The notes below the pieces were generated by a model. The model saw only the letters and a list, made by a program, of their open reading frames with translations. It had not been told where the DNA came from and ran no database searches. The position numbers were made by a program, and so were the translations under genes. Shown piece after piece: positions 1 to 64,000 of a stretch of DNA of 64,000 nucleotides; the first letter of the stretch is position 1, and every line of letters begins with the position of its first letter. Origin of the DNA: Patescibacteria group bacterium (GTDB taxonomy: Bacteria > Patescibacteriota > Patescibacteriia > Magasanikbacterales > GWA2-37-8); the NCBI GenBank assembly GCA_004321885.1, contig SCQK01000014.1, forward strand, positions 1-64,000. The letters run 5' to 3'.

Positions 1-118
1 CGGCACTTGCGAACGGCTAAATCTTTAATTGTAAGGAGCGCCTGCTTAATTCGTATGCGTAAAACCATTGCCTGTAAACCAAAAGTTTTTCAACCGAATT
101 AATTTAATCATCCCTTAT

Positions 119-985
119 ATGGTACAAGCTTCAGATGTTGTTAAGCTCCGAGAACTTACGGGAGCAGGAATGATGGACTGCAAAAACGCGCTGGAAGAAA
201 CCGGCGGTGATATGGAAAAAGCCGCTGATTTATTGCGCAAAAAAGGCATTGTGAAAGCGGCTAAGCGGGCCGGCAAAGTGGCGGCCGAGGGACTGGTCCT
301 GGTGAAAACCGCCGGGAATTTCGGGGTCGTGATGGAACTGAATTGCGAGACTGATTTTGTGGCCAAAAACGACGGCTTCAAGCAAACCGCCGCAGAATTC
401 TTAGATTATCTTTTGGAAAAAAGGCCGGCTAATTTGGACCAGGCCCTGGGCCAGCCAATGGGTAGCGCCACTGTGCGCGAGAATCTGGAAAGCGCCACGG
501 CGAAAATCGGCGAGAAAATTTTCTTGCGCCGCTTCGCGGTATTGGAAAAAGGCGGCGGCGAGACTTTCGGTGAGTATATCCACATGGGCGGCAAAATCGC
601 AGTGTTGGTTTTGCTTTCCGGCGCCGATGCCGATTTGGCGCGCGAAATCGCCATGCAGGCGGCCGCGGCCAATCCGAGATATTTAGACAGAAGCGAAGTG
701 CCGGCCGCGGATTTGGAACGGGAAAAAGCCATCCACGCGGACCAGCTCAAAGCCCAGGGCAAACCCGAGAGCATGATAGAAAATATTTTGCGAGGCAAGC
801 TGGAAAAATTCTACGAGGAGAACTGCCTGATTGACCAAGTATATATAAAGGATGAAAGCAAAAAAGTGCGCGACCTGCTTGGTACGGCGACAATAAAAAA
901 ATTTATCCGTTTTGAACTGGGCGAGGGCATAGAAAAAGAACAGAAAAATTTTGCCGACGAAGTATCAGAACAGTTGGGCGGATAA
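119..985 (+). CDS. tsf: Translation elongation factor Ts
   Basis: Translation MVQASDVVKLRELTGAGMMDCKNALEETGGDMEKAADLLRKKG is the canonical EF-Ts N-terminal UBA-like region; the ORF track starts at 68 but the conserved N-terminus begins at the ATG at 119. Confidence 0.88.
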   Translation: MVQASDVVKLRELTGAGMMDCKNALEETGGDMEKAADLLRKKGIVKAAKRAGKVAAEGLVLVKTAGNFGVVMELNCETDFVAKNDGFKQTAAEFLDYLLEKRPANLDQALGQPMGSATVRENLESATAKIGEKIFLRRFAVLEKGGGETFGEYIHMGGKIAVLVLLSGADADLAREIAMQAAAANPRYLDRSEVPAADLEREKAIHADQLKAQGKPESMIENILRGKLEKFYEENCLIDQVYIKDESKKVRDLLGTATIKKFIRFELGEGIEKEQKNFADEVSEQLGG

Positions 986-1034
986 AAGTTATCCACAGGG
1001 TCATGCGATCCTGCGTGCCGGCCGCGAAAATTTG

Positions 1035-1178
1035 TGGTATAATAACATCAGCTTAATTCCACAACATTCAAGATGAGTGTGAAGCTTGTCTCACGCATCT
1101 ATAAATAGTTGGTTTGGAAATGCTTTTAGCGAAGCCAAAATTTTTTGTTAAAAATTTAATTTAAGGAGAAAAAAATAT
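1035..1178 (+). promoter_or_regulatory. Extended -10 promoter (TGgTATAAT at 1035..1043), ~130-nt leader and AAGGAG Shine-Dalgarno (1163..1168) for the giant surface-protein gene
   Basis: TGnTATAAT match; SD spaced 10 nt from the ATG at 1179. Confidence 0.5.
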
Positions 1179-4100
1179 ATGGCCAAGAAAATCGTGCGCC
1201 ATCTGGCGAGCAAAAAAAGAGCCTACCTGCTGTCGCTGGCGGCAGTGGTGTTGGGCATGGGTTTTTATTTAGCTTTTTTCTGGAGCAACGGGGCCAAGGC
1301 CCTCTCCGGCGTAACGCTTGCCGATACAGATACGAGTAGTTTTGGTTTGGATGGGCGCGACTTTACCGTAACCTGGGCCCCGGGCGCCACTCCGACGGCT
1401 TATATTTACACCCAGGTCTACATTGTTACCAGCACGGCTGTTCTTACCTCCAACACGCTTCAAACCGCCTGTAACGGCGTATGCCAGCCGGTTAGTTATT
1501 TTACCCAGTGGAGCATGAATACCGTCACCCTGCCGCAATACAGGAACACGGATAGCTCCAATGTGGCCTGGACAACCACCACCCAGTATGTGGCCTGGGT
1601 ATTTGCTTCCACCACTAACCCAGTCGATTCCCTAATGGTTTCTTCATCGCCGGTTTCCACCACTTATGACGTTGCCTCCGACGCCATGGCCCCGAACATA
1701 GATCACATGTCGGCGCACGCGGCCACGCAAAGCGCCAACGCCCTTCTTTATGCGTTTGCTTTTGACGAGCAGACCACGGCGTCCCAGTTCGCTTCCACCA
1801 CCGACGGCGGAGCTGAATTTTTTACCCTCTTTTACACGCCCACCAACACGGCCTGGGTCCCGGCCAATCAAGCGACCGCCACTTCGGTAGCCGGAGATTT
1901 ATTCTTGTTCACAGTGCCATCCGAGGCAGTGCCGGCGGCCGGGGGTTCGTTTAAGTATTATTTGTCGGCCAGAGACAGAGCCGGCAACACTAAATTTTTC
2001 TGCGCCAATCCCAGCGCCATATCCGCGGCTGATTGCCAATCCAATGCTTTTATTGTCAATACGGTAGCGGCTGGCTCGCGCCAGGTTTCCGGCAAGATTA
2101 CGTCCGGGGGCGCTAATTTGGCCGGCGCCACAGTGTTTGCCGGCGGTTATGCCAAGGCGGCTGTCGCATCCGACGCTAGCGGCGATTACACCATTACCGG
2201 TTTGCCTGATAATGATGGGTTTGATTTCACCGCGACCAAAGCCGGCTATTGCAAGAACATCCGTTTTGAAAATATCGGCGCTACCAATAAAACCGGCGTG
2301 GACATGTCGCTTAACTCCGGCACTTGCGGCGGATACTATGGCGGAGGCGGGAGCGGTGGCGGCACGCCCATGGTGGTGTTTTCGGGTCCGCCGGAAGGTA
2401 TGAATAACGTGTTTCTTGGTGAAACAATGCGCATGGGCGTAAATCAGCCCCTTGACCAGGCCACCATTAACAGCACAAATGTCTACCTCACGACCGATGA
2501 TGGCACGACTAAGATCCCCGGCAGTGTAACATTCTGTTCCAATAATGCTTCGCCCGGTTGTTCTTCTCTTTTCGCGATGGATAATAATGTCGTGTTGTTC
2601 GTGCCCACGTCGCCGCTATCTTCCAGCACCTTTTATACTTATGTCATCACCGAAGGCGTTAAAAGCGCGAGCGGCCAGTCTATTACCGGCAACCGCGCCG
2701 GCGGCGGCCACAAGGTCAGCTTTACCACCTCGGGCGGCAATTACAGCGGCGGCGGTTATACCATGGGCAGCAGCGGCCAGTTCATGCCCCCTTATGTGAA
2801 ATCAATGAGTCCGGCCGGCGGCATGAGCGTGGCCCCGAACGTTAAATTAATTCTGGAATTCAACAAGGCAATGAGCGCGAGTACGGTAAACACCTCCAAT
2901 GTTATTCTGTGGAACACGACTTTAAATTCGGCTGTTACTTTAAGCAGTGTTACCTTGGACAACGCGGAAAGCCGCTTTGCGGTTATCACGCCCAGCTCAA
3001 TGCCGGCCGGCAATGACTATGAACTGCGCGTCAAGGGCGGGGTGCAAGATGCGAGCGGCGTGGGCATGCGTTCGCCGGCCGAGGCCTCGCAAACAGCTTT
3101 CAGCTCGTTTTTTAGCGTGGCTGGTTCAAACGACAACACCGCGCCCACGACTTATCCAATGACTGCTTCTGGCACCACCGGCGTTGCCACCAATAATCTT
3201 TTTGAGTTTGGTTTTAATGAACGGCTGGATACCCAGACCGTCAATTCCACCAACATCACCATGAGCCGCGGGGGCACGTCAGTCAGCATTGACGCCAAAT
3301 ATGACGGCACCAAGAACAGTATTTTGATTGTTCCCAGCTCGGCCCTGGCGGCAAGCACGGTCTACACCATTACCTTATCCAGAATTAAGGATTTGGCCAA
3401 CAACCAAATTGCCACTTCCACCTATACCTATACTACCGGCGCGGCCGATATCGCGGCGCCGGCAGTACAGAATGTGAGATGCGATGATTATACCTGCCGC
3501 ATATCGTTCAGCGAGCCTATGAACCACGCGACCAAGGTTGATTCCACCTGGGCGAGCAGTACCTTGAATCATTTGAATTTGAGCCTGACCCAGGGTGGGG
3601 CCGACAAAATAGTCACCACCACGGCGCTATCCTACGATTCAGTGGCCAAAGAATTGGTTGCCGAGGGCGTGGCCCTTACTTTTGGCGGAGCCAACTTCGC
3701 ACTGACAATCACTGGTGTTACTGATATTACCGGCAACATTATGCCGGTCGTTGCTTGGACAGGAGCAGTGGAAGACAGTAGAAAGACGTTTGGTTTTGGT
3801 GAAATGGGCATGTTTGGCCCGCCCACTACTGATATGATGGGCGGCGGGTCCATTGGCGGCGGCGAGTTCAAGCCCATGGGCTTTGGCTCGTTTACAGCCG
3901 ACCAGTTTGCCATGGGTCAGGCTGATATGGCTTTCCCGTTCAACCCCACTGTCAGCCAGGACGTCAATGTCTTTCATGTGGAATTAAATCCCAACACGGC
4001 CCTGCAAAACAACGATCAGGTGGCATTAACATTCCCGGATGGAGTCAACATTACGAACGCCGCCATGGATACCCTGTCTCCGTTTTTCGCGGACATGAAC

Positions 4101-7100
4101 CAGTTTGGAGCCGGCACTGTGACAGCCACTATTGCCTCGGTGAATACCAGCACCAATAAGATTACTCTTAATTTAGGCATTGTCGGCGGGCCCACTGGTC
4201 CGGGCGATCGTTTGTTCATTGATTTGCGCAAAATAATCAATCAGTCAACCCCGAACAATCCGTCCATTGGCGGAAGCAAACTTAGTATTAGTATTCTAAG
4301 AAGCAACGCGGTTCTGGCCAGCAAGACCACCATGGAATATTATGTCATGGCCGGCGGCACCAATACCTTAAATGTGGCCGTCATTGCCGGCAGCGCCACT
4401 TCTTCGCCGCAAAGCGGAGCAAACGGAACAGTTTATTTGCACGGAGGCGGCCCGGGCGGTCCGATGGATAAAACCCTGGTGCTCTTGAATGGTTCAATTT
4501 CCACTGTTGACGGGACTTCGGCAAATTCAATTTCTTTCACCAGCTTAAATAACGGCTGTTATTTCGTTGGCACTGACCCGTTCGTTAGTTTGGGCGGGGC
4601 TGATTACTTTGGCCAGGGCATGCCCGAACCAGTCTGCTTGAATGGCAGTGCATCAAGTACCAAATATATCTTGCTCTCTCCGGCCGCTGGTTCGGGCTCG
4701 GTGACAACCACGGTTAAATTGGCTGGCATCGCGAACTTTGGCGGCGCTGACATAGACATCTTTGCCGGGGGTCCGGGCCGATTTGTGGTCAAGACACTCA
4801 CGGCTTTGGGTGCGCCCGATGCCAATGGCTATAATTTGCAACTGCCGGCCAATGGCAACTGGTTTATCGGCGTGGGTCCGGCCATGCCCAAGGGCAGTTC
4901 CATGACCATGCCAAAGACATTGCCGGGCGTGCCTCCGGCTCCGATTGATGTGGCTGTGAGCGGCGTTGGTTCTGGTTCCCCCTCTGTTACCCGCAACAGC
5001 TTCATGCCTCTGCCTTCCAGCGTCAGCTTCAATGATACCTCGGATACGATTACCTTTACCTTTGCCACGGCTGATAAAATGGTAACCGGCACAGTGAAAG
5101 ACGGCGCTGGAAACGGGTTGGCGAATATTCAGGTATTCTTGCACCAGCAGGGGTTTGGCGCGCCAACATTTGGGCAGACCAATGCCTCGGGCACGTTTAC
5201 ATTGTCTGTGTCGGATTATGGCAGTTATGAAATCGGCGCGTTTAGAGATGGCATGCCGCCGGTGTTCAAGAGCCTGGAGATTAGAACCGACGGCGACGAT
5301 GCCGACAGCTTGGCTGACATCTATTATCAGGGCAAGTTGATTACCCAGGCCAACCCGCTGGTGCTGACGATGAAAAAAGCGGCCTATACTATTTCCGGCA
5401 AGGTGCTTGACGCGAGCAACAACAGCATAGACGGGGCTCCGGTGTTCGCGGTGGACGAGAACGGCAATAGCGCCATGGGCATGACAGCCTCGGACGGCAG
5501 CGGCTATTCCATATTTGTGGACGCCGGCACCTGGACAGTGCGCGCTGAATTGCCTCCGGATAAATCTGACACCTGCGGGTCTTTCTCCAAGAGTGTCGTA
5601 GTCACCAACGCCAGCAAGTCATTGCAAAACATCAGCCCGTCCACAGCCACCTGTATCACGCTTAGCGGCACGGCCAGCGCCGGCGGCACGGCCATTGCCA
5701 ACGCCCCTTTGTTTATAGAGGAATGGGACAACACCAACAGCCGGCCGGTGCAGGGCGGGGTAAAACGCGGCACGGCTACGGACAGCAATGGCGCCTATTC
5801 GGTGAAATTGGCCGGCAATACCACTTATCGCGTAGGCACCTGGAATCCGACTTATGGCGAGCTTAGCGCGGTCAAGGCGGTGCTGGCAATAGATGCCACG
5901 CAAAATTTGACTCTTTCTTCAACCAGCACGGTTACATTCAATTTCACCGGCGGTACCGCCAACATGAAGGCTTTTGTTGAATTGAAGAATGCCACTGATA
6001 AAATGAAAAGAATCGGCAAACAGGTAGAGTCGCTGGCCAGCGCCGCCACTGTTTCTGTTGAAGGCGGAGCAACCTACAATTACTTCGTTGACGTGTTCGG
6101 ATTTGGCAAGTTCACGGGTTCAGTGGCCGCCGGCGCTTCAGCCACGGTAGACGTTTCCACGGTCGGCTTTATCACGGTTTCCGGCACCATATACAGCGGC
6201 GCCGGCACGACCACGCCTGTGTCCGGAGCCCTCGTCACCTTTACCAATACCAGCACCGGCATAGTGCAAAGCGCGTCCACTAATGCCAGCGGCACGTATA
6301 GCGTGAAAATTAAAGCCGGTGATTACGCGGTAAGCGCCGGTCTAAATGAATATCTGCCCGGGCAAACCGCCGCGGTAGTTTCTTTCGCTACCACCACTCT
6401 GAATTATGATTTCGGCGGCGCGGCTCCGGACCAGGTGGCCATGGTCAGAGCAAATCGCACTATTGAAGGATTTATTTCCACTTCGGCCAGCGCTTCCACT
6501 TCCCAGGGATACGTCTGGGCCACTAACGCGTCGGGCACTGTCATCAGTGCGCCTATCAACGCGAATGGCACGTATTCATTGTCTGTCAACGACGGGTCCT
6601 GGACCGTAAAAGCGACCGCGCCCAGGCACGCGGAAACCACCAAGAGCGCCGCCGTAACAGTCTCGGGAAGTAATTCCACGGGCAACAACTTTACCCTTAC
6701 CGCTGATGCCACGCGCGTGCCCACCTCAACCTCGGGCATTGTGGCGGCCAATAGCGGCGGCTCGGTAAACGACAGCAACAATACCGGCATAAAAGTAGTA
6801 GCCGGCCCGGGCGTGCTTGAAGCCGGTTCTACCAATAATGTTACGGTTAGTCTGGAAAAAACATACAGCGCCCCGGCTTCCAGCGAATTCAACGCCTTAG
6901 GCAACGCGACTTACAGCATCACGGCCAAGACCACTTCCCAGGTTAAAGATTTGGTAGGCAATGCCGATATTCAGCTTGATTACACCAGCATGGTCGCGCA
7001 ATTGCCCACCGGAGTGACGGAAGCAGACCTGAAACTGATGTACTTGTCTTCTGAAACCGGCAAATACGTGTCAGTGGAAGGCGGCTATACCATAGACGCG

Positions 7101-8309
7101 ACCAACAACACCATTACAGGCCAGGTTGACCACCTCACGGACTTTGTTATCGCTTACTCGCCTCCGGCCGCGGCGGCCGCGCCCGCCTCGCCGGCTGCCT
7201 CGCCGACCACTGGTAGCGCGCCTACCAGCGACACTACTCCGCCGACCAATACTTCGGTGGTGATAGCGGGCGGCGCCACTACCACGGCCAGCGCCTCGGT
7301 TACCCTTACCCTGGCCGCCACTGGCGCCAGCCACATGATGGTATCCAATGTCGCGGCCTTTACCGGAGCGGCTTGGGAAACTTATGCCACTTCCAAGTCT
7401 TGGACCCTGGCCTCCGGAGCCGGCGTGAAAACCGTGTACGCGCGGTTCAAGGATTCATCCGGCAACATTTCCACGGCCGTATCTGATACTATACAACTGA
7501 CCGGCACGCAGACTACCCCGACTACGGATATTGTTGTGCCGGGCGTGGAAAATCTGGTAACGGGCGCTCCGACGGCCCCGGTAGTGGCGGTAGCGTATCC
7601 GGATTCGCTGGTGGAAATCACAAATATCCTCAAGGGTTCGTTTCAGCCAAGTGAAACGCTCAAGTTCGCCTACAAGTTCACCAACGAAAGCGCCAAGACC
7701 TTGAAGATAAAAATAGTGCGCCAGCTCTTAAATAGCAAGGGCAAAGTGATAAGCACTGCTTCCACGGTAAAGACCATCAAGGCCGGGCAGGCCTTTAATG
7801 CCGGCGTGAAACAAGCGCTGAACAAGAAATGGCCGGCCGGAGTCTATACCATGCGCGTGCGCGTGTACAACGCGGCCACGAACAAACTGCTGGAGCAGAA
7901 TAGCTTCCAGATTACGATTGAAAAGCTGAAAAAGAAGGTGTTCAAGCTTGGCGCGGCTCTTAGCGCTGATTCGGATGTCCAGTTTGACCAGGCCAGTCTG
8001 GCCAAAGTCAAATCCGGCGGCGGTTTGCCGGTGATTATCAAGGCCAAATACAGCTACACCAATAATACGGGCGCAAAGCATGTGGTGAAAATGGTGCGCG
8101 AGTTGGTGAATGGCAGTGGCAAAGTAGTTTCCACTTCCAAGGGCAAATGGACAATGGCTGTGGATGAAAAGTCCAGTCAATCCTTTACCCAGCCCGTGGC
8201 CGCCAATCTGGCGGCGGGCTCGTACGCAATGCGCGTTAAGGCCTATGATTGGACCAGCAACGAATTGTTGGCGGAAAATAGCTTGGGATTTGAGGTGGCG
8301 CTAAAGTAA
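1179..8309 (+). CDS. Giant (2376 aa) secreted/cell-surface protein with N-terminal signal/TM anchor, many Thr/Ser/Gly-rich Ig-like and carboxypeptidase-regulatory-like beta-sandwich modules, and a conserved C-terminal module shared with the next gene
   Basis: Single uninterrupted ORF; hydrophobic N-terminus (LLSLAAVVLGMGFYLAFFW); recurring segments such as VSGKITSGGANLAGATVFAGGY...SGDYTITGLPDNDGFDF typical of CarboxypepD_reg-like domains; AAGGAG Shine-Dalgarno 10 nt upstream; all antisense ORFs inside are short. Confidence 0.85.
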   Translation: MAKKIVRHLASKKRAYLLSLAAVVLGMGFYLAFFWSNGAKALSGVTLADTDTSSFGLDGRDFTVTWAPGATPTAYIYTQVYIVTSTAVLTSNTLQTACNGVCQPVSYFTQWSMNTVTLPQYRNTDSSNVAWTTTTQYVAWVFASTTNPVDSLMVSSSPVSTTYDVASDAMAPNIDHMSAHAATQSANALLYAFAFDEQTTASQFASTTDGGAEFFTLFYTPTNTAWVPANQATATSVAGDLFLFTVPSEAVPAAGGSFKYYLSARDRAGNTKFFCANPSAISAADCQSNAFIVNTVAAGSRQVSGKITSGGANLAGATVFAGGYAKAAVASDASGDYTITGLPDNDGFDFTATKAGYCKNIRFENIGATNKTGVDMSLNSGTCGGYYGGGGSGGGTPMVVFSGPPEGMNNVFLGETMRMGVNQPLDQATINSTNVYLTTDDGTTKIPGSVTFCSNNASPGCSSLFAMDNNVVLFVPTSPLSSSTFYTYVITEGVKSASGQSITGNRAGGGHKVSFTTSGGNYSGGGYTMGSSGQFMPPYVKSMSPAGGMSVAPNVKLILEFNKAMSASTVNTSNVILWNTTLNSAVTLSSVTLDNAESRFAVITPSSMPAGNDYELRVKGGVQDASGVGMRSPAEASQTAFSSFFSVAGSNDNTAPTTYPMTASGTTGVATNNLFEFGFNERLDTQTVNSTNITMSRGGTSVSIDAKYDGTKNSILIVPSSALAASTVYTITLSRIKDLANNQIATSTYTYTTGAADIAAPAVQNVRCDDYTCRISFSEPMNHATKVDSTWASSTLNHLNLSLTQGGADKIVTTTALSYDSVAKELVAEGVALTFGGANFALTITGVTDITGNIMPVVAWTGAVEDSRKTFGFGEMGMFGPPTTDMMGGGSIGGGEFKPMGFGSFTADQFAMGQADMAFPFNPTVSQDVNVFHVELNPNTALQNNDQVALTFPDGVNITNAAMDTLSPFFADMNQFGAGTVTATIASVNTSTNKITLNLGIVGGPTGPGDRLFIDLRKIINQSTPNNPSIGGSKLSISILRSNAVLASKTTMEYYVMAGGTNTLNVAVIAGSATSSPQSGANGTVYLHGGGPGGPMDKTLVLLNGSISTVDGTSANSISFTSLNNGCYFVGTDPFVSLGGADYFGQGMPEPVCLNGSASSTKYILLSPAAGSGSVTTTVKLAGIANFGGADIDIFAGGPGRFVVKTLTALGAPDANGYNLQLPANGNWFIGVGPAMPKGSSMTMPKTLPGVPPAPIDVAVSGVGSGSPSVTRNSFMPLPSSVSFNDTSDTITFTFATADKMVTGTVKDGAGNGLANIQVFLHQQGFGAPTFGQTNASGTFTLSVSDYGSYEIGAFRDGMPPVFKSLEIRTDGDDADSLADIYYQGKLITQANPLVLTMKKAAYTISGKVLDASNNSIDGAPVFAVDENGNSAMGMTASDGSGYSIFVDAGTWTVRAELPPDKSDTCGSFSKSVVVTNASKSLQNISPSTATCITLSGTASAGGTAIANAPLFIEEWDNTNSRPVQGGVKRGTATDSNGAYSVKLAGNTTYRVGTWNPTYGELSAVKAVLAIDATQNLTLSSTSTVTFNFTGGTANMKAFVELKNATDKMKRIGKQVESLASAATVSVEGGATYNYFVDVFGFGKFTGSVAAGASATVDVSTVGFITVSGTIYSGAGTTTPVSGALVTFTNTSTGIVQSASTNASGTYSVKIKAGDYAVSAGLNEYLPGQTAAVVSFATTTLNYDFGGAAPDQVAMVRANRTIEGFISTSASASTSQGYVWATNASGTVISAPINANGTYSLSVNDGSWTVKATAPRHAETTKSAAVTVSGSNSTGNNFTLTADATRVPTSTSGIVAANSGGSVNDSNNTGIKVVAGPGVLEAGSTNNVTVSLEKTYSAPASSEFNALGNATYSITAKTTSQVKDLVGNADIQLDYTSMVAQLPTGVTEADLKLMYLSSETGKYVSVEGGYTIDATNNTITGQVDHLTDFVIAYSPPAAAAAPASPAASPTTGSAPTSDTTPPTNTSVVIAGGATTTASASVTLTLAATGASHMMVSNVAAFTGAAWETYATSKSWTLASGAGVKTVYARFKDSSGNISTAVSDTIQLTGTQTTPTTDIVVPGVENLVTGAPTAPVVAVAYPDSLVEITNILKGSFQPSETLKFAYKFTNESAKTLKIKIVRQLLNSKGKVISTASTVKTIKAGQAFNAGVKQALNKKWPAGVYTMRVRVYNAATNKLLEQNSFQITIEKLKKKVFKLGAALSADSDVQFDQASLAKVKSGGGLPVIIKAKYSYTNNTGAKHVVKMVRELVNGSGKVVSTSKGKWTMAVDEKSSQSFTQPVAANLAAGSYAMRVKAYDWTSNELLAENSLGFEVALK

Positions 8310-8321
8310 TAGATTATAGGG

Positions 8322-8348
8322 CCCCGTTTAGAGCATTCTCTAACGGGG
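8322..8348 (+). terminator. Terminator-like hairpin after the giant gene (CCCCGTTTAGAG-catt-CTCTAACGGGG)
   Basis: 11-bp stem with one bulge, 13 nt after the stop; a sequence-related copy follows the next gene. Confidence 0.5.
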
Positions 8349-8353
8349 CAGGA

Positions 8354-8384
8354 ATTTCCATCTAAATTTTTTTTGGATGGAAAT
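8354..8384. promoter_or_regulatory. Perfect 8-bp inverted repeat TTTCCATC-(T-rich 12 nt)-GATGGAAA between the two surface-protein genes
   Basis: Palindrome read directly from the sequence; ~30 nt upstream of the 8415 ATG. Confidence 0.35.
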
Positions 8385-8414
8385 TTTTGCGGAAATTTAT
8401 TTATTAAATATAGT

Positions 8415-10847
8415 ATGGCAAAAAATATCTTCAAGTTTACGCTGTTTGTCGCGTTAGCGGTCGTGGTTTTACTCATAAGCGCGCAAAACGCGAGCGCGGC
8501 AGTAAACGCGCCGACCACGCCCACTTCCACCAGCAACATAACAGCCTCATCTATTCGGTATAATTGGACCTGGGGCGGAGGCGAGGAAGACCGGTGGGTT
8601 TTAGAGCGCTCAACTAATGGTAGCGACTGGACATTTGTCGCCACCACCACAGCGACCACCACGGCAAATTATACCTACACTGGATTAGCGACCAATACCC
8701 TTTATTATTTCAGAGTAGGGGCCGCTACCTCCACTTCCGTTACGTCAACTTATGCCACCTCTTCGGCTGTTTATACAGCTGTCGAGCAGGTGTCGGCTCC
8801 GACAATAGGAACCGCCAATACTTCTTCCCTACCCATAACTATCAATATTGGAGGCAACCCGGCGGCCACCACCTATGCCCTATACAACACCACCACGGCC
8901 AATTACCTTAACTCGGCCGGAGCAGTCACCACCACCCCGGTCTGGCAAACTACTTCCACCTGGGGCGCCAGCTTCGCGGCCACTGGTTTGAGTTTGAACA
9001 CTCTTTATCAATTCGCGGTTATTTCACGAAACGGAGACAATACCGAGGCTGCCACTTCCACGGTCAGCACGGCTAAGTATACTTTGGCCAGCCAAGCCAG
9101 CACTCCCACTATTGGCACTCCCACTGTTTCCACTTTGCCCGTCACCATCAATATCAACTCCAATCCGGCGGCCACTACCTATGCCTTGTATAATTTTACG
9201 TCAGGTAATTATTTAGCTTCCAACGGTTCATCCACTACCACTCCTGTTTGGCAAACCACTTCCACCTGGGGAGCGGCCTTTGCCGCTACCGGCCTTTCGG
9301 TCAACAGCGCTTACCAGTTTAATGTCATTGCCAGAAACGGAGACAGCGTGGAGGCCGCCACTTCCACGACCAGCACGGCTAAATACACCTTAGCCAACGC
9401 CGCTTCCGCTCCTACTATTGGCACAGCCGCCACTTCCAGCTTGCCTATCACTATCAATATCAACTCCAACCCGGCGGCCACCACCTATGCCCTATACAAC
9501 ACCACCACGGCCAATTACCTTAACTCGGCCGGAGCAGCCACCACCACTCCGGTTTGGCAGACCACTTCCACCTGGGGCGCCAGCTTCGCGGCCACTGGTT
9601 TAAGTTTGAACACTCTTTATCAATTCGCGGTTATTTCACGAAACGGAGACAATACCGAGGCTGCCACTTCCACGGTCAGCACGGCCAAGTATACTTTGGC
9701 TACCGCGCCGACAATGGGAGAAACCACCAACGTTGGCTCTTCAAACGCGACAATGAATTGGACCGGCAATGGCACCCAGTATTACGCTGAAAATACCAAT
9801 AACGGGGCGAATTCCGGATGGATAAGCGGCGTATCCAGCGCTTTCACCGGCTTGTCTTGTAATGTATCGTATATCTTTCGCGTAAAATCAAGAAATGGCG
9901 ACTCTACCGAAACCGACTGGAGCGCTTCTACCACAGTGTCTCTTACCAATTGCGGGGGCAGTTCGCCCGGTGGCGGCAGTCCCAGCCCCACTGTTACAAC
10001 GCCGGTTACCACCGTGGTAACTTCCACTATAGTCGCGCCAATTACAACGCCCGCTCCGGTTTCAGCGCCGGTTACGGCAACCACGCCGGTTTCGTCGGTG
10101 ATAACACCTGTTGCCACCGTGTCGGAAACCGCGGTACAAAATCCAGACTCCCTGGTGGTGATAGAAAATATCGCGAAGGTTTCATTCCAGCCCGGCGAGC
10201 CGCTTAAATTTACGTATAATTTTACCAACGACAATGACGCGTCCCTCAAAATCAAGATTGTCCGTCAGCTCTTAAGCAGCAAAGGCAAGGTCCTAAAGTC
10301 GGCTTCAGCGTTCAGAGTCTTGAAGTCCGGACAGACGGCGGTTGTTAAAGTGAACGAAACCATAGCCAAAAAACAAAGCCCGGGCAACTACACGGTGAAA
10401 GTGGCTGTCTACAACAGCCAGACCAGCAAACTGATTGACAGCAACAGTTTTGGCATCACAGTGGAAAAACTCAAGAAAAAGTTTTTGGTTCTGGGTGAAA
10501 ACATCTCCAGCGAGTACGCGGCCATTAAATTTGATTTGTCCGGCGTGAAAATCAGCGCTGGTCTGCCGGCAATGATAAAGGGAAAATACAACTACACCAA
10601 TCAGAGCGCGGACAGTCAGGCGATTAGAATGGTCAGAGAGTTGCAGGGTCCGGATGGCAAGGTTATCGCGAAAAAAATCGGCAAATGGACAATGACCGCG
10701 GGCGAGAGCTATTGGCAGGGCTTTACCCAGGCGGTGGGCGGCAATTTGGCCGCCGGTCCATATCTGATTTCCGTGAAAGCGTATGATTACGCCACGGGCG
10801 ACCTGTTGGAACAGAACAGTTTCGGCTTCAACGTGGTATTGAAATAG
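8415..10847 (+). CDS. Cell-surface protein with signal peptide, five fibronectin-type-III-like domains (three near-identical) and the same C-terminal module as the giant protein
   Basis: Signal peptide MAKNIFKFTLFVALAVVVLLISAQNASA; the W..Y..Y.FRV Fn3 pattern repeats every ~101 aa; C-terminal ~235 aa align with the C-terminus of the 1179..8309 product. The ATG at 8415 is preferred over the track start 8373. Confidence 0.8.
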   Translation: MAKNIFKFTLFVALAVVVLLISAQNASAAVNAPTTPTSTSNITASSIRYNWTWGGGEEDRWVLERSTNGSDWTFVATTTATTTANYTYTGLATNTLYYFRVGAATSTSVTSTYATSSAVYTAVEQVSAPTIGTANTSSLPITINIGGNPAATTYALYNTTTANYLNSAGAVTTTPVWQTTSTWGASFAATGLSLNTLYQFAVISRNGDNTEAATSTVSTAKYTLASQASTPTIGTPTVSTLPVTININSNPAATTYALYNFTSGNYLASNGSSTTTPVWQTTSTWGAAFAATGLSVNSAYQFNVIARNGDSVEAATSTTSTAKYTLANAASAPTIGTAATSSLPITININSNPAATTYALYNTTTANYLNSAGAATTTPVWQTTSTWGASFAATGLSLNTLYQFAVISRNGDNTEAATSTVSTAKYTLATAPTMGETTNVGSSNATMNWTGNGTQYYAENTNNGANSGWISGVSSAFTGLSCNVSYIFRVKSRNGDSTETDWSASTTVSLTNCGGSSPGGGSPSPTVTTPVTTVVTSTIVAPITTPAPVSAPVTATTPVSSVITPVATVSETAVQNPDSLVVIENIAKVSFQPGEPLKFTYNFTNDNDASLKIKIVRQLLSSKGKVLKSASAFRVLKSGQTAVVKVNETIAKKQSPGNYTVKVAVYNSQTSKLIDSNSFGITVEKLKKKFLVLGENISSEYAAIKFDLSGVKISAGLPAMIKGKYNYTNQSADSQAIRMVRELQGPDGKVIAKKIGKWTMTAGESYWQGFTQAVGGNLAAGPYLISVKAYDYATGDLLEQNSFGFNVVLK
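8793..9707 (+). repeat. Three tandem ~303-bp coding repeats (Fn3-like units); units 1 and 3 are nearly identical at nucleotide level
   Basis: Compare 8860..9090 with 9470..9700: only a few substitutions over ~230 nt. Confidence 0.85.
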
Positions 10848-10871
10848 GATAGGCCGTCAACGTTGAACTTG

Positions 10872-10908
10872 CCCCGTTAGAGAGCTTCTCTAACTGGGCT
10901 TGTTTTTT
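10872..10908 (+). terminator. Rho-independent terminator (CCCCGTTAGAGA-gctt-CTCTAACTGGG followed by TTGTTTTTT)
   Basis: Stem-loop plus U-tract; the stem sequence is homologous to the hairpin at 8322..8348. Confidence 0.65.
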
Positions 10909-10987
10909 GCCGGAAATTTGGGTATAATTTTAATACGCAAGCAATTTAACTTCCTAATTCGCTATTCTTAATTCTTTATTCTCGTAT

Positions 10988-11983
10988 ATGAACATCGCAA
11001 TCAACGGTTTTGGCCGCATTGGGCGGCAGGCGTTTAAGGTGGCTGTAACAAAGAAAAACATAAAGGTGGTCGCGCTCAATGATTTAACCGACACCAAGAC
11101 CATGGCGCATTTGTTAAAATACGACACGTCTTACGGCTCGTTTGATTTGCCCCTTTCCTTTGATGAGAAAAATTTAATCGTGAAAGGCAAAAAGATTCCG
11201 GTGCTGGCGGAAAAAGACCCGAGCAAACTGCCCTGGGGTGAAATGAAAGTGGCCGTGGTTTTGGAGTGCACGGGCCGGTTTACCAAAAAAGAAGACGCGG
11301 CTTTGCATTTGCAAGCGGGCGCGAAAAAAGTGATTATTTCGGCGCCGGCCAAGGGCGGCGGAGTGCCGACTTATGTGCGCGGGGTAAATTGCGGCCAGGT
11401 GGGCAAAGAGAAAGAAGCGATTATCAACAACGCCTCATGCACCACCAATTGCATCGCGCCGGTGATGGCGGTGCTGGATGAAAAGTTCGGCATAGAAAAG
11501 GCGTTTATGAGCACGGCGCACGGCTACACGGCCGACCAGAATCTGCAAGACGGCCCGCACAAGGATTTGCGCCGGGCGCGCGCGGCCGCCTGCAACATCA
11601 TTCCTACTACCACGGGCGCGGCCAAGGCCGTGGGCGAGGTGATTCCCAAATTAAAGGGTATTTTTGACGGGGTGGCTTTCCGGGTGCCGGTGCCGACTGT
11701 TTCTTTGTCCGATATTACCGCTGTCTTGAAAAAGAACGCGACTAAAGAAGAGGTGAATAAAGCGATTTTGGCGGCCGCGGGTACTTCGCGCTTCAAGGGT
11801 ATTTTGGCCGCCACCAGCGAGCCGCTGGTGTCTGCGGATTTTATCGGCAACACGCATTCCTCGTTTGTGGATTTGAGCTTGACCAGCGTGGTGGGAGGGA
11901 ATATGGTGAAAGTGGTGGCTTGGTACGACAATGAAGTTGGCTACGCCAATCGCCTGGTGGAACTGGCCGAGTTATTCGCGTAA
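10988..11983 (+). CDS. gap: Glyceraldehyde-3-phosphate dehydrogenase
   Basis: NGFGRIGR N-terminal NAD-binding motif and the active-site ASCTTNCIAPV. Confidence 0.9.
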   Translation: MNIAINGFGRIGRQAFKVAVTKKNIKVVALNDLTDTKTMAHLLKYDTSYGSFDLPLSFDEKNLIVKGKKIPVLAEKDPSKLPWGEMKVAVVLECTGRFTKKEDAALHLQAGAKKVIISAPAKGGGVPTYVRGVNCGQVGKEKEAIINNASCTTNCIAPVMAVLDEKFGIEKAFMSTAHGYTADQNLQDGPHKDLRRARAAACNIIPTTTGAAKAVGEVIPKLKGIFDGVAFRVPVPTVSLSDITAVLKKNATKEEVNKAILAAAGTSRFKGILAATSEPLVSADFIGNTHSSFVDLSLTSVVGGNMVKVVAWYDNEVGYANRLVELAELFA

Positions 11984-11987
11984 AATT

Positions 11988-12021
11988 TCTCTCCCCCTTT
12001 TTAAGGAGGAGACGAAGAGGG
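11988..12021. repeat. C-run/G-run palindromic intergenic element (family A), copy after gap
   Basis: TCTCTCCCCC-tttttaa-GGAGGAGACGAAGAGGG; the G arm provides AGGAGG before the next ATG. Confidence 0.45.
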
Positions 12022-12027
12022 TAAACA

Positions 12028-12618
12028 ATGCTTATGCTAAAAATTAAGAATGATGAACTGATAAAAGAATTAGTCGGTTCCGAGGCGGAATTTCCCAAAT
12101 ACGCTACCCAACTGATCAATCTTGCCAATCAAAACGCCCAGGGTACGAGACCAAAAGTTGTTGGTCAATTGTCCGAGTTGATTAATGAGTGCCCTAAGAA
12201 GACGTATGAGGGTTGGCGCGACTGGTACCTCGCCAAACATCCGGACGCGATCAAAAATGCCGTGGTAAAGATAAATCAGATGATGGAGAATTTTAAGTTG
12301 GCCATCAAATCCATCAATAAAAAAATGATTGAAAAATGGGTTAGGGATTTAGTACTGGAAAAAACTTATGTGGGGTTGAGATTCCAGGAAGCCATATTAA
12401 AAAAAGTGGCGCAAATCAAAAAAATAAGCTATCAATTATCAACCGCCCAAGAAGAATCCTGCGGGATAGACGGATATGTCGGCGGTGAAGCCGTCTCTGT
12501 TAAGCCTATGTCGTACAAGACAAAGGCCGCTTTGGGAGAAACATTAGGAGGAAAAATAATTTTTTACGAAAAGAAAAAAGACGGCTTAAACATAGACGCG
12601 GATTTGATATTAAAATAA
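12028..12618 (+). CDS. Candidate type II restriction endonuclease, partner of the adjacent methyltransferase
   Basis: 196-aa ORF ending 4 nt before the MTase start and co-oriented with it; no recognisable housekeeping domain. Assignment is by operon context only. Confidence 0.4.
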   Translation: MLMLKIKNDELIKELVGSEAEFPKYATQLINLANQNAQGTRPKVVGQLSELINECPKKTYEGWRDWYLAKHPDAIKNAVVKINQMMENFKLAIKSINKKMIEKWVRDLVLEKTYVGLRFQEAILKKVAQIKKISYQLSTAQEESCGIDGYVGGEAVSVKPMSYKTKAALGETLGGKIIFYEKKKDGLNIDADLILK

Positions 12619-12622
12619 TAAC

Positions 12623-13576
12623 ATGGGCACGAATCATAGAATAATTATTGGCGATTCGCGGCAGATGTCGGAGCTTAGCGACAAATCTGTCCATCTTATT
12701 ATAACCTCACCGCCTTATTGGCAGATAAAGGATTATGGCAGTGCCGATCAGATAGGTTTTAACGATACCTACGAGGAATACATAAAAAATTTGAATCAGG
12801 TGTGGTCCGAATGCGCGCGCGTTTTGCATGATGGTTGCCGCATGGTGATAAATATCGGCGATCAATTTGCCAGGGCCGTTACATACGGGAGGTATAAAGT
12901 GATACCCATTCGCGAAGAGATAATCAAATTTTGCGAATCAATCGGCTTTGATTATATGGGCGCGATTATTTGGCAGAAAGTGACGACGATGCACACTACC
13001 GGCGGCGCCTCAATTATGGGTTCTTTTCCGTACCCGAGGAACGGCATGATAGCGATAGATTATGAGTTCATATTGCTTTTCAAAAAGCTGGGCAAGGCGC
13101 CCAATAATGTGACTGCGGATATAAAAAAGAAATCAGAGATGACGAAAGAAGAATGGAGAGAATACTTTACCGGACATTGGAATTTTGTTGGCGAGAAGCA
13201 AAACGGCGGGCATATCGCGATGTTTCCCGAAGAGCTACCCAAGCGCATTATAAAAATGTTTAGTTTTTTTGGGGAAACGGTGCTTGATCCGTTTTTGGGC
13301 AGTGGCACGACAACAAAGACAGCCCGGGAGTTAGGCCGCAATTCTGTTGGGTACGAAATCAATAATGATTTTTTGTCGGTTATTAAGGAAAAAGTCGGCA
13401 TTAATAAAATGTCGCTCTTCAATCGCGATACGAAGTATGACGTCGTAAATCAGCAGAAAAATTACGGGCTGAAACAAAAAGGTATTGAAAAAAAAGATTC
13501 CATAATTAAAAATAGAGTTAACGATCCGAATTTTTGGAAATTATTAAAAGAGAAAAGATGCAAGGTCGTCACTTAA
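12623..13576 (+). CDS. DNA methyltransferase, beta-class amino-MTase (N4-cytosine or N6-adenine; SPPY catalytic motif)
   Basis: Motif IV LIITSPPYW near the N-terminus and motif I FLGSGTT near the C-terminus (circular permutation typical of the N6_N4_Mtase family). Confidence 0.85.
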   Translation: MGTNHRIIIGDSRQMSELSDKSVHLIITSPPYWQIKDYGSADQIGFNDTYEEYIKNLNQVWSECARVLHDGCRMVINIGDQFARAVTYGRYKVIPIREEIIKFCESIGFDYMGAIIWQKVTTMHTTGGASIMGSFPYPRNGMIAIDYEFILLFKKLGKAPNNVTADIKKKSEMTKEEWREYFTGHWNFVGEKQNGGHIAMFPEELPKRIIKMFSFFGETVLDPFLGSGTTTKTARELGRNSVGYEINNDFLSVIKEKVGINKMSLFNRDTKYDVVNQQKNYGLKQKGIEKKDSIIKNRVNDPNFWKLLKEKRCKVVT

Positions 13577-13582
13577 AGAATT

Positions 13583-14023
13583 ATGCAAAACTGTTGTAAC
13601 ATTTGGGAAGTTTTTGACGAGGAAAATAATCTGATAAAAGAATATCAGCATTGGAAGTTGTTGATAAAAAATAGGGGACCGAGGACTTTGGGAAATTCTG
13701 TCGCTGTATTAAAAAGACACATTTTAAGATTTTCCGATATTACAGATGAAGAAATGTTGGATTTCGCCAAACTCGTGCGTGAAACAGAAAACGCTTTGAA
13801 AAAATCCTTCAATTACGACAAAATTCATTGGCTGATGTACATGACTAAAGACCCGCACGTTCATTTTCACATTTTTCCAAGATACAATGAGGACAAAAAT
13901 TTTGGTGGTATCCAGTGGATGGATGGACTGCGAGAGCCAGACCCTCTAAAAATGGAACAAAAAAATCTGTCTCAAGAACAATTAAACGAAATAAAAGAGG
14001 AAATAAAAAAGAATTTCTTTTAA
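13583..14023 (+). CDS. HIT-family (Fhit-like) nucleotide hydrolase
   Basis: Histidine triad HVHFHIFPR matches the HxHxHxx motif of Fhit/Hint. Confidence 0.55.
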   Translation: MQNCCNIWEVFDEENNLIKEYQHWKLLIKNRGPRTLGNSVAVLKRHILRFSDITDEEMLDFAKLVRETENALKKSFNYDKIHWLMYMTKDPHVHFHIFPRYNEDKNFGGIQWMDGLREPDPLKMEQKNLSQEQLNEIKEEIKKNFF

Positions 14024-14026
14024 TAT

Positions 14027-14062
14027 GCCCCCCTTTAGGGGGAGGACAGAGGAGGGGGTTTT
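14027..14062. repeat. Family A C/G palindromic element
   Basis: CCCCCCTTTAGGGGGAGGACAGAGGAGGGGGTTTT. Confidence 0.5.
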
Positions 14063-14068
14063 CACGAT

Positions 14069-14419
14069 ATGTCTGAAATAAAAATAATTGACACAAAAAT
14101 TTCAATAGCCGAATTGAAAGAAGCCGCCGAACAGGTTTTTGGTGATTTTGTGAAAGTGGTGGTAGATTTGGAAAGAGTAAAAATGGCGATTGGCGGAGAA
14201 CTGCATGCCGACGAGGAGGCCGTACTTTTAGGGAACGGCTCCAAACAGGAAAATTTGTGGGGGATAAATTTGTATCCGGCTAATTTCGGCGGCGAAGATT
14301 TTATTGAGTTTGATTCAATGGTAAACATTAAGCCGGGCCTGGGCAATTTTTCGCGAGCAATAAAGAGCGAAGAAGTCAGAAAGAAAATAAAAGAGGCGGT
14401 GGCGAAGCTGGTTGGATAA
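14069..14419 (+). CDS. Hypothetical small protein
   Basis: 116-aa ORF in the co-oriented gene array, flanked on both sides by C/G palindromic repeat elements. Confidence 0.5.
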   Translation: MSEIKIIDTKISIAELKEAAEQVFGDFVKVVVDLERVKMAIGGELHADEEAVLLGNGSKQENLWGINLYPANFGGEDFIEFDSMVNIKPGLGNFSRAIKSEEVRKKIKEAVAKLVG

Positions 14420-14420
14420 A

Positions 14421-14458
14421 TCCCCCTCTCCTTTATTAAGGGGAGGGCGGGGGAGGGG
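14421..14458. repeat. Family A C/G palindromic element
   Basis: TCCCCCTCTCC-tttattaa-GGGGAGGGCGGGGGAGGGG. Confidence 0.55.
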
Positions 14459-14468
14459 TAGTTAGTTT

Positions 14469-14807
14469 ATGGCTGAATACATCCACCAAAATTTATCTGT
14501 CGGCCGATGGTTTGAACTTAGTTTATGTGAACAATTGGGCAATGTGGGAAGCGAAGTCGGACGCGCGGCCAATTGGCGACGGAAAAATCAGGGCGAGCAA
14601 TCGGAAAAGGCGATAGAGCGGGGGATGGAATTGCTGGATTTGACGATTGCGGACGCGCGTTGGGCGGGCGCGCGCAGAAAAGAGCTATGTCGCGCGCGAG
14701 AATTGATTAAAGACGTGTTTTACGGCGACAATCAATATCACGATTCGCCGGAAGCGCTGGAAAAATATTTTTTCCAGTTCGCGTTGGCGGCGAGAAGAAA
14801 CAATTAA
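14469..14807 (+). CDS. Hypothetical small protein, possibly an all-alpha NTP-pyrophosphohydrolase (MazG-like) fold
   Basis: Segments EQLGNVGSEVGRAA and MELLDLTIADARW loosely resemble the paired EExxE/ELGD helices of MazG-like proteins; the match is weak. Confidence 0.35.
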   Translation: MAEYIHQNLSVGRWFELSLCEQLGNVGSEVGRAANWRRKNQGEQSEKAIERGMELLDLTIADARWAGARRKELCRARELIKDVFYGDNQYHDSPEALEKYFFQFALAARRNN

Positions 14808-14826
14808 ATTGCGGCTTAAAAGCAGT

Positions 14827-16674
14827 ATGACAGAAGGAACAACTCTCAACCGCGCTATCAAAAATCAAGAAATTTGGAAGTTTAATGTTGAAAAAGATGG
14901 TCTCTATTTGATTACAATTAACGCGCGATGCAAAAATTGGCTTCAGAGTTTTCGGCGTCTATTCAACGACGATGATTTGGCGGTTCAAATTGATGATCAT
15001 TTGCTTGCTGAATTGGCGGGGAAAAAACGTGAATTCAATCAGCCGGGCGCTTGGAATGGGAACGACTTGAAAAACAATTTCAAAACCGTTCTGATGTTGC
15101 TCCCCTTAAAATCCGGCACCCACGAAATCAAATTTTGGACAGACGGGGCGCCATACGTGGAAACGCCGAAGATAAAAGAAATCAAATTAACGCGAGAAAT
15201 ATTGATTGACGCGCCGGATGCTAAAGCAGCGGACTTAATCATTAAAAATATTTTAGCGGAAAATGTAGAAGTTATCGGCAAGGGAGCGACAAAAAAGATT
15301 GAAGTGGTCTACGCGCAAGATAAAATTTTCGCCTCTCCCTTAAAGAGAATAAAAGATCAACCGATTTCTTCCGTTAAAATCCGGCTCAAAAAAGAGGAAT
15401 TAAAATACAAAGTCGGAAAAATCAAATTATACAAAGATTTAGTTCTGTCAGATGAGGTAAATTTACGCGCAAGGCCCAATGATGGTTCAGAAATAATCGC
15501 GCGCATTCCTGATGGGGAAGAAGTAAATATTATTAATGAACGGGCGATGGAAGACGACCGTCAAAAATCCTATATAGCTTCATATTCTTATATTTGGCAT
15601 GAAGTTCTTTGGCAAGACAAATTCGGACAAGAGAAGAGCGGGTATGTGCTTTCTTCTTTTGTGGAAATACAGGGACAAGAGAGACAGACGATAATAAATC
15701 TCATAACAACCAAAAGTCGCGAACAAGGCGTGGACCCAAATATAATGTTGGCGATCGCTGGGCAAGAGTCGCGCTTCAAGCCATTTGCTGTGCCATCGAC
15801 GGGGCCGAAGGGCGTTTTTCAACTATCAGGCGATACAGCCGAGCGGGTGGGTGTGAAAGATCAATTTAATTTTTTTCAAAACGTGGAAGGTGGCGTAAAA
15901 TATTACAAAATAATTGAAAATCAATTCGCTGGTCGCGGGAATGTTTTGGAAAGAAGATTGTTGGCTTGGCATGACGGGCCAAGCAAGATACCCGAAAGAG
16001 GAAAGGTTGATCTAAGTAAGTTCTCTGCCGAGTCGCAAAAATTTGTGAAAAATGTTTTGCAAAACATTAAACGGAAGGACTGGTTCCATCTCTCTTCTTC
16101 CGTTATAGCGATTTTATTCGCTATCGCCGGTTCTTTTGTGGGTTATTTACAACACGATATATCAAAATTTGAGGAAAGCGCGGCTATATCTGTCGCCCAG
16201 GCGGCCGAAAGCGACAATTTTAGAAAATTTATTTTTCACGATGAAGCCGTGCCTTTGATTGTCGTCAAAAGCATCGGTACATTTCGTCCATTTCCGAATT
16301 TTCGCGCTGATTTTTATTATAGAAATAGCTGGGGCATGTCGTTTCATGAAACTTTAGACGGCTATTTAGACGATGCCGGATGGACATATTTGGGAAGACA
16401 AAAACTAATTTTTTGGGTGAGGCGCGAAGAGGGTCATTATCTGCCTACTTCATTTTTTATGTTTGATAATAGCACGGAAACTTTTAAAATGATAAAGTTT
16501 ATCGATCGTGATGGTAGAATTTACAATGATGTCAGCGCGCCTTATGATATTTCAACAGAAGGCGACGAGAGCTTTCTGAGCAAAGAAATTCGGCAAACTT
16601 GGGGTGACGTAGGCAAACCCGAAGTGAAGGAGTATAAGTATGATTGGGAGAAGAATGTGTTTAATGAGATATAG
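14827..16674 (+). CDS. Membrane-anchored lytic transglycosylase (SLT domain) with an unrecognised N-terminal domain, an SH3b-like segment and a C-terminal domain beyond one TM helix
   Basis: SLT catalytic region AIAGQESRFKPFAVPSTGPKGVFQLS; TM segment WFHLSSSVIAILFAIAGSFVGYL; N-terminal ~130 aa are shared with the 44340..46337 paralog. The track start 14809 is TTG; the first ATG is 14827. Confidence 0.7.
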   Translation: MTEGTTLNRAIKNQEIWKFNVEKDGLYLITINARCKNWLQSFRRLFNDDDLAVQIDDHLLAELAGKKREFNQPGAWNGNDLKNNFKTVLMLLPLKSGTHEIKFWTDGAPYVETPKIKEIKLTREILIDAPDAKAADLIIKNILAENVEVIGKGATKKIEVVYAQDKIFASPLKRIKDQPISSVKIRLKKEELKYKVGKIKLYKDLVLSDEVNLRARPNDGSEIIARIPDGEEVNIINERAMEDDRQKSYIASYSYIWHEVLWQDKFGQEKSGYVLSSFVEIQGQERQTIINLITTKSREQGVDPNIMLAIAGQESRFKPFAVPSTGPKGVFQLSGDTAERVGVKDQFNFFQNVEGGVKYYKIIENQFAGRGNVLERRLLAWHDGPSKIPERGKVDLSKFSAESQKFVKNVLQNIKRKDWFHLSSSVIAILFAIAGSFVGYLQHDISKFEESAAISVAQAAESDNFRKFIFHDEAVPLIVVKSIGTFRPFPNFRADFYYRNSWGMSFHETLDGYLDDAGWTYLGRQKLIFWVRREEGHYLPTSFFMFDNSTETFKMIKFIDRDGRIYNDVSAPYDISTEGDESFLSKEIRQTWGDVGKPEVKEYKYDWEKNVFNEI

Positions 16675-16676
16675 GT

Positions 16677-17075
16677 ATGTCCAAATTCGCGGAAAAATTT
16701 TGGGGGGTGATGTTGAGCAAAAGCGTGTTGATTATCCTACAAATTTTATTGTGGATAGTAGCATTTGTTTTAATTTATTCAAGGATCTCTGGTGAATTAA
16801 CGCAACCCCTCGTATCTTTGCAAGTTTTTGTAATTTTTGTTTATTTATATCCGCTTAGTATTTTAGTATTCTTCAGCATGTTCAGTGCTGATTTTTCGCA
16901 GGCATCTGTTCTTCTTTTACTGGCTTATTATTTTTTGATGGTCTATTCCTTAACGAAGATAAATAAAGAGACTAGGTACAAAAAATATTTTGCATTTGCT
17001 TATTTACTATTTATGGTTTTGAGTTTTATAGGAGTAATTATATCTTATTTATCTCTCAATTTTGTTAGTATTTAA
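16677..17075 (+). CDS. Small polytopic membrane protein, hypothetical
   Basis: Four hydrophobic helices; start overlaps the upstream stop by GTATG. Confidence 0.5.
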   Translation: MSKFAEKFWGVMLSKSVLIILQILLWIVAFVLIYSRISGELTQPLVSLQVFVIFVYLYPLSILVFFSMFSADFSQASVLLLLAYYFLMVYSLTKINKETRYKKYFAFAYLLFMVLSFIGVIISYLSLNFVSI

Positions 17076-17078
17076 AAT

Positions 17079-18413
17079 ATGAGAATTTTAACAACGGAAA
17101 CGACAAAGAAGGTGGGGGAGGAAGTAATGTTAAAGGGCTGGGTGAACGCGCGCCGAGACATGGGCAAGGTGACGTTTTTGGATTTGCGCGACCGCAGCGG
17201 CGTGGTGCAAATTGTTTGCTTTCCGGCGGACCTGGACGAGCAGTCGCTCGCCATCGCCAAAGAAGCGCGCGGTGAATGGGTGCTGGAAATCCGCGGTATT
17301 GTGAACAAGCGCGGGGTCAAACAAATCAATCCTAATCTCGCCACCGGCGAAGTAGAAGTGCTGGCTAAGGAAATACAGGTTTTGGCCAAAGCCGAGGCCC
17401 TGCCCTTGGATTTGGCGGAAGAAAAAATCGGTTTGGACGTGCATCTGGATAATCTGCCTTTAACTTTACGCGCGCCAAAGTGGAGAGCCCTATTCAAAAT
17501 CCAATCCGAAATCGTGGAAGCCTTTCGCGCGTTTTTGCGCGGACAAGGGTTTACCGAATTTCAATGCCCCAAAATCGTGGGCGGCTCCACCGAGGGCGGC
17601 GCCAATGTTTTTAACATTGATTACTTCGGCCACAAAGCGTTTCTGGCCCAAAGCCCGCAATTTTACAAACAAATAATGACGGGCGTGTTTGAGCGCGTGT
17701 TCACGGTCGGTAATGTTTATCGCGCCGAGGAGCACGCCACCACGCGCCACATCAACGAATACACCAGCATGGACTTGGAGATGGCCATGATTAAAGACCA
17801 TACAGATGTGATGAAATTGGAAACGGAATTTTTGCGCTATCTGCTTGAGTATTTGAAAAAGACCGTATCCGAAGAATTGAAAGCGTGTAATTACGAAGAG
17901 CCGCTCTTACCCAAAGAGATTCCGGTTTTTACTTTGCGCGAAGTACAGAAACTTATCAAAAAACACACCAAGGTTGACCACATCGCCGAGCCGGATTTGG
18001 AACCGAACGAAGAAAGATGGATTTGCGAGTACGCCAAAAAAGAATTGGCTTCGGATTTTGTTTTTGTCACGCATTATCCGACCGCCAAGCGCCCGATGTA
18101 CACCTATCCGGATGAAAAAGACCCGGAAACGACCAAAAGTTTTGATTTGCTTTTTAAGGGCGTGGAAATCACCACCGGCGGCCAGCGCATTCACGATTAC
18201 CAGCAGCTTTTGGGCAACATCAAAAAGTGGGGGCTGAAGCCGGAAAATTTTTCTTTCTATTTGGAAGCGTTCAAATACGGTATGCCGCCCGAGGGCGGGC
18301 TGGCTATCGGGCTGGAACGGCTCACCGCGCGATTACTGGGGGTAGAAAATGTAAAAGAGGCGACATTGTTTCCCAGAGATTTGAACAGAATTGACTTACC
18401 GTTATCGTCGTAA
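17079..18413 (+). CDS. aspS: Aspartyl-tRNA synthetase, short archaeal/eukaryotic-type form
   Basis: N-terminal OB-fold GWVNARRDMGKVTFLDLRDRSG and class II core motifs (FKGVEITTGGQRIHDY, GMPPEGGLAIGLERL); ~440 aa length. Confidence 0.85.
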   Translation: MRILTTETTKKVGEEVMLKGWVNARRDMGKVTFLDLRDRSGVVQIVCFPADLDEQSLAIAKEARGEWVLEIRGIVNKRGVKQINPNLATGEVEVLAKEIQVLAKAEALPLDLAEEKIGLDVHLDNLPLTLRAPKWRALFKIQSEIVEAFRAFLRGQGFTEFQCPKIVGGSTEGGANVFNIDYFGHKAFLAQSPQFYKQIMTGVFERVFTVGNVYRAEEHATTRHINEYTSMDLEMAMIKDHTDVMKLETEFLRYLLEYLKKTVSEELKACNYEEPLLPKEIPVFTLREVQKLIKKHTKVDHIAEPDLEPNEERWICEYAKKELASDFVFVTHYPTAKRPMYTYPDEKDPETTKSFDLLFKGVEITTGGQRIHDYQQLLGNIKKWGLKPENFSFYLEAFKYGMPPEGGLAIGLERLTARLLGVENVKEATLFPRDLNRIDLPLSS

Positions 18414-18447
18414 TTGGAAATTGGTCATTGGAAATTTTAAATGTATG
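18414..18447 (+). promoter_or_regulatory. Family C motif TTGGAAATTGGTCATTGGAAATTTTAAATGTATG (direct repeats of TTGGAAATT flanking GGTCA), ending in ATGTATGTTT
   Basis: Shares the TTGGTCATTG core and the ATGTATGTTT start context with 43187..43228. Confidence 0.4.
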
Positions 18448-18729
18448 TTTTCCTCCTTGCAAAGAAATATTTTGAGAGAATGTTGCGGCGCCCCGAAGGG
18501 GGCCCTTCGGGCCAAGGGGGCGAAAGTTGACCGCAAAGTTTTTGACAAGCTCCGGCCGGTAAAAATTGTCACTAAAAGTTTGGAGCGGCTGATAGACAGG
18601 GGAGACCTGGTGGGCTATGGCGTGCGCACGCCGAAGAAATGGTTTATTAAAGAAGTGAAAGCGACCAGGCAGGGCTTGAAGGACTGGGTCAAGTTCATGG
18701 CCAGCAGACAAAAGAGATTGCCGTTGTGA
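18445..18729 (+). CDS. Hypothetical small basic protein (uncertain)
   Basis: Lys/Arg-rich ORF between aspS and scpA; the first ATG is 18445 and the track start 18391 is TTG. It overlaps GC hairpins at 18481..18520, so it may be non-coding. Confidence 0.3.
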   Translation: MFSSLQRNILRECCGAPKGALRAKGAKVDRKVFDKLRPVKIVTKSLERLIDRGDLVGYGVRTPKKWFIKEVKATRQGLKDWVKFMASRQKRLPL

Positions 18730-18731
18730 TT

Positions 18732-19460
18732 ATGCTGGAATTTAGACTGCCCCGACGTAAAGTCGGGGTCCCGACCGAAGCGTCGGGAGAAAAATTTGAA
18801 GGGCCGCTGGATTTGCTTTTGCAGTTGATTGAACAGGAAGAAATGAACATCAGCGAAGTGTCGCTGTCAAAAATTACCGAACAATTTTTTGTTTATCTGG
18901 ACAAGCTGGAGCAGGGGCGCTCGGAAGAATTGGCGGATTTTTTGGTTATCGGCGCCAAGCTGGTTTACTTGAAATCCAGACAGCTCTTGCCGGTTTTGCA
19001 TCCGGAAGAAGACGACGGCCCGTCCTTGGCCGACCAGCTCAAAATGTACAAGCAGTATGTTGAAGCGAGCAAGAAAATAAACGAGCTGTGGGAAGCGGGT
19101 AAAGTATCTTATGGGCGAATGGAGCCGCCGGTAAAGGCCCAAGGGTTTACGCTTCCGGCCAATGGCTGGCAAGACGACCTGTATCACGCGATGCATGAAC
19201 TGGTAAAGCGCTTGAAGCCCATAGACCCTTTGCCGGCCGCTACCATTGATTACAACGTGTCGGTAAAGCAGAAGATAGACAGCCTACGTTCGCTGTTAAA
19301 AAAAGGAAACGGCGTAAATTTTGTCCGGCTTTTGTCCGACGCCAAGAACAAAACCGAAGTGATAGTAAGTTTTTTGGCCGTGCTGGAATTAGTGAAAGAA
19401 AAATGGGCAAGCGTGAAGCAAAAAAACGCGTTTGGGGAAATGGTGGTTGAAAAAGTATGA
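18732..19460 (+). CDS. scpA: Segregation and condensation protein A (kleisin)
   Basis: LDLLLQLIEQEEMNISEVSLSKITEQF is the characteristic ScpA N-terminus; a GTG start at 18726 is also possible. Confidence 0.8.
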   Translation: MLEFRLPRRKVGVPTEASGEKFEGPLDLLLQLIEQEEMNISEVSLSKITEQFFVYLDKLEQGRSEELADFLVIGAKLVYLKSRQLLPVLHPEEDDGPSLADQLKMYKQYVEASKKINELWEAGKVSYGRMEPPVKAQGFTLPANGWQDDLYHAMHELVKRLKPIDPLPAATIDYNVSVKQKIDSLRSLLKKGNGVNFVRLLSDAKNKTEVIVSFLAVLELVKEKWASVKQKNAFGEMVVEKV

Positions 19461-19990
19461 TTGCAAAAATAGAAACAATTTTATTTGTCGCCTCCAAGCC
19501 GCTGGCGGTAAAAAAAATCGCCAAGGTTTTGGGCGCCAAAGAAGCGGAGATAAAGCGGGCGCTGGAGGAGCTTTGTTCAAAATACAATCATCCGGCGTCC
19601 GGCATAGCCATTTTGCGCAACAACGACGAATGGCAGATGGTTTCCAATCCGGATAATCGCGAAGCGGCCGAGGAATTTTTAAAAGCCGAGGTCTCGGGCG
19701 AGCTGACGCGGCCGCAGTTGGAGACCCTTACCGTCATCACTTACTGCGGGCCCATCACCAAGCCCGAGCTGGAGCAAATCAGGGGAGTCAACTGCGGCAT
19801 AATTTTGCGCAACCTGATGATACGCGGACTGGTGAAAGAAACCGAAGACAGCGCGAATCTCTTGCCGTCTTATGAAGTAACAATGGACTATTTGCGGCAT
19901 TTGGGCGTGGTTAGCGCGGCCGAGTTGCCGGACTATGAAATTTTACACAAGCATGAAAATGTAAGCGGAATTTTGAATCAAGAAATGTGA
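19457..19990 (+). CDS. scpB: Segregation and condensation protein B
   Basis: IETILFVASKPL...GPITKPELEQIRGVN winged-helix pair; ATGA overlap with scpA. Confidence 0.8.
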   Translation: MIAKIETILFVASKPLAVKKIAKVLGAKEAEIKRALEELCSKYNHPASGIAILRNNDEWQMVSNPDNREAAEEFLKAEVSGELTRPQLETLTVITYCGPITKPELEQIRGVNCGIILRNLMIRGLVKETEDSANLLPSYEVTMDYLRHLGVVSAAELPDYEILHKHENVSGILNQEM

Positions 19991-20979
19991 AACAAAAACT
20001 AAAAGAATTCTTGTTTTCCTATGGCCTGATAATCGCAGGCGTTTTTTTGCTTTTCGTCAGCACGCTCACTCTCGCCATTCCTTCCGAAGAAAATGAAAAT
20101 CTATCGCTGTTTAAGTTTCCACCCTACTCGGTCGCTTCCATCGGCGGCGATTTTTTCTCCCAAAAACCGCCTGTGCCCTTAGCGATGAATTCTTCCACCT
20201 TTGACGCGACCATGACGGCGTTTTCGGCTGTGGCCATGGATTTTGACAGCAAAGCCGTGCTGTTTTCCAAAAACGCGCGCGAAGCCCGCCCCCTGGCCAG
20301 TGTCACGAAACTCATGACCATGATGACTCTTTTGGATTTGCCCATTGACTTCTCGCGCACGGAAACAATTACCGAAGCGGATTCTGCCGGCGGCGACCAT
20401 CATTTGCAAACAGGCGAAAAATATTCTTTGGAGCAATTGTGGCAAGTGGCGCTGGTCGGTTCGTCAAACGTGGCCATCAACGCGTTGGTGCGCGCCAGCG
20501 GATTGAGCACGGAAGAATTTGTGGCAAAAATGAACAAAAAAGCCGGGGATTACAAATTGTCATCCGCTGTTTTCGTGGAGCCGACCGGATTGTCGGCGCA
20601 AAACATAGCCAGCGCTTTTGACGCGGCCAAGCTTCTGCGCGAATCATTGCGCTACGAGAAAATTTATCAAACTCTGCGCCTGCCCGAATACGCCGGGCGC
20701 ACCAAAGAAAAGGTTTGGAGCACCAACTGGCTTTTAACCGGCTGGATTCCGAATGATTTCGCCAGGGGAGATATTATCGGCAAGACCGGTTATATCCCGG
20801 GCTCGCGCTATAATTTCGCGGGCAATTTTATAGATGAAAAAGGGCGTTCACTTGTGACTGTGGTTTTGGGCGCCGATGCCAATGAAAGTCGTTTTACCGA
20901 GGCGCGCGATTTGGCGGATTGGGTTTTTGCCAATTATTTATGGCCGCGAGACGCGGGGTACGATGAGTTGGCGCGATGA
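19987..20979 (+). CDS. D-alanyl-D-alanine carboxypeptidase (S11 PBP5-like)
   Basis: SxxK active site in ASVTKLMTMMT; N-terminal TM anchor; GTG start overlapping the scpB stop. Confidence 0.75.
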   Translation: MKQKLKEFLFSYGLIIAGVFLLFVSTLTLAIPSEENENLSLFKFPPYSVASIGGDFFSQKPPVPLAMNSSTFDATMTAFSAVAMDFDSKAVLFSKNAREARPLASVTKLMTMMTLLDLPIDFSRTETITEADSAGGDHHLQTGEKYSLEQLWQVALVGSSNVAINALVRASGLSTEEFVAKMNKKAGDYKLSSAVFVEPTGLSAQNIASAFDAAKLLRESLRYEKIYQTLRLPEYAGRTKEKVWSTNWLLTGWIPNDFARGDIIGKTGYIPGSRYNFAGNFIDEKGRSLVTVVLGADANESRFTEARDLADWVFANYLWPRDAGYDELAR

Positions 20980-21210
20980 GGAGAAAAGTGATATAATATA
21001 TTGGAGATTTGCTATACAAATTTATGCTCAAATCCGTCCAGCTCAAACTGGCAAAGATAAAATACAGCGGCGATTCTATCGGAGATGACATTAGCGCGGC
21101 TGCATGACTATTATTGAAGTCAAGCGCTGGATGGAAATTTATGACGCTCTTATCAAAGCGCGCAAGGGCGATTTTATGAGCGTCGGCGTGCTGGAAATTG
21201 TGGATTAAGT

Positions 21211-21738
21211 ATGAGTTTTGTACGGCGTCACAGAGCTAAAGCGGTTTTTGCGCTTCTCGTGGCTATCATTGCCGGCGTCGGCATTTTTATTTGGCAAAAA
21301 TATCCTTTTGGCGTGAAGCAATACTATACCATTAAACTTGGAATGCCGGCCGCGGAAGGAGCCGGGAGCCGTACTCTTTGGAAGGAGCCGCTTTTTAATA
21401 AGGTATGGGAATCACAGTTTTATGTGTACGTGATTAATGACATTCCAAAGTGTATTGGTTCAAGTTGTGAACTTGGAGGAAAGTTTATTGAATGTCTCGG
21501 CGGCTGGATTTCGGCTTATAATATCGTAACAGAAGAATTTGATTATGGTCTTCGTGACGCTGGAGCTGACATGAGAAAATCCGTTATCACTATTGCCGAC
21601 AAAGACGCTAAGATAGTCGGCATTTATCCGGGCGCGCGTGTCAAAAATCTGCCGTATATTATGCGTAATCATCGTGACCTCGTGTCGGAGGAAGTATTTA
21701 ATGGGTGTTCGGGTGAATTGCCAGGGAGGTGGAAATGA
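21211..21738 (+). CDS. Hypothetical membrane-anchored protein
   Basis: N-terminal TM (AVFALLVAIIAGVGIFIW) followed by a Cys-containing soluble domain. Confidence 0.5.
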   Translation: MSFVRRHRAKAVFALLVAIIAGVGIFIWQKYPFGVKQYYTIKLGMPAAEGAGSRTLWKEPLFNKVWESQFYVYVINDIPKCIGSSCELGGKFIECLGGWISAYNIVTEEFDYGLRDAGADMRKSVITIADKDAKIVGIYPGARVKNLPYIMRNHRDLVSEEVFNGCSGELPGRWK

Positions 21739-21741
21739 AAT

Positions 21742-22920
21742 ATGCGCACTGTTAGGGACATCAAAAATTGGCGTGGGAAAAGAGCGCTCTTGCGGGCGGA
21801 TTTTAACGTACCCGTGGAAAAAGGGAAAGTAAAAGACGATTTCAAGATTCGCAAGAGCCTGCCCACTATAAAATATCTGCTTGCGCAGGGCGCCAAAGTT
21901 GTTTTGGTTTCCCATCTCGGCCGGCCAGGTGGCGTGGATAGAAAATTTACGCTTGAACCGGTGCGAAAAAGCCTGGAAGCCTTGCTTCAAGAAAAAGTCG
22001 GCTTGATAAAAATGAAAAAGCCGGAAAATTATTTTCGCGAGGCGGCCGCTGAAATTGATAAATTAAAAAACGGCAGGGCGCTTTTGCTGGAAAACATTCG
22101 CTTTTCCAAAAGTGAAGAAGAAAACAAAAATGATTTCAGCCGCAAGCTTTCCGAGTTGGCCGATATTTTTGTTTTAGACGGTTTCGCCGTGGCGCATCGG
22201 GACGCCTCTTCGGTATCGGGAGTGGCGCGCTATTTACCGGCCTACGCCGGCCTGCTTTTGGAAGAAGAAACGCGCGGATTGAGCCGGGTGGTGGAGGGCG
22301 CTGTTAAACCTTTTGTGCTGGTACTAGGCGGTGCAAAAATGGAAACCAAAATTCCGGTGCTAAAAAATTTAATGAGCCAGGCCGACCATATTCTTATCGG
22401 CGGGGGCATTGCCAACACCTATTTTTGGGCCAGGGGCTATGGCGTAGGCGCGTCTTTAGTTGATAAAAAATTCAAAGAAGAAATTTTGCGTTTGGGCGCC
22501 AGGGAAAAAGTGGTTATGCCAATAGACGCTGTGATTGGTTTAGAAAACGGCAAAAACGCGCAAGTTGTCAAAATGGCTCAGGGTGTTAAAATAAAAAATA
22601 GCGAAGGCATTTTTGATATCGGGCCAGCCACCATTCGCCTGTACGCGCGCTTTATAAAAAGCGCCAATACATTGGTCTGGAACGGGGCTATGGGCTATTT
22701 TGAAAAGCATCCGTATCAATACGGCACCGATGCCATCGCGCGACTGGTGGCGTCTCGCAGCAAAGGCAAAGCGTTTGGGGTGGCTGGCGGCGGTGAAACA
22801 GTGGAAGTGATAAGAAAGCTGGATTTGGCGCGCGACATTGACTTGGTTTCCACCGGCGGCGGAGCCATGCTGGAATTTCTGGCCGGCAAACAGTTGCCGG
22901 GCTTGAAAGCATTGAAATAA
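21742..22920 (+). CDS. pgk: Phosphoglycerate kinase
   Basis: RADFNVP...VLVSHLGRP N-terminal signature; GGGAGGTGG Shine-Dalgarno upstream. Confidence 0.9.
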   Translation: MRTVRDIKNWRGKRALLRADFNVPVEKGKVKDDFKIRKSLPTIKYLLAQGAKVVLVSHLGRPGGVDRKFTLEPVRKSLEALLQEKVGLIKMKKPENYFREAAAEIDKLKNGRALLLENIRFSKSEEENKNDFSRKLSELADIFVLDGFAVAHRDASSVSGVARYLPAYAGLLLEEETRGLSRVVEGAVKPFVLVLGGAKMETKIPVLKNLMSQADHILIGGGIANTYFWARGYGVGASLVDKKFKEEILRLGAREKVVMPIDAVIGLENGKNAQVVKMAQGVKIKNSEGIFDIGPATIRLYARFIKSANTLVWNGAMGYFEKHPYQYGTDAIARLVASRSKGKAFGVAGGGETVEVIRKLDLARDIDLVSTGGGAMLEFLAGKQLPGLKALK

Positions 22921-22926
22921 TATTTT

Positions 22927-23667
22927 ATGTTAGACAGTCTGATTCTAAATAAAAAGTCCATAGAGAGTATTTATAAAACTGTCAAAGATTTTCACGAAAA
23001 ATATTTGAAGAAGTTTGGCGTAAAATTGCCAAAACTATACAATTCCGGCGGAAAATTTTCTAAAGACGCGCTCGTTCTGGTTTATTTGACGTATGATTAT
23101 CCAAAAACAAGAAAAGTTTCAAAAGAAGAACTGACAAAATTCATAAGAAGCCACTATCCGGACACAAATGACGTACAGCAGGCCAGACATTTGGGGGCGC
23201 AAGCTGGCTGGTGGATAGTGGCCGGCGGGCGAGATAATATCGTTTTGGATATAAAGCGAGGATATTATCAACTTTATACCCTGGAGCAGCCTTACCCGGG
23301 ATTTAAGAAAGGCCATAGAATTTTAGAAACCGATAATTGGGCCGAAATAAAAGAAAAATACAATTTCCGTTGCGCCACTTGCGGTTCGCAGGAAGGGAAA
23401 CCCCATTTTCATTGGCCGGCGACAAAAACAATTTTGCAAAAAGCGCATATGGACCCAAACAAGCCGTTTGTTGCCGGAAATATAATCCCGCAATGTCAAA
23501 AGTGTAATATGGGCGATAGAAACAGGTGGGTTTATGATGATAAAGGAAGGGTTATAAAATTAGCAGATGCAAATTTTGTTAAAAATTTTGATAAGGATGT
23601 AAGGCAAAAAATTTACAAGATTTTATACAACGAATTTAACGGAAAAAAACCTAATTCCAAAAGATAA
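22927..23667 (+). CDS. Candidate HNH-family type II restriction endonuclease
   Basis: C-terminal CATCGS...HFHW...QKAHMDPNK...NIIPQCQKCN is a CxxC/H/N/CxxC HNH (beta-beta-alpha-Me) pattern; it sits immediately upstream of and co-oriented with a DNA MTase. Confidence 0.5.
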   Translation: MLDSLILNKKSIESIYKTVKDFHEKYLKKFGVKLPKLYNSGGKFSKDALVLVYLTYDYPKTRKVSKEELTKFIRSHYPDTNDVQQARHLGAQAGWWIVAGGRDNIVLDIKRGYYQLYTLEQPYPGFKKGHRILETDNWAEIKEKYNFRCATCGSQEGKPHFHWPATKTILQKAHMDPNKPFVAGNIIPQCQKCNMGDRNRWVYDDKGRVIKLADANFVKNFDKDVRQKIYKILYNEFNGKKPNSKR

Positions 23668-23670
23668 TTT

Positions 23671-24669
23671 ATGAAAAATAATAAGTTCATAAATAAAATT
23701 ATTTGTGCGGATACGTTAGAATTACTTCCCCAAATTGAGGATAATTCTATTGACGTTGTTTTGACCGACCCGCCGTATTTTTTGGACAAGCTGGATAATA
23801 ACTGGGATTACGAAAAAGTCTCCAATCAAAACAATCAATATGCTATAAAATCTTTGCCTGCCGGCATGAAATTTGACAGAGAGCAGGGGAAAAGATTTTA
23901 TGCTTGGTATTTAGATATTTCAAAAGAAATTTTTAGGATTTTAAAACCGGGTGGATTTTTCTTTTCATTTTCCAGTCCTCGGCTTTACCACCGAATGGCT
24001 TCGGCAATAGATGACGCAGGTTTTGAAATAAGAGACGCGTTTATGTGGCTTTATACTCAAAATCAAGCCAAAGCGATGGGCGTTGATCATTTTATTAAAA
24101 AAATGAATATAGACGAAAAGGCCAAAGAAAAAATCAAGGAAAAACTGAATGGCTGGAAAACCCCGCAAATAAAATCCTGTTTTGAACCAATCGCAATGGC
24201 GCAAAAACCCGCCGACCAGACATATTTAAGTAATATGTTGAAGCACGAAGTGGGTTTGTTTAACACAAACGTGCGGATTGGCGATAATATGTATCCGGCA
24301 AATGTTTTTACGATAGAAAGCATCAACGAACTAGTAGATAAAGCGTTTTTATTGCCAAAACCGACAAAGAAAGAAAAGGGAGAATACAACGACCACAAAA
24401 CCGTGAAGCCGTTGGCTATTTGCGAATATTTAATTAAACTTTCCGCTTTTGCAAAAAACGCGGTTGTCCTTGATCCGTTTGTCGGCAGCGGGACAACCGC
24501 GGTGGCGGCAAAAAAATTGGGTAAGAATTATATTGGCATTGACGCGAACGAGAAATACGTGGAACTTTCCGAGCGCCGGCTGAAAGATTTGGATGAAAAA
24601 CAGGATTTATTCCAGATTGTTGAGAGAGAGAAAATAAAAAATTTACAAATGGAATTACAAGTTTTATAA
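23671..24669 (+). CDS. DNA methyltransferase, beta-class amino-MTase (DPPY)
   Basis: Motif IV VVLTDPPYF near the N-terminus and motif I FVGSGTT near the C-terminus. Confidence 0.85.
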   Translation: MKNNKFINKIICADTLELLPQIEDNSIDVVLTDPPYFLDKLDNNWDYEKVSNQNNQYAIKSLPAGMKFDREQGKRFYAWYLDISKEIFRILKPGGFFFSFSSPRLYHRMASAIDDAGFEIRDAFMWLYTQNQAKAMGVDHFIKKMNIDEKAKEKIKEKLNGWKTPQIKSCFEPIAMAQKPADQTYLSNMLKHEVGLFNTNVRIGDNMYPANVFTIESINELVDKAFLLPKPTKKEKGEYNDHKTVKPLAICEYLIKLSAFAKNAVVLDPFVGSGTTAVAAKKLGKNYIGIDANEKYVELSERRLKDLDEKQDLFQIVEREKIKNLQMELQVL

Positions 24670-24685
24670 ATTAATTTTTAACTAT

Positions 24686-25522
24686 ATGCCAAAAATAAAA
24701 ACAGGGGCGGCGGAGGCGCCGGAAGAAATTAGAGAAATTTCGGCGCGAGAGCGCCAGCATTATTGTTGCGGCGCCGGCTTTGGAAAAAAAATAATCATGA
24801 CCCTGCTGGGCGTGCTCATCGTGTACGCGATATTTTTCCTGGGCACGGTGGTGCGCAACAACATACGAAAATATAATTTTATCGGCAAGGCCGATAAGAT
24901 GGAGCGCACTATTTCGGTGAACGGTTATGGAAAAGTAACGGGAAGCAACAATTTGGCCGTGACGACAATCGGTTTTTCCAACGCCGATAAAGATATTGCC
25001 CTGGCCCAGCAAGCCAATAAAAAAGTGATGGACGCGGCGCTCGCCGAGCTCAAAAAATTGGGCGTGGATGAAAAAGATTTGCAGAGCGATTACTCGGTTT
25101 ATCCGGAATATGATTATACCGAGAAGGTGAAGCAATTTAAGGGCTATCGCGTGTCGCATAATGTGACAGTCAAGATTAGAGACCTGACTAAAGTGGATAA
25201 AGTTTTGGGACTGGCCGGAAAATACGGCGTCAACGAGATTAGCGGTTTGACGTTCACCATAGACGATGTGGAAAGCTTAAAAGACCAGGCGCGCTCCAAA
25301 GCCGTGGCTGACGCGCAAAAGAGGGCGCAAGTATTGGCGCAAAGCCTGGGCGTGAAGCTGGTAGCCATGATTTCCTACTATGAATCTTCCGGCGATTATC
25401 TGCCGCTGATGAAGTACGGCGCCGAAGGAATGGGAGGAGGGGGAATGATGCCCGAAGTGGCCAGCGGCAGCAAAGACGTGGTCGTAAATGCCAGCGTTAC
25501 TTACGAGATTGCCCCACGATAA
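24686..25522 (+). CDS. SIMPL-domain (BP26/OMP28-like, DUF541) membrane-anchored protein
   Basis: The TM anchor is followed by ISVNGYGKV...DIALAQQANKK...VSHNVTVKIRDL...ARSKAVADAQKRAQVLAQSLGVKL, typical of the SIMPL family. Confidence 0.65.
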   Translation: MPKIKTGAAEAPEEIREISARERQHYCCGAGFGKKIIMTLLGVLIVYAIFFLGTVVRNNIRKYNFIGKADKMERTISVNGYGKVTGSNNLAVTTIGFSNADKDIALAQQANKKVMDAALAELKKLGVDEKDLQSDYSVYPEYDYTEKVKQFKGYRVSHNVTVKIRDLTKVDKVLGLAGKYGVNEISGLTFTIDDVESLKDQARSKAVADAQKRAQVLAQSLGVKLVAMISYYESSGDYLPLMKYGAEGMGGGGMMPEVASGSKDVVVNASVTYEIAPR

Positions 25523-25526
25523 AAAT

Positions 25527-26774
25527 ATGCGAATAAAAAATATTCAGGCGCGGGAAATTTTGGACTCAAGGGGTAATCCGACTGTTGAGGCCAAGGTAAT
25601 ATTGGAGAATGGAATAATTGGTTCGGCCAAGGCGCCATCGGGCGCTTCCACGGGCTCGCACGAAGCCCTGGAGCTTCGCGACGGCGGCAAGCGCTATGGC
25701 GGCAAGGGTGTGCTCAAAGCCGTAAAAAATGTGAGCGCCGAAATCGCGCCGGCTTTGCGCGGCGCGCCAGTTTTTGATTTGCCGGCGCTGGACAAAAAAA
25801 TAATAGAGTTGGACGGCACGCAAAATAAATCGCGGTTGGGAGCAAACGCAATGTTACCGGTTTCCATGGCGGCTGCGCGCGCCGGCGCTCTTTGCGCCAA
25901 GGCGCCGCTTTACAAATACCTCCGCCAGATATACAAAATTTCCGAGCGCGGGTACAGACTGCCGATTCCGACCATGAATATCCTAAACGGCGGGCGCCAC
26001 GCGGACAATGGCTTGTCGGTGCAAGAGTTCATGATTATTCCCCGGCATAAGCTTTTTCGCGAACGGGTGCGCATGGGCTCGCAAATTTTTCATGCCCTGG
26101 CCAGTTTGCTTAGTCAGAAAGGCTATGCCACGTCGGTGGGCGATGAGGGTGGCTACGCGCCCGAACTGCTCAACAACGAGCGCGCCCTAACGGTGATAAT
26201 GGAAGCAATAAAGTATTGCGGCTGGGAGCCTGGCAAACACGTATGGCTGGGGTTGGATGTGGCCGCATCGGAATTTTACCAGCGCGGCCAATATTATTTT
26301 ATCGGCAAAAAACAGGGCTGGCGTCCGGAAAAGATGCTCGCCACTTTAGCCCAGTGGGTAAAAAAATATCCGATTATTTCCATAGAAGACGGTTTAGCCG
26401 AAGATGATTGGGCGAATTGGCAAGAGCTGACGCGGCAGTTGGGCAGGAAAATCACGCTCATTGGCGACGACCTGTTTGTCACAAACAGCACGCGCCTGGA
26501 AAAGGGCATTCGGCTGGGCGTGGCCAACGCCATACTGATAAAATTAAATCAAATCGGCACCGTGAGCGAAACCATTGAAACAATAAAGCTGGCCAAGAAG
26601 CATAGCTACCAAATTTCCGTTTCGCACCGCAGCGGCGAAACTTCGGATACTTTTATTTCGGATTTAGCCGTGGCCGTAAACGCGGAATTTATCAAGGCCG
26701 GTTCGCTTTCACGTTCTGAAAGGGTGGAGAAATATAATAGGCTTATGGAAATAGAAGCCGAGTTGGGAATTTAA
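25527..26774 (+). CDS. eno: Enolase
   Basis: MRIKNIQAREILDSRGNPTVEA N-terminus and the SHRSGETSDTFI active-site region; the internal ATG at 25527 is preferred over the track start. Confidence 0.9.
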   Translation: MRIKNIQAREILDSRGNPTVEAKVILENGIIGSAKAPSGASTGSHEALELRDGGKRYGGKGVLKAVKNVSAEIAPALRGAPVFDLPALDKKIIELDGTQNKSRLGANAMLPVSMAAARAGALCAKAPLYKYLRQIYKISERGYRLPIPTMNILNGGRHADNGLSVQEFMIIPRHKLFRERVRMGSQIFHALASLLSQKGYATSVGDEGGYAPELLNNERALTVIMEAIKYCGWEPGKHVWLGLDVAASEFYQRGQYYFIGKKQGWRPEKMLATLAQWVKKYPIISIEDGLAEDDWANWQELTRQLGRKITLIGDDLFVTNSTRLEKGIRLGVANAILIKLNQIGTVSETIETIKLAKKHSYQISVSHRSGETSDTFISDLAVAVNAEFIKAGSLSRSERVEKYNRLMEIEAELGI

Positions 26775-26786
26775 TTTAAAAAATTC

Positions 26787-28331
26787 ATGCAGAAAAATAA
26801 AAAAACTACGTTACTTGTCATCATGGACGGCTGGGGGATAGCTGACCCAAAAAATAAAGGCAATCCCGTAACGCCCAAAACCGCGCCCAATTATTTTGCC
26901 TGGTTGAAAAAATATCCCAATACAAAATTGGACGCCAGCGGCGCTTCGGTGGGCCTGTTCAAAGGCGAAGAAGGAAACAGCGAAGCCGGCCATCTCAATT
27001 TGGGCGGGGGCCGCGTGGTAAGGCAAGACGCGCTGTATATTTCCGACGCCATTTCTGACGGCACTTTTTTCAAAAACAACGCCTTTGCCCAGGGCCTGCA
27101 CCATGTAAAAAAATACAATACCGCGGTTCACTTAATGGGTTTGCTTTCCAATCACAACAGCGCCCACTCCTCGCCCGAGCATTTGCTCGCGCTTTTAGAA
27201 TTATTCAGGCGGGAGAAAATAAAAAATGTATATTTGCATCTGTTCACCGACGGTCGCGACAGCGGCCAGCACGACGCGCCGGCGCATTTTGCCAAACTGG
27301 AAAAGCATTTGGGCCAGGCAGTCGTGGCCACGGTAATGGGCCGGTTTTATTCAATGGACAGAAACAAAAAATGGGAGCGCACGAAATTGGCGTATGAAGC
27401 GATGGCGCTCGGCAGGGGCCGGCCGGCCAAAAGCGCCCAAGACGCCATCGCCCAGGCGTACAATTTAGGCGAAACCGATGAATTCATAAAACCCACGGTC
27501 ATTATGTGCGGAGACAAGCCGCTCGCGACAATAAAAGACAATGACGTGGTCTTTTTTTTCAACTTGCGCAGCGACCGGGCGCGTCAAATCACCAAAACTT
27601 TTGTTCAGCCTAATTTCAAGCAGGCCAACCCGGGCGCTTTCGTCCGCGCCAATTTTCCCGGAAACACGCGCTTTGTGGCCATGACTGATTTTGGTCCGGA
27701 CTTGCCGGGAATTTTTACCGCCTTTCCCAGCCGCGATGTGGAAAACAGCCTTACGCAAATTCTTTGTCCCAGGCGTCAGCTTTACATCGCCGAATCGGAA
27801 AAATTTGCCCACATCACCTACTTTTTCAATGGCGGCTATGCCCAGCATTTTTGCGACGAGCGCTGGGTAAAAATAGAATCGCCCGAGGTGAACAGCTATG
27901 CTCAAAAACCCGAGATGAGCGCTAAAATCGTGGGCGATTATGTGGTCGGCGCTTTGGAATCCGGGGAATTTGAATTTATCGCGGTCAATTTTGCCAATCC
28001 GGATATGGTGGGCCACACCGGCAATTTTGAAGCCGGACAAATCGCCGTCAGTACAGTTGACAAAGAGGTGGCGCGGCTGGTAAAAATAGTAGAGAAAAAC
28101 CGGGGGCAAGCCCTGATAACGTCCGACCATGGTAACATAGAAGAGATGATTGATTTGGAGACTGGCGAAGTGGACACTGAACATTCCACCAATCCGGTGC
28201 CGGTTATTCTGGCCGGAACGCGCGCCCAGCGCAAATTGCCCAGGGGTAAATTGGCGAACGTGGCGCCGACAATTTTAAGAATGATGGACATAGATAAACC
28301 CGCCGAGATGAGCGGCAAGAGTTTAATTTAA
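26787..28331 (+). CDS. gpmI: 2,3-bisphosphoglycerate-independent phosphoglycerate mutase, copy 1
   Basis: LLVIMDGWGIADP...NSEAGHLNLGGGRVV and C-terminal ITSDHGN...EHSTNPVP metal-binding motifs. Confidence 0.85.
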   Translation: MQKNKKTTLLVIMDGWGIADPKNKGNPVTPKTAPNYFAWLKKYPNTKLDASGASVGLFKGEEGNSEAGHLNLGGGRVVRQDALYISDAISDGTFFKNNAFAQGLHHVKKYNTAVHLMGLLSNHNSAHSSPEHLLALLELFRREKIKNVYLHLFTDGRDSGQHDAPAHFAKLEKHLGQAVVATVMGRFYSMDRNKKWERTKLAYEAMALGRGRPAKSAQDAIAQAYNLGETDEFIKPTVIMCGDKPLATIKDNDVVFFFNLRSDRARQITKTFVQPNFKQANPGAFVRANFPGNTRFVAMTDFGPDLPGIFTAFPSRDVENSLTQILCPRRQLYIAESEKFAHITYFFNGGYAQHFCDERWVKIESPEVNSYAQKPEMSAKIVGDYVVGALESGEFEFIAVNFANPDMVGHTGNFEAGQIAVSTVDKEVARLVKIVEKNRGQALITSDHGNIEEMIDLETGEVDTEHSTNPVPVILAGTRAQRKLPRGKLANVAPTILRMMDIDKPAEMSGKSLI

Positions 28332-28335
28332 TTTA

Positions 28336-28379
28336 CCCCCTCCTGTCCCCCCCTTATTAAGGGGGAGGGAGGTTAGGGG
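28336..28379. repeat. Family A C/G palindromic element between the two gpmI copies
   Basis: CCCCCTCCTGTCCCCCCC-ttattaa-GGGGGAGGGAGGTTAGGGG. Confidence 0.55.
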
Positions 28380-28387
28380 TATATATT

Positions 28388-29965
28388 ATGTCTCGTCCAG
28401 TAGTATTGGCGATTTTAGACGGCTGGGGCGTGGCTCCGGCCAGCGAAGGCAACGCGGTAACGCGGGCGAACGCGCCCAATTTTTTGAAATACTTGAAGGA
28501 TTACCCCACCATGACCATTTACGCCGCCGGCAACGAGGTCGGTTTGCTTTTCGGCGAGATGGGCAATTCGGAAGTGGGGCATTTGAACATCGGCGCCGGC
28601 CGCGTTTATTATCAAACTTGCCCCCGCATCAACAAAGAAATAGCCGAGGGCGGTTTTTTTGAAAACCGCGCCTTTATGGCGGCCATAGAAAAAGTAAAAC
28701 AAACCAACGGGCGCCTGCACCTTATCGGCCTGGTTTCTTCGGGCAATGTTCATTCCAGCAACGAGCATTTGTACGCGCTTTTGGAATTGTGCCGTAGGCA
28801 AAAATTGGAGCAGACCCGGGTCGCGATTCACGTAATTTTGGACGGCCGCGATTGCACGTATAATTCTGGCAAGGATTTTGTGGCCGAGCTTAATAAAAAA
28901 ATGAAAGAGCTTAAAGTCGGTGTCATTGCCTCGGTCTGCGGCCGTTTTTTCGCCATGGACAGGGACAACCGCTGGGACAGGGTGGAAAAGGCCTACAAAG
29001 CGATGGCGAGCGGCGAGGCCGAAAGATATTCCGAAGACCCGCTGGAAGCGATAAAAATTTCTTATGAGCAAAAGAATTTTGACGAAGAATTCACGCCGAC
29101 CGTCATCGTGAAAAACGGCGAGCCGGCGGCGCCGGCGCGCGGCGGCGACGCGGCGATTTTTTTCAACTTTCGCGCCGACCGCGCGCGCCAACTCACGCAG
29201 GCTTTTGTGGTGCCGTCGTTTAACAAATTTCCCAAAAAACCCCTCAATGATTTTTTGTTTGTGACCATGAGCGAGTATGAAAAAGAAACGCCGGTGCTGG
29301 TGGCCTATGCCCCGCAGATAGTGCCGAATTGCCTGGCTGAGGTTATAAGTCGTGCCGGACTAAAACAATTTCATATAGCTGAAACCGAAAAGTACGCGCA
29401 CGTTACTTTTTTTCTGAACGGCACGGTGGAACAGCCCTTTCCGGGCGAAGAGCGTTTGCTGGTGCCGTCGCCGCATGTTTCCAGCTATGCCGAGGTGCCG
29501 CAGATGTCGGCCGTGGAAGTAGCCAAAGAAACAATAAAAGCCATTGCGAGCAAAAAGTATGATTTTATCGTGGTGAATCTGGCGAACCCTGATATGGTGG
29601 GGCACACTGGGGTGTTGGATGCCGGCATCAGGGCTTGCGAGGTGAGCGACAAGTGCTTGGGGGAAATCGCGGACCAGGCGCTGGCGCAAGACGGGATGCT
29701 TTTAATAACGGCGGACCACGGCAATGTGGAGGAGATGCTCAACTTGCAGACTGGGGAGATAGACAAAGAACATTCCACCAATCCGGTGCCGTTTATAGTG
29801 GTGGCCAAAGAATTTTTGGGCCAGGCCGGCTCATCCGGCGACGCGCCTGAGGGCGATTTGAGTCTAATGCATCCGGTGGGGGTCTTGGCCGATGTGGCGC
29901 CAACGATTTTGAAATTGATGGGGTTGCCCCAGCCGCCCGAGATGACTGGCCAGCCGTTAATCTAG
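28388..29965 (+). CDS. gpmI: 2,3-bisphosphoglycerate-independent phosphoglycerate mutase, copy 2 (divergent tandem paralog)
   Basis: VLAILDGWGVAP...NSEVGHLNIGAGRV and ITADHGN...EHSTNPVP; the same iPGM motifs as the preceding gene with clearly different sequence. Confidence 0.85.
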   Translation: MSRPVVLAILDGWGVAPASEGNAVTRANAPNFLKYLKDYPTMTIYAAGNEVGLLFGEMGNSEVGHLNIGAGRVYYQTCPRINKEIAEGGFFENRAFMAAIEKVKQTNGRLHLIGLVSSGNVHSSNEHLYALLELCRRQKLEQTRVAIHVILDGRDCTYNSGKDFVAELNKKMKELKVGVIASVCGRFFAMDRDNRWDRVEKAYKAMASGEAERYSEDPLEAIKISYEQKNFDEEFTPTVIVKNGEPAAPARGGDAAIFFNFRADRARQLTQAFVVPSFNKFPKKPLNDFLFVTMSEYEKETPVLVAYAPQIVPNCLAEVISRAGLKQFHIAETEKYAHVTFFLNGTVEQPFPGEERLLVPSPHVSSYAEVPQMSAVEVAKETIKAIASKKYDFIVVNLANPDMVGHTGVLDAGIRACEVSDKCLGEIADQALAQDGMLLITADHGNVEEMLNLQTGEIDKEHSTNPVPFIVVAKEFLGQAGSSGDAPEGDLSLMHPVGVLADVAPTILKLMGLPQPPEMTGQPLI

Positions 29966-29967
29966 AA

Positions 29968-29995
29968 TCCCTCCCAAGGGGAGAGAGGGTGGGGT
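29968..29995. repeat. Family A C/G palindromic element in the convergent gap between gpmI-2 and the DHH gene (probable bidirectional terminator)
   Basis: TCCCTCCC-aa-GGGGAGAGGGTGGGGTTTATT. Confidence 0.5.
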
Positions 29996-31141
29996 TTATT
30001 CAGCGGCTATTTGCCTTCTAATCGTTTCCATCACCTCTCTTTCCACCTCTTTCAACGTCTTGTTTTTGATAAAAAAGGAGGCGGTTTTATTGTTGCCGTC
30101 GGGCTTAAACGGCGCCAGGAGCTGTTTGGCGTTATACTGTTTGTCGGCGGTTAACGTCACTTTGTATTTGCCCACGCTTTCAGGCTCTTCGTAAATTATC
30201 AGAATCAGCCGCGCTTCGGGCGAGTTGGCGATGAGGTCCTCGGTTAGGCCGGTCAGCTCGTCGGGTGTGGCGCCCGAGCGGATAAATTCTTCGCGCGTGA
30301 CGTTGGTCCAGACCAACCCCAGGCGGCTGTCATTTTCCAGGTGCGACAAAGCTTGCCCCCACAGTTTGAGAGAGGAAAGCGGCTTGGCCAGATACAAAAA
30401 GCGGATAATTTTTTCCCGGTCCGCGCCCATATCTATCAGCTTGCTGGCCAAGCTTAAAGTATAGGGGGTAACGTTGGATGATTTGAAGCTTTGCGTGTGG
30501 GAAATCATTCCGGTAAGAAGGGCCGTGGCGATGTTCTCGTCTATGTAGGCTTCGCCCAATTTTTCCAAGGATTTATAGATGACTTCGCAGGTGGAAGTGG
30601 CGGTGATTTCCACGAAGTTCAGCTGGCCGAAGTGTTCGTTGGACGGGTGGTGGTCAAAGTTGACAATGGGCGCGGCGTAGAATAGGTCGGTGTTGCTAAA
30701 AAAAATCGAACCCAAAGATTCCAAGTCCTGGGCGCTGACCGCTATAATGGCGTCATATTTGAAAGCTGATTGCGCGGTACGCAGTTCGTTTTTGGTGATG
30801 ACGCCAGTTTTTGGCGTGAGGTAAATGGAAAGCCATTCGTCTTTTACGTCGTAGCTTATGGTGTCTATCTTGGCCTTGGAAACATCCACTTTGATGATAA
30901 ATTTTTGTAGGTTGGTGATTTCGTCCTTGATTTGTTCTATGCCGTGCAAAAAGCGCAAATTTTTGGGCGCGCTAAAATCCGAGGCCACTATGTCGGCCTG
31001 CTTGTTTTGTTTTTGCAGAAAATATTTCCAGGCCAGGGCGCCGCAAACAGCGTCGGTATTGTTTTTAGCGTTAAAAACAATCAGGAAGTGTTTGCTGTTG
31101 TTTATCAGCTGGTGTAGTTGTTGGATTTCATCAAAAGCCAT
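29996..31141 (-). CDS. DHH-family phosphoesterase (NrnA-like nanoRNase / pAp phosphatase)
   Basis: NFDHHPSN DHH motif with typical flanking architecture; it is convergent with gpmI copy 2. Confidence 0.65.
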   Translation of the reverse strand: MAFDEIQQLHQLINNSKHFLIVFNAKNNTDAVCGALAWKYFLQKQNKQADIVASDFSAPKNLRFLHGIEQIKDEITNLQKFIIKVDVSKAKIDTISYDVKDEWLSIYLTPKTGVITKNELRTAQSAFKYDAIIAVSAQDLESLGSIFFSNTDLFYAAPIVNFDHHPSNEHFGQLNFVEITATSTCEVIYKSLEKLGEAYIDENIATALLTGMISHTQSFKSSNVTPYTLSLASKLIDMGADREKIIRFLYLAKPLSSLKLWGQALSHLENDSRLGLVWTNVTREEFIRSGATPDELTGLTEDLIANSPEARLILIIYEEPESVGKYKVTLTADKQYNAKQLLAPFKPDGNNKTASFFIKNKTLKEVEREVMETIRRQIAAE

Positions 31142-31240
31142 GTATTTTTTAGCTAACTTAACACAAACTTCCCGCGCAAAGGCGAGAGAATATAGAAGTT
31201 TATCATAATAGAGCCAAAAGTCAACCTTGACACGATGTCG

Positions 31241-31342
31241 CTGGCTCCATGCTGTGCGTGGAGCCAGAGTGCATTACGGCTCCATAGTCCCCGACTTAGT
31301 CGGGGCTGTGGAGCCAGCGAAGAATGGCGCCCTGGGCGCCAT
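31241..31342. repeat. Cluster of three GC-rich hairpins with reused stem sequence (CTGGCTCCA/TGGAGCCAG twice; nested CCCCGAC/GTCGGGG; ATGGCGCC/GGCGCCAT)
   Basis: Perfect inverted repeats read from the sequence in the 330-nt gap between the minus-strand DHH gene start and the truncated MTase. Confidence 0.5.
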
Positions 31343-31471
31343 AAGCCGCTGCGAACACATCCAGTCCGCGCGAGCGCCGTTCAAATTTCTTCAGCCCGGC
31401 AATCACTAAGCATTTGCTTTTTTCCCTTTTTTTTAGTAAAATAAAGCCTACGAAATACAGTAATTCAACCT

Positions 31472-31861
31472 ATGGGAAAGGAAAATATTAAACCAAAAGC
31501 AGACAGGAATCGCACAATAACGTTAAATGATTTAGATGTCTGCTATCTTAAGAAGCGGTTAATAAAGCTGGATAAGCCCGTGTCTTTTTCGGAAATAGAA
31601 AATAAGACTATCCATCAAGATATATTTGAAGCCCTTGATTATCTGCCTGAAAAATTTGTCGATTTGGTTTTTGTTGATCCGCCATACAATCTCAATAAGA
31701 CTTTTAATTTTACCTCGTTTAAGGCGATGGATTCGGAAAAATACGAAGAATGGCTTGATTCTTGGTTAAAAAAAATTGTTCGTTTATTAAAACCGCACGC
31801 GTCGGTTTATATCTGTGGCGACTGGAAATCTTCGGGGGCGATTTTTAATGTGGCGAATTAA
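31472..31861 (+). pseudogene. Truncated N-terminal fragment of a beta-class DNA amino-methyltransferase
   Basis: Contains motif IV FVDPPYNL and the following helix, then stops after 129 aa; no FxGSGTT motif I occurs downstream in any frame. Confidence 0.6.
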
Positions 31862-31865
31862 AATT

Positions 31866-32537
31866 ATGAATAGTACAAACAAAAAATTGAGTTATACTGA
31901 TGCCGCGTACGAAATTCTCAAACAGACCAATGAAGCATTATCGTCAGTAGAATTAGTGGATATTGCCTTAACGAAAGGCACACTCGAAACAAAAGGGAAG
32001 ACGCCTGAAGCGACAATGGGTGCGTCTCTATATTTGGAGTGCCAAAGAAGAAACAATGAATCACGATTTGTTAAGGTGGGGAGAGATAAATGGGCTTTGT
32101 CGGAATGGGGTAAAAAAGCTATCCAAGTTGAAATTGAAAAATACGATAAGGCGACTCAAGAAATTCAATTAAAAATTCGTAAAACAATTGTTGGCGATCC
32201 GTTAAATTTTGACGGGCTACAATACGCGCCCATAAATGAACAAGGTGTGGTTTTTCTTTTTGGGAAGTTGCATAAGGAGTTGGGGATAATAGTTGAGGCG
32301 ATACAAACAGGATTCCCAGATGCAAAGGGACGTAAGAAAATACGAGCCGGTTGGCAAGAGATAGCAATTGAGTTTGAGTATCGCAGTTCTAATTTTTTGT
32401 CTCATAAGCACGAGATTCAACACTGTGATTTGATTGTATGTTGGATGCACGATTGGAAAGAGTGCCCGTTAGAAGTAGTTGAGTTGAAGTCAATTATTGA
32501 AAAGAAATTAAAAAATGGAGATGAACAAAATTTTTGA
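31866..32537 (+). CDS. HARE-HTH domain protein; likely the N-terminal part of a frameshifted restriction endonuclease
   Basis: N-terminus LSYTDAAYEILKQTNEALSSVELV...GKTPEATMGASLY...RFVKVGRDKWALSEW matches the HARE-HTH fold; its C-terminus overlaps the next ORF in another frame at an A6 run. Confidence 0.5.
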   Translation: MNSTNKKLSYTDAAYEILKQTNEALSSVELVDIALTKGTLETKGKTPEATMGASLYLECQRRNNESRFVKVGRDKWALSEWGKKAIQVEIEKYDKATQEIQLKIRKTIVGDPLNFDGLQYAPINEQGVVFLFGKLHKELGIIVEAIQTGFPDAKGRKKIRAGWQEIAIEFEYRSSNFLSHKHEIQHCDLIVCWMHDWKECPLEVVELKSIIEKKLKNGDEQNF

Positions 32538-33156
32538 AGAAAAATATAGGAAAAGAATTGAAGGAAATATCAAAAGGTTGCTTAATATTAATTTTAGTAT
32601 TCTCAAAATTGAACGACCATGGGCTGTTGGAGATTTTTTTGGAAATGACTTTGAAAAAATTTTTGGCAATTTAGGATTAAATTATTCGTTGTCTTTCGCC
32701 CGTCGCGCCATGGCCGATTTGGCGTTTACGGATAAAAACGGATTTTATTATGTCGTTGACGTAAAAACGCACCGGCTTGACACAAAATTCAATATGCCCA
32801 ATCTGACTTCGGTAGAACGGCTGGCGCGATTTTACGAGGAAGATGCCAATTATTTTTCTATCCTTAAGGTTGATTACCTTGCCAATGGAACGCGGGCTGA
32901 AATTAAAAAAGTCACTTTCGCGCCGATTGAATTTTTTGATTGGAGTTGTCTGACTATCGGCACGTTGGGATGGGGCCAAATTCAAATCGCGAACGCGAAT
33001 GTCGTAAAAATAGCACACAAAAACAGTCGGAAAAAATGGATGCTGGATTTATGCGATACGATGTTGGATTTTTATCCAAAGGAGATAGGAAAAATACATG
33101 AGAGGGTAGAACATTTCAAGAAAGTGAGGAAATTTTGGGAGAAGAAGACGAGTTAA
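32515..33156 (+). CDS. PD-(D/E)xK-type restriction-endonuclease-like protein (possible C-terminal part of a split gene)
   Basis: FTDKNGFYYVVDVKTH fits a PD...(D/E)xK core; the ORF overlaps the HARE-HTH ORF by 23 nt in a different frame. Confidence 0.45.
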   Translation: MEMNKIFEEKYRKRIEGNIKRLLNINFSILKIERPWAVGDFFGNDFEKIFGNLGLNYSLSFARRAMADLAFTDKNGFYYVVDVKTHRLDTKFNMPNLTSVERLARFYEEDANYFSILKVDYLANGTRAEIKKVTFAPIEFFDWSCLTIGTLGWGQIQIANANVVKIAHKNSRKKWMLDLCDTMLDFYPKEIGKIHERVEHFKKVRKFWEKKTS

Positions 33157-33172
33157 AAACGGAAATGCCAGT

Positions 33173-35869
33173 ATGAAAGAACTTCCAAAGGCCTACGAGC
33201 CGCGAAAATACGAGGATAAGATATATGAACGTTGGGAAAAGAGCGGGTTGTTCAACCCCGATGTTTGTGTGGAAAAAGGCGTTGCCGATAAGAAGGCGAA
33301 GCCGTTTTCCATTGTCCTGCCTCCGCCCAACGTGACCGGCACCTTGCATTTGGGCCAGGCCTTGATGCTGTCGGTGCAGGATTTGCTGGTTCGTTATCAC
33401 CGCATGAAGAGCGACAAGACCTTGTGGGTGCCGGGCACTGACCACGCGGCAATTGCCACGCAGACCAAAGTGGAGAAATTGCTGATTCAGCAGGGGGTGA
33501 AAGACCCGCGCGCTGAATTGGGCCGGGAAAAATTTTTGAAAGAAGTAAACAAATTCGCGCAGGAATCGCACGATATCATCGTGAACCAGTGCCGCAAAAT
33601 GGGCGCGTCCTTGGATTGGACGCGTGAGGCCTTTACTTTGGACGAGCAAAGAAATCTGGCCGTGCGCACGATGTTCAAGATGATGTACGACGACGGCCTT
33701 ATTTACCGCGGCCATCGCATTGTAAACTGGTGCCCGCGTTGTCATTCCACTCTGGCCGACGACGAGGTGGAGTACAAAGCCCAGGCCGGCAAACTTTACA
33801 CTTTTAGATACGCCGATGATTTTCCTTTTGCCATTTCCACCACCAGGCCCGAAACCAAGCTGGGCGATACGGCCGTGGCCGTAAACCCGAACGACGAGCG
33901 CTATAAAAAATATATCGGCAAAGTTTTTGAAGTAAAAAAATTCGCGGGCGGACCGGATTTGAAAATAAAAGTGATTGCCAGCGAAGACGTGGACACAGAC
34001 TTTGGCACGGGCGCGCTTGGCGTTACTCCGGCGCACAGCTTTGCTGACTATGAAATGGCGCAAAAAAATAAATTGCTGGTGATTAAAGTGATTGATGAAG
34101 ACGGGAAAATTACCAAAGAGGCCGGCAAGCATTATAAGGGGTTCACGGTTTTGGAAGCGCGGGCGCGGGTGCTGGAAAACCTGCGCGAATTGAATTTGCT
34201 GGAAAAAGAGGAAGATGTTTCCAATAATTTATCTGTTTGCTATCGCTGTGAAAGTCCGGTGGAGCCTATTCCCTCCAAGCAGTGGTTCATAGACGTGAAC
34301 AAGAAATTCAGAATCAAGAATGAAGAATTAAGAATAAAGGGATTGAAAGTGAACAGCGAAGTGACGTTGAAACAATTGATGTCGGTCGCGGTGAAAAATG
34401 GACAGATAGAAATTATTCCGGACCGCTTCAACAAAACTTATTTTCATTGGATAGACAATTTGCGCGACTGGTGTATCAGCCGGCAAATTTGGTACGGCCA
34501 CCAGATTCCGGTGTGGTACAAAGGCGAGGAAATTTTCGTGGACGTAGAGGCGCCAAAGGGCGATGGCTGGGCTCAAGACCCAGATACGCTGGATACCTGG
34601 TTCAGCTCTGGCCTGTGGACTTTTTCCACACTTGGCTGGCCCGACAAGACCGATGACTTGAAAAATTTTCATCCCACCTCGGTGATGGAAACCGGTTATG
34701 ATATTTTATTTTTTTGGGTGGCGCGCATGATTTTGATGACGACTTACGCGTTGGGCGATATTCCTTTTGAAAAGGTTTATCTGCACGGTTTGGTGCGCGA
34801 CGAGCAGGGGCGCAAAATGAGCAAATCGTTGGGTAACGCGATTGACCCGCTGGACATGATAAGAGAGTATGGAGCCGACGCCGTCCGCCTGTCGTTGCTT
34901 ATTGGCACCAGCCCGGGCAATGATATGAAGCTGTCGGTGGAAAAAATCGCTGGTTTTCGCAATTTCACCAACAAGCTGTGGAATATCTGCCGGTTTATGC
35001 TGATGAACATCGGCAAGGATGTCATTCTGACCCCGACTCAGTCGGGGGAAGAATCCCTTTCAAAAACCCTGGCCGACAAGTGGATTTTGAATCGGTTGCG
35101 CGCAGTAATTAATATTGTCACAGAAAATATTGAAAAGTTTAATTTTTCTTACGCCGGAGAGCGTCTGCGCGATTTCACCTGGGGCGATTTGGCGGATTGG
35201 TATTTGGAGGTCGCAAAAATAGAAGGTGATAAGTCGGAAATCTTAAATTACATTTTAAGCGTGATTTTGAGACTTTGGCACCCGTTCATGCCCTTTGTCA
35301 CCGAACAAATTTGGCAGGATATTTATGGGAAAGAAAAAATGTTGATGGTGGAAAAATGGCCGGAAAAAATTAAATCGTTAGTTGATTCTTCACTCATCGG
35401 GATGACTGATTTTGATTATGCGAGAAATATAATTTTTCAACTTCGCTCATTGCGAGCTGAATATAAAATTGAACCGACAAAAAAAATAAATGTCGCAATC
35501 AGCGCGGGCGCTAAAGAACAAATTTTGAAGGATAACAAGGAGATGATCGTTAAAATGGCTAAAATTGATAATTTGATAATTGGAAAAGAGGTAAAAAAAC
35601 CGATAAACGCAGTTACATTTTTTGAACCGCCATGTGTTACTGTTTTTATGGACCTGGCTGGTTCGGTGGATTTGGTCAAGGAAAAAGAACGGCTGAAAAA
35701 AGAAATTGAGCAAACGGAAAAATATGTGGAAATACAAAAGAAAAAATTAGCCAACAAAGAATTCGTGGCAAACGCCCCCGCAGAAATCGTGGAAAAAGAA
35801 CAGCAGAAACTTTCTGAATGTGAAGCGAAGCTGGGGAAATTAAAAAATCAATTGAAGAGTCTAAAATGA
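33173..35869 (+). CDS. valS: Valyl-tRNA synthetase
   Basis: PPPNVTGTLHLGQAL (HIGH region), KMSKSLGN, and a C-terminal coiled-coil. Confidence 0.9.
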   Translation: MKELPKAYEPRKYEDKIYERWEKSGLFNPDVCVEKGVADKKAKPFSIVLPPPNVTGTLHLGQALMLSVQDLLVRYHRMKSDKTLWVPGTDHAAIATQTKVEKLLIQQGVKDPRAELGREKFLKEVNKFAQESHDIIVNQCRKMGASLDWTREAFTLDEQRNLAVRTMFKMMYDDGLIYRGHRIVNWCPRCHSTLADDEVEYKAQAGKLYTFRYADDFPFAISTTRPETKLGDTAVAVNPNDERYKKYIGKVFEVKKFAGGPDLKIKVIASEDVDTDFGTGALGVTPAHSFADYEMAQKNKLLVIKVIDEDGKITKEAGKHYKGFTVLEARARVLENLRELNLLEKEEDVSNNLSVCYRCESPVEPIPSKQWFIDVNKKFRIKNEELRIKGLKVNSEVTLKQLMSVAVKNGQIEIIPDRFNKTYFHWIDNLRDWCISRQIWYGHQIPVWYKGEEIFVDVEAPKGDGWAQDPDTLDTWFSSGLWTFSTLGWPDKTDDLKNFHPTSVMETGYDILFFWVARMILMTTYALGDIPFEKVYLHGLVRDEQGRKMSKSLGNAIDPLDMIREYGADAVRLSLLIGTSPGNDMKLSVEKIAGFRNFTNKLWNICRFMLMNIGKDVILTPTQSGEESLSKTLADKWILNRLRAVINIVTENIEKFNFSYAGERLRDFTWGDLADWYLEVAKIEGDKSEILNYILSVILRLWHPFMPFVTEQIWQDIYGKEKMLMVEKWPEKIKSLVDSSLIGMTDFDYARNIIFQLRSLRAEYKIEPTKKINVAISAGAKEQILKDNKEMIVKMAKIDNLIIGKEVKKPINAVTFFEPPCVTVFMDLAGSVDLVKEKERLKKEIEQTEKYVEIQKKKLANKEFVANAPAEIVEKEQQKLSECEAKLGKLKNQLKSLK

Positions 35870-35895
35870 TGGGTTTATAAGTTTGGATATTTTTT

Positions 35896-37086
35896 ATGAA
35901 AATCAACACAGACGCCAAAAAAATAGAAGAATTTTTAACGCGGGGAGTGGAGGCGCTCTATCCCAGCAAAGAGGAGTTTAGGAAAATACTTTCTTCCGGA
36001 AAACGATTGCGCGCTTATCAGGGTTTTGACCCGACCGGTCCATATTTGCATGTTGGCCATGCGATTGGCATCCGGGCGCTGCGTATTTTACAGGAGCTGG
36101 GACATGAAGTGATTTTTTTGGTAGGCGATTTTACGGCAACCATAGGAGACCCCGATAAGGATACGACAAGAGAAATGCTTACTGATGAGCAGATTGAAAA
36201 AAATATGTCCGGGTGGAAAAAGCAAGCTTCACAGTTGATTGATTTTAGAGGAAAGAATCCGGTACAATTCAAACGTAATTCGGAATGGCTCGAAAAATTG
36301 CGTTTGAGAGACGTTCTCCGGATGATGTCAAAAACAACTTTACAAAGAACCATGGAAAGAGATTTGTTTGATAGACGTTTGAAAGCTGCGGATCCGATCC
36401 GCTTGCATGAGGTGGCGTATCCCGCGATGCAAGGTTATGACGGAGTGGCGATGGACGTTGACATAGAGATTGGAGGAGCCGATCAGACTTTTAATATGTT
36501 GACTGGTCGTGTTTTGACCAAGGCATATTTAAATAAGGAAAAATTCGTGCGGGCTAATAGAATGATGAACGCGCCGGATAAAATTACAATGAGTAAAACC
36601 AAGGGTAACGGCATAAATTTATCCGATGAACCGAAGGATATGTACGGCAAGGCCATGTCTTATGCTGATAGTGAAATAATTAATGGTTTGGAATTGTTGA
36701 CTGAATTGCCAATGGCTAAAGTTGAAGAAATTAAACAATCTTTAGAAAGAGGAGAGAACCCCATTAAATACAAAAAACTGATGGCTTTTGAGATAGTAAA
36801 AATTATCAAGGGCGAGCAGACGGCTCTGAAAGCCCAGCAACATTTTGAAAGCGTTTTTCAAAGCAAGGCTAAACCGGAAGGGATGCCGGAAGTGAAGCCG
36901 AGCGTTTATGATATTATCGCGGTGCTCGTTGAATCAAAAATATGTCCGAGTAAAGGAGAAGCTCGGCGCGTCATCGCCCAGGGTGGAGTAAAAATAAACG
37001 ACAAAAAAGTTGAAGGGATTGAGGCGAGAGTGAAAGCGGGGGATGTGGTGCAGAAGGGGAGCCGGTGGTTTGTGAGAGTTCTATGA
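35896..37086 (+). CDS. tyrS: Tyrosyl-tRNA synthetase
   Basis: GFDPTGPYLHVGH, a KMSKS-like MSKTKG, and a C-terminal S4 domain (GEARRVIAQGGVKINDKKV). Confidence 0.85.
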   Translation: MKINTDAKKIEEFLTRGVEALYPSKEEFRKILSSGKRLRAYQGFDPTGPYLHVGHAIGIRALRILQELGHEVIFLVGDFTATIGDPDKDTTREMLTDEQIEKNMSGWKKQASQLIDFRGKNPVQFKRNSEWLEKLRLRDVLRMMSKTTLQRTMERDLFDRRLKAADPIRLHEVAYPAMQGYDGVAMDVDIEIGGADQTFNMLTGRVLTKAYLNKEKFVRANRMMNAPDKITMSKTKGNGINLSDEPKDMYGKAMSYADSEIINGLELLTELPMAKVEEIKQSLERGENPIKYKKLMAFEIVKIIKGEQTALKAQQHFESVFQSKAKPEGMPEVKPSVYDIIAVLVESKICPSKGEARRVIAQGGVKINDKKVEGIEARVKAGDVVQKGSRWFVRVL

Positions 37087-38822
37087 AGATAATTACAGAC
37101 AAAATTGAGAAGTTTTTAACGGAAGCCGGAATCGTCGGTGAAATTAAATTTAAAAAACCCGATCCAAAAATATTGGATGTTTTTGATTACGATATTGCTA
37201 TTCCTTGTTTTAATTTAAAAACGAGGGTGCAAGATAACGCGGAAGGGGTCATGGTTGCGCAAAGGATTGTTGGTAGTTTGAAAAGCGCAAGGACAGAGCT
37301 GCCGTTTTTAGATGAAGTTAAACAAGTAAGTTCATACGTTAATATTACGTTAAATGCAGGCGAAATAGCTAATTTAGTTTTGCGGCAAGCCACAAAAAAA
37401 GATTTTGGCGCCAGCAAAACGGGCAAAGGAAAGAAAGTAATGGTGGAGTTCGCGCATCCCAACACGCACAAGCAATTTCACATCGGCCATTTGCGCAATA
37501 TCTGCACCGGCGAAAGCGTGGCGCGTATTTTGGAAAACGCCGGCCACAAAGTTATCCGCGCGAACTATCAGGGCGATGTGGGGATGCACATTGCAAAATG
37601 CCTGTGGGGCATTTTGAAATTTCCAATTTCCAATTTTCAATTTCCAAAAGCGATTGACGAGCGGGTGAAATTGCTTGGCGAAGCGTACGCGAAAGGGGCG
37701 CTGGCTTACGAAGAAAGCGAACTGGCCAAAAAAGAAATTGAAGTCATCAATGAAAAAATTTATTCTAAAAAAGATAAAGATATAAATAAACTTTACAAAG
37801 AAACGCGCGAATGGAGCTTGGAATATTTTGGTAAAATTTACAAACGAGTCGGCAGTAAGTTTGACCGGCTGTATTTTGAATCAGAGACATTCGCGCCGGG
37901 CAAGGACATAGTGCTGGTCGGTTTGAACAAAGGGATTTTCAAGGAAAGCCAGGGCGCGGTAATTTTTGAGGGAGAAAAATACGGCTTGCACAATCGCGTG
38001 TTTTTGAACAGCCGCGGCTTGCCGGTTTACGAAGCCAAAGATTTGGCGCTGGCGAGACTGCAATTTCAGGAATACAAACCAGAATATATTTTACACGTCG
38101 TGGCCAAAGAACAGACAGATTATTTCAAGGTTGTTTTCAAAGCCATGGAGTTTACTTTGCCCGAGAGCAAAGGCCGGGAAAAGCATTTGGTCTATGGCTG
38201 GGTGAGTTTGAAAGAAGGCAAGATGAGTTCGCGTTCGGGCAACGTGGTTTTGGGCGAGTGGCTTTTGGATGAAGTAAAAAAGAAAGTGGCTGAAGCAATG
38301 AAAGAGCACAATGTGCGGGATAGGGAAGGGGTGCTGGAAAAAGTGGCTATGGCCGCGGTGAAGTATGCTTTCCTGCGAACAAGCATCAGCAACGATATTG
38401 TTTTTGATATAAACCAGTCGGTGAGTTTAACCGGGGACAGCGGGCCGTATCTGCAATACATTGTCGCGCGCATTAGTAGCATCCTCAAAAAAGCAGGCAG
38501 GGGTTCGTTTGGTCTCCCCTTTAGAAGGGGAGATGCCCCGCAAGGGCAGAGGGGTATTGAACCGGCAGAAAAATCACTCCTTCTTTCTCTTTCCGAATTT
38601 CCCGAGGTCGCCCAAAGCGCGGCCGAAGAAACAGACCCGTCCAAAATCGCGCATTATCTGCTGGGACTGGCGCAATCATTCAATAGTTTTTACGGCCAGT
38701 GTCCGGTATTACCGGCCGATGAAGAAATGAAAAAATTCAGATTAGCGATAATTAGGGCGGTAAAAAATGTAATGGAAAAAGGATTGCGTTTGCTCGGCAT
38801 TGAGAGCGTGGAAGAGATGTGA
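37083..38822 (+). CDS. argS: Arginyl-tRNA synthetase (carries an in-frame ~27-aa insertion derived from a repeat element)
   Basis: FHIGHLRN...NYQGDVG HIGH region and a C-terminal DALR anticodon-binding domain ending GLRLLGIESVEEM; ATGA overlap with tyrS. Confidence 0.85.
   Translation: MKIITDKIEKFLTEAGIVGEIKFKKPDPKILDVFDYDIAIPCFNLKTRVQDNAEGVMVAQRIVGSLKSARTELPFLDEVKQVSSYVNITLNAGEIANLVLRQATKKDFGASKTGKGKKVMVEFAHPNTHKQFHIGHLRNICTGESVARILENAGHKVIRANYQGDVGMHIAKCLWGILKFPISNFQFPKAIDERVKLLGEAYAKGALAYEESELAKKEIEVINEKIYSKKDKDINKLYKETREWSLEYFGKIYKRVGSKFDRLYFESETFAPGKDIVLVGLNKGIFKESQGAVIFEGEKYGLHNRVFLNSRGLPVYEAKDLALARLQFQEYKPEYILHVVAKEQTDYFKVVFKAMEFTLPESKGREKHLVYGWVSLKEGKMSSRSGNVVLGEWLLDEVKKKVAEAMKEHNVRDREGVLEKVAMAAVKYAFLRTSISNDIVFDINQSVSLTGDSGPYLQYIVARISSILKKAGRGSFGLPFRRGDAPQGQRGIEPAEKSLLLSLSEFPEVAQSAAEETDPSKIAHYLLGLAQSFNSFYGQCPVLPADEEMKKFRLAIIRAVKNVMEKGLRLLGIESVEEM
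38514..38554 (+). repeat. Family A-like C/G palindromic element located inside the argS coding sequence, in frame
   Basis: CTCCCCTTTAGAAGGGGAG followed by GC-rich sequence; it encodes GRGSFGLPFRRGDAPQGQRGIEPAEKS at a position where ArgRS proteins normally have no such segment. Confidence 0.5.
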
Positions 38823-38837
38823 CATGCCATATAATAT

Positions 38838-38872
38838 TCCTCTCCCTCTTAGGAGGAGGATAGAATAGGGGG
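38838..38872. repeat. Family A C/G palindromic element after argS
   Basis: TTCCTCTCCCTC-tta-GGAGGAGGATAGAATAGGGGG. Confidence 0.5.
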
Positions 38873-38877
38873 TATTT

Positions 38878-38898
38878 GGGCAATCCACGCCCTTTTTT
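38878..38898 (+). terminator. Small intrinsic terminator (GGGC-aatccac-GCCC plus T6)
   Basis: 4-bp GC stem followed by TTTTTT, 56 nt after the argS stop. Confidence 0.4.
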
Positions 38899-38920
38899 AA
38901 TTTATCCGCAACTTATCAAC

Positions 38921-38957
38921 TGTACACCTTGACAGTACACCTAACGAGGTGTACTAT
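38921..38957 (+). promoter_or_regulatory. Sigma70-type promoter for the TA operon (TTGACA 38929..38934, 17-nt spacer, TACTAT 38952..38957) with an embedded operator palindrome AGTACACCT-aacg-AGGTGTACT plus direct repeat TGTACACCT
   Basis: Consensus -35, near-consensus -10 and a perfect 9-bp inverted repeat in the spacer; the antitoxin ATG lies 7 nt after the -10, so the mRNA is probably leaderless. Confidence 0.6.
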
Positions 38958-38963
38958 TTATCT

Positions 38964-39185
38964 ATGAAAATCACTATCCACGGTATGTCTAAGATAATAA
39001 AAGAAGAAGGCGTTGAGAGAGTGACTCTTAAACTACCAAAAAGCGTGGCAGTGTATTTTCGCAAAGCTTTTCCGCACGGGAAGCGCAGCGATTTTGTGGC
39101 GCGGCAAATTTTGCGATACAAGCACGAACGGGAAGTGGGCGAGATTGAAGAAAAATTGCGCGAGGCCAGCGCTGGAAGGCAATAA
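38964..39185 (+). CDS. Ribbon-helix-helix type antitoxin (MazE/PemI-like role)
   Basis: Beta-strand-like ERVTLKLPKS then a helix; it sits 7 nt upstream of the PemK/MazF toxin gene and is directly preceded by a promoter-operator palindrome. Confidence 0.55.
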   Translation: MKITIHGMSKIIKEEGVERVTLKLPKSVAVYFRKAFPHGKRSDFVARQILRYKHEREVGEIEEKLREASAGRQ

Positions 39186-39191
39186 TAATTT

Positions 39192-39563
39192 ATGACAAAT
39201 GAATCGGAAAATATGTATTGCGGGGCCATAAAAAGGGGCGAGGTTTTTATCTGCGACCTGGCCGGCAAAAAAGCGTGGGCGCTTGTTCTGCAAGACAATG
39301 TTCTAAACGGCTGTTTGCCCACCGTGGTTTGCGCGCCGATAGAGCCGAGAAAAAAGACAGACAGGTTGTATATCAACGAAGTGGTTTTGCCGGGCGTGGA
39401 GACCGGCTTGGGCAAAGACGGCATTTGCCTGCCTTATAAAATAATTAGTATTGACCGCCGGCGGATTATCGCGAAAAAAGGCGAAGTTTCCAAAGAAAAA
39501 ATGGCAGAGGTTTATCAAGCGCTGGATATTACGTTGGGAAGGTTTAGGGATAAAAAATTTTGA
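39192..39563 (+). CDS. PemK/MazF-family toxin (mRNA interferase)
   Basis: GEVFICDL...KAWALVLQDN...TVVCAPI...LPYKIISIDRRRI aligns with the MazF/PemK fold along its whole length. Confidence 0.7.
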   Translation: MTNESENMYCGAIKRGEVFICDLAGKKAWALVLQDNVLNGCLPTVVCAPIEPRKKTDRLYINEVVLPGVETGLGKDGICLPYKIISIDRRRIIAKKGEVSKEKMAEVYQALDITLGRFRDKKF

Positions 39564-39675
39564 CGTTCTTTCCAGTCGCTCCTTTGATTTTGAGGCTGAA
39601 ATTCGGCGTCAGAATTGAAGGAGCGATTTTTTCGCTCTTTGACAAGTTACACAAACCATCTGGAAGGATGAATAA

Positions 39676-40857
39676 ATGAACCGGGAAAAAAATCTGAAGA
39701 CCATGCCGCGTGCGATTTTCGTATCGCACGCATTGCTCCCCGACTACAAGTCGAGTGAGCTCATCAGCCGCCGGCTCAAAGAACTCGGCCAGGGGTGGCC
39801 GGAAAAGGGGAAAGAGCCGGGGTTTATCCACTGGCTAACCTTCCCGGTGGTTCCGCCCCAGGAGAGTGGCGGTCGGCCGATTCTCGTGGATTTTCTTATC
39901 ATTCCGCTTTTCGCCGACGCCTACTTCAGGGCTATCGCCAGCGGCAAGGCCTATGTTTGGGCCTGCGAGGCTGTGGAAAGGGCCGTTGAGAACGCGCTCT
40001 TGGACGGCGTGTCGCCTGACGATATCTGGGTTGGTTGGGGGGCGTTCACTAAGATAGCCACTCATCACGGGAAGCTATTTTTGGAGAACAACCCCAAGTT
40101 CTCCTCAAATTCAACCCATGGAGACGCTGGCACTGGCGCGTTGGTGATAGAAGCTATCCTAGAAGCCGGCTTCAAGCCTGGCTTTAAGGTAGCGGTAATC
40201 GGCGCCAATGGGGCCATTGGTGACGCGGTTAGTCGCGTTCTTCCTTCCCTATCCCCGGCGAGTATCATGCTTGTGGGCAGGGAAGACGCGCCCGGGCAGG
40301 ACCGCAATTTTCTGCGTCTGCGGGAATTGGGCGTGTGCGTGGCGCAGAAAGTGAACGGCGGCCAAACCAAAGTCACCACGCACCAGGACAAGCGCACGGC
40401 CTGTCTGGAACAGGGAAGCGACCTGGTCATAGTCGCGACAAGCGGCAGTACGGTCGTTCGTCCCACTGAAGTTCCACATGGCGCGCTGGTGCTGGACATC
40501 ACGACGCCGAGCGCGTGCGGAACAGATCCGCGCGGGTGGGAGGGCAAGATGGTAGTTTTGGCCGGTTGCGGACAGTTTCTTCCGGGTGTTCTCCCGCTGG
40601 TCTTCGGCGAGACTGGCGGCGAGCCCATACTTGACGTCGGCGCCGGCGGCGCACTCTGCTTGTGGGGTTGCACGGGCGAAACAATCTCCCGTGCGGTTTT
40701 TGGGGTTCGCGGTCATCTCGCCGGACCCGAGATCCCCTTGGAAGCGGTTACGCAATGCGCCGAGCACTTTAGGGGGCTCGGCTTTGCGCCCCAGCCTTTC
40801 ACGGCGTTCGGAAAGTCCGTCGCGACCGACGCCGTGCGCCAGTTCGTCGCCGCGTAG
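39676..40857 (+). CDS. NAD(P)-binding (GxxGxxG Rossmann) protein of unknown function; compositionally foreign (GC-rich)
   Basis: KVAVIGANGAIGDAVSRVL in mid-protein; AAGGA RBS upstream; strong intrinsic terminator downstream; GC content is visibly higher than the flanks, with many spurious overlapping ORFs on both strands. Confidence 0.5.
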   Translation: MNREKNLKTMPRAIFVSHALLPDYKSSELISRRLKELGQGWPEKGKEPGFIHWLTFPVVPPQESGGRPILVDFLIIPLFADAYFRAIASGKAYVWACEAVERAVENALLDGVSPDDIWVGWGAFTKIATHHGKLFLENNPKFSSNSTHGDAGTGALVIEAILEAGFKPGFKVAVIGANGAIGDAVSRVLPSLSPASIMLVGREDAPGQDRNFLRLRELGVCVAQKVNGGQTKVTTHQDKRTACLEQGSDLVIVATSGSTVVRPTEVPHGALVLDITTPSACGTDPRGWEGKMVVLAGCGQFLPGVLPLVFGETGGEPILDVGAGGALCLWGCTGETISRAVFGVRGHLAGPEIPLEAVTQCAEHFRGLGFAPQPFTAFGKSVATDAVRQFVAA

Positions 40858-40896
40858 CGGCAGAAAGGGGGGCATTGTCGTTCATTGTGAGAAATG

Positions 40897-40932
40897 GCCT
40901 TGCGACCGTCGTGTCGCAAGGCATTTTTTTTT
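40897..40932 (+). terminator. Strong rho-independent terminator (GCCTTGCGAC-cgtcgt-GTCGCAAGGC plus T9)
   Basis: Perfect 10-bp GC-rich stem followed by nine T, 40 nt after the stop of the GC-rich gene. Confidence 0.8.
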
Positions 40933-40960
40933 CAACAAAATTATGTTATAATATCCATGT

Positions 40961-42619
40961 ATGGTTATAGACTTCTATTCAATCCTGCCCCTCACCTGCG
41001 CTATCTTCGTTGCTTCATTCGGCCTTTTTATTTTAGTAAAAGATTTGCGCTCAAGAATGAACCAGTTGCTGTTTGGTTTTAGCATGAGCATGTTTTTCTG
41101 GATGTTTGGCACGTTTATGATGTTCGCGACAAGAGGCGATCTGGCCGCTTCTGTTTTTTGGGATCGTTTTGTTTACGCTGGGGTGGTTTTCATGCCGCCT
41201 TTCATGCATCACTTTAGCCTGCTTTTCACGAAAAAAATCGGTAAACAAAAATTTCTTTTATTTCTAAATTATTTTTTAGCTTTCGTTTTTCTTTTCGCTA
41301 GCAGGACAGAATATTTTGTTGATGGTCTTTATTATTATTCCTGGGGAGTTCATACGCAGGCCAGGATACTTCACCATTTATTTTTAGCGTGGTTTTTTTG
41401 GGGGACAGGTCTGTTCTTTGTGAACATGATGAATTTTTACCGGAAATCAGCCGATGCTTTGGCAAAATTGCAGACAAAATACGTGTTCGTGGCTTTTGGC
41501 TGTGTGATATTTGTCGGCGGCTCGGCCTATCTTTTTGCCTACGGCATAGATACGAAGTTTCCGTTTTCCTATGTTTCCGGCTTGGTATTTCCGATAATGC
41601 TTTTTTACACGGTGAGCAGGCACCATCTTTTAAACACTAAAGTCATTACGACTGAAGTATTGGTTGGTTTGACGGAATTTTTGCTCGTCATGCAGATATT
41701 TTTTTCCAAATCCGCGTTTGATATTTTTGTCAGGGTTGTTTTCTCCTTGATAGTGGCTTTGATAGGCGTGCTGTTGATACAATCGGTGCGTCGGGAAATA
41801 AAACGCCGCGAAGAAGTGGCCAGCCTGGCCTTCTCTCTGGAAAAAGCCAACATCCGCCTCAAAGAGCTGGACCAGCAAAAGACCGAGTTTCTTTCCATCG
41901 CCTCGCACCAGTTGCGCACCCCGCTCACCGTACTCAAGGGTTACGTTGAGTTGGTGATGGATGGCGCTTACGGCAAACCCACCGCCGGCATTAGAAAAGT
42001 GATGGGTGACATAGACACCAGCAATGAACACCTGGTGAAATTGATAGACGAGTTTTTGGATATTTCGCGCATAGAGCAGGGGCGCGCCAAATACAATTTT
42101 GTCGGCGCCGATATGGTCAAAATCGTGGGCGGCATTGTGAACGAACTGCAGGAAAAAGCCAAAGCCAAAAAATTGCGGCTGACCTGGGACCCGGACGGGG
42201 TGAAAGAAAAAATTTGCGTTGACGAGGAAAAAATCAGGCACGTTATCTTTAATTTTGTGGACAACGCCATCAAGTATTCGGACAAGGGAGCAATACAAGT
42301 ATTGCTGGAGCGCGATGACGGCGGCTTGACGGTGAGGGTGCGAGACAGCGGCATCGGTTTCGGCAAAATAGACGAGGCCAGCTTTTTTCAAAAATTTTAT
42401 CGCGGCGAAAACGTGAAAGCTAAAAACGTTACCGGCACCGGCCTGGGCCTCTATGTTTGTCGCAAGTTCATAGAAGCGCACGGCGGCCGCATTTGGGCCG
42501 CGAGCCAAGGGCTGGGCGCGGGTAGCGAGTTCGGGTTCTGGGTTCCGAACAAACGAAAACCCGAAGCACCCGGTCTTAATCCGCAAAATGTAAATGTCAG
42601 TTGCGGTGTCGGCCGGTAG
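40961..42619 (+). CDS. Sensor histidine kinase with a polytopic N-terminal membrane domain
   Basis: H-box LSIASHQLRTPLT and HATPase_c G-box GTGLGLYVCRKFIEAHGG; ~7 predicted TM helices; no response regulator adjacent. Confidence 0.8.
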   Translation: MVIDFYSILPLTCAIFVASFGLFILVKDLRSRMNQLLFGFSMSMFFWMFGTFMMFATRGDLAASVFWDRFVYAGVVFMPPFMHHFSLLFTKKIGKQKFLLFLNYFLAFVFLFASRTEYFVDGLYYYSWGVHTQARILHHLFLAWFFWGTGLFFVNMMNFYRKSADALAKLQTKYVFVAFGCVIFVGGSAYLFAYGIDTKFPFSYVSGLVFPIMLFYTVSRHHLLNTKVITTEVLVGLTEFLLVMQIFFSKSAFDIFVRVVFSLIVALIGVLLIQSVRREIKRREEVASLAFSLEKANIRLKELDQQKTEFLSIASHQLRTPLTVLKGYVELVMDGAYGKPTAGIRKVMGDIDTSNEHLVKLIDEFLDISRIEQGRAKYNFVGADMVKIVGGIVNELQEKAKAKKLRLTWDPDGVKEKICVDEEKIRHVIFNFVDNAIKYSDKGAIQVLLERDDGGLTVRVRDSGIGFGKIDEASFFQKFYRGENVKAKNVTGTGLGLYVCRKFIEAHGGRIWAASQGLGAGSEFGFWVPNKRKPEAPGLNPQNVNVSCGVGR

Positions 42620-42665
42620 AGCCCGTCCAGTAGCTTTTTTTCAAAAAATGTTGTAAAATATATTA

Positions 42666-42689
42666 GATTCCAGCGTTCGCTGGAATGAC
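42666..42689. repeat. Family B hairpin (inverse orientation): GATTCCAGCG-ttc-GCTGGAATGAC, overlapping the bactofilin start codon
   Basis: Its reverse complement GTCATTCCAGCGAACGCTGGAATC matches the consensus of the 62324 and 63209 copies; the ATG at 42685 lies in the 3' arm. Confidence 0.5.
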
Positions 42690-43179
42690 AAGTAAAAATA
42701 TTATGATTTTTCAAAGAACTCCCAAATATCAGGAAGCCGAGGAAAGTTTTCAAAACGAAGAGGCGGCCGCGGGCGCCGATAACGTGGAAACCGTGGTGGG
42801 GCCATCGGTAAACGTGGAGGGCGATTTTTCATCCGAGGGCAATATCGTGGTGAAAGGCACGGTGGCCGGCAGTGTGCACACCAGCAAGCATTTGTCCGTG
42901 GAAGAGGGCGCCAAGATAATGGCCAACGTCAAAGCCGGCAGCGCGCGCGTTGCGGGCGAGGTAAAGGGCAATATGAAAATAAAAGAAACTTTGGAGCTGA
43001 CCGCCTCGGCCCGGGTGCTGGGCGATATTGAGGTGAAGACCATACAGATAGAATCTGGCGCCTTGCTTTACGGGCGAATAATCATGCCCGGCCTGGAGGG
43101 AATGGAACCGAAAACTTCGCGTCAAAAATACACGACCCGCAAGAACGATTCCTTGCCGGCAGAGAGTTTGCTGAATTAA
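42685..43179 (+). CDS. Bactofilin-like (beta-helical cytoskeletal) protein
   Basis: Repetitive V/G-rich beta-strand repeats (NIVVKGTVAGSVHTSKHLSVEEGAKIMANVKAGSARVAGEVKGNMKI) typical of the bactofilin DUF583 core. Confidence 0.65.
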   Translation: MTSKNIMIFQRTPKYQEAEESFQNEEAAAGADNVETVVGPSVNVEGDFSSEGNIVVKGTVAGSVHTSKHLSVEEGAKIMANVKAGSARVAGEVKGNMKIKETLELTASARVLGDIEVKTIQIESGALLYGRIIMPGLEGMEPKTSRQKYTTRKNDSLPAESLLN

Positions 43180-43186
43180 AAAGTTT

Positions 43187-43228
43187 TTGGAATTTGGTCA
43201 TTGAATTTTGGGGCTTTTCAGTTTTATG
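43187..43228 (+). promoter_or_regulatory. Family C motif TTGGAATTTGGTCATTGAATTTTGG...TTTTATGTATGTTT upstream of and including the start of the DAGK-like gene
   Basis: TTGGTCATTG core and identical ATGTATGTTT start context. Confidence 0.4.
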
Positions 43229-43987
43229 TATGTTTACTTGTACGACAACTTTTTGCGCAAAGATAAATTTTCTTCCACAGTCAAAGCCATGGAAGTGCGG
43301 CTGACGGACTATGGCATTGCTGGCAAAATTTTGCGCCTGAACAATTATATAGACGCCAAGCAGGTGGTGGATGACGAAATCAAAAGAGGCGCCAAGACAG
43401 TGGTGATAGCGGGCAACGACGCCACTTTCGGCCAGATACTTTCGCGCAGCGCCACGTGCGACTGTATTTTCGGTTTTTTGCCGGTTGGCCCGGGCAACAC
43501 CATCGCCGAGGTTTTGGGCATCCCAGCCGGAGTAGAAGCCTGCGCAGTACTTTCGCGCCGCCTGAAAGAACGGCTGGACGTGGGCTGGGTAAACAGCCGT
43601 TATTTTGTCTCGCAATTGCACGTGCCGCCGGCCAAAATAGAAGTGATTTACGATGAAAAATTTAAGGTCTCCAGCGTTGATAAGATGGAAGTGGTAGTTT
43701 GCAATTTACAGCCGTATTTTTGGCAAGACGGCAAAAACGCGCCGCGCCGGGTGGTGCATCCGCAAGACGGCAAGTTAGAAGCCTTTTTGCGGCCGTTGAC
43801 AAAAAAGGGCTGGTGGGGGTATAAGTACGAGGAACCGAGCGTTTTTCCCTTTGAGGAAATGGAAATTGTGGGGCGCGAGGCCTTTGCCGTGCGGGCCGAC
43901 GGCAAGGTTTCCAAAGAAGTAAAGGTAAAAATCAAGCTGGCGCGCAACAAGGTGCGGATGATAGTGGGAAGGGAGAGAAAATTTTGA
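43226..43987 (+). CDS. Diacylglycerol-kinase-catalytic-domain-like lipid kinase (YegS/BmrU family), divergent
   Basis: VIAGNDATFGQIL (degenerate GGDGT) and LPVGPGNTIAEVLGIP (equivalent to PLGTGNDFAR). Confidence 0.5.
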   Translation: MYVYLYDNFLRKDKFSSTVKAMEVRLTDYGIAGKILRLNNYIDAKQVVDDEIKRGAKTVVIAGNDATFGQILSRSATCDCIFGFLPVGPGNTIAEVLGIPAGVEACAVLSRRLKERLDVGWVNSRYFVSQLHVPPAKIEVIYDEKFKVSSVDKMEVVVCNLQPYFWQDGKNAPRRVVHPQDGKLEAFLRPLTKKGWWGYKYEEPSVFPFEEMEIVGREAFAVRADGKVSKEVKVKIKLARNKVRMIVGRERKF

Positions 43988-43996
43988 AATAGAGAA

Positions 43997-44083
43997 GCCC
44001 GGGTGGCGAAACTGGAAGACGCATATCCTTGAGGTGGATACGGCCGCAAGGCCTTGGAGGTTCGAGTCCTCTCCCGGGCACCA
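43997..44083 (+). tRNA. tRNA-Leu (anticodon GAG), class II with long variable arm, CCA encoded
   Basis: Acceptor stem GCCCGGG/CCCGGGC, anticodon stem TATCC/GGATA with loop TTGAGGT, variable arm CGGCCGCAAGGCCTTG, T-arm GGAGGTTCGAGTCCTCT, and 3' ACCA. Confidence 0.85.
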
Positions 44084-44092
44084 AATAAACTT

Positions 44093-44335
44093 ATGCGCAT
44101 CATTATTGGCATCATCATGGCGCTCGCGGGCGTGCTCGTGATAATAAAATCCGAGTGGTTTATCGCGAACTTCGGCGCCAGCGCCTGGGCCGAAGAAAAG
44201 CTGGGCACGAGCGGCGGCACGCGCCTAATGTACAAGCTGTTGGGGCTATCTTTTATTTTTATCGGCTTCCTTTTGATTACAAATTTAATCGGCGGATTTT
44301 TGATGGCGACAGTGGGCAGATTGTTTATCAGATAG
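44093..44335 (+). CDS. Small two-TM membrane protein, hypothetical
   Basis: MRIIIGIIMALAGVLVII...; the track start 44054 lies inside the tRNA, so the first ATG after the tRNA is used. Confidence 0.4.
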   Translation: MRIIIGIIMALAGVLVIIKSEWFIANFGASAWAEEKLGTSGGTRLMYKLLGLSFIFIGFLLITNLIGGFLMATVGRLFIR

Positions 44336-44339
44336 TAAT

Positions 44340-46337
44340 ATGATTCTGATAAAAAAAGACGACGAACTTGACATCGCGATAAGGAAAAGTCACAGTTACG
44401 CATTTTCAACGCCCCATAGCGGGTTGCATTTAATTGAAATCGTCGCGAAAGCCAATAGTTGGTGGCAAAATTTGAAAAGTTTTAAGTCATTTTTAAACGA
44501 CGATGATTTGGTGGTGAAAATAGATGAAACGGAATTTCCAAAATTAAGCGGCCGGAAGGGGTTATTCAATGGAGAGGCGGCGTGGAACGGCGACAACCTG
44601 AAAGGAAATCTAAAGACGGGAATATTTTTGGTTAGTTTGGCATCGGGCGCTCACGTGATAAATTTTTTCGCCGATCAAAAGCCGGTGTTAAAAGGTGTAA
44701 GAATTTATAAAATCGAGCAGGGAGAACCGTATGTGCCGGAAAAAAATAATCCGCCACAAGACGGAGACAGGCGGCAGTGGATGACAATCGCCCTGATTGA
44801 TTTGAGTTTGAAAAGTTTGTTTATCAGCGCTGTCGTTGGCGCTCATCAGAGAGATGACAGCGATATCAAGTTGATTGTTGACGGAAAAATTATACAAAAT
44901 GAGCAAAAAAATTCACACAAGAATTGGTTTTGGTGTGGTAATTTATCAAAAGGAGAACCAAGGGAACTCAACAAAGAGTTGAATCTGCCGAAAGGGTTGC
45001 ATTATGTGGAATTATGGGCGGACAAGACGCCAAAGTTATTGGAATTAAGAATCAATGTCGATAAAGATGATTCCAGAATTAAAGCCAAAATTATTTGGCA
45101 AACCGCCGCGTTAAGGAGAGAGCCAAATCAAAAGGCAGATACTGTAGCTGAGATTTCCGAAGGCAAACAAGTAATAATATTAGAAAAGGCGGTTTTGGGG
45201 AAAAGACCCGCGAACGTAAATGGCGTGTTACTTTCTTCCGACCGTTGGCACAAGGTTGAGTATGAAAACAATGTCGGGTATATTTATTCGGAGGCGGTAG
45301 AGATTGAGGGAGAGGATCCAAAAACGATTGAAAAATTTATTTTGAGCAAAGCCGAAGAAGTGGGAGCAGACGGATGCCTGATGGCGGCGATTGCCAAACG
45401 TGAATCGCATTTTTTCCCCTATGCGGTTTCCGGCGCTGACGCGAAGGGTTTGTTTCAAATGGTAAAAACGTCCCTGACCGATGTAAACGATATTTTTGAC
45501 AAAAAAATTGATAATCTTTTTAATATCGCGCAATCTACAGAAGCGGCAATTTTGTATTTTACAATAATTAGAGAAAGATATAAAAATAAGAACGATTTCC
45601 TTAGAAGATGCTTAGCCGCATGGAATTGGGGCAAAGGAAACGTTGATCCAGGTAATTCATTTTTAATGAAAAAATTGCCTGGCGAAACCCGGATATTTAT
45701 CAACGAGGTTCTAAAAAATTATAATGATTGCAAAAGTAGGTCTGTTTTAAAAGGAAAAATAAATTTATTATTCTTATTGATGAGCGGTTTTTTTATTTCC
45801 GCGATATTATTATCGTTTGCCATTTTTTTTGCTTTCGATGACAAAAATTATAAAGAGCCGCCGTCATATTATGGCGACAATTTTGTTTTAGCCGAGCATG
45901 AAATAGACGTGGATGGCGATGGAACAAAAGAAAAACTGGTCGTCATTAGAGACAAATTAAACTCAACATTTGGCATGACAAGAAACATTTTAGTGAGAAG
46001 TAACGGAAGGTTGCGTGAGTTGTCAAAAGAGGAGGGAAATTTTCTTTGGTGGAAGGTGGGCGATTTCAACGATAACGGCAAAGTTGATATCGCAATTCAT
46101 TATGGATATACCGGTAGCGGTGAGTTTGGAAAGTTTTATTTACAAGAGTGGAACGGAAAAGATTTTACGACTGTATTTATCAGAGAAGATGTTGACAATA
46201 AAGTAAATTTTGTTGATTTGAATCACGATGGAATGGAAGAGATTATTTATACTTATCGGCTGTCAAAGTGGAAGCCAGATAGGTATGATATTTATCAGTG
46301 GAATGCTTTTTCTTCCAAATTAATCCTATATAAGTAA
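44340..46337 (+). CDS. Membrane-anchored lytic transglycosylase (SLT domain), paralog of 14827..16674, with FG-GAP-like C-terminal repeats
   Basis: SLT region MAAIAKRESHFFPYAVSGADAKGLFQM; TM LLFLLMSGFFISAILLSFAIFFAF; C-terminal DVDGDG, DFNDNGKVD and DLNHDGMEE motifs; N-terminal domain shared with the paralog. Confidence 0.7.
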   Translation: MILIKKDDELDIAIRKSHSYAFSTPHSGLHLIEIVAKANSWWQNLKSFKSFLNDDDLVVKIDETEFPKLSGRKGLFNGEAAWNGDNLKGNLKTGIFLVSLASGAHVINFFADQKPVLKGVRIYKIEQGEPYVPEKNNPPQDGDRRQWMTIALIDLSLKSLFISAVVGAHQRDDSDIKLIVDGKIIQNEQKNSHKNWFWCGNLSKGEPRELNKELNLPKGLHYVELWADKTPKLLELRINVDKDDSRIKAKIIWQTAALRREPNQKADTVAEISEGKQVIILEKAVLGKRPANVNGVLLSSDRWHKVEYENNVGYIYSEAVEIEGEDPKTIEKFILSKAEEVGADGCLMAAIAKRESHFFPYAVSGADAKGLFQMVKTSLTDVNDIFDKKIDNLFNIAQSTEAAILYFTIIRERYKNKNDFLRRCLAAWNWGKGNVDPGNSFLMKKLPGETRIFINEVLKNYNDCKSRSVLKGKINLLFLLMSGFFISAILLSFAIFFAFDDKNYKEPPSYYGDNFVLAEHEIDVDGDGTKEKLVVIRDKLNSTFGMTRNILVRSNGRLRELSKEEGNFLWWKVGDFNDNGKVDIAIHYGYTGSGEFGKFYLQEWNGKDFTTVFIREDVDNKVNFVDLNHDGMEEIIYTYRLSKWKPDRYDIYQWNAFSSKLILYK

Positions 46338-46338
46338 T

Positions 46339-46887
46339 ATGTCTCACTCCGGCACGGCGCTTCTCAATCCATACAAGATTTTCGCGGACATCAAATTGGC
46401 CAAGGGCATGCGCGTGGCTGATTTGGGTTGCGGCCGCACCGGTCATTTTGTTTTTCCGGCGGCCAAGACCGTGGGCGACACCGGCATTGTTTATGGAGTG
46501 GACGTGATGAAGGATGTCCTGGAAAATATTAAGAGCACGGCGCGCGCCGAGGGTTGCGCCAACGTGCAAACTGTCTGGTCCGACCTGGAGCGCGCGGGCA
46601 AGACGCCTCTGCCTCCGGCCAGCGTGGATGCGTGTTTTTTCGTCAATGTTCTGTTCCAGGTAAAAGACAAACGTTCCGCCATTGCCGAAGCGGCCCGCTT
46701 GCTCAAAAAACAGGGCCATCTGGTGATAATTGACTGGCAAAAAAAATTGGGGATGTTGGGTCCCGCGCCAGGGCAAATGTTAATTATTGACACGCTCGTT
46801 GACTTGGCCGGCCAGAGCATGTTAAAATTGGCCAAACAATTTCAGGCCAGCGATTATCATTTCGGCTTAATTTTCGCAAAGGAATAA
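46339..46887 (+). CDS. Class I SAM-dependent methyltransferase
   Basis: Motif I VADLGCGRTG and motif post-I VYGVDV. Confidence 0.7.
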   Translation: MSHSGTALLNPYKIFADIKLAKGMRVADLGCGRTGHFVFPAAKTVGDTGIVYGVDVMKDVLENIKSTARAEGCANVQTVWSDLERAGKTPLPPASVDACFFVNVLFQVKDKRSAIAEAARLLKKQGHLVIIDWQKKLGMLGPAPGQMLIIDTLVDLAGQSMLKLAKQFQASDYHFGLIFAKE

Positions 46888-46893
46888 AACCTC

Positions 46894-46932
46894 GCCCCAC
46901 CCCTCTTAATCAAGGGGAGTGAGGGGGAGGAG
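46894..46932. repeat. Family A C/G palindromic element
   Basis: CGCCCCACCCCTC-ttaatcaa-GGGGAGTGAGGGGGAGGAG; a GGAGG lies 9 nt before the downstream ATG. Confidence 0.55.
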
Positions 46933-46939
46933 TAAAAAC

Positions 46940-47338
46940 ATGTCTTGGAAAAATTTATTTGATACTCATTATTGGTTCAGCCAGCCTTATATCGCGCATG
47001 GAAAAGCGCTGTGGTTGCTGGTGGGTTTGTGCCTACTACATATTGTAGTAGGCCTATTTTTACGGGCTTTTTCATACTACCAAAAAGATAAAGTCAACGC
47101 TTCTATTTGCAAACGTTTCAGTTCACTGCTCGCGACAACGGGCGTTTTGGGCGTAATCTGGCTGTTTTTACGTCAGGAGCGCATTCCTTTTTTGGCCTGG
47201 CGTTTTTGGCTGCTGATTTTGGCCGGCATATACGTCTGGTGGCTGTCGTCGGTTGTACGTTTTGCTGTAAAAAGAGCGCCGCAAATACGGCAGGAGCAAG
47301 AGCAGCGGGCGCGGTTGGGGAAGTATTTGCCTAATTAG
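46940..47338 (+). CDS. Membrane protein, hypothetical
   Basis: Three hydrophobic helices; a GGAGG from the upstream repeat element sits 9 nt before the ATG. Confidence 0.45.
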   Translation: MSWKNLFDTHYWFSQPYIAHGKALWLLVGLCLLHIVVGLFLRAFSYYQKDKVNASICKRFSSLLATTGVLGVIWLFLRQERIPFLAWRFWLLILAGIYVWWLSSVVRFAVKRAPQIRQEQEQRARLGKYLPN

Positions 47339-47340
47339 CT

Positions 47341-47697
47341 ATGCCGTCAAGAAATCAGAAACTGGGTCAGTGGGGAGAAGAGCAGGCCTGCGCTTTCCTG
47401 CGCCGAAACGGATTCAGAATCATTGAAAGAAATTTTCACGCCACGGTCGGAGAAATAGACGTCGTCGCCGCGCAGGGCGGCGATTATTATTTTATAGAAG
47501 TAAAGACGCGCGAGACACCGGAGATGGCCACGGATTTGGCGGTGACGGAGCTGAAAAAGCACAAGCTGGAGAAGACCATGCGCCATTATTGCTATCGCCG
47601 CGACATCAAAAATGTTTCGCTCATCATGGCCGGCTTGCTCGTGGAAATCAGGCGGCCGGAAAAGAAGCTGTTTTTTCGTTTTTGCGTGTATTATTGA
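47341..47697 (+). CDS. YraN-family (UPF0102) endonuclease
   Basis: LGQWGEEQACAFLRRNGFRIIERNFHATVGEIDVVA...YYFIEVKTR is the YraN signature. Confidence 0.75.
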   Translation: MPSRNQKLGQWGEEQACAFLRRNGFRIIERNFHATVGEIDVVAAQGGDYYFIEVKTRETPEMATDLAVTELKKHKLEKTMRHYCYRRDIKNVSLIMAGLLVEIRRPEKKLFFRFCVYY

Positions 47698-47753
47698 CGA
47701 AAAAAGTTTTTTCTGTTATGATGGCGTCAAATAATTAAAATAACTTTTTACGT

Positions 47754-48332
47754 ATGGATTTCAAAAAAGAAAAAACATTCGTGATGATAAAACCAGACGG
47801 CGTGAAGAAAGGTCTGATTGGAGAAATAATCGGACGTTTTGAACAGCGCGATTTGAAGGTAGTGGCTTTGGAGATGTTTCAGCCCACGACCGAGCAAATA
47901 GACGAACACTATCCAAAAGAGGAAGCCTGGATAAGGCGTCTGGGCCAAAAAACCTTGAGCACCTATGAAAAATACGGCCTTGACCCGATGAATGATTTGG
48001 GCACGGCCGATGATTTGGCCATCGGCCAAATGGTGCGCAAGTGGGTGATAGACTATATGACTTCGGCCCCGCTCGTGCGCCTGGTGGTGGAAGGCGTGCA
48101 CGCGGTGGATATGGTGCGCAAAATTTGCGGCGTCACTTTGCCGAACTTGGCTGACGCCGGCACTATCCGCGGCGATTACTCGGTGGATTCTCCGGCCGTG
48201 GCCAACATGGAAAAACGCGCGGTCATGAACCTGGTGCACGCGTCCGAAACCGCGGCCGAGGCCGAGCACGAGATAGGGCATTGGTTTGGGAGCAGGGAAG
48301 TGATATTTGACTACAAGAGATTTACCGACTAA
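47754..48332 (+). CDS. ndk: Nucleoside diphosphate kinase (long form with insertion)
   Basis: TFVMIKPDGVKKGLIGEIIGRFE...GTIRGDYS...H at the expected position; ~40 aa longer than canonical NDK. Confidence 0.75.
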   Translation: MDFKKEKTFVMIKPDGVKKGLIGEIIGRFEQRDLKVVALEMFQPTTEQIDEHYPKEEAWIRRLGQKTLSTYEKYGLDPMNDLGTADDLAIGQMVRKWVIDYMTSAPLVRLVVEGVHAVDMVRKICGVTLPNLADAGTIRGDYSVDSPAVANMEKRAVMNLVHASETAAEAEHEIGHWFGSREVIFDYKRFTD

Positions 48333-48337
48333 AAAAA

Positions 48338-48361
48338 CGGCGCCCAAAGCGCCGCTTTTTT
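48338..48361. terminator. Bidirectional-type intrinsic terminator (A7-CGGCGC-ccaaa-GCGCCG-T6) after ndk
   Basis: Perfect 6-bp GC stem flanked by an A-run and a T-run, 6 nt after the stop; a TATAAT at ~48384 then precedes gpsA. Confidence 0.7.
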
Positions 48362-48417
48362 AATTGAAAATAAATAAAGAAGAGAGTATAATGTTTTCAT
48401 AACAGTAACATACGGGT

Positions 48418-49419
48418 ATGCCAAAAAAAGCAAAAATCGCGGTGTTGGGGGCCGGCAATATGGGCACGGCCATGGCCCAGGTGCTGGCCAAAAATGGCCA
48501 TCAAGTGTATCTGTGGAATCACGAGGGCGACCGGGAGCCGCTGGAGCAGATAAAGCGCTGGCGCGAGAACAAAAAATATTCTCCTGGTATAAAGCTGTCG
48601 CCAAAGATTGTGCCGGAGAAAGATTTGCGCGCCGCGGTCGCGGACGCGGAAATTATTTTTTTCGCGGTGCCCAGCAATTTTATGTCGGCTGTGGTCAGGC
48701 GCTCTGTCGCGTTTTTAAAAAAAGACGCGGTTTGCGTGGATGTTTCCAAGGGCCTGGACGAAAAGACCATGACGATAATTCCCCGGGTCATGCAAGGTTG
48801 TTTGCCAAAAAATTTGAATGCCAAAGTGGTTTCTATTTCCGGCCCGGCCATTGCCAACGAGCTCGCCGCGGGCGGGTTCACGGCCATGAATATCGCGGGC
48901 GCGGACAAAGCGGCCGTGGCCAAAGTCAAGCGCGCCATGGAAAGCAAAAATTTGCGCCTGCGCGCCTGCGCGGATATTCTCGGCGTGGAAATCACCGGCT
49001 CTTTCAAGAATGTTTACGCCATTGCCATGGGCGTCTGCGACGGCCTGAAAATGCCGCTCAACACCAAGGCCGCTCTTTTGGTGCTGGCGCTTAAAGAAAT
49101 CGGCCGGCTGATAAAAAAGATGGGCGGCCGGGCCGAGACGGTTTACGATTTGGCGGGCCTGGGCGACGTGGTGGGCACGGGTTTGTCTTACATCAGCCGC
49201 AACCGCAGATTTGGAGAATATCTGGCGCGCGGCTTAGCGGCCAAAAGCGCCCTCAAAAAAGTGGGCCAGACGGTTGAAGGCCTGGGCGCCAGCCGGGCTT
49301 TGATTTGTTTGGCCGGAAAATACCGGTTGAAAATGCCTTTTGCCGAGACAATTTTTCAAATTACCGAGGGCAAGGCGAAAGCGAAAGCGGCAATGGCAAA
49401 ACTGCTGGCGCATTATTGA
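48418..49419 (+). CDS. gpsA: NAD(P)H-dependent glycerol-3-phosphate dehydrogenase
   Basis: KIAVLGAGNMGTAMAQVLA N-terminal Rossmann motif and a GpsA-like C-terminal domain. Confidence 0.85.
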   Translation: MPKKAKIAVLGAGNMGTAMAQVLAKNGHQVYLWNHEGDREPLEQIKRWRENKKYSPGIKLSPKIVPEKDLRAAVADAEIIFFAVPSNFMSAVVRRSVAFLKKDAVCVDVSKGLDEKTMTIIPRVMQGCLPKNLNAKVVSISGPAIANELAAGGFTAMNIAGADKAAVAKVKRAMESKNLRLRACADILGVEITGSFKNVYAIAMGVCDGLKMPLNTKAALLVLALKEIGRLIKKMGGRAETVYDLAGLGDVVGTGLSYISRNRRFGEYLARGLAAKSALKKVGQTVEGLGASRALICLAGKYRLKMPFAETIFQITEGKAKAKAAMAKLLAHY

Positions 49420-49432
49420 AAACGTTAAAGCT

Positions 49433-51151
49433 ATGCTCGCAAGGAAAGAAGACCGCTCGTTAAAAATTATTTCCGGTCTTTTGGTTTTGGCGGCCTTGCT
49501 AATTGTTTGGAAGCTCTTTTTACTGCAGATTTTAAGCAATGATTTTTACGCGGCCTTGGCCCAAAACACGCACGAGATTTACCGCCAGCTCAATCCCAAG
49601 CGCGGCAACATTTATTTTTCCGACGCGCGCGGCCGGGCCGAATATCCGGCCGCCATCAGCCGGCTCTATTATCTGGTTTACGGGGTGCCGCGCGATATTT
49701 CCAGAGCCGACGTCGCTTCCACCGCGGTATATTTAGCCGGCTTGCTCAAATTTGACCCCGACGAAGCCAAAGAGCTGGAGGGTAAATTGAAAAAGGCCGA
49801 CGACCCCTACGAACCGATCGCCTCCAAAGTGGAGATGGATGTGGTAGATAAAATTAAAGACGCGAATTTGAAAGGAATTAATTTTGCCGGCCGCGAGTAT
49901 CGCTATTATCCGGAAAAAAACAGCGCGGCGCATGTGCTTGGGTTTGTGGGCGCAAACGATGTCGGCGATTTGACGGGGCGTTATGGCTTGGAGGGCGCGT
50001 GGGACAGCGAGCTGGCCGGAAGGAGCGGATTTTTGGCCGGTAGCGCCGGAGCCCTGGGCGGCTGGATACCCCTGGCCGGCCGCACCTTAAGAAAGGCGGT
50101 CAACGGCACGGATTTTGTTTTAACGGTTGACCGCGCCCTGCAGTATCGCGCCTGCGATAAATTGCGCGCCGGCTTGGAAGAGTTTAAGGCCAAAAGCGCG
50201 GCTTTGGTACTCATGGAAGCGAAAAGCGGGGCCGTGCTGGCCATGTGCAGTTTGCCGGATTTTGACCCGAACGATTATGGCAGCGTGAAAGATGTTTCTT
50301 ATTTTAACAACACGGCGATTTTCACGGCCTATGAACCGGGTTCGGTTTTCAAGCCCGTTACCATGGCCATTGGATTGGAACTGGGCCTGGTGGAGCCGGA
50401 AACGGTTTTTACGGACCCGGGCGAGCGGGTGATAAATGATTTTAAGATACACAACGCCCTGAACAAGAAATACGGCACGGTAAGCATGACAAAAGTTTTG
50501 GAAAATTCCATCAATACAGGCATGATTTGGGTGGAAGAAAAAATTGGCCCGCTCCGGTTCAAGGAATATGTGGAAAAATTCGGCTTTGGCGCGAAGACCG
50601 GCGTAAACCTGGACACCGAGTCGGCCGGCGATATTTCGTCGTTTGACAAGAAGGCCCCGATTTACAATGCCAACGCCTCGTTTGGCCAGGGATTTACGGC
50701 CACGCCCATTCAGTTGGCCGCGGCTTACGCGGCGCTGGCCACCGGCCGTTTGCCCCGACCCAACGTGCTCAAAGAAACGCGGGCCGAGAACGGCAAGATT
50801 GACCGGCCGGAAAGAGAGAGCGCAGCCGTTATATCGGCGCGCACGCAAAAACTCATTACGGCCATGCTGATTTCCGTGGTGGAAAACGGCAGTGGCTACA
50901 AAAAAGCCAAACTAAACGATTATTTCGCGGCCGGCAAAACCGGCACGGCCCAGATAGCGCGTCAGGGCAAATACGGCGAGGAGAGCAACCATACTTTCGC
51001 CGGTTATTTTCCGGCCACTGACCCCCGTTTTGTGCTGGTGGTAAAATACGAAGCCCCGCAAAGGCAATGGGCCGAATCCACCGCCGCGCCGGTCTTTCGC
51101 GAGGTGGCCAAACTCACGCTTGAATATTTCGGAATCGCGCGCGATAAATAA
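49433..51151 (+). CDS. Class B penicillin-binding protein (PBP2/FtsI transpeptidase)
   Basis: SVFK (SxxK), SIN (SxN) and KTGTA (KTG) in the correct order; N-terminal TM. The ATG at 49433 is preferred because the track start overlaps gpsA. Confidence 0.85.
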   Translation: MLARKEDRSLKIISGLLVLAALLIVWKLFLLQILSNDFYAALAQNTHEIYRQLNPKRGNIYFSDARGRAEYPAAISRLYYLVYGVPRDISRADVASTAVYLAGLLKFDPDEAKELEGKLKKADDPYEPIASKVEMDVVDKIKDANLKGINFAGREYRYYPEKNSAAHVLGFVGANDVGDLTGRYGLEGAWDSELAGRSGFLAGSAGALGGWIPLAGRTLRKAVNGTDFVLTVDRALQYRACDKLRAGLEEFKAKSAALVLMEAKSGAVLAMCSLPDFDPNDYGSVKDVSYFNNTAIFTAYEPGSVFKPVTMAIGLELGLVEPETVFTDPGERVINDFKIHNALNKKYGTVSMTKVLENSINTGMIWVEEKIGPLRFKEYVEKFGFGAKTGVNLDTESAGDISSFDKKAPIYNANASFGQGFTATPIQLAAAYAALATGRLPRPNVLKETRAENGKIDRPERESAAVISARTQKLITAMLISVVENGSGYKKAKLNDYFAAGKTGTAQIARQGKYGEESNHTFAGYFPATDPRFVLVVKYEAPQRQWAESTAAPVFREVAKLTLEYFGIARDK

Positions 51152-51162
51152 TTTTATAACTT

Positions 51163-52458
51163 ATGCTCCGTTCCATTGTTCAATATCTTTTACGTTGGTT
51201 CGCCAAGAAAATCGTAAAAAAATACAAACCCGATATCGTCGGCATTACCGGCTCGGTGGGTAAGACCTCGGCCAAGGAAGCGGCCGCGGCCGTGCTGGCG
51301 CGGCGGTTTTCCGTGCGCCGCACTGTCAAAAATTACAACAATGAGATCGGCGTGCCGCTCACGATTTTAGGTTTTGACAAAACCCCGGGCGCTTCGGTTT
51401 GGGGCTGGTTGAAAGTTTTTAGTCGGGCACTGGCCTTGCTTTTCGCGCGCGACAAAAATTATCCGGATATTTTAGTTTTGGAAATGGGCGCGGACAAGCC
51501 GGGCGACGTGCAGTATCTGGTGGACATGGCCCCGTGCAAAGTGGGCGTGCTGACTTTTATTTCCCACGCGCACACCGAGTTTTTTAAGACCATCAAGAAA
51601 ATCGCCCAGGAAAAGAGGATCATTATTTCGCATTTGAACCGCGACGGTTTCGCCGTGCTGAATTTTGACAGCGAACTCGTCATGCAAAACGCCTCCGCCA
51701 CCAAAGCGGAAATTGTCACCTATGGCTACAAAGAAGGGGCGGATTTGCGCGTGACGGATGTAAATTTGATTAAGGATGAAATTACCGGCTGGCCCACAGG
51801 CATGAATTTCAAGGTCATTTTCAAGGGCAGCGTCATTCCGGTTTTTCTGCCGCGCGCCATTGCCAAAAGTCCGCTCATTTCGGCCGCGGCCTGCGGGCTG
51901 GCCATTGGCACGGTGTTTGGGGTGAATTTGATAGAGGGCTCGCAGGCTTTAAGCGAGCTGGAGCCCCTGGCCGGACACATGTGTCTGCTTCCCGGAATCA
52001 AGGAGACTTTGATTGTTGATGATACGTATAATTCCAGCCCCGAGGCCGTCAAAGCCGCGCTGGAATCCTTGGCCCAGATAAGCATTGGGCTGGAAGGGGC
52101 GCGTTATGCTGTTTTAGGCGATATGCTGGAACTGGGCGCGGAAACCGAAAACGCGCACCGCGAACTGGGCTTTCTGGCGGCCGGGTTGGGGATAGACCAT
52201 TTGTTAACAGTCGGCGTGGCGGCCAAGCATATGGCCGCGGCTGCGCGCGAGGCCGGTCTGAACACGGATAAAATTTTCAGTTTTGACCAATCCGGCGAGG
52301 CTGGCAAATTTTTGCAGGAACGGATGAAAAGAGGAGACGTGATTTTAGTCAAGGGTTCGCAAAGCATGCGCATGGAGCGTATTGTTAAAGAAATCATGGC
52401 CGAGCCGGCCCAGGCCGAGAAGCTTTTGGTGCGCCAGGGCAAAGAATGGCAAAATTGA
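51163..52458 (+). CDS. murF: UDP-N-acetylmuramoyl-tripeptide--D-alanyl-D-alanine ligase
   Basis: GITGSVGKTS P-loop and YNNEIGVPLT motif. Confidence 0.8.
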   Translation: MLRSIVQYLLRWFAKKIVKKYKPDIVGITGSVGKTSAKEAAAAVLARRFSVRRTVKNYNNEIGVPLTILGFDKTPGASVWGWLKVFSRALALLFARDKNYPDILVLEMGADKPGDVQYLVDMAPCKVGVLTFISHAHTEFFKTIKKIAQEKRIIISHLNRDGFAVLNFDSELVMQNASATKAEIVTYGYKEGADLRVTDVNLIKDEITGWPTGMNFKVIFKGSVIPVFLPRAIAKSPLISAAACGLAIGTVFGVNLIEGSQALSELEPLAGHMCLLPGIKETLIVDDTYNSSPEAVKAALESLAQISIGLEGARYAVLGDMLELGAETENAHRELGFLAAGLGIDHLLTVGVAAKHMAAAAREAGLNTDKIFSFDQSGEAGKFLQERMKRGDVILVKGSQSMRMERIVKEIMAEPAQAEKLLVRQGKEWQN

Positions 52459-52504
52459 CTTTTGCGCTTCCTTAATATAACATTATCTCCATAACATTTC
52501 CCGT

Positions 52505-54589
52505 ATGCAAAAAACATTAACTGGCGCGGTAAAATTTTTTATTTATCTCACTTTTTTCGTGCCGCTCGTGGTCGTGCCCGGTTCGTTTATCTTTCCCTTT
52601 ATCGTGCCCAAGATTTTGCTCTTGCGCTCGCTCATTATTTTGATGCTGGCGGGCTATATGCTGCTTCTGGCCGTGAATTGGTCAGAATTTCGTCCGCGCC
52701 TCACCGTGCTTAACATCGCCCTGTTGGCTTTTTTCATCAGTTTCGCGATTTCCACTTTCACGGGCGCCGACCCCTACCACAGTTTTTGGGACAATCACGA
52801 GCGCATGCTCGGGTTGTTTACTATTTTTCATTATTTCGCCTACTATTATATTTGCTCCGGCGCGTTAAAGTCGTGGACCGATTGGAAATGGGCCATGAGA
52901 ATTTTCTTACTCGCCGGGTCCATTGTGATGATTGTGGGCCTGGTGCAGACCCAGAATCCCAATTTATTGCTTAACCAGGGTTCGGACCGCGTGGCCAGCA
53001 CCCTGGGTAACCCCATCTATGTCAGCGGCTATGGATTGTTTCTGGCCTTTTTGGCTTTTCTGCTTTTGATGAGGGAAAAAAATAAAATTTGGCAATGGAT
53101 AAATTCCGTTCTGCTGGTTATTTCAATATTGGGCATGTTTTACGGCGGCTCGCGCGGCGCAGTGCTCGGCCTGCTGGTCGGCATTGGGGCCGCGGTGCTG
53201 GGCTATATTATTGTGCTGAAAGAATACAAAAAAACGCGCATTAGTTTGGCGGCCATTGGGCTGGCTGTCGTGCTGGCCGTCGTTGTTTTGTACTTAAACC
53301 GGCAGAGCGCGTTTGTGCAAAAAATTCCAGCCGTGGGTAGAACAGTGAACACGACCTTTACTGTGTTGAAAGACACTCCGCGCTGGCTGGCCTGGGAGCT
53401 GGCCATAGAGAGTTTTTTGGACCGCCCGGTGTTCGGCTGGGGGCCCAATAATTTTTTCTACGCTTTCAACTGGCACTTCCGCGCCCGTTCTTTGGAGTAT
53501 GGCTATGGCGAAACCTGGTTTGACAACGCCCACAATATTATCGTCAACACATTGGCTGTGCAGGGCGCTTTCGGCCTGGCCTCTTACTTGTTTATTTTCG
53601 CTGGCGGCTGGTGGACTTTGTGGCGCGCCTACAAGAAAAATAATCTGAACAAGCACGTGGCGGTCGTGGGCTCGGCCTTTTTGGTGGCGCATCTGGTGCA
53701 AAACATCACGGTGTTTGAAAACCCGACCTCGTATTTGTATTTTATGTTTTGGCTGGCCATGCTCAATAGCCTATCCCTTTCAGCCGCGCCGGCCCTGCAG
53801 TCGGCCAAAGCAGCTGCTGGCAGAACTATCGGCATCGGCGCCCTGTCCGCGGCCGGCGTCGCGGTTTTTATCGTCATTTTTATTTTCAACATCCAGCCGG
53901 CGCGCGCCAACACGAGAACCCTAAACGCGCTGAAAGCGATGAGCATGCTGCAAGACGCCAGGCTTTCGGGGGCGCAGATGACCCAGGTGGCGGAGCGGGT
54001 AATAGAAGCGATGGAGAGCGCGTTGTCCTTTCGTTCGCCGCACATAGACGACATCAGAAGCGACATCGGGCGCACGGCCGGCCAGATACTGGGTTCGCAA
54101 TACCAAAAATTGGACAGGTTATCGGCTACCAGGATTTTTGAACTGGCGTATTCCGAGACCGGAAAAAATTTGAACCTGCACCCGCTGGACATTCGCAATC
54201 ATTTGATTATGTCCCAGCTGGCCCAGACCGGCGCGATGATTTACAATGACGGCTCGTATTTTATCCAGGCTGAAAAGGTTTTGGAAGACGCACTGGCCAA
54301 TTCGCCAAAGCGCCAGCAGATAGCATACAATCTCGCCAACATTAAATTTCAAATTGGGAAAAAAGAAGAAGCGGAGGCATTGTTGCGGCAAACAATAACA
54401 GATGACCCAAAAATCGGGGAGGGTTATTGGCGCCTGGCTTATTTATACAAGCTGTCGGGTGAAATGAAAAAAGCTAAGGCTGTGTTCGCGGAAGCCGAGA
54501 AAAATAACGCCATCGGCGAAGGCGACCGCAACGGCATTTGGTCGCAGATATTGGCCGAAGAGAAAAAACCGGCCGCGATAAAGAAATGA
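52505..54589 (+). CDS. O-antigen-ligase-like (Wzy_C) polytopic membrane protein with C-terminal TPR repeats
   Basis: More than 10 TM helices, [14 protein letters not shown] Wzy_C motif, and a TPR-like C-terminus. Confidence 0.6.
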
Positions 54590-54593
54590 CCCT

Positions 54594-55619
54594 ATGAAAA
54601 AAGCGCTTATTACCGGCATTACGGGCCAAGACGGCTCGTATCTGGCGGAATTGCTTTTGGAAAAAGGCTATGAGGCGCACGGCATTATCCGCCGTTCCAG
54701 TTCTTTTAATACCGGGCGCCTGGACCATATTTATCAAGACCCGCATGAAAAAGGAGCGCGTCTTTTTTTGCATTACGGCGACCTTACCGACGGCAGCAAC
54801 ATCAGCCGGATATTGGACAAGGTGCGGCCCGATGAAATTTATAATCTGGGCGCGCAAAGCCATGTGCGCGTCAGTTTTGAGACCCCGGTTTCCACGGCCA
54901 ACGCCGACGCCCTGGGCCCCTTGCGCCTGCTGGACGCCATCAAAGAGGAGGGCCTGAACGTAAAATTTTATCAGGCCGGTTCATCGGAAATGTTCGGCAA
55001 GGTTTTGGAAACCCCGCAGAGAGAAACCACGCCGTTTTATCCGCGCAGTCCGTACGGCTGCGCCAAGGTTTTTGCCCACCATGTCGCCGTGAATTATCGC
55101 GAGTCGTATGGTATGTTTGTGTGCAACGGCATTTTGTTCAACCACGAAAGTCCCCGCCGCGGCGGCACTTTTGTGACCAAAAAAATCACCAACGGTTTGG
55201 CGAATATAAAAGCGGGCCAACAGGAAAAGCTGTATGTCGGTAACCTGGAAGCCCGGCGCGACTGGGGTTTTGCCAAGGAATACGTGGAGGCGATGTGGCT
55301 GATGCTGCAGCAGGAAAAACCGGATGATTTTGTGATTGCCACCGGCGAATCCCACAGCGTGCGCGAGTTTGCCGAAGAGGCGGCGCGTTATTTTGGCATG
55401 GAATTGGAATGGAGCGGCTCGGGTTTGGCCGAAAAAGGCGTGGACAAAAAAACGGGCCAGACCATAATTGAAATTGACCCGCGTTATTTCCGTCCGGCCG
55501 AGGTGGATTTTCTTCTGGGCGATGCCGCCAAGGCCAAAAGAATTTTGGGCTGGGAGCCGAAAGTCAGGTTCAAGGATTTGGTGAAATTGATGTGCGAAGC
55601 CGAGGTTAGCTCACACTAA
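54594..55619 (+). CDS. gmd: GDP-mannose 4,6-dehydratase
   Basis: [28 protein letters not shown]...[15 protein letters not shown] is a near-consensus Gmd N-terminus. Confidence 0.9.
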
Positions 55620-55631
55620 GCATGTTCGCCA

Positions 55632-55907
55632 TTAGGCGACAATACTAACGTATTTCGCCATCTTTAAGTTGCCGTCAAAACGGCGCCTTTTATGAGCGCT
55701 GAATTTTACTTTGCCGGCGGACAAAGCAAAGAGCGTATCGTCTTTGCCTTGGCCCACGTTTTTGCCTGCGTGAAAGCGCGTGCCGCGCTGGCGTACGATA
55801 ATCATGCCCGGTTTGATAGCCTGGCCGTCGTGCATTTTCACGCCCAGCCGCTGGGCGTTTGAGTCGCGGCCCAGCCGCGTGGAGCCGCCCGCTTTTTTAT
55901 GAGACAT
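55632..55907 (-). CDS. rpmA: 50S ribosomal protein L27
   Basis: [24 protein letters not shown]...[17 protein letters not shown]; it is the only clear minus-strand housekeeping gene in this half of the window. Confidence 0.9.
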
Positions 55908-55935
55908 ACAAAGTTATTAAAGTTAATTTTGACTT

Positions 55936-55964
55936 ATTGTAGATAAAAAAAGTGATATTGTCAA
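55936..55964 (-). promoter_or_regulatory. Sigma70-type promoter for rpmA on the minus strand (TTGACA, 17-nt spacer, TACAAT)
   Basis: Reverse complement of 55959..55964 is TTGACA and of 55936..55941 is TACAAT, ~30 nt upstream of the rpmA start at 55907. Confidence 0.55.
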
Positions 55965-56022
55965 GGGGTCTAAAATTTGATAACATTAATAAATCCCCAA
56001 GTCTCAATGCCTAATGCCAATT

Positions 56023-56065
56023 CGTTTTGGTCATTGGGGTTTGGTCATTGTAATTTTAAGTTATG
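56023..56065 (+). promoter_or_regulatory. Family C motif, tandem: TTTTGGTCATTGGGGTTTGGTCATTGTAATTTTAAGTTATG
   Basis: Two direct copies of TTGGTCATTG spaced 14 bp apart, ending at the ATG of the 56063 membrane-protein gene. Confidence 0.4.
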
Positions 56066-56416
56066 TTTTACTCGCTCAAGCTTTACAGCCGCGACCCATG
56101 GATTTTTGTCCCGGCTGTTTTGCTCTTGGCCGCGCAGGCGCTGATTTGGTTTTTCCTGCTGACGAGCATCAAGCCCGATTCCGAGCAGATTTTTTTGCAT
56201 TATAATATAATTTTCGGCATTGACCTGGTGGGGGATTGGTGGAAAATATTTTATTTGCCGCTCGCGGGATTGGGGGCACTGGTGTTGAATTACTGCCTGT
56301 CGTTCGCGTTTTACGGCAAGGATAAATTCGTGGCGCGCCTGCTCGTTGGCTGGGCTGTTTTCATACACGTTTTTCTGCTGCTCGCGGCGATATTGCTGTC
56401 GCGGCTAAACGGCTAA
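56063..56416 (+). CDS. Membrane protein, hypothetical (3 TM)
   Basis: Hydrophobic 117-aa ORF immediately upstream of ftsW/rodA (1-nt gap). Confidence 0.45.
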   Translation: MFYSLKLYSRDPWIFVPAVLLLAAQALIWFFLLTSIKPDSEQIFLHYNIIFGIDLVGDWWKIFYLPLAGLGALVLNYCLSFAFYGKDKFVARLLVGWAVFIHVFLLLAAILLSRLNG

Positions 56417-56417
56417 T

Positions 56418-57506
56418 ATGCGTCAACGCACGGACCGTTTTTTTCTGGCTTCGGTATTTGTTTTGGTGATTTTCGGCTTGATGGCGCTTACCTCGGCCTC
56501 GGCGCCTTTGGGTTTTGCCAAATTCAACGACAGCTATTTTTTCATCAAAAAACAACTGTTGTTCGGCCTGGCTCCGGGCGTGTTGCTCTTTTTTTTATTG
56601 GCGCACGCGCGCTATGAGATTTGGAAAAAATTGGCCTGGCTCGTGTACGCGTTCTCTATTATATTATTGCTCTTGGTTTTTATTCCGGGCGTTGGTCTGG
56701 TAATCAATGGCGCGCACAGCTGGCTCGGAATTTTTGGTTATACTTTTCAGCCGGCCGAATTCGCCAAGCTGGCGATGATAATAATGCTGGCCGGTCTGCT
56801 GGCCGAGCCGCGTAAAGACTATGCGGATTTCAAAACCGGACTCCTGCCGATTTTAGCGGTTATCGCGCCCATTCCGCTGCTCATTTTGCTTCAGCCCGAC
56901 GTGGGCACCCTCTCCATTGTGGCGGTGATTATTTTTGGCATGCTGTTTGCGGGCGGCATCAGGCGGGCGCATCTCTTTGTTTTGGGCGTTGTGGCTGTTT
57001 TGGGTCTGGTGGCATTGCTGGTCGCGGCGCCCTACCGTGCCACGCGTCTCACCACCTTTTTGCATCCGGAGCTGGACCCAAAAGGCGTGGGCTACCAAAC
57101 AAACCAGGCGCACCTGGCCATCGGCTCCGGCGGCTGGTGGGGTTTGGGGCTGGGGCATTCGCGGCAAAAGTTCCAATATCTGCCTGAGGTGCACGCTGAT
57201 TCCATTTTCGCCATTATCGGCGAAGAGATGGGTTTTATCGCCACCACGATTTTTGTGGTGTTGCTGGCGGTTATCGGTCTAAAAGGTCTTAAAATCGCCC
57301 AAAGGGCGCCCGACCCATTCGGCCGTTTACTTGTCTCGGGCATTATGGTATGGTTTATGTGGCAGTCTTTTTTGAATATTGGCGGCATGGTGGGGCTCTT
57401 GCCTATCACGGGCGTGCCCCTGCCTTTTGTCAGCAGTGGCGGTTCGGCGCTGGTCGTGGCCCTTGCGGCCATGGGCATTGTGGCGAGCGTCAGCAGAAAT
57501 TCGTAA
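56418..57506 (+). CDS. SEDS-family peptidoglycan glycosyltransferase (FtsW/RodA)
   Basis: Ten TM helices and the GSGGWWGLGLGHS...PEVHADSIFA signature. Confidence 0.8.
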   Translation: MRQRTDRFFLASVFVLVIFGLMALTSASAPLGFAKFNDSYFFIKKQLLFGLAPGVLLFFLLAHARYEIWKKLAWLVYAFSIILLLLVFIPGVGLVINGAHSWLGIFGYTFQPAEFAKLAMIIMLAGLLAEPRKDYADFKTGLLPILAVIAPIPLLILLQPDVGTLSIVAVIIFGMLFAGGIRRAHLFVLGVVAVLGLVALLVAAPYRATRLTTFLHPELDPKGVGYQTNQAHLAIGSGGWWGLGLGHSRQKFQYLPEVHADSIFAIIGEEMGFIATTIFVVLLAVIGLKGLKIAQRAPDPFGRLLVSGIMVWFMWQSFLNIGGMVGLLPITGVPLPFVSSGGSALVVALAAMGIVASVSRNS

Positions 57507-57508
57507 AT

Positions 57509-58513
57509 ATGCGCGTCTTAGTCACCGGCGGGGCAGGATTCATGGGTTCTCATTTCGTAAAATATTTGTTAAAAAATTACCCGGATTACAAGGTGGTGAA
57601 TTTTGATAAGCTGACCTACGCCGGCAACCCGGACAACTTAAAGGAAGTTGAAAAAAATCCCAATTACGTTTTTGTCAAAGGCGATATCTGCGACGCGGGC
57701 GTTTTGGAAAAGGCGATTAAGGACAATAAGATTGAAGCGATTGTAAATTACGCGGCCGAGACCCACGTGGATCGTTCCATCATGGACCCGACGGTTTTTT
57801 TACGCACCGACATCTTTGGCGTTTACAATTTGCTGGAAGCGGTCAGAAAATTCGGTTTGAAAAAAATGGTGCAGATTTCAACGGACGAAGTGTTTGGCAG
57901 CGCGCGCGAGGGGAGCTTCACCGAGGATTCGCCCTTCGCGCCCAACAGCCCCTACGCTTCTTCCAAGGCCGGCGGCGACCATCTGTGCCGCTCTTATTGG
58001 GTTACTTATCAAACGCCGGCGGTGGTCACCCACAGTTGTAATTTTTACGGTTCCAATCAATTCCCTGAAAAAGTGATTCCCTTGTTTATTACTAATCTTT
58101 TGGAGGGTAAAAAAGCGCCGCTTTACGGCGACGGCCAGAATGTGCGCGAATGGATACACACGAGCGATCATTGCGCGGCCGTGGACGCGGTTTTGCACCA
58201 GGCCGAAGCGGGCGCGGTGTACAACATCGGTTCAGGCGACGAAATCAAGAACATTGAATTGGTGGAAAAGATATTGAAAATAATGGGATTGGGAAAAACG
58301 ATGATTGAATACGTGAAAGATCGGCCGGGTCATGACAGACGCTATTCCATCAATCACAAAAAAATCAGCCAAGAGCTGGGCTGGAAGCCGAAGATGTCTT
58401 TTGATGAAGGGCTTAAAGCCACGATTGACTGGTATCGCGCCAATGAGTGGTGGTGGAAGAAATTGAAGAGCGGGGAGTATCTGGAATATTACAAGAAGCA
58501 ATATAGCGTATGA
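57509..58513 (+). CDS. rfbB: dTDP-glucose 4,6-dehydratase
   Basis: MRVLVTGGAGFMGSHF and the YASSKAGGDHL catalytic YxxxK; the ATG at 57509 follows the ftsW stop. Confidence 0.85.
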   Translation: MRVLVTGGAGFMGSHFVKYLLKNYPDYKVVNFDKLTYAGNPDNLKEVEKNPNYVFVKGDICDAGVLEKAIKDNKIEAIVNYAAETHVDRSIMDPTVFLRTDIFGVYNLLEAVRKFGLKKMVQISTDEVFGSAREGSFTEDSPFAPNSPYASSKAGGDHLCRSYWVTYQTPAVVTHSCNFYGSNQFPEKVIPLFITNLLEGKKAPLYGDGQNVREWIHTSDHCAAVDAVLHQAEAGAVYNIGSGDEIKNIELVEKILKIMGLGKTMIEYVKDRPGHDRRYSINHKKISQELGWKPKMSFDEGLKATIDWYRANEWWWKKLKSGEYLEYYKKQYSV

Positions 58514-59340
58514 AGATTTTAATCATCGGAAATGGATTTTTAGGAAAGCGATGCGCGCAGGAATGGCCCGACGCTTTTTTGTCCGACAAGTTTATAAAGA
58601 CCACGGAAGATGTTTTGACTTTGCTTGACGAGCACCAGCCCGACTCCGTGCTCAACGCGGCCGGAGTAGTAGGCAAGCCCAACGTGGATTGGTGCGAGAC
58701 GCATCAAACTGAGACCATCGCCGGAAACACTATTTTACCTTTGCTTATCGCCGAGGCCTGCCAGAAAAAAGTCGTGTATTTTTTGCATATGGGTACTGGT
58801 TGCGTGTTTTACGGTAAGTCGCCGAAAAGAGGCGGCTGGCGCGAAAATGACTATGCCAATCCAGTGGCTGTCTACACCCGCACCAAATACGCGGCTGATT
58901 TGGCGCTTTCCACTTTGCCCAACATCGGCATCGCGCGTATACGCATGCCCATAGACAGCGTTCCTTCACCGGCCAATCTCGTCACCAAATTGGCGTCGTT
59001 TGAGCAAGTGGTTGACGTGGAAAACAGCGTGACGGTGGTGGATGACATGATAAAAGCATTTCGCGCGTTGTTGGAAAAAAAAGCGGTCGGGATTTTTCAC
59101 GTTACCAATCCGGGCAGTATTAAACACAAAGAAATAATGGCGATGTATAAAGAATTTGTTGATTCGCGGCATACCAACGGGTGGATAAGCGAGCGTGATT
59201 TGGTAAAAACCGGCATCGCGAAAAAAATGCGTTCCAACAACATAATGGCGTCGGAGAATTTGGAGAAACTGGGGATAAAGATGAGGCCGATAAAAGAGGC
59301 GCTAAGGGATACGTTGAAAAAATATGCAAAAAATTTATAG
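58510..59340 (+). CDS. rfbD: dTDP-4-dehydrorhamnose reductase-like (RmlD family)
   Basis: MKILIIGNGFLG...VLNAAG...YTRTKYAADLA matches RmlD N-terminal and catalytic regions; ATGA overlap with rfbB. Confidence 0.65.
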   Translation: MKILIIGNGFLGKRCAQEWPDAFLSDKFIKTTEDVLTLLDEHQPDSVLNAAGVVGKPNVDWCETHQTETIAGNTILPLLIAEACQKKVVYFLHMGTGCVFYGKSPKRGGWRENDYANPVAVYTRTKYAADLALSTLPNIGIARIRMPIDSVPSPANLVTKLASFEQVVDVENSVTVVDDMIKAFRALLEKKAVGIFHVTNPGSIKHKEIMAMYKEFVDSRHTNGWISERDLVKTGIAKKMRSNNIMASENLEKLGIKMRPIKEALRDTLKKYAKNL

Positions 59341-59352
59341 ATTAATTTTTTT

Positions 59353-60426
59353 ATGCAAAATATTTTAGATAATCTGGAAGAAATAAAAAAAATAGACAGC
59401 CAGAATATGCTGGGGAGTTTGGAATTGTTGGGGAAACAGGTGGCGCAGATAGATGGACACGCCAAAGAGGTAAAGATGCCCAAAGCATACGGAGCAGTCA
59501 AAAATATTGTTATTTTGGGTATGGGTGGTTCGGCTTTGGGTGCTGACATAATAAAAAGCGTTTTTAATGATGAATTGAAAGTCCCACTGGAAGCCGCGCG
59601 CGATTATCATTTGCCGGGTTATGTTGACGCGAATTCGTTTGTAGTTGTTTCCAGCTATTCGGGGACAACGGAAGAATGTTTGGCGGGGCTATCCGAAGCA
59701 AAAAAGAAAAAAGCCAAGCTGGCGATAATTTGTTCCGGAGGGGTATTGGCGCAAGAAGCGAAGAAAAACAAAATACCGGCCCTGGTTTTTTCCACGGAAA
59801 ATAATCCCTGTGGCTCGCCGCGCATGGGTTTGGGCTATTCCATCGTCGGCTTGTTGGTTGTTCTTCATAAAGCCGGTCTGGTTGATCTGAAAAATAGCGA
59901 CATAAAAATGATGAAAGATGTGGTGGATAAATATCAAAAAAAATTCAGCGCCAGTTCGCCGGGTTCGTCCAATTTGGCCAAACAATTCGCCGAGAAAACC
60001 CAACGTAAAAGCGTCTGGTTCGTGGCTTCCGAGCATCTGGCCGGCAATGCCCATGTGGCAGCCAATCAGACCAATGAAAACACCAAACGTTTTGGCGGAT
60101 ACTTTCTTATTCCGGAGTTGAACCACCATCTGATGGAAGGAATGATGAACCCGGAAAGCAACAAAGACAATTTGCTGTTCGTATTTTTTGAATCGCTTTT
60201 GTATGACAAGCGCGTGCAAAAGCGCTACGAGGTGAGCAAAGAGGTATTGAACAAAAATAGTGTTCAATGGGTTTCATACGTTTGCGAGGAGAAAGACAGG
60301 TTGTCGCAGGCATGTGAACTTTTAGTATTCAGCGGTTATTTGAGTTTTTATAGCGCGATGCTGGCGGGCATAGACCCGACCGCCATACCGTTCGTGGATT
60401 ATTTTAAGGAGCAGTTGAAAAAGTAG
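59353..60426 (+). CDS. SIS-domain bifunctional phosphoglucose/phosphomannose isomerase (archaeal-type PGI/PMI)
   Basis: IVILGMGGSALGADI...VVVSSYSGTTEE SIS motifs; ~350 aa two-SIS architecture. Confidence 0.65.
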   Translation: MQNILDNLEEIKKIDSQNMLGSLELLGKQVAQIDGHAKEVKMPKAYGAVKNIVILGMGGSALGADIIKSVFNDELKVPLEAARDYHLPGYVDANSFVVVSSYSGTTEECLAGLSEAKKKKAKLAIICSGGVLAQEAKKNKIPALVFSTENNPCGSPRMGLGYSIVGLLVVLHKAGLVDLKNSDIKMMKDVVDKYQKKFSASSPGSSNLAKQFAEKTQRKSVWFVASEHLAGNAHVAANQTNENTKRFGGYFLIPELNHHLMEGMMNPESNKDNLLFVFFESLLYDKRVQKRYEVSKEVLNKNSVQWVSYVCEEKDRLSQACELLVFSGYLSFYSAMLAGIDPTAIPFVDYFKEQLKK

Positions 60427-60427
60427 T

Positions 60428-61273
60428 ATGGATTTATCGGTAATTACCGTTACCTGGAACGCGGAAAAAGAAATCGCCGAGCAAATTCGCTCGGTGTTTT
60501 CCGGCTGTGAGAAGAGCAGCGTGGAAGAAATTATCGCTGATAATGGTTCGGCCGACCAGACCATACGGCTTATTAAAGAAAATTTTCCGCAAGTAAAACT
60601 GATTGAGAATGGCGCCAATCTGGGTTTTGGCGCGGCCAACAACGCGGGCCTGCGCCTGGCTAACGGCGAGTTCGTGCTTTTTCTCAATCCGGATATGAAG
60701 GTTTTTCCGGGCTCGTTGGATAAAATGGTTGAATGGATGAAGGCGCGTCCGGAAGTCGGGCTGGCTGGATGCAGGTTGGTTGATGAAAACGGCGATTTGA
60801 ATCAAGAGGCCAAGCCGCGACGTTTTCCCGGATTGTGGGACCAACTGGCCTTGGTGTTAAAGATTCCTCATTTATTTCCTTCAATTTTGAACCGCTATCT
60901 GTGGAAAGATTTTAACGGCGACAAAGAACAAGAGGTTGATTCAGTGCGCGGGGCTTTTATGCTGGTGCGGCGCGAGGTCTGCCAGAAACTCGGCTGGGGT
61001 TTTGATCCGCGTTATTTTTTTTGGTTTGAAGATGTTGATTTGTGCCGCGAAGTGAAACGGCTGGGATATAAAGTGATATATACGCCGATCGTTTCTTGCC
61101 TTGACCGCGTGGGGCAGAGTTTCAAAAAACGCGCTTCTCTCTGGAAACAAAAACAATTCACCAAAAGCATGATTCAATATTTTCGCAAGTGGGAACCGTG
61201 GTATAAGTGGATTATAATTGCCGCGTTTAGACCGATTGGTATTGCTTTGGCGTGGTTAGCAAGTCTTGTATGA
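60428..61273 (+). CDS. Family 2 glycosyltransferase
   Basis: VITVTWNAEKEI...IIADNGSAD...NLGFGAANN. Confidence 0.75.
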   Translation: MDLSVITVTWNAEKEIAEQIRSVFSGCEKSSVEEIIADNGSADQTIRLIKENFPQVKLIENGANLGFGAANNAGLRLANGEFVLFLNPDMKVFPGSLDKMVEWMKARPEVGLAGCRLVDENGDLNQEAKPRRFPGLWDQLALVLKIPHLFPSILNRYLWKDFNGDKEQEVDSVRGAFMLVRREVCQKLGWGFDPRYFFWFEDVDLCREVKRLGYKVIYTPIVSCLDRVGQSFKKRASLWKQKQFTKSMIQYFRKWEPWYKWIIIAAFRPIGIALAWLASLV

Positions 61274-62316
61274 CGAAACTCTCCGTGCACCTGGTCGCCT
61301 GGAACGGCGCGAAATATATCCCGCATTTGTTTGAGTCCTTGAGAAAACAGACCTTCAAGGATTGGTTTTTGCTGGTTATAGACAACGGTTCGGAGGACAA
61401 CGCGGTTGAGTTAATTGAAAAAGAGTTGGCGAATTTTGCGCAACCGCACCGTTTGATAAAAAACAAAGAAAACATCGGCTTCGCGGCCGGTCATAATCAG
61501 GCGTTTCGCGAAACCGAGAGCGAATATTTTTTGCCTCTTAACGAAGATATGTATTTGGCGCCCGACTGTTTGGAAAAAATGGTGTTGTTTATGGAACAAA
61601 ACTCCGACGCCGCGGCCGTGGCCCCTCGTTTGATGAGATGGAATTTCCCCACGGCTTTTTCCACCCAAGTGGACGCTTTGGGCATGAAAATTTTGCGCAA
61701 TCACCGGGTGGTGGAGCAATACACACGTCGCGAATGGAGCGAAGCGTATGAATTGGTGAAAAATAAAATTATTAGCCGCGGCAACGAGCGCGTTTTGGAG
61801 GTCTTTGGCGTTTCCGGAGCGTTTCCGCTTTTGCGACGTAGCGCCATAAAAGAAATTTTGCTGGAAGGCCAGATTTTTGACGAAAGTTATCATTCTTATA
61901 AAGAAGACGTGGATTTTGCCTTGCGTTTGGCGTCGGCCGGGCACAAGTCGTTTGTTTTGCCCGATGCCGTGGCCTATCACGACCGTACCGGCGCCGGCCC
62001 GGCCGAGCTAAGCGACGCCGCGGCGCTGGCTAACAAGAAAAAACAGCCCCCCCACGTCCGTTATCACAGCTACAAGAACCATTTGATGTCCTTGTACAAA
62101 AATGAGTACTGGCAGAATTTCACCCTTGATTTTCCTTTCATTTTGTGGTATGAAATCAAGAAGTTCGTTTATTATCTTTTCGCTGAACCAAAGGTTTTAA
62201 CCGGTTTGGCCGAAATCTGGCGCGCCCGGCGCGGTTTGCGGCAGAAAAGGAAAATTATAAAGAGTTTAAGGAAAATTGACTGGCGCGAAATGAGGCGCTG
62301 GTGGACCAAAATGTAG
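61270..62316 (+). CDS. Family 2 glycosyltransferase
   Basis: LSVHLVAWNGAKYI...LVIDNGSED...NIGFAAGHN; ATGA overlap with the previous gene. Confidence 0.75.
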   Translation: MTKLSVHLVAWNGAKYIPHLFESLRKQTFKDWFLLVIDNGSEDNAVELIEKELANFAQPHRLIKNKENIGFAAGHNQAFRETESEYFLPLNEDMYLAPDCLEKMVLFMEQNSDAAAVAPRLMRWNFPTAFSTQVDALGMKILRNHRVVEQYTRREWSEAYELVKNKIISRGNERVLEVFGVSGAFPLLRRSAIKEILLEGQIFDESYHSYKEDVDFALRLASAGHKSFVLPDAVAYHDRTGAGPAELSDAAALANKKKQPPHVRYHSYKNHLMSLYKNEYWQNFTLDFPFILWYEIKKFVYYLFAEPKVLTGLAEIWRARRGLRQKRKIIKSLRKIDWREMRRWWTKM

Positions 62317-62323
62317 GATAAAT

Positions 62324-62350
62324 GTCATTCCAGTCCGGGAACTGGAATCC
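62324..62350. repeat. Family B hairpin GTCATTCCAGT-ccggga-ACTGGAATCC between GT2 genes
   Basis: 8-bp perfect stem; ends 10 nt before the ATG at 62360. Confidence 0.5.
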
Positions 62351-62359
62351 AGTCGCATT

Positions 62360-63202
62360 ATGAAGGACATCAACATTGTTTTCGTGAATTATCTGATGAA
62401 AGACGACATCTTGAATGCCGTTTCCAGTATCTTGAAAGATATCGCGGGCGCTTCTTGTGATGTCCAAATTACGGTTGCTGACAATTCGGAAAATAAAGAC
62501 GGAATCAAGGAAGAGTTGGCGACAAAATTTCCACAAATAAAATACGTGAATAGCGGTGGTAATGTCGGGTTTGGTAAGGGCAATGTCGTGGGATTTAAAG
62601 ATACTCCGGCCCGCTATTATTTCGCTCTTAATCCGGACACGGTTATTCCGGAAAATTCCCAAACAATAGAGCGGATAATTAAATTTATGGATGCCAACCC
62701 AAAAGTAGGTTGTATAGGCCCGAAGATGGTAAATGTCGAGGATAATTCCCTGCAACATTCGTGCTATCGTTTTGATTTGCCGTCCATACTGATAAAACCG
62801 CTCAAGCAGATGAATTTTGACAGAAAATATGAGTGGGTGAAAAAACACGCGGACCGTTTGCTGATGAAAGATTTTGACCACAACGAAACAATGCCCGTGG
62901 ATTGGGTGCTCGGCGCGGCCATGGTGGTGAGAAAAGAAGTGACCGACGCCATTGGCTGGTTTGACGAAAGATATTTCATGTACATGGAGGACTGCGACTG
63001 GTGCCGCGTCATGTGGGAAAATGGCTGGCCGGTTTATTATGTGCACGACATAGTAATCACCCATAAACACGAAAGGGCTTCGGCCAAAGTGCCCGGCGTT
63101 TTCAAGGCCTTTATAAAAAACAAGCTGGCCAGAATACATTTTTACAGCTGGCTCAAGTACATGTGGAAATGGCGCGGCAATCATAAATATTACGCCTATT
63201 AG
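62360..63202 (+). CDS. Family 2 glycosyltransferase
   Basis: NIVFVNYLMKDD...VADNSENKDG...NVGFGKGN. Confidence 0.75.
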   Translation: MKDINIVFVNYLMKDDILNAVSSILKDIAGASCDVQITVADNSENKDGIKEELATKFPQIKYVNSGGNVGFGKGNVVGFKDTPARYYFALNPDTVIPENSQTIERIIKFMDANPKVGCIGPKMVNVEDNSLQHSCYRFDLPSILIKPLKQMNFDRKYEWVKKHADRLLMKDFDHNETMPVDWVLGAAMVVRKEVTDAIGWFDERYFMYMEDCDWCRVMWENGWPVYYVHDIVITHKHERASAKVPGVFKAFIKNKLARIHFYSWLKYMWKWRGNHKYYAY

Positions 63203-63208
63203 TCAACC

Positions 63209-63233
63209 GTCATTCCCGCGAAGGCGGGAATCC
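63209..63233. repeat. Family B hairpin GTCATTCCCGC-gaag-GCGGGAATCC between GT2 genes
   Basis: Same flanks as 62324; the stem is changed by compensatory substitutions (AGT/ACT becomes CGC/GCG); ends 7 nt before the ATG at 63240. Confidence 0.5.
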
Positions 63234-63239
63234 AGGTTT

Positions 63240-64000
63240 ATGCCCAAAGTCGCTATAATATATTTGTCATTCCACTCCGAGCAGTATTTGGATGACGCGG
63301 TCTCGGCCTTGAAAAAAATGACATATCCCAGGGACCGGGCGGCCTTTGTGGTGGTTGACAACCCGCACCCGGAGTATGGTTCGTCCGTGCGCGCAGCGGA
63401 AGAGACCCTGTTGCCTTTGTCCGAGAAAGAAATCCCGCGTGTGGTGATTTTGCCGCAGGAAAAAAATCTTGGGTTCGCCGGGGGCAATAACGTTGGCATG
63501 CAGTGGGCGCTTGACAATGGTTTTGATTTTGTCTTTTTGCACAACGACGACGGTTTTATGGCTTCTGACTGTTTGGAGCGGTTGGTGGAAGTCATGGAAA
63601 AAGACAAAACAATCGGGGCGGCGCAGTCCTTGCTGTTGATGCATCCGGAAACCGAATTGATAAACAGCGACGGCAACTCTTTTCATTATTTGGGTTTTGG
63701 TTTTTGCAATCATTTGCGGGTTCCCAAAAGCGAGATTAAAATTGACTCAATCAAAGATATTGGTTACGCCAGCGGGGCCGCGGTTTTGATGAGGGCGGAT
63801 TTATTAAAACAACATGGCCTGTGGGATGATGATTTTTTCTTGTATCACGAGGACTTGGAATATTCCTTGCGCTTGAAACAACGGGGGTACCGCGTGGTTC
63901 TGGCGCCCGCGTCGGTTTTTTATCACAAATATAACTTCGGGCGAAACACCAGCAAGTATTATTACATGGAGCGCAATCGTTATGGCGTGATGCTGATGTA
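63240..64000 (+). CDS. Family 2 glycosyltransferase (3' partial, runs off the window)
   Basis: MPKVAIIYLSFHSEQYL...VVVDNPHPE...NLGFAGGNN with an open frame to the window end; absent from the ORF track because it has no stop. Confidence 0.7.
   Translation, partial: MPKVAIIYLSFHSEQYLDDAVSALKKMTYPRDRAAFVVVDNPHPEYGSSVRAAEETLLPLSEKEIPRVVILPQEKNLGFAGGNNVGMQWALDNGFDFVFLHNDDGFMASDCLERLVEVMEKDKTIGAAQSLLLMHPETELINSDGNSFHYLGFGFCNHLRVPKSEIKIDSIKDIGYASGAAVLMRADLLKQHGLWDDDFFLYHEDLEYSLRLKQRGYRVVLAPASVFYHKYNFGRNTSKYYYMERNRYGVMLM

Follow-up and report, generated by a model that had tools for sequence, protein, structure and literature searches.

In yeast and fungal mitochondria, GC clusters are occasionally found in frame in genes, for example in the VAR1 polymorphism of yeast. 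Hairpin-associated minute inversions, in which the interior flips between the stem arms, are known from chloroplast spacers, and quasi-palindromes are known for template-switch mutation. In highly reduced genomes, dispersed palindromic repeats are thought to be rare. Repetitive hairpin-forming elements have been described in sponge mitochondria (PMC2800124). In bacteria, repetitive extragenic palindromes (REPs) form doublets (REPINs) that fold into hairpins and are mobilised by RAYT transposases (PMC3337134), and Rickettsia palindromic elements (RPEs) are selfish repeats of a reduced genome that lie both between genes and in frame in unrelated housekeeping genes (PMC10969869). [quoted passage not shown] A literature search found no report of palindromic elements of the kind considered here in CPR/Patescibacteria.

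The present locus is a block of GC-rich hairpins between the divergent promoters of DHH and ValRS genes, in a 64,000-nt stretch of DNA analysed as a whole (the window). It is read here, with moderate confidence, as a selfish palindromic DNA repeat of REP-like or 'GC-cluster'-like type, present in nested and tandem copies that together form a lineage-specific insertion of ~165 nt. The repeat would be modular: tier 1 would be the inner stem CCCCGAC-loop-GTCGGGG, tier 2 an optional stem GGCTCCAT..GTGGAGCC, and tier 3 an AT-richer outer pairing or flank (left side (C)ATT.., right side GAARAAT). The three perfect hairpins (H1, H2 and H3), the reused stem and the mutually exclusive pairings of the original prediction were all recovered exactly where it had placed them. 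The features of the locus are as follows.

31197..31224, minus strand: DHH promoter, with TTGACT (31224-31219), 16 nt and TAAACT, and an upstream TG
31225..31413, unstranded: interval separating the DHH and ValRS -35 boxes, ~165 nt of it inserted
31238..31270, unstranded: H1 in full, (TCG)CTGGCTCCATGC-TGT-GCGTGGAGCCAG, a tier-2 hairpin alone; its core is CTGGCTCCA (31241-31249), loop TGCTGTGCG and TGGAGCCAG (31259-31267)
31268..31277, unstranded: H1-H2 spacer AGTGCATTAC, a quasi-palindrome centred on TGCA
31278..31315, unstranded: H2, tier-2 arms GGCTCCATAG and CTGTGGAGCC around a tier-1 mini-hairpin; outer arms GGCTCCA (31278-31284) and TGGAGCC (31309-31315)
31289..31305, unstranded: tier-1 mini-hairpin in H2, CCCCGAC (31289-31295), TTA and GTCGGGG (31299-31305), the dispersed unit
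31316..31350, unstranded: H3, AGCG-AAGA-ATGGCGCC-CTG-GGCGCCAT-AAGC-CGCT; inner stem ATGGCGCC (31324-31331), CTG and GGCGCCAT (31335-31342)
31351..31410, unstranded: remaining GC-rich block, with weaker imperfect hairpins, e.g. GCGAAC..GTCCGC
31414..31442, plus strand: ValRS promoter, with TTGCTT (31414-19), 17 nt and TAAAAT (31437-42)
31446..33172, plus strand: decayed, AT-rich restriction-modification (R-M) cassette, with an N6/N4 MTase fragment, a HARE-HTH ORF and a HincII-like endonuclease

The stem of H1 can be extended to 12 bp, including one T.G pair, around a TGT loop, and as single-stranded DNA it folds at -12.9 kcal/mol on the plus strand and -10.7 on the minus strand. H2 in full comprises 17 bp, with T31288 bulged and 31285/31308 paired as T.G, reaching -16.9 kcal/mol (z = -7.3) as single-stranded DNA, while H3 gains an extra outer stem (AGCG/CGCT, 31316-19/31347-50) and folds at -12.0 / -11.8 kcal/mol. 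Neighbouring features overlap: the H1-H2 spacer serves as left flank to the H2 element (GTGCATT, making up the 5' half of the tier-3 stem), and the first part of H3 (GAAGAATGGCGC, 31319-31330) doubles as its right flank. In the remaining block (31351..31410), G.U pairs favour the minus strand, opposite to H1 and H2, which favour the plus strand.

Stem reuse is extensive. Both GGCTCCAT and GTGGAGCCAG occur twice, TCGCTGGCTCCA (31238-49) is complementary to TGGAGCCAGCGA (31309-20) at 12 of 12 positions, and TGGAGCC at 31259-65 can pair with GGCTCCA at 31278-84. The resulting alternative fold is, as RNA, ~10 kcal/mol weaker than two tandem hairpins (-46.3 vs -56.6 kcal/mol). All three exact CTGGCTCCA sites of the window fall within the block locus, and the arms of H1 match the reverse complement of GTGGAGCCAGCGA at 12/13 positions and GTGGAGCCAGCG at 11/12, making them an inverted and a direct copy of the H2 3' arm and flank. 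Such reuse probably reflects a local inverted-plus-direct duplication, arising through palindrome-driven template switching or recombination, rather than an evolved switch.

As a whole, the 246-nt region reaches -100.5 kcal/mol on the plus strand and -103.9 on the minus strand, compared with averages of -70 and -76 for dinucleotide shuffles (z = -6.6 on both strands; 0/200 shuffles as stable). Among the intergenic stretches of the window, the block is a clear outlier (-0.49 kcal/nt, z = -7.1). A further GC-rich and structured 'intergenic' stretch, at 49095-49339, is an intact gpsA gene. The surrounding spacer had been described as AT-rich, which holds for the two promoter-bearing flanks only: the whole gap has 48% GC and the block 61-65%, in a genome of ~49% GC. 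The block sequence is 100% identical in two Logan contigs of run SRR8426592, of which one stops at 31264 and the other begins at 31287, leaving 31265-31286 without independent coverage. Should the element family be confirmed genome-wide, it would point to a practical problem, in that contigs from short-read assemblers break at such hairpins.

Comparison with other genomes indicates how the block came to lie here. Six syntenic relatives (L003, L005, L006, L008, L010 and L011) of this Magasanikbacteria-like groundwater genome share the gene order ArgRS-TyrRS-ValRS, then divergently DHH-iPGM-iPGM-eno, and none of them has the block. In L003, L005, L010 and L011, AAAAAATCAAAT is followed by 21-22 nt and then TTGACA, so that the two promoters stand 21-22 nt apart, compared with 189 nt here; a MAFFT alignment accordingly shows a gap of ~170 columns in four relatives, although even the closest relatives share only 60-69% protein identity and offer no empty site alignable at the nucleotide level. 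A DHH protein search of genome contigs returned relatives only 26-27% identical. The DHH promoter is homologous to TTGACA-17-(TGA)TAAAAT of the relatives, and the ValRS promoter motif ATTTGATTTTTT..CCTT..TTTTAGTAAAAT is kept in L003, L005, L006, L010 and L011; a terminator-like T-run (31420-34) is simply the spacer of this conserved promoter. The block is therefore an insertion placed upstream of both conserved promoters and in neither 5' UTR, and its target would have been the 21-22 nt spacer between them. Because six relatives with the same promoters lack the block, the promoter pair does not need it.

The R-M cassette went in between the start of ValRS and its promoter, in an event separate from the hairpin block, and the ValRS promoter now drives it. 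The locus thus records two independent insertions, a palindrome block and an R-M cassette, into a conserved back-to-back promoter pair. At the borders of the block, neither terminal inverted repeats nor a target-site duplication was found (the best local alignment scored below the shuffle mean), and a TIR-type MITE was rejected on these grounds.

The tier-1 unit is dispersed within the window, where two further loci carry it.

18750..18788, plus strand: ScpA copies, tandem CCCCGAC-GTAAA-GTCGGGG and TCCCGAC-CGAAGC-GTCGGGA, then GAAAAAT
35024..35054, plus strand: ValRS copy, a two-tier palindrome ATTCT-GA-CCCCGAC-TCA-GTCGGGG-GA-AGAAT, in frame (ILTPTQSGEE)

In total, four CCCGAC..GTCGGG hairpins occur at three loci, and all three GTCGGGG heptamers of the window lie within a CCCCGAC..GTCGGGG palindrome. 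Near-exact tier-1 copies (at most one mismatch) number three in the window, against 0.07 expected by chance, whereas ~300 kb of other loci contained none except in the groundwater contig L016 (L041, which re-samples the same block, was left out of the count). Tier 1 is also the sole GC-rich 6-bp stem that recurs at least three times in the window, while CCCGAC and GTCGGG as single hexamers show no over-representation. Loops of the copies measure 3, 5 and 6 nt. Their right flanks are alike, reading GTCGGGG|GAAGAAT in ValRS, GTCGGGA|GAAAAAT in ScpA, ..AGC|GAAGAAT in the block and ..AGC|AAATAAT in L016; GAARAAT is common to the window copies, with an alignment score of 41 vs 20 +/- 4.8. A covariance model of H2, applied to the window and 20 loci, flagged the inner hairpins of ValRS and ScpA and yielded no further full H2 copies.

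At both coding loci the copies are in frame and placed where insertions are tolerated. The ScpA pair spans 39 nt, exactly 13 codons (PRRKVGVPTEASG), at the N-terminus, and the FEGPLDLLL motif of ScpA begins at residue 22 vs ~8-14 in solved ScpA chains; the ValRS copy occupies a variable loop that exceeds that of relatives by 5 aa (three orthologues compared). These two loci suggest in-frame insertion into essential genes.

Beyond this genome, H2 recurs once in 241 million metagenome records searched with an exact-stem pattern, at positions 767-804 of L016, a contig of 38% GC from groundwater. This copy agrees with H2 of the block at all 35 stem, bulge and junction positions and has the loop CAA in place of TTA; the similarity includes 12-15 nt of flank, in which the H1-H2 spacer AGTGCATTAC is homologous to GATAGCATTAA. 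While the stems are identical, the flanks have diverged by ~37%, a pattern that is partly an ascertainment effect, as exact stems were demanded; looser forms proposed for finding diverged copies are CCCGACN{3,8}GTCGGGGAARAAT and GGCTCCATN{3,40}GTGGAGCCAGC. The flanks match at 19/30 positions in one orientation vs 7/30 in the other (P about 5e-5), whereas the bulge and wobble of H2 match in the opposite orientation, meaning that the interior is inverted. The L016 copy lies 10 nt past the stop codon of an unrelated gene, and downstream of the 69%-identical homologue of that gene in the contig's closest relative the hairpin is absent (intergenic DNA of L017/L018 could not be aligned with that of L016). 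L016 has no R-M genes and no gene in common with the window, and tBLASTn of its proteins against the window gave no match. The full H2 is represented outside this genome by one copy; within the window, tier 1 occupies three loci in 64 kb. Since copies occur at unrelated sites, loops are free and the H2 interior is flipped between its own arms, the repeat would act as DNA rather than as an RNA gene.

Among described systems, REPs and REPINs offer several parallels: short GC-rich palindromic cores of 14-17 nt (compare GGGGGCTTGCCCCC of P. fluorescens; PMC3337134); loops that vary freely among dispersed copies; and clusters, complex arrangements and incidental host effects. H1, TGCA and H2 form a REPIN-like doublet of inverted palindromes around a short spacer that can fold into a longer hairpin, with stems of 12 bp (31238-49/31309-20) and 7 bp (31259-65/31278-84). 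However, no GTAG or CGTC tetranucleotide flanks any copy (PMC3733652), the doublet has halves with unlike interiors, the 64 kb contain no RAYT, and copy number is low as far as visible, with tier 1 present four times at three loci of the window. Moreover, two of the three loci lie inside coding regions (ScpA and ValRS), whereas REPs are extragenic by definition, and the host is a Patescibacterium. RPEs resemble the present repeat, as read here, in being palindromic and selfish, in inhabiting a reduced genome and in occurring both intergenically and in frame (PMC10969869), but they measure ~100-150 bp and encode a recognisable peptide, while the in-frame pieces here are 31-39 nt. Mitochondrial GC clusters, as GC-rich hairpins of 30-60 nt that invade AT-richer spacers, nest and cluster, are similar in behaviour; both they and the sponge elements are organellar and of high copy number, without sequence relationship to the block. 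Minute inversions and template switching correspond to the inverted interior of H2 relative to L016 and to the origin of H1 as an inverted-plus-direct copy of an H2 arm, but they are mutational processes rather than an element family. TIGR arrays share tandem small hairpins and a 9-nt loop between ..CCA and TG.., as in tigRNA repeats (PMC12045711); this comparison was abandoned, as the block has no fixed-period unit, its 'spacers' would be 9 and 22 nt, and no Nop-domain Tas gene is present among the ORFs of the window.

Readings of the block as RNA fare poorly. Patescibacterial promoters and ncRNAs are poorly known, and a small structured ncRNA gene of ~160-190 nt with its own unrecognised promoter, as the original prediction had suggested, would agree with the very stable predicted folding and with the T.G pairs of H1 and H2, which favour the plus strand. 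Such a gene is nonetheless improbable: the plus strand has neither a sigma-70-like promoter nor a U-tailed terminator, both strands fold equally well with the downstream hairpins favouring the minus strand, perfect local palindromes follow one another with no long-range pairing, relatives lack the block at this site, and the inverted interior of the L016 homologue turns U.G into C.A on any given transcript. The Rfam covariance-model scan that had been proposed as a check matched no family, with no match at the block at the gathering threshold across the whole window and only noise (gltS, NPPA-AS1 and an alphavirus frameshift element) at E <= 10 across 31100-31500. The earlier dismissal of RNase P was sound, given that it did not match at E <= 10 and that the resemblance of GGCTCCATAG is isolated; the conserved P4 strands (GAGGAAAGUCC / ACAGAAnnCGGCUUA) together with a covariance-model match were not found. 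ARAGORN reported no tRNA or tmRNA at the locus, and H2 as a tRNA minihelix (a 7-bp GGCUCCA acceptor plus UA-G) was dropped as resemblance alone. ValRS genes are T-box regulated in some bacteria, and the four segments of the block, in an A-A'-A-A' arrangement with a 12-bp long-range alternative stem, could pair as 1:2/3:4 or as 1:4/2:3, as in attenuators and riboswitches. An attenuator, riboswitch or leader for ValRS, the R-M genes or DHH is nevertheless extremely unlikely, for the block lies upstream of both promoters, matches no T-box or other Rfam family, and has neither a sensor nor a leader peptide with a ribosome-binding site. No U-run follows H1, H2 or H3, whereas the genome's own terminators carry T-runs. 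The alternative fold is the weaker one, nothing could sense or couple to it, H1 would form first during transcription, and the relatives lack the block.

A functional DNA element, in which the hairpins or cruciforms bind a protein or the block serves as a supercoil sink or insulator between divergent promoters, is also unlikely, though it deserves more weight than the RNA readings. Negative supercoiling between divergent promoters favours cruciform extrusion, and the block lies exactly between two such promoters, with perfect stems and free loops, and with H2 stems identical in two genomes despite flank divergence. REP elements, too, are known to have been co-opted as functional elements (PMC3337134). 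A variant would make the dispersed mini-hairpin a putative recognition site of a hairpin-binding protein. The hairpin could also serve as an RNA stability element, and the block may be transcribed. Nevertheless, the same promoter pair does without the block in all six syntenic relatives, the loop lengths speak against a dimeric double-stranded-DNA site, the coding-region copies and the copy past a stop codon have no common regulatory context, and the apparent stem conservation is inflated by the search design. Of the original suggestions, an insertion-site scar came closest to the evidence in invoking insertion, but it is very unlikely that the block marks, as a scar or a recombination site, where the adjacent R-M cassette went in, or that it forms an end of that mobile cassette. 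The block does adjoin a clearly foreign, AT-rich and decayed cassette, but the ancestral ValRS promoter (31414-31442) separates the two, hairpins are missing from the far end of the cassette (33100-33172), the borders of two further R-M cassettes in the window lack comparable structures, and the L016 copy occurs without R-M genes. There is scarcely any likelihood that the block arose by chance as GC-rich sequence, by faulty assembly or by decay of a gene. Although Logan contigs break inside the block and two plus-strand frames are open across it, its folding exceeds every shuffle, the sequence on both sides is identical in a second assembly, H2 is present in an independent metagenome, and translations of the block have no protein matches. 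The comparison with relatives at the site, also proposed originally, showed the hairpins to be absent in all six.

Searches for other mobile or coding origins were likewise negative. Neither 72,556 plasmids nor 50,697 phage records gave a BLASTN match to the block, and three scans of viral contigs produced nothing, or chance matches in coding sequence and terminators (21 matches inspected in one scan). A 69-aa ORF was discounted as a pseudogene when 1.84 billion representative proteins yielded one low-complexity match (E = 1e-4), and four open-frame H2 translations matched nothing among 5.8 billion proteins. An integron attC site, a DGR hairpin, a DNA-uptake sequence and a CRESS/HUH origin (2:3 hairpin, 12-nt loop ending ATTAC) were rejected, as their defining features and partner genes are absent. 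No transposase, RAYT, IS200/IS605 TnpA, integrase or reverse transcriptase is encoded among the ~56 ORFs of the 64-kb window.

On the preferred reading of a selfish palindromic repeat, mobility would proceed via a single-stranded hairpin intermediate, and any effect on the two promoters, whether through their separation or through a cruciform absorbing negative supercoils between divergent polymerases, would probably be incidental. More tentatively, the repeat could belong to an undescribed family of modular, nested mini-palindromic mobile elements in Patescibacteria. Its members, each built from CCCCGAC-loop-GTCGGGG and flanked asymmetrically by ATT../GAARAAT, would be copied by way of a hairpin formed on a single strand. 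Their targets would include the spacers of promoters, the loops of other hairpins and, in frame, the coding sequence of essential genes (ValRS and ScpA, for example); such elements might also be transferred between co-resident groundwater lineages, with interior flips arising by arm-to-arm recombination.

For annotation, the analysis removes a false riboswitch, attenuator or ncRNA lead. If the family exists, selfish DNA would be flourishing, with no evident transposase, in bacteria whose genomes are among the smallest and most streamlined. Confirmed genome-wide, it would represent a compact system for the spread of selfish hairpin DNA without a visible transposase, would show how essential proteins tolerate in-frame DNA of this kind, and would provide a marker for horizontal exchange among groundwater ultra-small bacteria.

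Pfam and homology evidence points to a Candidatus Magasanikbacteria-like Patescibacterium as the host of the window; homologues of its DHH protein reach at most 65% identity, and the named ones come from Magasanikbacteria or Patescibacteria. The gene string PGK-SIMPL-eno-iPGM-iPGM / DHH / ValRS-TyrRS-ArgRS is kept in relatives, with back-to-back DHH and ValRS promoters in four syntenic loci (L003, L005, L010 and L011). Read in the sense of ValRS, the relatives' ValRS promoter motif is ATTTGATTTTTT..CCTT..TTTTAGTAAAAT (TTGATT, 17 nt, TAAAAT), and a DHH promoter, TTGACA-17-(TGA)TAAAAT, lies 21-22 nt beyond it. In the window, 189 nt separate the -35 boxes of the two promoters, which marks the hairpin block as inserted DNA of ~165 nt and 61-65% GC; sequence comparison places it upstream of both promoters. 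In two further relatives, L006 (5689-5922) and L008 (about 5451-5840), a small ORF for a putative membrane protein fills the ValRS-DHH gap in place of back-to-back promoters, which makes the spacer a site of recurrent insertion.

Features of the hairpin block, its surroundings and the dispersed copies
31224-31219, minus strand: DHH promoter from the promoter scan, TTGACT / TAAACT
H1, in the block: CTGGCTCCA / loop TGCTGTGCG / TGGAGCCAG; when extended, a stem of 12 bp, one T.G pair included, around a TGT loop
H2, in the block: GGCTCCA(TAG)-T-CCCCGAC-TTA-GTCGGGG-(CTG)TGGAGCC; 17 bp, one bulged T, one T.G pair
H3, in the block: ATGGCGCC-CTG-GGCGCCAT, plus an outer stem AGCG/CGCT
31414-31419 and 31437-31442, plus strand: ValRS promoter, TTGCTT / TAAAAT, recognisable against the relatives
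31446-33172: AT-rich R-M cassette, 3' of the ValRS -10 and 5' of the ValRS start codon
31472-33156: gene content of this R-M cassette, a decayed MTase / HARE-HTH / HincII-like set
12028-13576: R-M cassette, MjaI-like RE and MTase
22927-24669: R-M cassette, unknown ORF and MTase, between PGK and SIMPL
18750-18788, copy 1, in ScpA: tandem CCCCGAC-GTAAA-GTCGGGG and TCCCGAC-CGAAGC-GTCGGGA, the stem being reused here too
Within H2, copy 2: inner stem
35024-35054, copy 3, in ValRS: 31 nt, two-tier ATTCT-GA-CCCCGAC-TCA-GTCGGGG-GA-AGAAT, in frame (ILTPTQSGEE)

The three R-M cassettes are AT-rich (36-42% GC) and sit seamlessly in the conserved housekeeping gene string of a genome of ~49% GC. The decayed one separates the ValRS start codon from the conserved promoter of ValRS (31414-31471, 33157-33172), so that a housekeeping promoter now reads the cassette first.

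Sequence inspection bore out the hairpins originally predicted at 31241-31342, together with the reuse of their stems, GGCTCCAT and GTGGAGCCAG each occurring twice in the block. The sequence TCGCTGGCTCCA (31238-49) is complementary to TGGAGCCAGCGA (31309-20) at 12/12 positions, and GGCTCCA (31278-84) is complementary to TGGAGCC (31259-65). The reuse between H1 and H2 is explained by local duplication of the H2 3' arm and flank: one arm of H1 repeats this segment in inverted form (12/13), the other in direct form (11/12). Overall, the block is a row of local, near-perfect palindromes. None of 200 dinucleotide shuffles of the 246-nt region was as stable (z = -6.60 and -6.63 on the two strands), and the block region is the folding outlier among the window's non-coding stretches (z = -7.1, -0.49 kcal/nt). 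Two Logan contigs from run SRR8426592 match the block exactly. These independent short-read contigs from the same strain end at 31264, inside H1 (L040), and start at 31287, inside H2 (L041), the 22 nt between being covered by neither; the breaks could reflect reduced coverage at the hairpins or a heterogeneous population. Window-wide, perfect hairpins of at least 8 bp are in three-fold excess (27 versus 8.4 +/- 3.0 expected). Elsewhere in the window, a perfect GC-rich palindrome, CCCGAAGG-GGGC-CCTTCGGG, lies at 18492-18511 within the N-terminal portion of a small ORF (18445-18729) that carries no annotation, and a perfect 9-bp hairpin, GCGTGCGAT..ATCGCACGC (39708-39731), marks the 5' end of a 393-aa ORF (39676-40857) that lacks a Pfam match and, at 61% GC, lies well over the genome mean.

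The inner stem of H2 (tier 1) recurs at non-homologous sites with free loops. Each of the window's three GTCGGGG heptamers sits 3-5 nt 3' of a CCCCGAC, four CCCGAC..GTCGGG hairpins occur at three loci, and copies of CCCCGAC/GTCGGGG at no more than one mismatch number 3 in the window versus 0.07 expected. No other GC-rich 6-bp stem recurs at least three times in the window, and in ~300 kb of other loci tier 1 is absent except in the metagenome contig L016 (L041, re-sampling the same block, is not counted). Copy 1 forms exactly 13 in-frame codons (PRRKVGVPTEASG) near the ScpA N-terminus, and FEGPLDLLL starts at residue 22 in this ScpA, while solved ScpA chains have it at about residues 8-14. It begins 18 nt after the ScpA ATG, itself 2 nt beyond the upstream ORF stop; if translation began at the GTG at 18726 instead, the start would overlap that stop. 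Copy 3 sits in a surface-loop region of ValRS that exceeds its length in three orthologues by 5 aa. Common to all copies are an ATT-containing left flank and a purine-rich right flank (GAAGAAT in ValRS, GAAAAAT in ScpA, AAATAAT in L016, and GAAGAAT in the block, past the tier-2 arm and AGC); block and ValRS align locally with a score of 41 versus 20 +/- 4.8 in random windows. This makes the unit a modular one, built of tier 1, optional outer arms (tier 2) and an AT-richer outer pairing or flank. Tier 2, GGCTCCAT..GTGGAGCC, stands alone in H1; in H2 and L016 its loop holds tier 1.

A scan of 241 million metagenome records with the H2 stems and free loops as query yielded one contig only, L016 (ENA ERZ1292640; 1,881 nt; 38% GC), from a second organism; its record name, 'Hain-H43-02um', suggests a 0.2-um filter fraction. 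The hairpin, GCTGGCTCCATAGTCCCCGAC-CAA-GTCGGGGCTGTGGAGCC, sits between two genes that lack homologues in the window: it begins 10 nt past the stop of the first, which encodes 238 aa and is unannotated, and a CreD gene follows after 52 nt. The first gene has a 69%-identical homologue (L017, L018) whose stop codon is not followed by a hairpin. With both in plus orientation, the 15-nt flanks on each side (GAGTGCATTAC and AGCGAAGAATGGCGC in the window, GATAGCATTAA and AGCAAATAATAGTGC in L016) agree at 19/30 positions (P about 5e-5); reversing one of them leaves 7/30. For the asymmetric interior of H2, with its bulged T and T.G pair, it is the opposite orientation that matches. The hairpin interior is thus inverted relative to its flanks, which is the hallmark of a DNA palindrome whose arms have recombined or undergone template switching, and would change U.G to C.A in any fixed transcript. 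The contrast between identical stems and 37% diverged flanks is partly ascertainment, because the search demanded exact stems.

The original prediction had read the region as attenuator- or riboswitch-like and offered a regulatory leader, a small structured ncRNA or an insertion-site scar at the R-M cassette boundary; the attenuator, riboswitch, ncRNA and R-M scar readings all lack support. Mutually exclusive pairing, on which the leader was founded, does exist as a long-range alternative fold, but it is ~10 kcal/mol weaker than the two tandem hairpins. The block lies 5' of both promoters, and no T-run stands 3' of H1, H2 or H3; genuine terminators of the same genome are canonical GC hairpins with T-runs, and the T-run at 31420-34 is the spacer of the conserved ValRS promoter. 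An Rfam scan over 401 nt returned zero family matches, even at E <= 10, which speaks against both a leader and an RNA gene; the latter is further disfavoured by a promoter scan giving DHH candidates only and by strands that fold equally overall, the T.G pairs of H1 and H2 favouring the plus strand and the downstream hairpins the minus strand. No tRNA or tmRNA was detected at the block. The scar is not supported, the cassette being a separate insertion 3' of the ValRS -10. RNase P RNA, already doubted, failed on its defining features, as did an attenuator, a TIGR array and a TIR-type MITE. Across the 64 kb no Rfam family, tRNA included, reached its gathering score, yet ARAGORN placed a tRNA-Leu(GAG) at 43997-44083.

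With somewhat more confidence than doubt, the block most likely consists of clustered copies of a small, dispersed palindromic DNA element, and the reading with the best support is a selfish DNA repeat, palindromic and of REP-like or 'GC-cluster'-like type. REP/REPIN is the closest family, having in common a short GC-rich palindromic core, inverted doublets that form a longer hairpin, and clusters; however, the element is not filed as REP because it lacks the GTAG/CGTC tag and two of its loci are intragenic. Mitochondrial GC clusters are a functional analogue of such hairpin repeats, and only that. The same holds for mitochondrial hairpin elements (PMC2800124). The palindromic elements of Rickettsia likewise insert in frame (PMC10969869), but at about fivefold the length. 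The literature searched, of incomplete coverage, does not describe dispersed palindromic repeats for Patescibacteria/CPR.

Such a repeat would have built up a cluster of nested and tandem copies at a permissive site, the spacer of two divergent promoters, and would also have landed in frame within tolerant parts of two essential genes, ScpA and ValRS. Copying may proceed via a single-stranded hairpin intermediate, as in REPIN/RAYT and IS200/IS605 (PMC3337134, PMC6006769), with local expansion through template switching; the window's ORFs, housekeeping genes and three R-M cassettes, include no mobilising enzyme. Through cruciform extrusion the cluster could incidentally affect how the promoters are coupled. 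In itself the block probably has no function, and the interest of the family lies in its in-frame copies, its nesting, its inversion and its host lineage.

Follow-up and report, generated by a model that had tools for sequence, protein, structure and literature searches.

Three genes lie on the forward strand at positions 31472 to 33156 of the window, by which we mean the whole stretch of 64,000 nucleotides analyzed in this study. These are a DNA methyltransferase (MTase) stub, herewith designated M', the gene for a HARE-HTH protein with a nuclease-like C-terminal domain (H), and the gene for a restriction-endonuclease-like protein (R). The features of the locus are as follows.

31472..31861, forward strand: M', MTase stub of 129 aa, with DPPY (motif IV) at residue 69
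31847..31865, forward strand: M'/H junction, where homology to the full-length MTase gene stops after GCGATTTTTAAT (GTGGCG); between this point and the H start lies a short AT-rich spacer containing the M' stop TAA (31859-31861)
31866..32537, forward strand: H, 223 aa from the best start ATG 31866, with a HARE-HTH domain, a disordered linker and a PD-(D/E)xK-like C-terminal domain
31890..32108, forward strand: HARE-HTH domain of H (residues 9-81)
32223..32513, forward strand: C-terminal nuclease-like domain of H (residues ~120-216), predicted alpha-beta-beta-beta-alpha-beta
32510..32515, forward strand: A6 run in the H tail (..K-K-L-K-N..), its last A doubling as the first base of the first R ATG
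32515..33156, forward strand: R, 213 aa from ATG 32515 (NCBI start 32521, 211 aa)
32716..32766, forward strand: predicted catalytic core of R, D68 ... D82-V-K84, then NMPNLTS

M' corresponds to residues 1-128 of a 337-aa beta-class N6A/N4C DNA methyltransferase, with 77% identity to the same residues of the full-length MTase at locus L009 and 75-77% identity to the N-termini of live partner MTases. Of the 221 positions of the Pfam N6_N4_Mtase profile, only 1-57 are matched. M' has no TRD, no motifs VII-VIII, no AdoMet-binding motifs X and I-III and no FxGxG, and full-length relatives continue after AIFNVA with KKYFQIRNRITFEREKGRG. The initial annotation of this DNA had described an MTase frame that carries DPPY and ends at 129 aa, with motif I nowhere downstream, and both statements were confirmed: tblastn over the window detected neither motif I nor any C-terminal part of the MTase 3' of M', and the only other MTase matches were inside the complete MTases at 12623 and 23671. 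Because the AdoMet-binding half is missing, M' is predicted to be unable to methylate. The combination of motif IV, AdoMet motifs and TRD that the MTase of a functional type II restriction-modification (R-M) system carries is thus absent from M', while the other element of such a system, an endonuclease gene beside the MTase gene, is present, R starting 654 nt 3' of the M' stop; no intact cognate MTase was found at the locus. The idea that H or R supplies the missing part of a split MTase was rejected, as the C-terminal domain of H is an antiparallel meander with no Rossmann half and R carries no FxGxG. A read-through fusion of M' and H was also ruled out because spacing and frame differ among loci.

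The N-terminus of H was identified as a HARE-HTH domain by Pfam PF05066 (E 3.6e-15; 56.5 bits, cut-off 25.9; over the full model length), in agreement with the initial annotation. This is the winged-helix fold found in the N-terminal domain of the RNA polymerase delta subunit, and the sole NCBIfam match of H was a sub-threshold RNA polymerase delta match in this region. The literature disagrees on what HARE-HTH domains read. In the AF2 model of H (pLDDT 83 overall, mostly 80-95 at residues 121-210 and >90 from about residue 150), the C-terminal domain is composed of helix 125-135, strands 141-146, 153-159 and 162-173, helix 176-179 and strand 189-194 (pLDDT 80-95), which is the alpha-beta-beta-beta-alpha-beta core of the PD-(D/E)xK superfamily. 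Residues E125, P151-D152, E169-F-E171, H180, H182, C187, C192 and C200 are invariant in the alignment of this domain, and a Glu (E-F-E) occupies the position of the lysine in the canonical (D/E)xK. The domain gave no PDB match reaching E 1e-3 and no match in Pfam, PADLOC or PHROG; because of this replacement and the lack of a significant PDB match, nuclease activity of H is not assured. The same domain is present in 2330 representative clusters, for which Pfam holds no model, and in relatives it is fused to HNH_repeat, HARE-HTH, ParB, Mrr_N, DUF5655 or EVE, with homing-endonuclease-associated repeats on half of the sampled relatives.

The last frame had been described as PD-(D/E)xK-like in the initial annotation, and this was borne out by alignment of its D..DVK core, invariant in 27 homologues, to the HincII core ADILL..DVKT..APNIIS (profile against HincII chains, E 0.067). 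The fold and the placement of D..D-x-K are as in HincII, but the match to Pfam Endonuc-HincII (E 0.0048, 16.7 bits) stays under the cut-off of 23.7, so that R does not belong to that family as defined by Pfam. R resembles the blunt-cutting type IIP enzymes SwaI and HincII. A total of 4453 homologues of R were found (mostly of 211-223 aa, and 198-231 aa among the best 120 of 4453); NCBIfam holds no model for R, and PADLOC and PHROGs hold none for either H or R. The N-terminus of R is of a cassette type, which differs from canonical R by deletions of 4 aa and 3 aa.

The overlap between H and R

H and R overlap here in a stop/start arrangement of 17-23 nt that includes the A6 run. The run had been placed at 32509..32514 in the initial annotation, at the collision of the two frames; it does exist there, one base further to the right. 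The same annotation had proposed that H and R are halves of one HARE-HTH nuclease of ~430 aa, split at the run either by a pseudogenizing mutation or by a slippage-controlled on/off switch. Deletion of one A in silico does join the frames into an ORF of 429 aa, as had been predicted, and HARE-HTH is known to be fused to nucleases, but H carries a nuclease-like C-terminal domain of its own, and in canonical operons R is encoded by itself beside the gene for a full-length MTase. No H-R fusion of ~430 aa was found among the best 120 of 193 H matches or the best 120 of 4453 R matches. The 193 homologues of H (typically about 215 aa, and 148-335 aa among the best 120) include close ones that are mostly of 212-233 aa, with ~95% query coverage and 64-91% identity. 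In locus L001 the two genes do not overlap and are 7 nt apart, and other H/R junctions have AAAAGCC, AAAGGCC, AAATAATG or AAACAATG in place of the A-run, so that the two-gene layout persists without the run or without the overlap. At locus L070 the same AAAAAATG tail gives the start of a different 3' gene, an MTase C-terminal fragment.

Given these homologue lengths and coverage, the spacing in L001 and the junction variants that lack the A-run, H and R are, as far as sequence comparison can tell, separate and complete genes. The split-gene proposal is thereby refuted, since homologues encoded by two separate genes were what the initial annotation had itself named as grounds for rejecting it. 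The length of the run was A6 in all five loci having it, and the frame of H relative to that of R did not change between loci, against the variation in homopolymer length between copies, toggling the frame, that characterizes a phase-variable switch. The A6 run is part of the stop/start overlap and not a frameshift site.

Recurrence of the cassette and its probable ancestral operon

A full-length MTase gene (M) followed directly by R was found in L009, L010/11, L012/13 and the viral loci L077 and L079, with a 4-nt M/R overlap in L009-L013; the full canonical MTase is a beta-class enzyme of 337 aa and its partner R is of ~220 aa. Orphan full-length copies of the MTase gene occur in L007 and L008. 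In the window and at least 10 unrelated contigs, the order is instead M'-H-R with the same breakpoint, MTase codons ~127-337 being replaced by H. The C-terminal part of M is missing in the window and in L001-6, and alignment to canonical L007, L009, L010 and L012 indicates an identical breakpoint in the window, L001, L004/65, L016, L063 and L064. Truncation at the same codon in many genomes runs counter to the local decay that had been supposed for this DNA. The contexts of the cassette and of H-R pairs differ between genomes.

Cassette in the window: between a DHH-family gene and valS
Cassette in L001: after pgk
Cassette in L004: after asnB
Cassette in L068: between ileS and recO
H-R pair in L015: between murB and ddl
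H-R pair in L074: after a peptidase M23-like gene

The hosts are mostly Patescibacteria, together with contigs labelled Elusimicrobia and Gammaproteobacteria. In the window the GC content of the island is 0.33-0.42 against ~0.5 in the flanks, and this low GC confirms its foreign origin. Among the loci read, each homologue with more than 70% identity to H adjoins remnants of M or R, whereas more distant relatives of H do not. A metagenome scan with H gave 5 loci, tblastn with H and R in plasmids and phages gave no match, and IMG/VR yielded no M'-H-R cassette, only canonical or otherwise decayed M-R loci and two distant relatives of the H C-terminal domain. An Rfam scan of 30900-33400 gave no match, and a scan for promoter and terminator consensus sequences gave no more matches than shuffled sequence.

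Pairwise comparison of cassettes revealed a block of ~90% identity in L016 and L068 that begins with the last M' codons, spans H and extends into N-terminal R sequence, against ~75% in the flanks, and the opposite pattern between L016 and L064. The cassettes are, by these identity patterns, recombination mosaics in which the H-centered middle and the M'/R flanks have been combined differently. In a neighbour-joining tree built from the conserved part of R, cassette and canonical forms were not resolved from each other (bootstrap 0-21%), and because of this no monophyly of the cassette is claimed.

We propose, as the probable explanation, that M'-H-R is a recurrent cassette of three complete genes, derived from a type II operon in which the tail of the MTase gene was replaced by H. 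The ancestor would have been a 337-aa beta-class MTase gene followed by the gene for a SwaI/HincII-like blunt-cutting endonuclease of ~220 aa, and the H gene has since taken the place of MTase codons ~127-337, leaving the R gene intact. H, a DNA reader joined to a predicted nuclease, may be of a modification-sensing (type IV-like) or a homing kind and may have displaced the MTase as such; that the arrival of H was tied to the destruction of the MTase is a step that we infer. The cassettes have recombined, and copies have subsequently decayed, acquiring nonsense mutations, frameshifts or an IS insertion or losing M' or R.

A free-standing homing endonuclease that cuts the intact MTase gene, is copied in by repair, spreads and degenerates would share much with what is observed: an identical insertion point in a conserved gene across lineages, element-free alleles, mosaic tracts centered on H that resemble co-conversion, disruption of a second MTase gene by this H, numerous degenerate copies, and the link of the H C-terminal domain family to homing-endonuclease-associated repeats noted above. 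We nevertheless judge this reading unlikely. The function of the host gene is not preserved, the MTase being truncated with ~630 bp deleted, unlike the case of intron- or intein-borne homing genes, and loss of the MTase from a live R-M operon should kill unless R was tamed simultaneously. Moreover, H is as diverged as its flanks and dS is saturated, and because of this there is no sign of recent H sweeps. On present evidence the C-terminal domain of H falls outside the established homing endonuclease families.

The second disrupted gene is at L070/71, where the order is R2 (a distant R homologue), H (80% identical) and a 90-aa MTase fragment corresponding to residues ~207-290. Here the same H has replaced the N-terminal two-thirds of a related MTase, an independent second arrangement that also speaks for our main explanation. 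A bolder reading, to which we give only a small chance, is that H is a mobile gene for a nuclease directed at the MTase genes of one family of type II R-M operons, which it would invade and destroy in either gene order; in M-R operons it would bring along a modified N-terminus for R, leaving a methylation-free module of two nucleases.

Decay, selection and tolerance of R

All three ORFs are intact in the window, L001, L016, L064 and L068, and other copies (L065, L004, L017, L072/73, L014 and L063) form a decay series with nonsense and frameshift mutations, IS insertion, and partial deletion or loss of M', H or R. The decay postulated in the initial annotation therefore applies to these copies but not to the locus in the window. 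M' is absent from the H-R pairs L015 and L074, is reduced to a 32-aa remnant in L014 and to a partial stub in L017. The in-frame stops of L065 are not explained by an alternative genetic code, since TAA stands at Gln/Arg and Glu codons alike.

The dN/dS ratio was 0.06-0.2 for each gene and ~0.1 overall (M' 0.06-0.13, as for the N-terminal part of live MTases; H ~0.06), values that are hard to interpret because the cassettes are mosaic and that go with a saturated dS of 0.8 to >2. Between L004 and L065, H and R have substitutions at ~4-5 times the density of the housekeeping flank, and M' is unchanged (0/396 nt), which is not significant because only 0.5-2 changes are expected. In cassette copies M' has a constant length of 126-135 aa and retains DPPY; this constancy and its dN/dS of ~0.1 are unlike a dead remnant and stand against the reading of a displaced MTase, unless M' has been repeatedly re-derived from live MTases by recombination.

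These data bear on two further readings. If the cassette were a plain non-functional R-M remnant, hit once by an insertion, passively carried and decaying everywhere, the certainly inactive MTase, the lesions and partial deletions of M', H and R in several copies and the dense substitutions between L004 and L065 would be accounted for. This is rather improbable, given the five loci with intact ORFs in spite of saturated dS, the low dN/dS of each gene, the retention by R of its catalytic residues and by H of its invariant ones, and the persistence of H-R without M' in L015 and L074. Alternatively, M'-H-R might be a working three-protein system, with M' acting as a regulator, as an adaptor for H or R, or as one part of an enzyme completed in trans. 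The preserved length and DPPY of M', its low dN/dS and its lack of change while H and R gather lesions in L004/L065 speak for this, but M' stops partway through the Rossmann-like fold and would hardly fold as an MTase by itself, H-R pairs do exist with M' lost or reduced to remnants, recombination with live MTase genes can also give a low dN/dS, and the zero changes lack significance as noted; we regard such a system as doubtful.

No other 6-bp palindrome in the window is as depleted as TTTAAA, with 15 sites observed against 41 expected. It is also depleted in the flanks of cassette hosts (48 vs 93 expected) and in canonical hosts (7 vs 16), but not in control loci (200 vs 231 expected) or hosts of orphan M (5 vs 5.9). 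The depletion suggests a DraI-like (TTTAAA) specificity of R, although it could instead be a lineage trait because the R hosts are mostly Patescibacteria and the controls mostly are not. The 15 TTTAAA sites retained in the window would call for an unseen protecting MTase if R is able to cut them. A protective role for the other two MTases of the window (12623 and 23671) is unsupported: these are only distantly related, have only generic motifs in common with M, and are partners of MjaI-like and HNH-like enzymes. R may be tolerated through another MTase, its sites possibly being TTTAAA, or through a cassette N-terminus that changes its activity.

Relation to known systems

As in canonical type IIP R-M operons (EcoRV/HincII/SwaI-like), the locus has the common order of M then R, an R with the D..DVK core and the predicted R.SwaI/HincII fold, and a low-GC island in which the candidate site is depleted. 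It differs in that MTase residues ~129-337, with the TRD and the AdoMet site, are lacking and replaced by another gene, that R carries the N-terminal deletions of the cassette type, and that no cognate methylation activity is encoded.

HARE-HTH-nuclease fusions have been described in N6A restriction-modification contexts (Aravind and Iyer 2012; Iyer et al. 2016, PMC4738411). H likewise joins an N-terminal HARE-HTH to a restriction-endonuclease-fold domain in an N6A-type locus, but its gene lies inside the remains of an MTase gene and not beside an intact one, and its nuclease-like domain represents a large family outside Pfam, with E-x-E in place of (D/E)xK. Type IV enzymes also combine a reader with a nuclease (Mrr, DpnI-type winged-helix fusions, EVE/SRA fusions; PMC11037411), and modification-dependent enzymes conflict with MTases (PMC2993543). 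By its domains and AF2 model, H has this architecture of reader plus predicted nuclease in a locus where no partner MTase remains, and relatives of its C-terminal domain are fused to Mrr_N and EVE. The dead MTase would be explained if a type IV-like H were incompatible with an MTase; a difference from type IV enzymes is the conventional endonuclease gene directly 3' of H. In Streptococcus pneumoniae, DpnI and DpnII cassettes, a methyl-dependent nuclease and an MTase plus endonuclease, respectively, are mutually exclusive at one locus. In contrast, the replacement described here is partial, and the endonuclease gene of the displaced system stays beside the incoming nuclease.

An intact restriction gene beside a dead MTase, already singled out as a remarkable feature in the initial annotation, should be lethal, yet it recurs with the same breakpoint in many uncultured bacteria. 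For annotation, H and R should not be merged, and the ~128-aa "DNA methylase" ORFs of such cassettes should be recorded as stubs. The cassette offers a handle on three subjects: what prokaryotic HARE-HTH domains read, the nuclease-like domain of the 2330 clusters, and the very large, uncharacterized R family, for which there is no usable Pfam or PADLOC model and a TTTAAA specificity is suggested. If H targets or excludes the MTase, a conflict between a modification-sensing nuclease and an R-M system could be tested inside one operon. If H is indeed a mobile invader of MTase genes, it would be an 'anti-methyltransferase' element turning an R-M addiction module into H plus a retuned R, and such invasion would represent a new route of defence-island evolution.

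An M'-H-R gene cassette in a low-GC island

The locus is a recurrent, recombining cassette of three genes, encoding a stub of a DNA methyltransferase (M'), a HARE-HTH protein with a nuclease-like part (H) and a restriction-endonuclease-like protein (R), in which most of the methyltransferase (MTase) gene has been displaced by the HARE-HTH putative nuclease gene, the restriction partner being left intact. The window copy, with M', H and R all intact, occupies an island of low GC content (0.33-0.42 across 31400-33160, against about 0.5 in the flanks), with a DHH-family gene (minus strand) on one side and valS on the other.

31472..31861, plus strand: M', 129 aa, DPPY at residue 69
31866..32537, plus strand: H, 223 aa
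32178-32534, within H: C-terminal domain, residues ~105-223
32510..32515, plus strand: A6 run, its final A opening the first ATG of R
32515..33156, plus strand: R, 213 aa

NCBI starts R at the second ATG (32521), which makes the protein (P0121) 211 aa long. The Pfam model N6_N4_Mtase is matched by M' over only the first 57 of its 221 positions, and the HARE-HTH match in H is clear (56.5 bits, cut-off 25.9). At the left edge of the island, the intergenic stretch 31225-31420 carries a GC-rich cluster of three near-perfect hairpins (GGCTCCA...TGGAGCC twice, plus ATGGCGCC...GGCGCCAT), with RNA-folding z-scores of -6.1 (plus strand) and -5.2 (minus strand). TGGAGCCAG occurs three times in this cluster and nowhere else in the window, and no Rfam match to the cluster was found; the cluster may encode a small RNA, act as a bidirectional terminator array or serve as a recombination site.

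The initial annotation described the open reading frames and the A-run accurately, apart from placing the run one base off, and read H and R as one nuclease gene split by a frameshift or slippage at this run. Deletion of one A from 32510..32515 does give a 429-aa frame. The observation is real, but the main interpretation is wrong. Of 193 relatives of H in the databases, those listed (64-91% identity) are mostly of 212-233 aa with about 95% query coverage, and the best 120 of 4453 R relatives are of 198-231 aa with full coverage; no protein near 430 aa was among the listed relatives of either. In comparison locus L001 H and R lie 7 nt apart, and in other loci they overlap as in the window with the run replaced by AAAAGCC, AAAGGCC, AAATAATG or AAACAATG; wherever a run is present it is A6. 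As the start codon of the downstream gene is supplied by AAAAAATG of the H tail, both in M'-H-R and in a second arrangement (L070/71, see below), the run is explained without slippage.

The same order of M' (126-135 aa), H (~216 aa) and R (211-216 aa) is seen again at unrelated chromosomal sites: after pgk (L001), after asnB (L004/65), between ileS and recO (L068), and also in L016 and L064. An H-R pair stands without M' in L015 (murB/ddl interval) and L074, and with a 32-aa M' remnant in L014. The three R-M-type loci of the window (10988-13576, 21742-24669, 28388-33156) all lie downstream of glycolysis genes, namely an MjaI-like endonuclease with an SPPY MTase after gap, an HNH-like 246-aa protein with a DPPY MTase after pgk, and the cassette after gpmI and the DHH gene; the L001 cassette (2814-5651) likewise follows its pgk directly.

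Derivation from an M-R operon

An R homologue was found directly 3' of a full 337-aa beta-class MTase (M) in L009 (Elusimicrobia), L010/11, L012/13 (Taylorbacteria-like) and viral contigs L077 and L079, and in L009-L013 the two genes overlap by 4 nt. The layout is that of a textbook M-R operon. Residues 1-128 of these canonical MTases are 75-77% identical to M'. The full-length enzymes run on as KKYFQIRNRITFEREKGRG after ..GDWKSSGAIFNVA, and all short forms end within a few codons of ..GDWKSSGAIFNVA, the remaining ~210 residues (motifs VII-VIII, TRD, DPFLGSGT) being absent from the window and the other cassette loci. A phage-borne canonical operon in L078 (IMG/VR, 2838-4534) is decaying by another route: GC-rich DNA with an antisense proline-rich 309-aa frame stands where the N-terminal half of the MTase would be encoded, and R is frameshifted.

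In L070/71 the gene upstream of H (80% identical) encodes a distant R homologue of 237 aa (E 7e-4 to R), and 3' of H a 90-aa frame corresponds to MTase residues ~207-290 including DPFMGSGT (motif I). H has here taken the place of the N-terminal two-thirds of a related MTase, the operon having R-M order, and this second arrangement is independent of M'-H-R. In both, the MTase part nearest the restriction gene is lost and H abuts the restriction gene. The 237-aa homologue (L070 3238-4913, and L071) has SVK where R has DVK. In the loci that could be read, H relatives of >70% identity are all embedded in M or R remains; those near 50% identity carry two HARE-HTH copies and are not so embedded, some adjoining other N6A MTases.

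Sliding-window identity shows the cassettes to be mosaics. L016 and L068 share ~90% identity across a block reaching from the last M' codons over H to the early part of R, against ~75% in the flanks; L016 and L064 are close in the flanks (83-91%) and divergent in H (63-80%); between the window and L063, H is 91% and M' 74% identical. Pairwise dN/dS, with dS saturated, was 0.06-0.13 for M', ~0.06 for H and 0.06-0.2 for R, in line with canonical M and R. Because the cassettes are mosaic, the low value of M' may reflect either a retained function of the stub or its repeated re-derivation from live MTase genes. Decayed copies are frequent: L065 has TAA nonsense codons in H and in R, the near-identical L004 a frameshift in H, L017 partial M' and R, and L072/73 H with a 60-aa remnant of R. 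In L063 the gene of an IS1595-like transposase (516-1286, minus strand, 256 aa) has inserted precisely at the boundary of M' and H, breaking the H start.

Specificity and tolerance of R

Matches of R to the blunt-cutting enzymes R.SwaI, HincII, NlaIV and EcoRV (comparison figures 9.8, 7.8, 7.0 and 6.1) indicate that it very probably belongs to the EcoRV-like branch of type IIP endonucleases. TTTAAA forms the centre of the SwaI site and is itself the DraI site. Of the 6-bp palindromes it showed the strongest depletion in each of three independent sequence sets bearing R, and not so in control loci or orphan-MTase hosts.

Occurrence of TTTAAA (observed; expected)
Window: 15; 41
Flanks of ten cassette loci: 48; 93
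Canonical hosts: 7; 16
Control loci (307 kb): 200; 231
Orphan-MTase hosts: 5; 5.9

This depletion suggests TTTAAA as the specificity of R, a reading confounded by host lineage, as the R hosts are mainly Patescibacteria and the controls mainly other bacteria. Among 4-bp palindromes, the 64-kb window very strongly avoids TCGA (O/E 0.09), GATC (0.25) and CTAG (0.15), the last consistent with the MjaI-like system at 12028.

Near the intact R of the window there is no gene for a cognate MTase, and the two other MTases of the window pair with the MjaI-like and HNH-like enzymes, having only generic motifs in common with M. A second MTase copy elsewhere in the genome may protect the sites, which is conceivable because orphan full-length copies of M without an R gene exist in L007 (4935-6091) and L008 (5001-5989). 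These are candidate orphans of the same specificity as M, both broken by frameshifts or stop codons, with sequence errors possible in the L008 contig, labelled 4x (low coverage). Alternatively, R may be changed by its cassette-type N-terminus, which relative to canonical R has a 4-aa deletion in all aligned copies and a 3-aa deletion in most, and lacks the SPRAVGDAIE motif conserved in canonical R. R may also be inactive despite being conserved.

Domains and proposed role of H

Behind its HARE-HTH, H has a disordered linker and a well-predicted domain of ~95 aa (pLDDT 80-95) of predicted topology alpha-beta-beta-beta-alpha-beta, with E125, P151-D152, E169-F-E171 and several His and Cys invariant; H is complete in itself, a further point against the split-gene reading. 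The C-domain family (P0320-P0468 among its members) comprises 2330 representative clusters at 50% identity and has no Pfam model. The domain is usually C-terminal in proteins of 200-350 aa with swappable N-terminal DNA-binding modules, and in some members N-terminal with a further ~130 aa behind. Among 100 sampled members, its partners were homing-endonuclease-associated repeats (HNH_repeat) in 47, HARE-HTH and ParB in 4 each, Mrr_N and DUF5655 in 2 each and EVE in one, the pattern of a putative effector nuclease attached to interchangeable readers of DNA or modified bases. Even the nuclease activity of H is only putative, as Glu stands at the position of the canonical Lys and no significant PDB match was found.

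Comparative work has placed HARE-HTH nuclease fusions in N6A restriction-modification contexts (PMC4738411), the ligand read by HARE-HTH being disputed (PMC11037411), and conflict of methyl-specific nucleases with MTases is an established idea (PMC2993543). Together with the partner-domain pattern, this leads us to favour H as a modification-sensing or homing-type putative nuclease, whose presence would be tied to MTase loss. The M'-H-R cassette was not found described in the literature searched, the known kinds behind it being type II R-M systems, HARE-HTH nucleases and homing or type IV elements. It would gain in interest if H indeed targets the MTase gene or its product.

Follow-up and report, generated by a model that had tools for sequence, protein, structure and literature searches.

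The closest analogues of the segment described here are the Rickettsia palindromic elements (RPEs), palindromic repeats located between genes as well as in frame within unrelated housekeeping genes (Ogata et al. 2000; PMC10969869, PMC3184786). RPEs are described as ~100-150 bp long, found in Rickettsia only and encoding one conserved peptide per family (PMC10969869, PMC3184786). In the 64-kb window (the whole stretch of DNA analyzed), a hairpin-forming repeat of a family here termed family A is read in frame within argS, the gene for arginine--tRNA ligase (ArgRS). Likened by description, RPEs and family A are both hairpin-forming, both intergenic and in frame, both coding for peptides that are apparently compatible with the host fold, and both present in reduced genomes. 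Family A differs from RPEs in that the argS copy is a 42-nt half-module (85-105 nt at full length), the 19-mer core of the family is spread over some nine groups of phylum level, four different frames are used for its reading, and the host belongs to the Patescibacteria.

Three other classes of small repeats were compared with family A. REP and REPIN sequences, mobilized by RAYT Y1 transposases, share with family A the form of short (20-40 nt), GC-rich, imperfect palindromes that are multicopy and often paired in inverted orientation (PMC3116915; PMC3733652). A terminal GTAG or CGTC tag marks most REPs (PMC3733652); the argS copy has neither. REPs are extragenic by definition, whereas the argS copy lies inside an ORF. 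To our knowledge no target-site duplication has been reported for REPs, and none was seen at the argS element either. The SDRs of heterocystous cyanobacteria are reportedly hairpin-forming mobile repeats of ~21-27 nt, said to be nested in other repeats, to adjoin tandem heptamer repeats and to be confined to one cyanobacterial subgroup. Family A resembles SDRs by description, not by sequence, in its very small hairpins and in having some copies in Nostoc and beside heptamer arrays; unlike SDRs, it occurs far outside the cyanobacteria. Bacterial MITEs (Nezha, BOX, ERIC, Correia) are, like family A, non-autonomous, structured, dispersed and occasionally fused in frame to ORFs (PMC10969869). The argS copy is far below the usual MITE length of 100-400 bp, and family A appears to differ from MITEs in showing neither target-site duplications nor terminal inverted repeats that match a known IS. 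The full-length family-A relatives are palindromic. No flanking direct repeats, target-site duplication or terminal repeats were identified beside the argS copy, the borders of which read TTTGGT/CTCCCC...GGGGT/ATTG, nor was a partner transposase noted in the window.

The host gene is an ArgRS, as both the catalytic tRNA-synt_1d domain (Pfam, residues 109-442, E=7.5e-39) and the anticodon-binding DALR_1 domain (residues 457-579, E=8e-31) are present and ArgRS structures in the PDB were matched too. The protein was 100% identical to one NCBI 'Patescibacteria group bacterium' ArgRS and is known from a single assembly (1 member sequence, 1 contig). A search of 5.8 billion clusters returned a next-best ArgRS homologue of ~60-64% identity and no second genome with the element-coded peptide in its ArgRS. 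The features of the window are collected in the table.

Table. Positions of argS, its repeat element and related repeats in the 64-kb window.
Feature	Position	Strand	Remarks
Intergenic family-A copy, CCCCCCTTTAGGGGG-AGGACAGAGGA-GGGGGT	14028..14059	+	Between HIT-domain gene (ends 14023) and DUF5674 gene (starts 14069)
Intergenic family-A copy, ACCCCCTCC-TGT-CCCCCCCTTATTAAGGGGG-AGGGAGGTTA-GGGGT	28335..28380	+	Between two tandem iPGM genes
Family-B repeat in valS, GTCATTCTGACCCCGACTCAGTCGGGGGAAGAATC	35021-35055		In frame, between catalytic body and Anticodon_1 domain
argS (arginine--tRNA ligase)	37083..38822	+	579 aa from ATG 37083; uninterrupted ORF, GTG 37065 upstream also open
Family-A repeat module, left half of composite palindromic element	38514..38555	+	42 nt = 14 codons, L478-G491 (LPFRRGDAPQGQRG)
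Hairpin 1, TCTCCCCTT-TAG-AAGGGGAGA	38513..38533	+	Perfect 9-bp stem, 3-nt loop
Variable spacer, TGCCCCGCAAGGGCAGA	38534..38550	+	5-bp mini-hairpin possible (TGCCC/GGGCA)
GGGGT box, within GAGGGGT	38551..38555	+	Full-length partner ACCCCTC missing downstream

The core of the element is the exact 19-mer CTCCCCTTTAGAAGGGGAG at 38514-38532, the stem of which is extended to 9 bp by T38513 and A38533, plus a G-U closing pair. The order of the module is CTCCCCTTTAGAAGGGGAG-ATGCCCCGCAAGGGCAGA-GGGGT, and the hairpin region is read in frame as ...GRGSFGLPFRRGDAPQGQRGIEPAEKS..., which bears out the preliminary description of an in-frame hairpin inside argS. GC content was 64% in the element against 44-46% in the flanking parts of argS, and the 81-nt context of the hairpin had a folding energy of -30.5 kcal/mol with a z-score of only -1.7. 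Perfect hairpins of at least 9 bp averaged 0.07 per gene in dinucleotide shuffles of argS. Since a second 9-bp hairpin is located at 37594, within the conserved peptide KCLWGIL, the argS hairpin alone is not decisive; the external copies are. Neither ACCCCTC nor a second hairpin was detected downstream in argS, so that the right half of the composite palindrome (ACCCCTC and a mirrored hairpin) is missing and 38514-38555 represents a half-element.

External copies were collected by an exact scan for the 19-mer in the GTDB species-representative genomes, which yielded 69 copies in 67 stretches. About 4 stretches were expected under uniform composition, an expectation that is matched neither to the composition nor to the hairpin of the 19-mer. 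The hosts belong to about nine phylum-level groups, with several genomes carrying 2-5 copies, and include cyanobacteria (the Leptolyngbya group, Nostoc, Chamaesiphon, Acaryochloris), Patescibacteria (Magasanik-, Specht-, Nomura-, Buchanan-, Peri- and Saccharibacteria, Absconditabacterales), Chloroflexota, Cloacimonadota, Nitrospirota, Nitrospinota, Armatimonadota, Bacteroidota and Gammaproteobacteria. A number of the external copies are found in Nostoc and next to heptamer arrays of the TTCTAAC type. The 19-mer was absent from viral contigs, and the flanks found in the window were absent from all of the 19-mer-bearing stretches of the species-representative scan.

The external copies share more than the 19-mer. 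GGGGT followed within 28 nt 3' of the hairpin in 54 of the 69 copies (78%) vs a background of 2.4%. The spacer in between measures 4-23 nt, and GGGGT mostly occurs as GAGGGGT. Spacers are either ~7 nt long (GYTAGGA) or form a mini-hairpin of the TGCC-NNNN-GGC kind (e.g. GTGCCGAAGGCGGA, TGCCCCGAAGGGGCGA). The mini-hairpin spacer of the argS copy is comparable to TGCCGAAGGCG and TGCCCCGAAGGGGC of other copies and resembles those of L092 (ATGCCGTAGGCAGA-GGGGTATTCG), L082 and L099. The pair that closes the stem (positions -1/+1) covaries, being C-G in 44, T-A in 9 and T-G in 3 of 66 copies; it is T-A in argS. Family A was accordingly defined from the external copies as a C-run/G-run hairpin with a TT...AA inner stem, a spacer and (GA)GGGGT. 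The argS segment has this core together with the spacer and GGGGT, and lacks the full-length composite palindrome. It thus belongs to a dispersed repeat family and is not a chance hairpin. In the full-length relatives (L061, L063, L073, L076, L083, L088, L097), GGAGGGGT is followed by a loop, ACCCCTCC and a mirrored hairpin, with GAGGGGT pairing with ACCCCTC; these palindromes span 85-105 nt and have folding energies of -48 to -66 kcal/mol. No Rfam family was detected at gathering threshold in the window and 20 loci, where Whalefall-1 RNA (RF01762) reached 16.9 bits (E=0.1, minus strand; gathering threshold 37 bits) and RsmY a sub-threshold 24.4 bits. The literature searched contained neither the core sequence nor a report of repeat insertions in CPR proteins.

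Within the window, a search for the family architecture (C-run/G-run hairpin with GGGGT within 30 nt) returned three matches (14028, 28347 and 38516), compared with 0.17 in shuffles; three were reached by 1 of 500 shuffles. The kinship with an intergenic element at 14027 that had been proposed from the sequence is supported by this architecture, with 28347 as a third copy. By BLASTN, the argS element and the 14027 element share a 9-mer only (E=11), which does not stand out from dozens of chance matches, so that family membership within the window is established only through the externally derived architecture. The three copies have diverged in sequence and are not identical, so that recent activity of the family in this genome is not indicated. 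The copies at 14028 and 28347 take up nearly the whole of the spacers that precede the DUF5674 gene (46 nt) and the second iPGM gene (56 nt). As these intergenic copies end 7-10 nt before start codons, a role as a 'portable Shine-Dalgarno' was considered and rejected: an ORF start follows 1 of 46 external copies vs 8% at control positions, and the proximity to start codons in the window is a consequence of the tiny intergenic spacers.

To evaluate the site of the element in the protein, ArgRS homologues were aligned. ArgRS was said in the preliminary description to run straight from SILKKAG to LLSL; this does not hold, as in all of the 115 aligned homologues ...SILKK and EKxLLL are joined by a variable linker, which measures 15-43 residues across the 115 homologues and 53 argS loci. 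Sequences and lengths of the homologues are unrelated at this position. The linker of the query measures 25 residues, ~8 over the modal 17-20 of the clade and at about the 87th percentile, and the region aligns without gaps with the ArgRS of P. horikoshii (2zue) and yeast (1bs2). Because all homologues have the linker and the archaeal and yeast alignments are gap-free, linker length alone is not anomalous. An alignment of orthologues, which had been suggested as the check on an insertion, therefore gave a divided answer: the query exceeds the clade mode by ~8 residues, while the linker itself is native and its length lies within the ArgRS range. GRGSFG and IEPAEK(S) are native flanks, IEPAEK being common to many homologues, so the 14 element-coded residues (L478-G491) replace ~6 linker residues and were not added to a seamless junction. 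The earlier proposal of a repeat encoded in frame thus stands, while its 27-residue insert shrinks to these 14 with GRGSFG and IEPAEKS left out.

The AlphaFold2 model of the ArgRS (mean pLDDT 92, pTM 0.93) predicts a helix at 454-471, a coil at 472-493 and a helix at 494-504. The coil that holds the element has the lowest confidence of the whole model (pLDDT blocks of 72 and 57), and on this model the element-coded segment fits a flexible loop. The model is in agreement with the earlier suggestion of a repeat tolerated in a loop. The position that had been assigned to it, between the catalytic core and the DALR domain, is not strictly correct by Pfam, where the site lies after the first helix of DALR_1 (457-579).

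Repeats read in frame are not restricted to this gene. Of the 69 external copies of the 19-mer, 26 are spanned by long ORFs, and Pfam-confirmed host genes comprise uvrB (L062), priA (L076), mutL (L084), mgsA/rarA (L089) and tig (L067). Of these five sites, the one in mgsA falls within the AAA match (95-220) and the other four are outside the matched Pfam domains, that in mutL dividing the MutL_C match in two. Four of the six frames of the core are free of stops (LPFRRG, SPLEGE, SPSKGE, PLLKG), and all four were seen among the spanning ORFs. Among the Pfam-confirmed genes, SPLEGE is used in four and SPSKGE in tig, and argS uses LPFRRG. Other argS genes likewise contain palindromes in the linker: an 80-nt family-A-like palindrome in L001 (P0080), GTCATTCC...GGAATGAC-type elements in L002, L003/L004 and L029, and a PLKRG-type hairpin in L035. 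Perfect 15-16 bp hairpins in L032/L033 and L034 are tied to no repeat family, and the palindromes of L032 and L034 were not found elsewhere among the fetched loci. In the window itself, valS carries a repeat of a second family (family B), which adds ~8 residues relative to the T. thermophilus ValRS in a linker equivalent to the argS site; three further family-B copies in the window are all intergenic. With in-frame repeats in valS, in other argS genes and in five housekeeping genes elsewhere, the argS case is not the rarity for which it had been taken.

We consider it likely that the argS segment is a tolerated, selfish or neutral fragment of a palindromic repeat, kept as it is stop-free in frame within a tolerant loop. 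A truncated left-half copy of the GC-rich composite-palindrome repeat would have become fixed in frame in argS, its landing place being the length-variable loop that joins the helix ending at 471 to the helix starting at 494, where it would have replaced ~6 native linker residues with 14 (net ~+8). Its persistence is most likely explained by the hairpin being open in four of the six reading frames and by a loop that tolerates almost any sequence and length. The element would then form a disordered surface loop, be neutral for the enzyme, have arrived by insertion accompanied by deletion, and stem from a mobile repeat. As there is no empty-site relative and the nearest ArgRS is ~60-64% identical, we infer the insertion event rather than observe it. 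A net gain of only ~8 residues, with a total linker length that is normal for ArgRS, counts against this reading, as do the failure to identify a target-site duplication, terminal repeats or a partner transposase and the sequence divergence of the three window copies.

Selection of the hairpin at the linker for a nucleic-acid function (a pause in translation at the domain boundary that assists co-translational folding, a determinant of RNase action or stability, or a signal for replication or recombination) appears unlikely. In 8 of 48 distinct argS genes, against 2.9 expected, the linker contained the 60-nt stretch with the most stable fold of the gene. A hairpin is also present at the structurally corresponding linker of valS in the window, and the argS stem is perfect, with a closing pair that covaries across copies. 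That the stem has stayed perfect in a loop that is presumably old and otherwise free of constraint could point to a degree of selection on the hairpin. However, the inclusion of L001-L004, which had been retrieved on account of their long inserts, inflates the enrichment; an unbiased set gave 5 of ~44 vs ~2.6 expected, and the enrichment is not relied upon here. Most homologues have no notable hairpin at the linker, those hairpins that occur there come from unrelated families with different loops, and the same families are found between genes and in other genes. The covariation fits a DNA-level need of a mobile element equally well. Very unlikely is the alternative that the repeat-coded loop has been domesticated as protein, its basic RRG/QRG residues contacting the tRNA or forming a novel surface for interactions. 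Four different frames of the same DNA are used in different genes, which leaves no conserved peptide under selection, and the peptide is in no second genome's ArgRS. The peptide is indeed basic, the loop adjoins the anticodon-binding domain, and argS is essential and intact, but the loop is predicted with low pLDDT and no secondary structure, and the linkers of homologues are unrelated in sequence and length. The term 'domesticated' used in the preliminary description is thus not retained, as the repeat is read in four frames and there is no evidence of an acquired function.

Chance or convergence would require a native linker that came to resemble the repeat, e.g. by a quasi-palindrome template-switch mutation in an unconstrained loop. 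All ArgRS have this linker natively, its length here is ordinary, another 9-bp hairpin arose within a conserved peptide of the same gene, and by BLAST the resemblance to 14027 does not exceed chance; yet the exact 19-mer, the spacer type and a correctly spaced GGGGT are common to dozens of external copies, against a GGGGT background of 2.4% and with three architecture matches in the window where 0.17 were expected from shuffles, which makes this explanation extremely unlikely. The least probable explanation of all is an assembly or binning artefact, in which a short repeat common to members of the community led to contigs being wrongly joined or to a spurious insertion during metagenome assembly. 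The occurrence of the protein in one assembly only and the wide distribution of the repeat family in environmental genomes would be compatible with such an event. The two halves of argS on either side of the element show equal similarity (~58%) to one and the same set of homologues, as would not be expected of a chimera; moreover, the argS frame is preserved, a 42-nt repeat is probably shorter than reads and assembly k-mers, and analogous in-frame elements recur in many independent assemblies.

A broader possibility, which we put forward tentatively and regard as rather doubtful, is that family A constitutes an undescribed, cross-phylum set of ultra-short (~40-100 nt) mobile composite hairpins that repeatedly colonize the loops and inter-domain linkers of essential genes (argS in the window and uvrB, priA, mutL, mgsA and tig elsewhere, with valS and other argS genes as hosts of sister families) in the manner of RPEs, in Patescibacteria and other phyla alike. 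On that view, class I synthetases might offer a favoured insertion site in the linker that precedes their anticodon-binding domain. The argS element and its relatives suggest that even minimal Patescibacteria genomes harbour selfish hairpin repeats within genes that are essential for translation and repair, with loops and linkers outside conserved domains serving as safe harbours. For annotation, such repeats would account for unusual peptides of low complexity (PLEGE, PLLKG, PFRRG, SFPRRRES and the like) in otherwise conserved proteins, with the warning that repeat-coded peptides of this kind should not be taken for functional inserts. If family A is mobile across phyla, its invariant 19-nt hairpin would offer a handle for tracing the machinery that moves it.

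Family B, the second hairpin repeat family of the window, has a copy inside valS, in the linker that is the structural equivalent of the site that carries the family-A element (GC-rich C-run/G-run hairpin, spacer and GGGGT repeat) in argS. The valS copy encodes the peptide VILTPTQSGEES, which links the catalytic body to the Anticodon_1 domain; T. thermophilus ValRS is ~8 residues shorter here.

Coordinates of repeats, palindromes and genes
Feature	Source	Position	Strand	Remark
valS	window	33173-35869		
Family-B repeat (GTCATTCY-hairpin-RGAATC)	window	35021-35055		in frame within valS
Family-B copy (GTCATTCC-hairpin-GGAATC)	window	42666-42689	(-)	just outside ORF
Family-B copy (same form)	window	62324-62349		just outside ORF
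Family-B copy (same form)	window	63209-63232		just outside ORF
iPGM (cofactor-independent phosphoglycerate mutase) genes, tandem pair	window	26787-28331, 28388-29965		domains iPGM_N + Metalloenzyme
PemK/MazF toxin gene	window	39192-39563		
393-aa ORF	window	39676-40857		after PemK/MazF toxin gene
Perfect 15-bp palindrome, AGACACTAAGTGTCC-TATA-GGACACTTAGTGTCT	L032/L033	~2822-2855		in argS linker
Perfect 16-bp palindrome, AAGGACGGACCCTGCA-GGAT-TGCAGGGTCCGTCCTT	L034	~1629-1664		in argS linker

Among the external loci, family-B repeats were found in the argS genes of L002, L003/L004 (two copies) and L029, and family B was present in six further loci (L006, L035, L040, L066, L079 and L099). The uvrB gene of a Magasanikiibacteriota MAG (L062) seems to contain a pair of repeat segments, both in frame: one (SSPLEGEVARPRDRGV...PYPLLRKEG) is a full-length element of family A, the other (VIASEMKQSPRGDRHGPSGLAMT) is family-B-like. 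Despite their palindromes, the argS linkers of L032/L033 and L034 are close to modal length, with 20 and 24 residues, respectively.

Family A was also observed in other settings. A family-A element is the sole separator of the two tandem iPGM genes, and tandem heptamer arrays (TTCTAAC / CTAACTC repeats) adjoin family-A copies in four external loci (L085, L104, L122 and L113), an arrangement that recalls the STRR/SDR context of cyanobacteria, while the hosts here are Armatimonadota and Magasanikbacteria.

The gene order valS-tyrS-argS-(small ORF)-PemK toxin (33173-39563) is kept in L003/L004, from a distant Patescibacteria relative (56% identical). The 393-aa ORF had no Pfam match; the GC content of the stretch that holds it is ~58-62%, compared with ~45% for neighbouring genes, and it may be foreign DNA.

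Positions 31210-31345 of the window, which hold no ORF, are dense in hairpins: CCCCGACTTAGTCGGGG is enclosed by GGCTCCATAG...CTGTGGAGCC and followed by ATGGCGCC-CTG-GGCGCCAT. The stretch had no match in Rfam, and its CCCCGACTNAGTCGGGG core recurs in both the valS insert and the argS insert of L003. A count of perfect hairpins with short loops and stems of 8 bp or more gave 23 distinct ones across the whole window, compared with 7.1 in dinucleotide shuffles; small hairpins are in general excess in the source genome.
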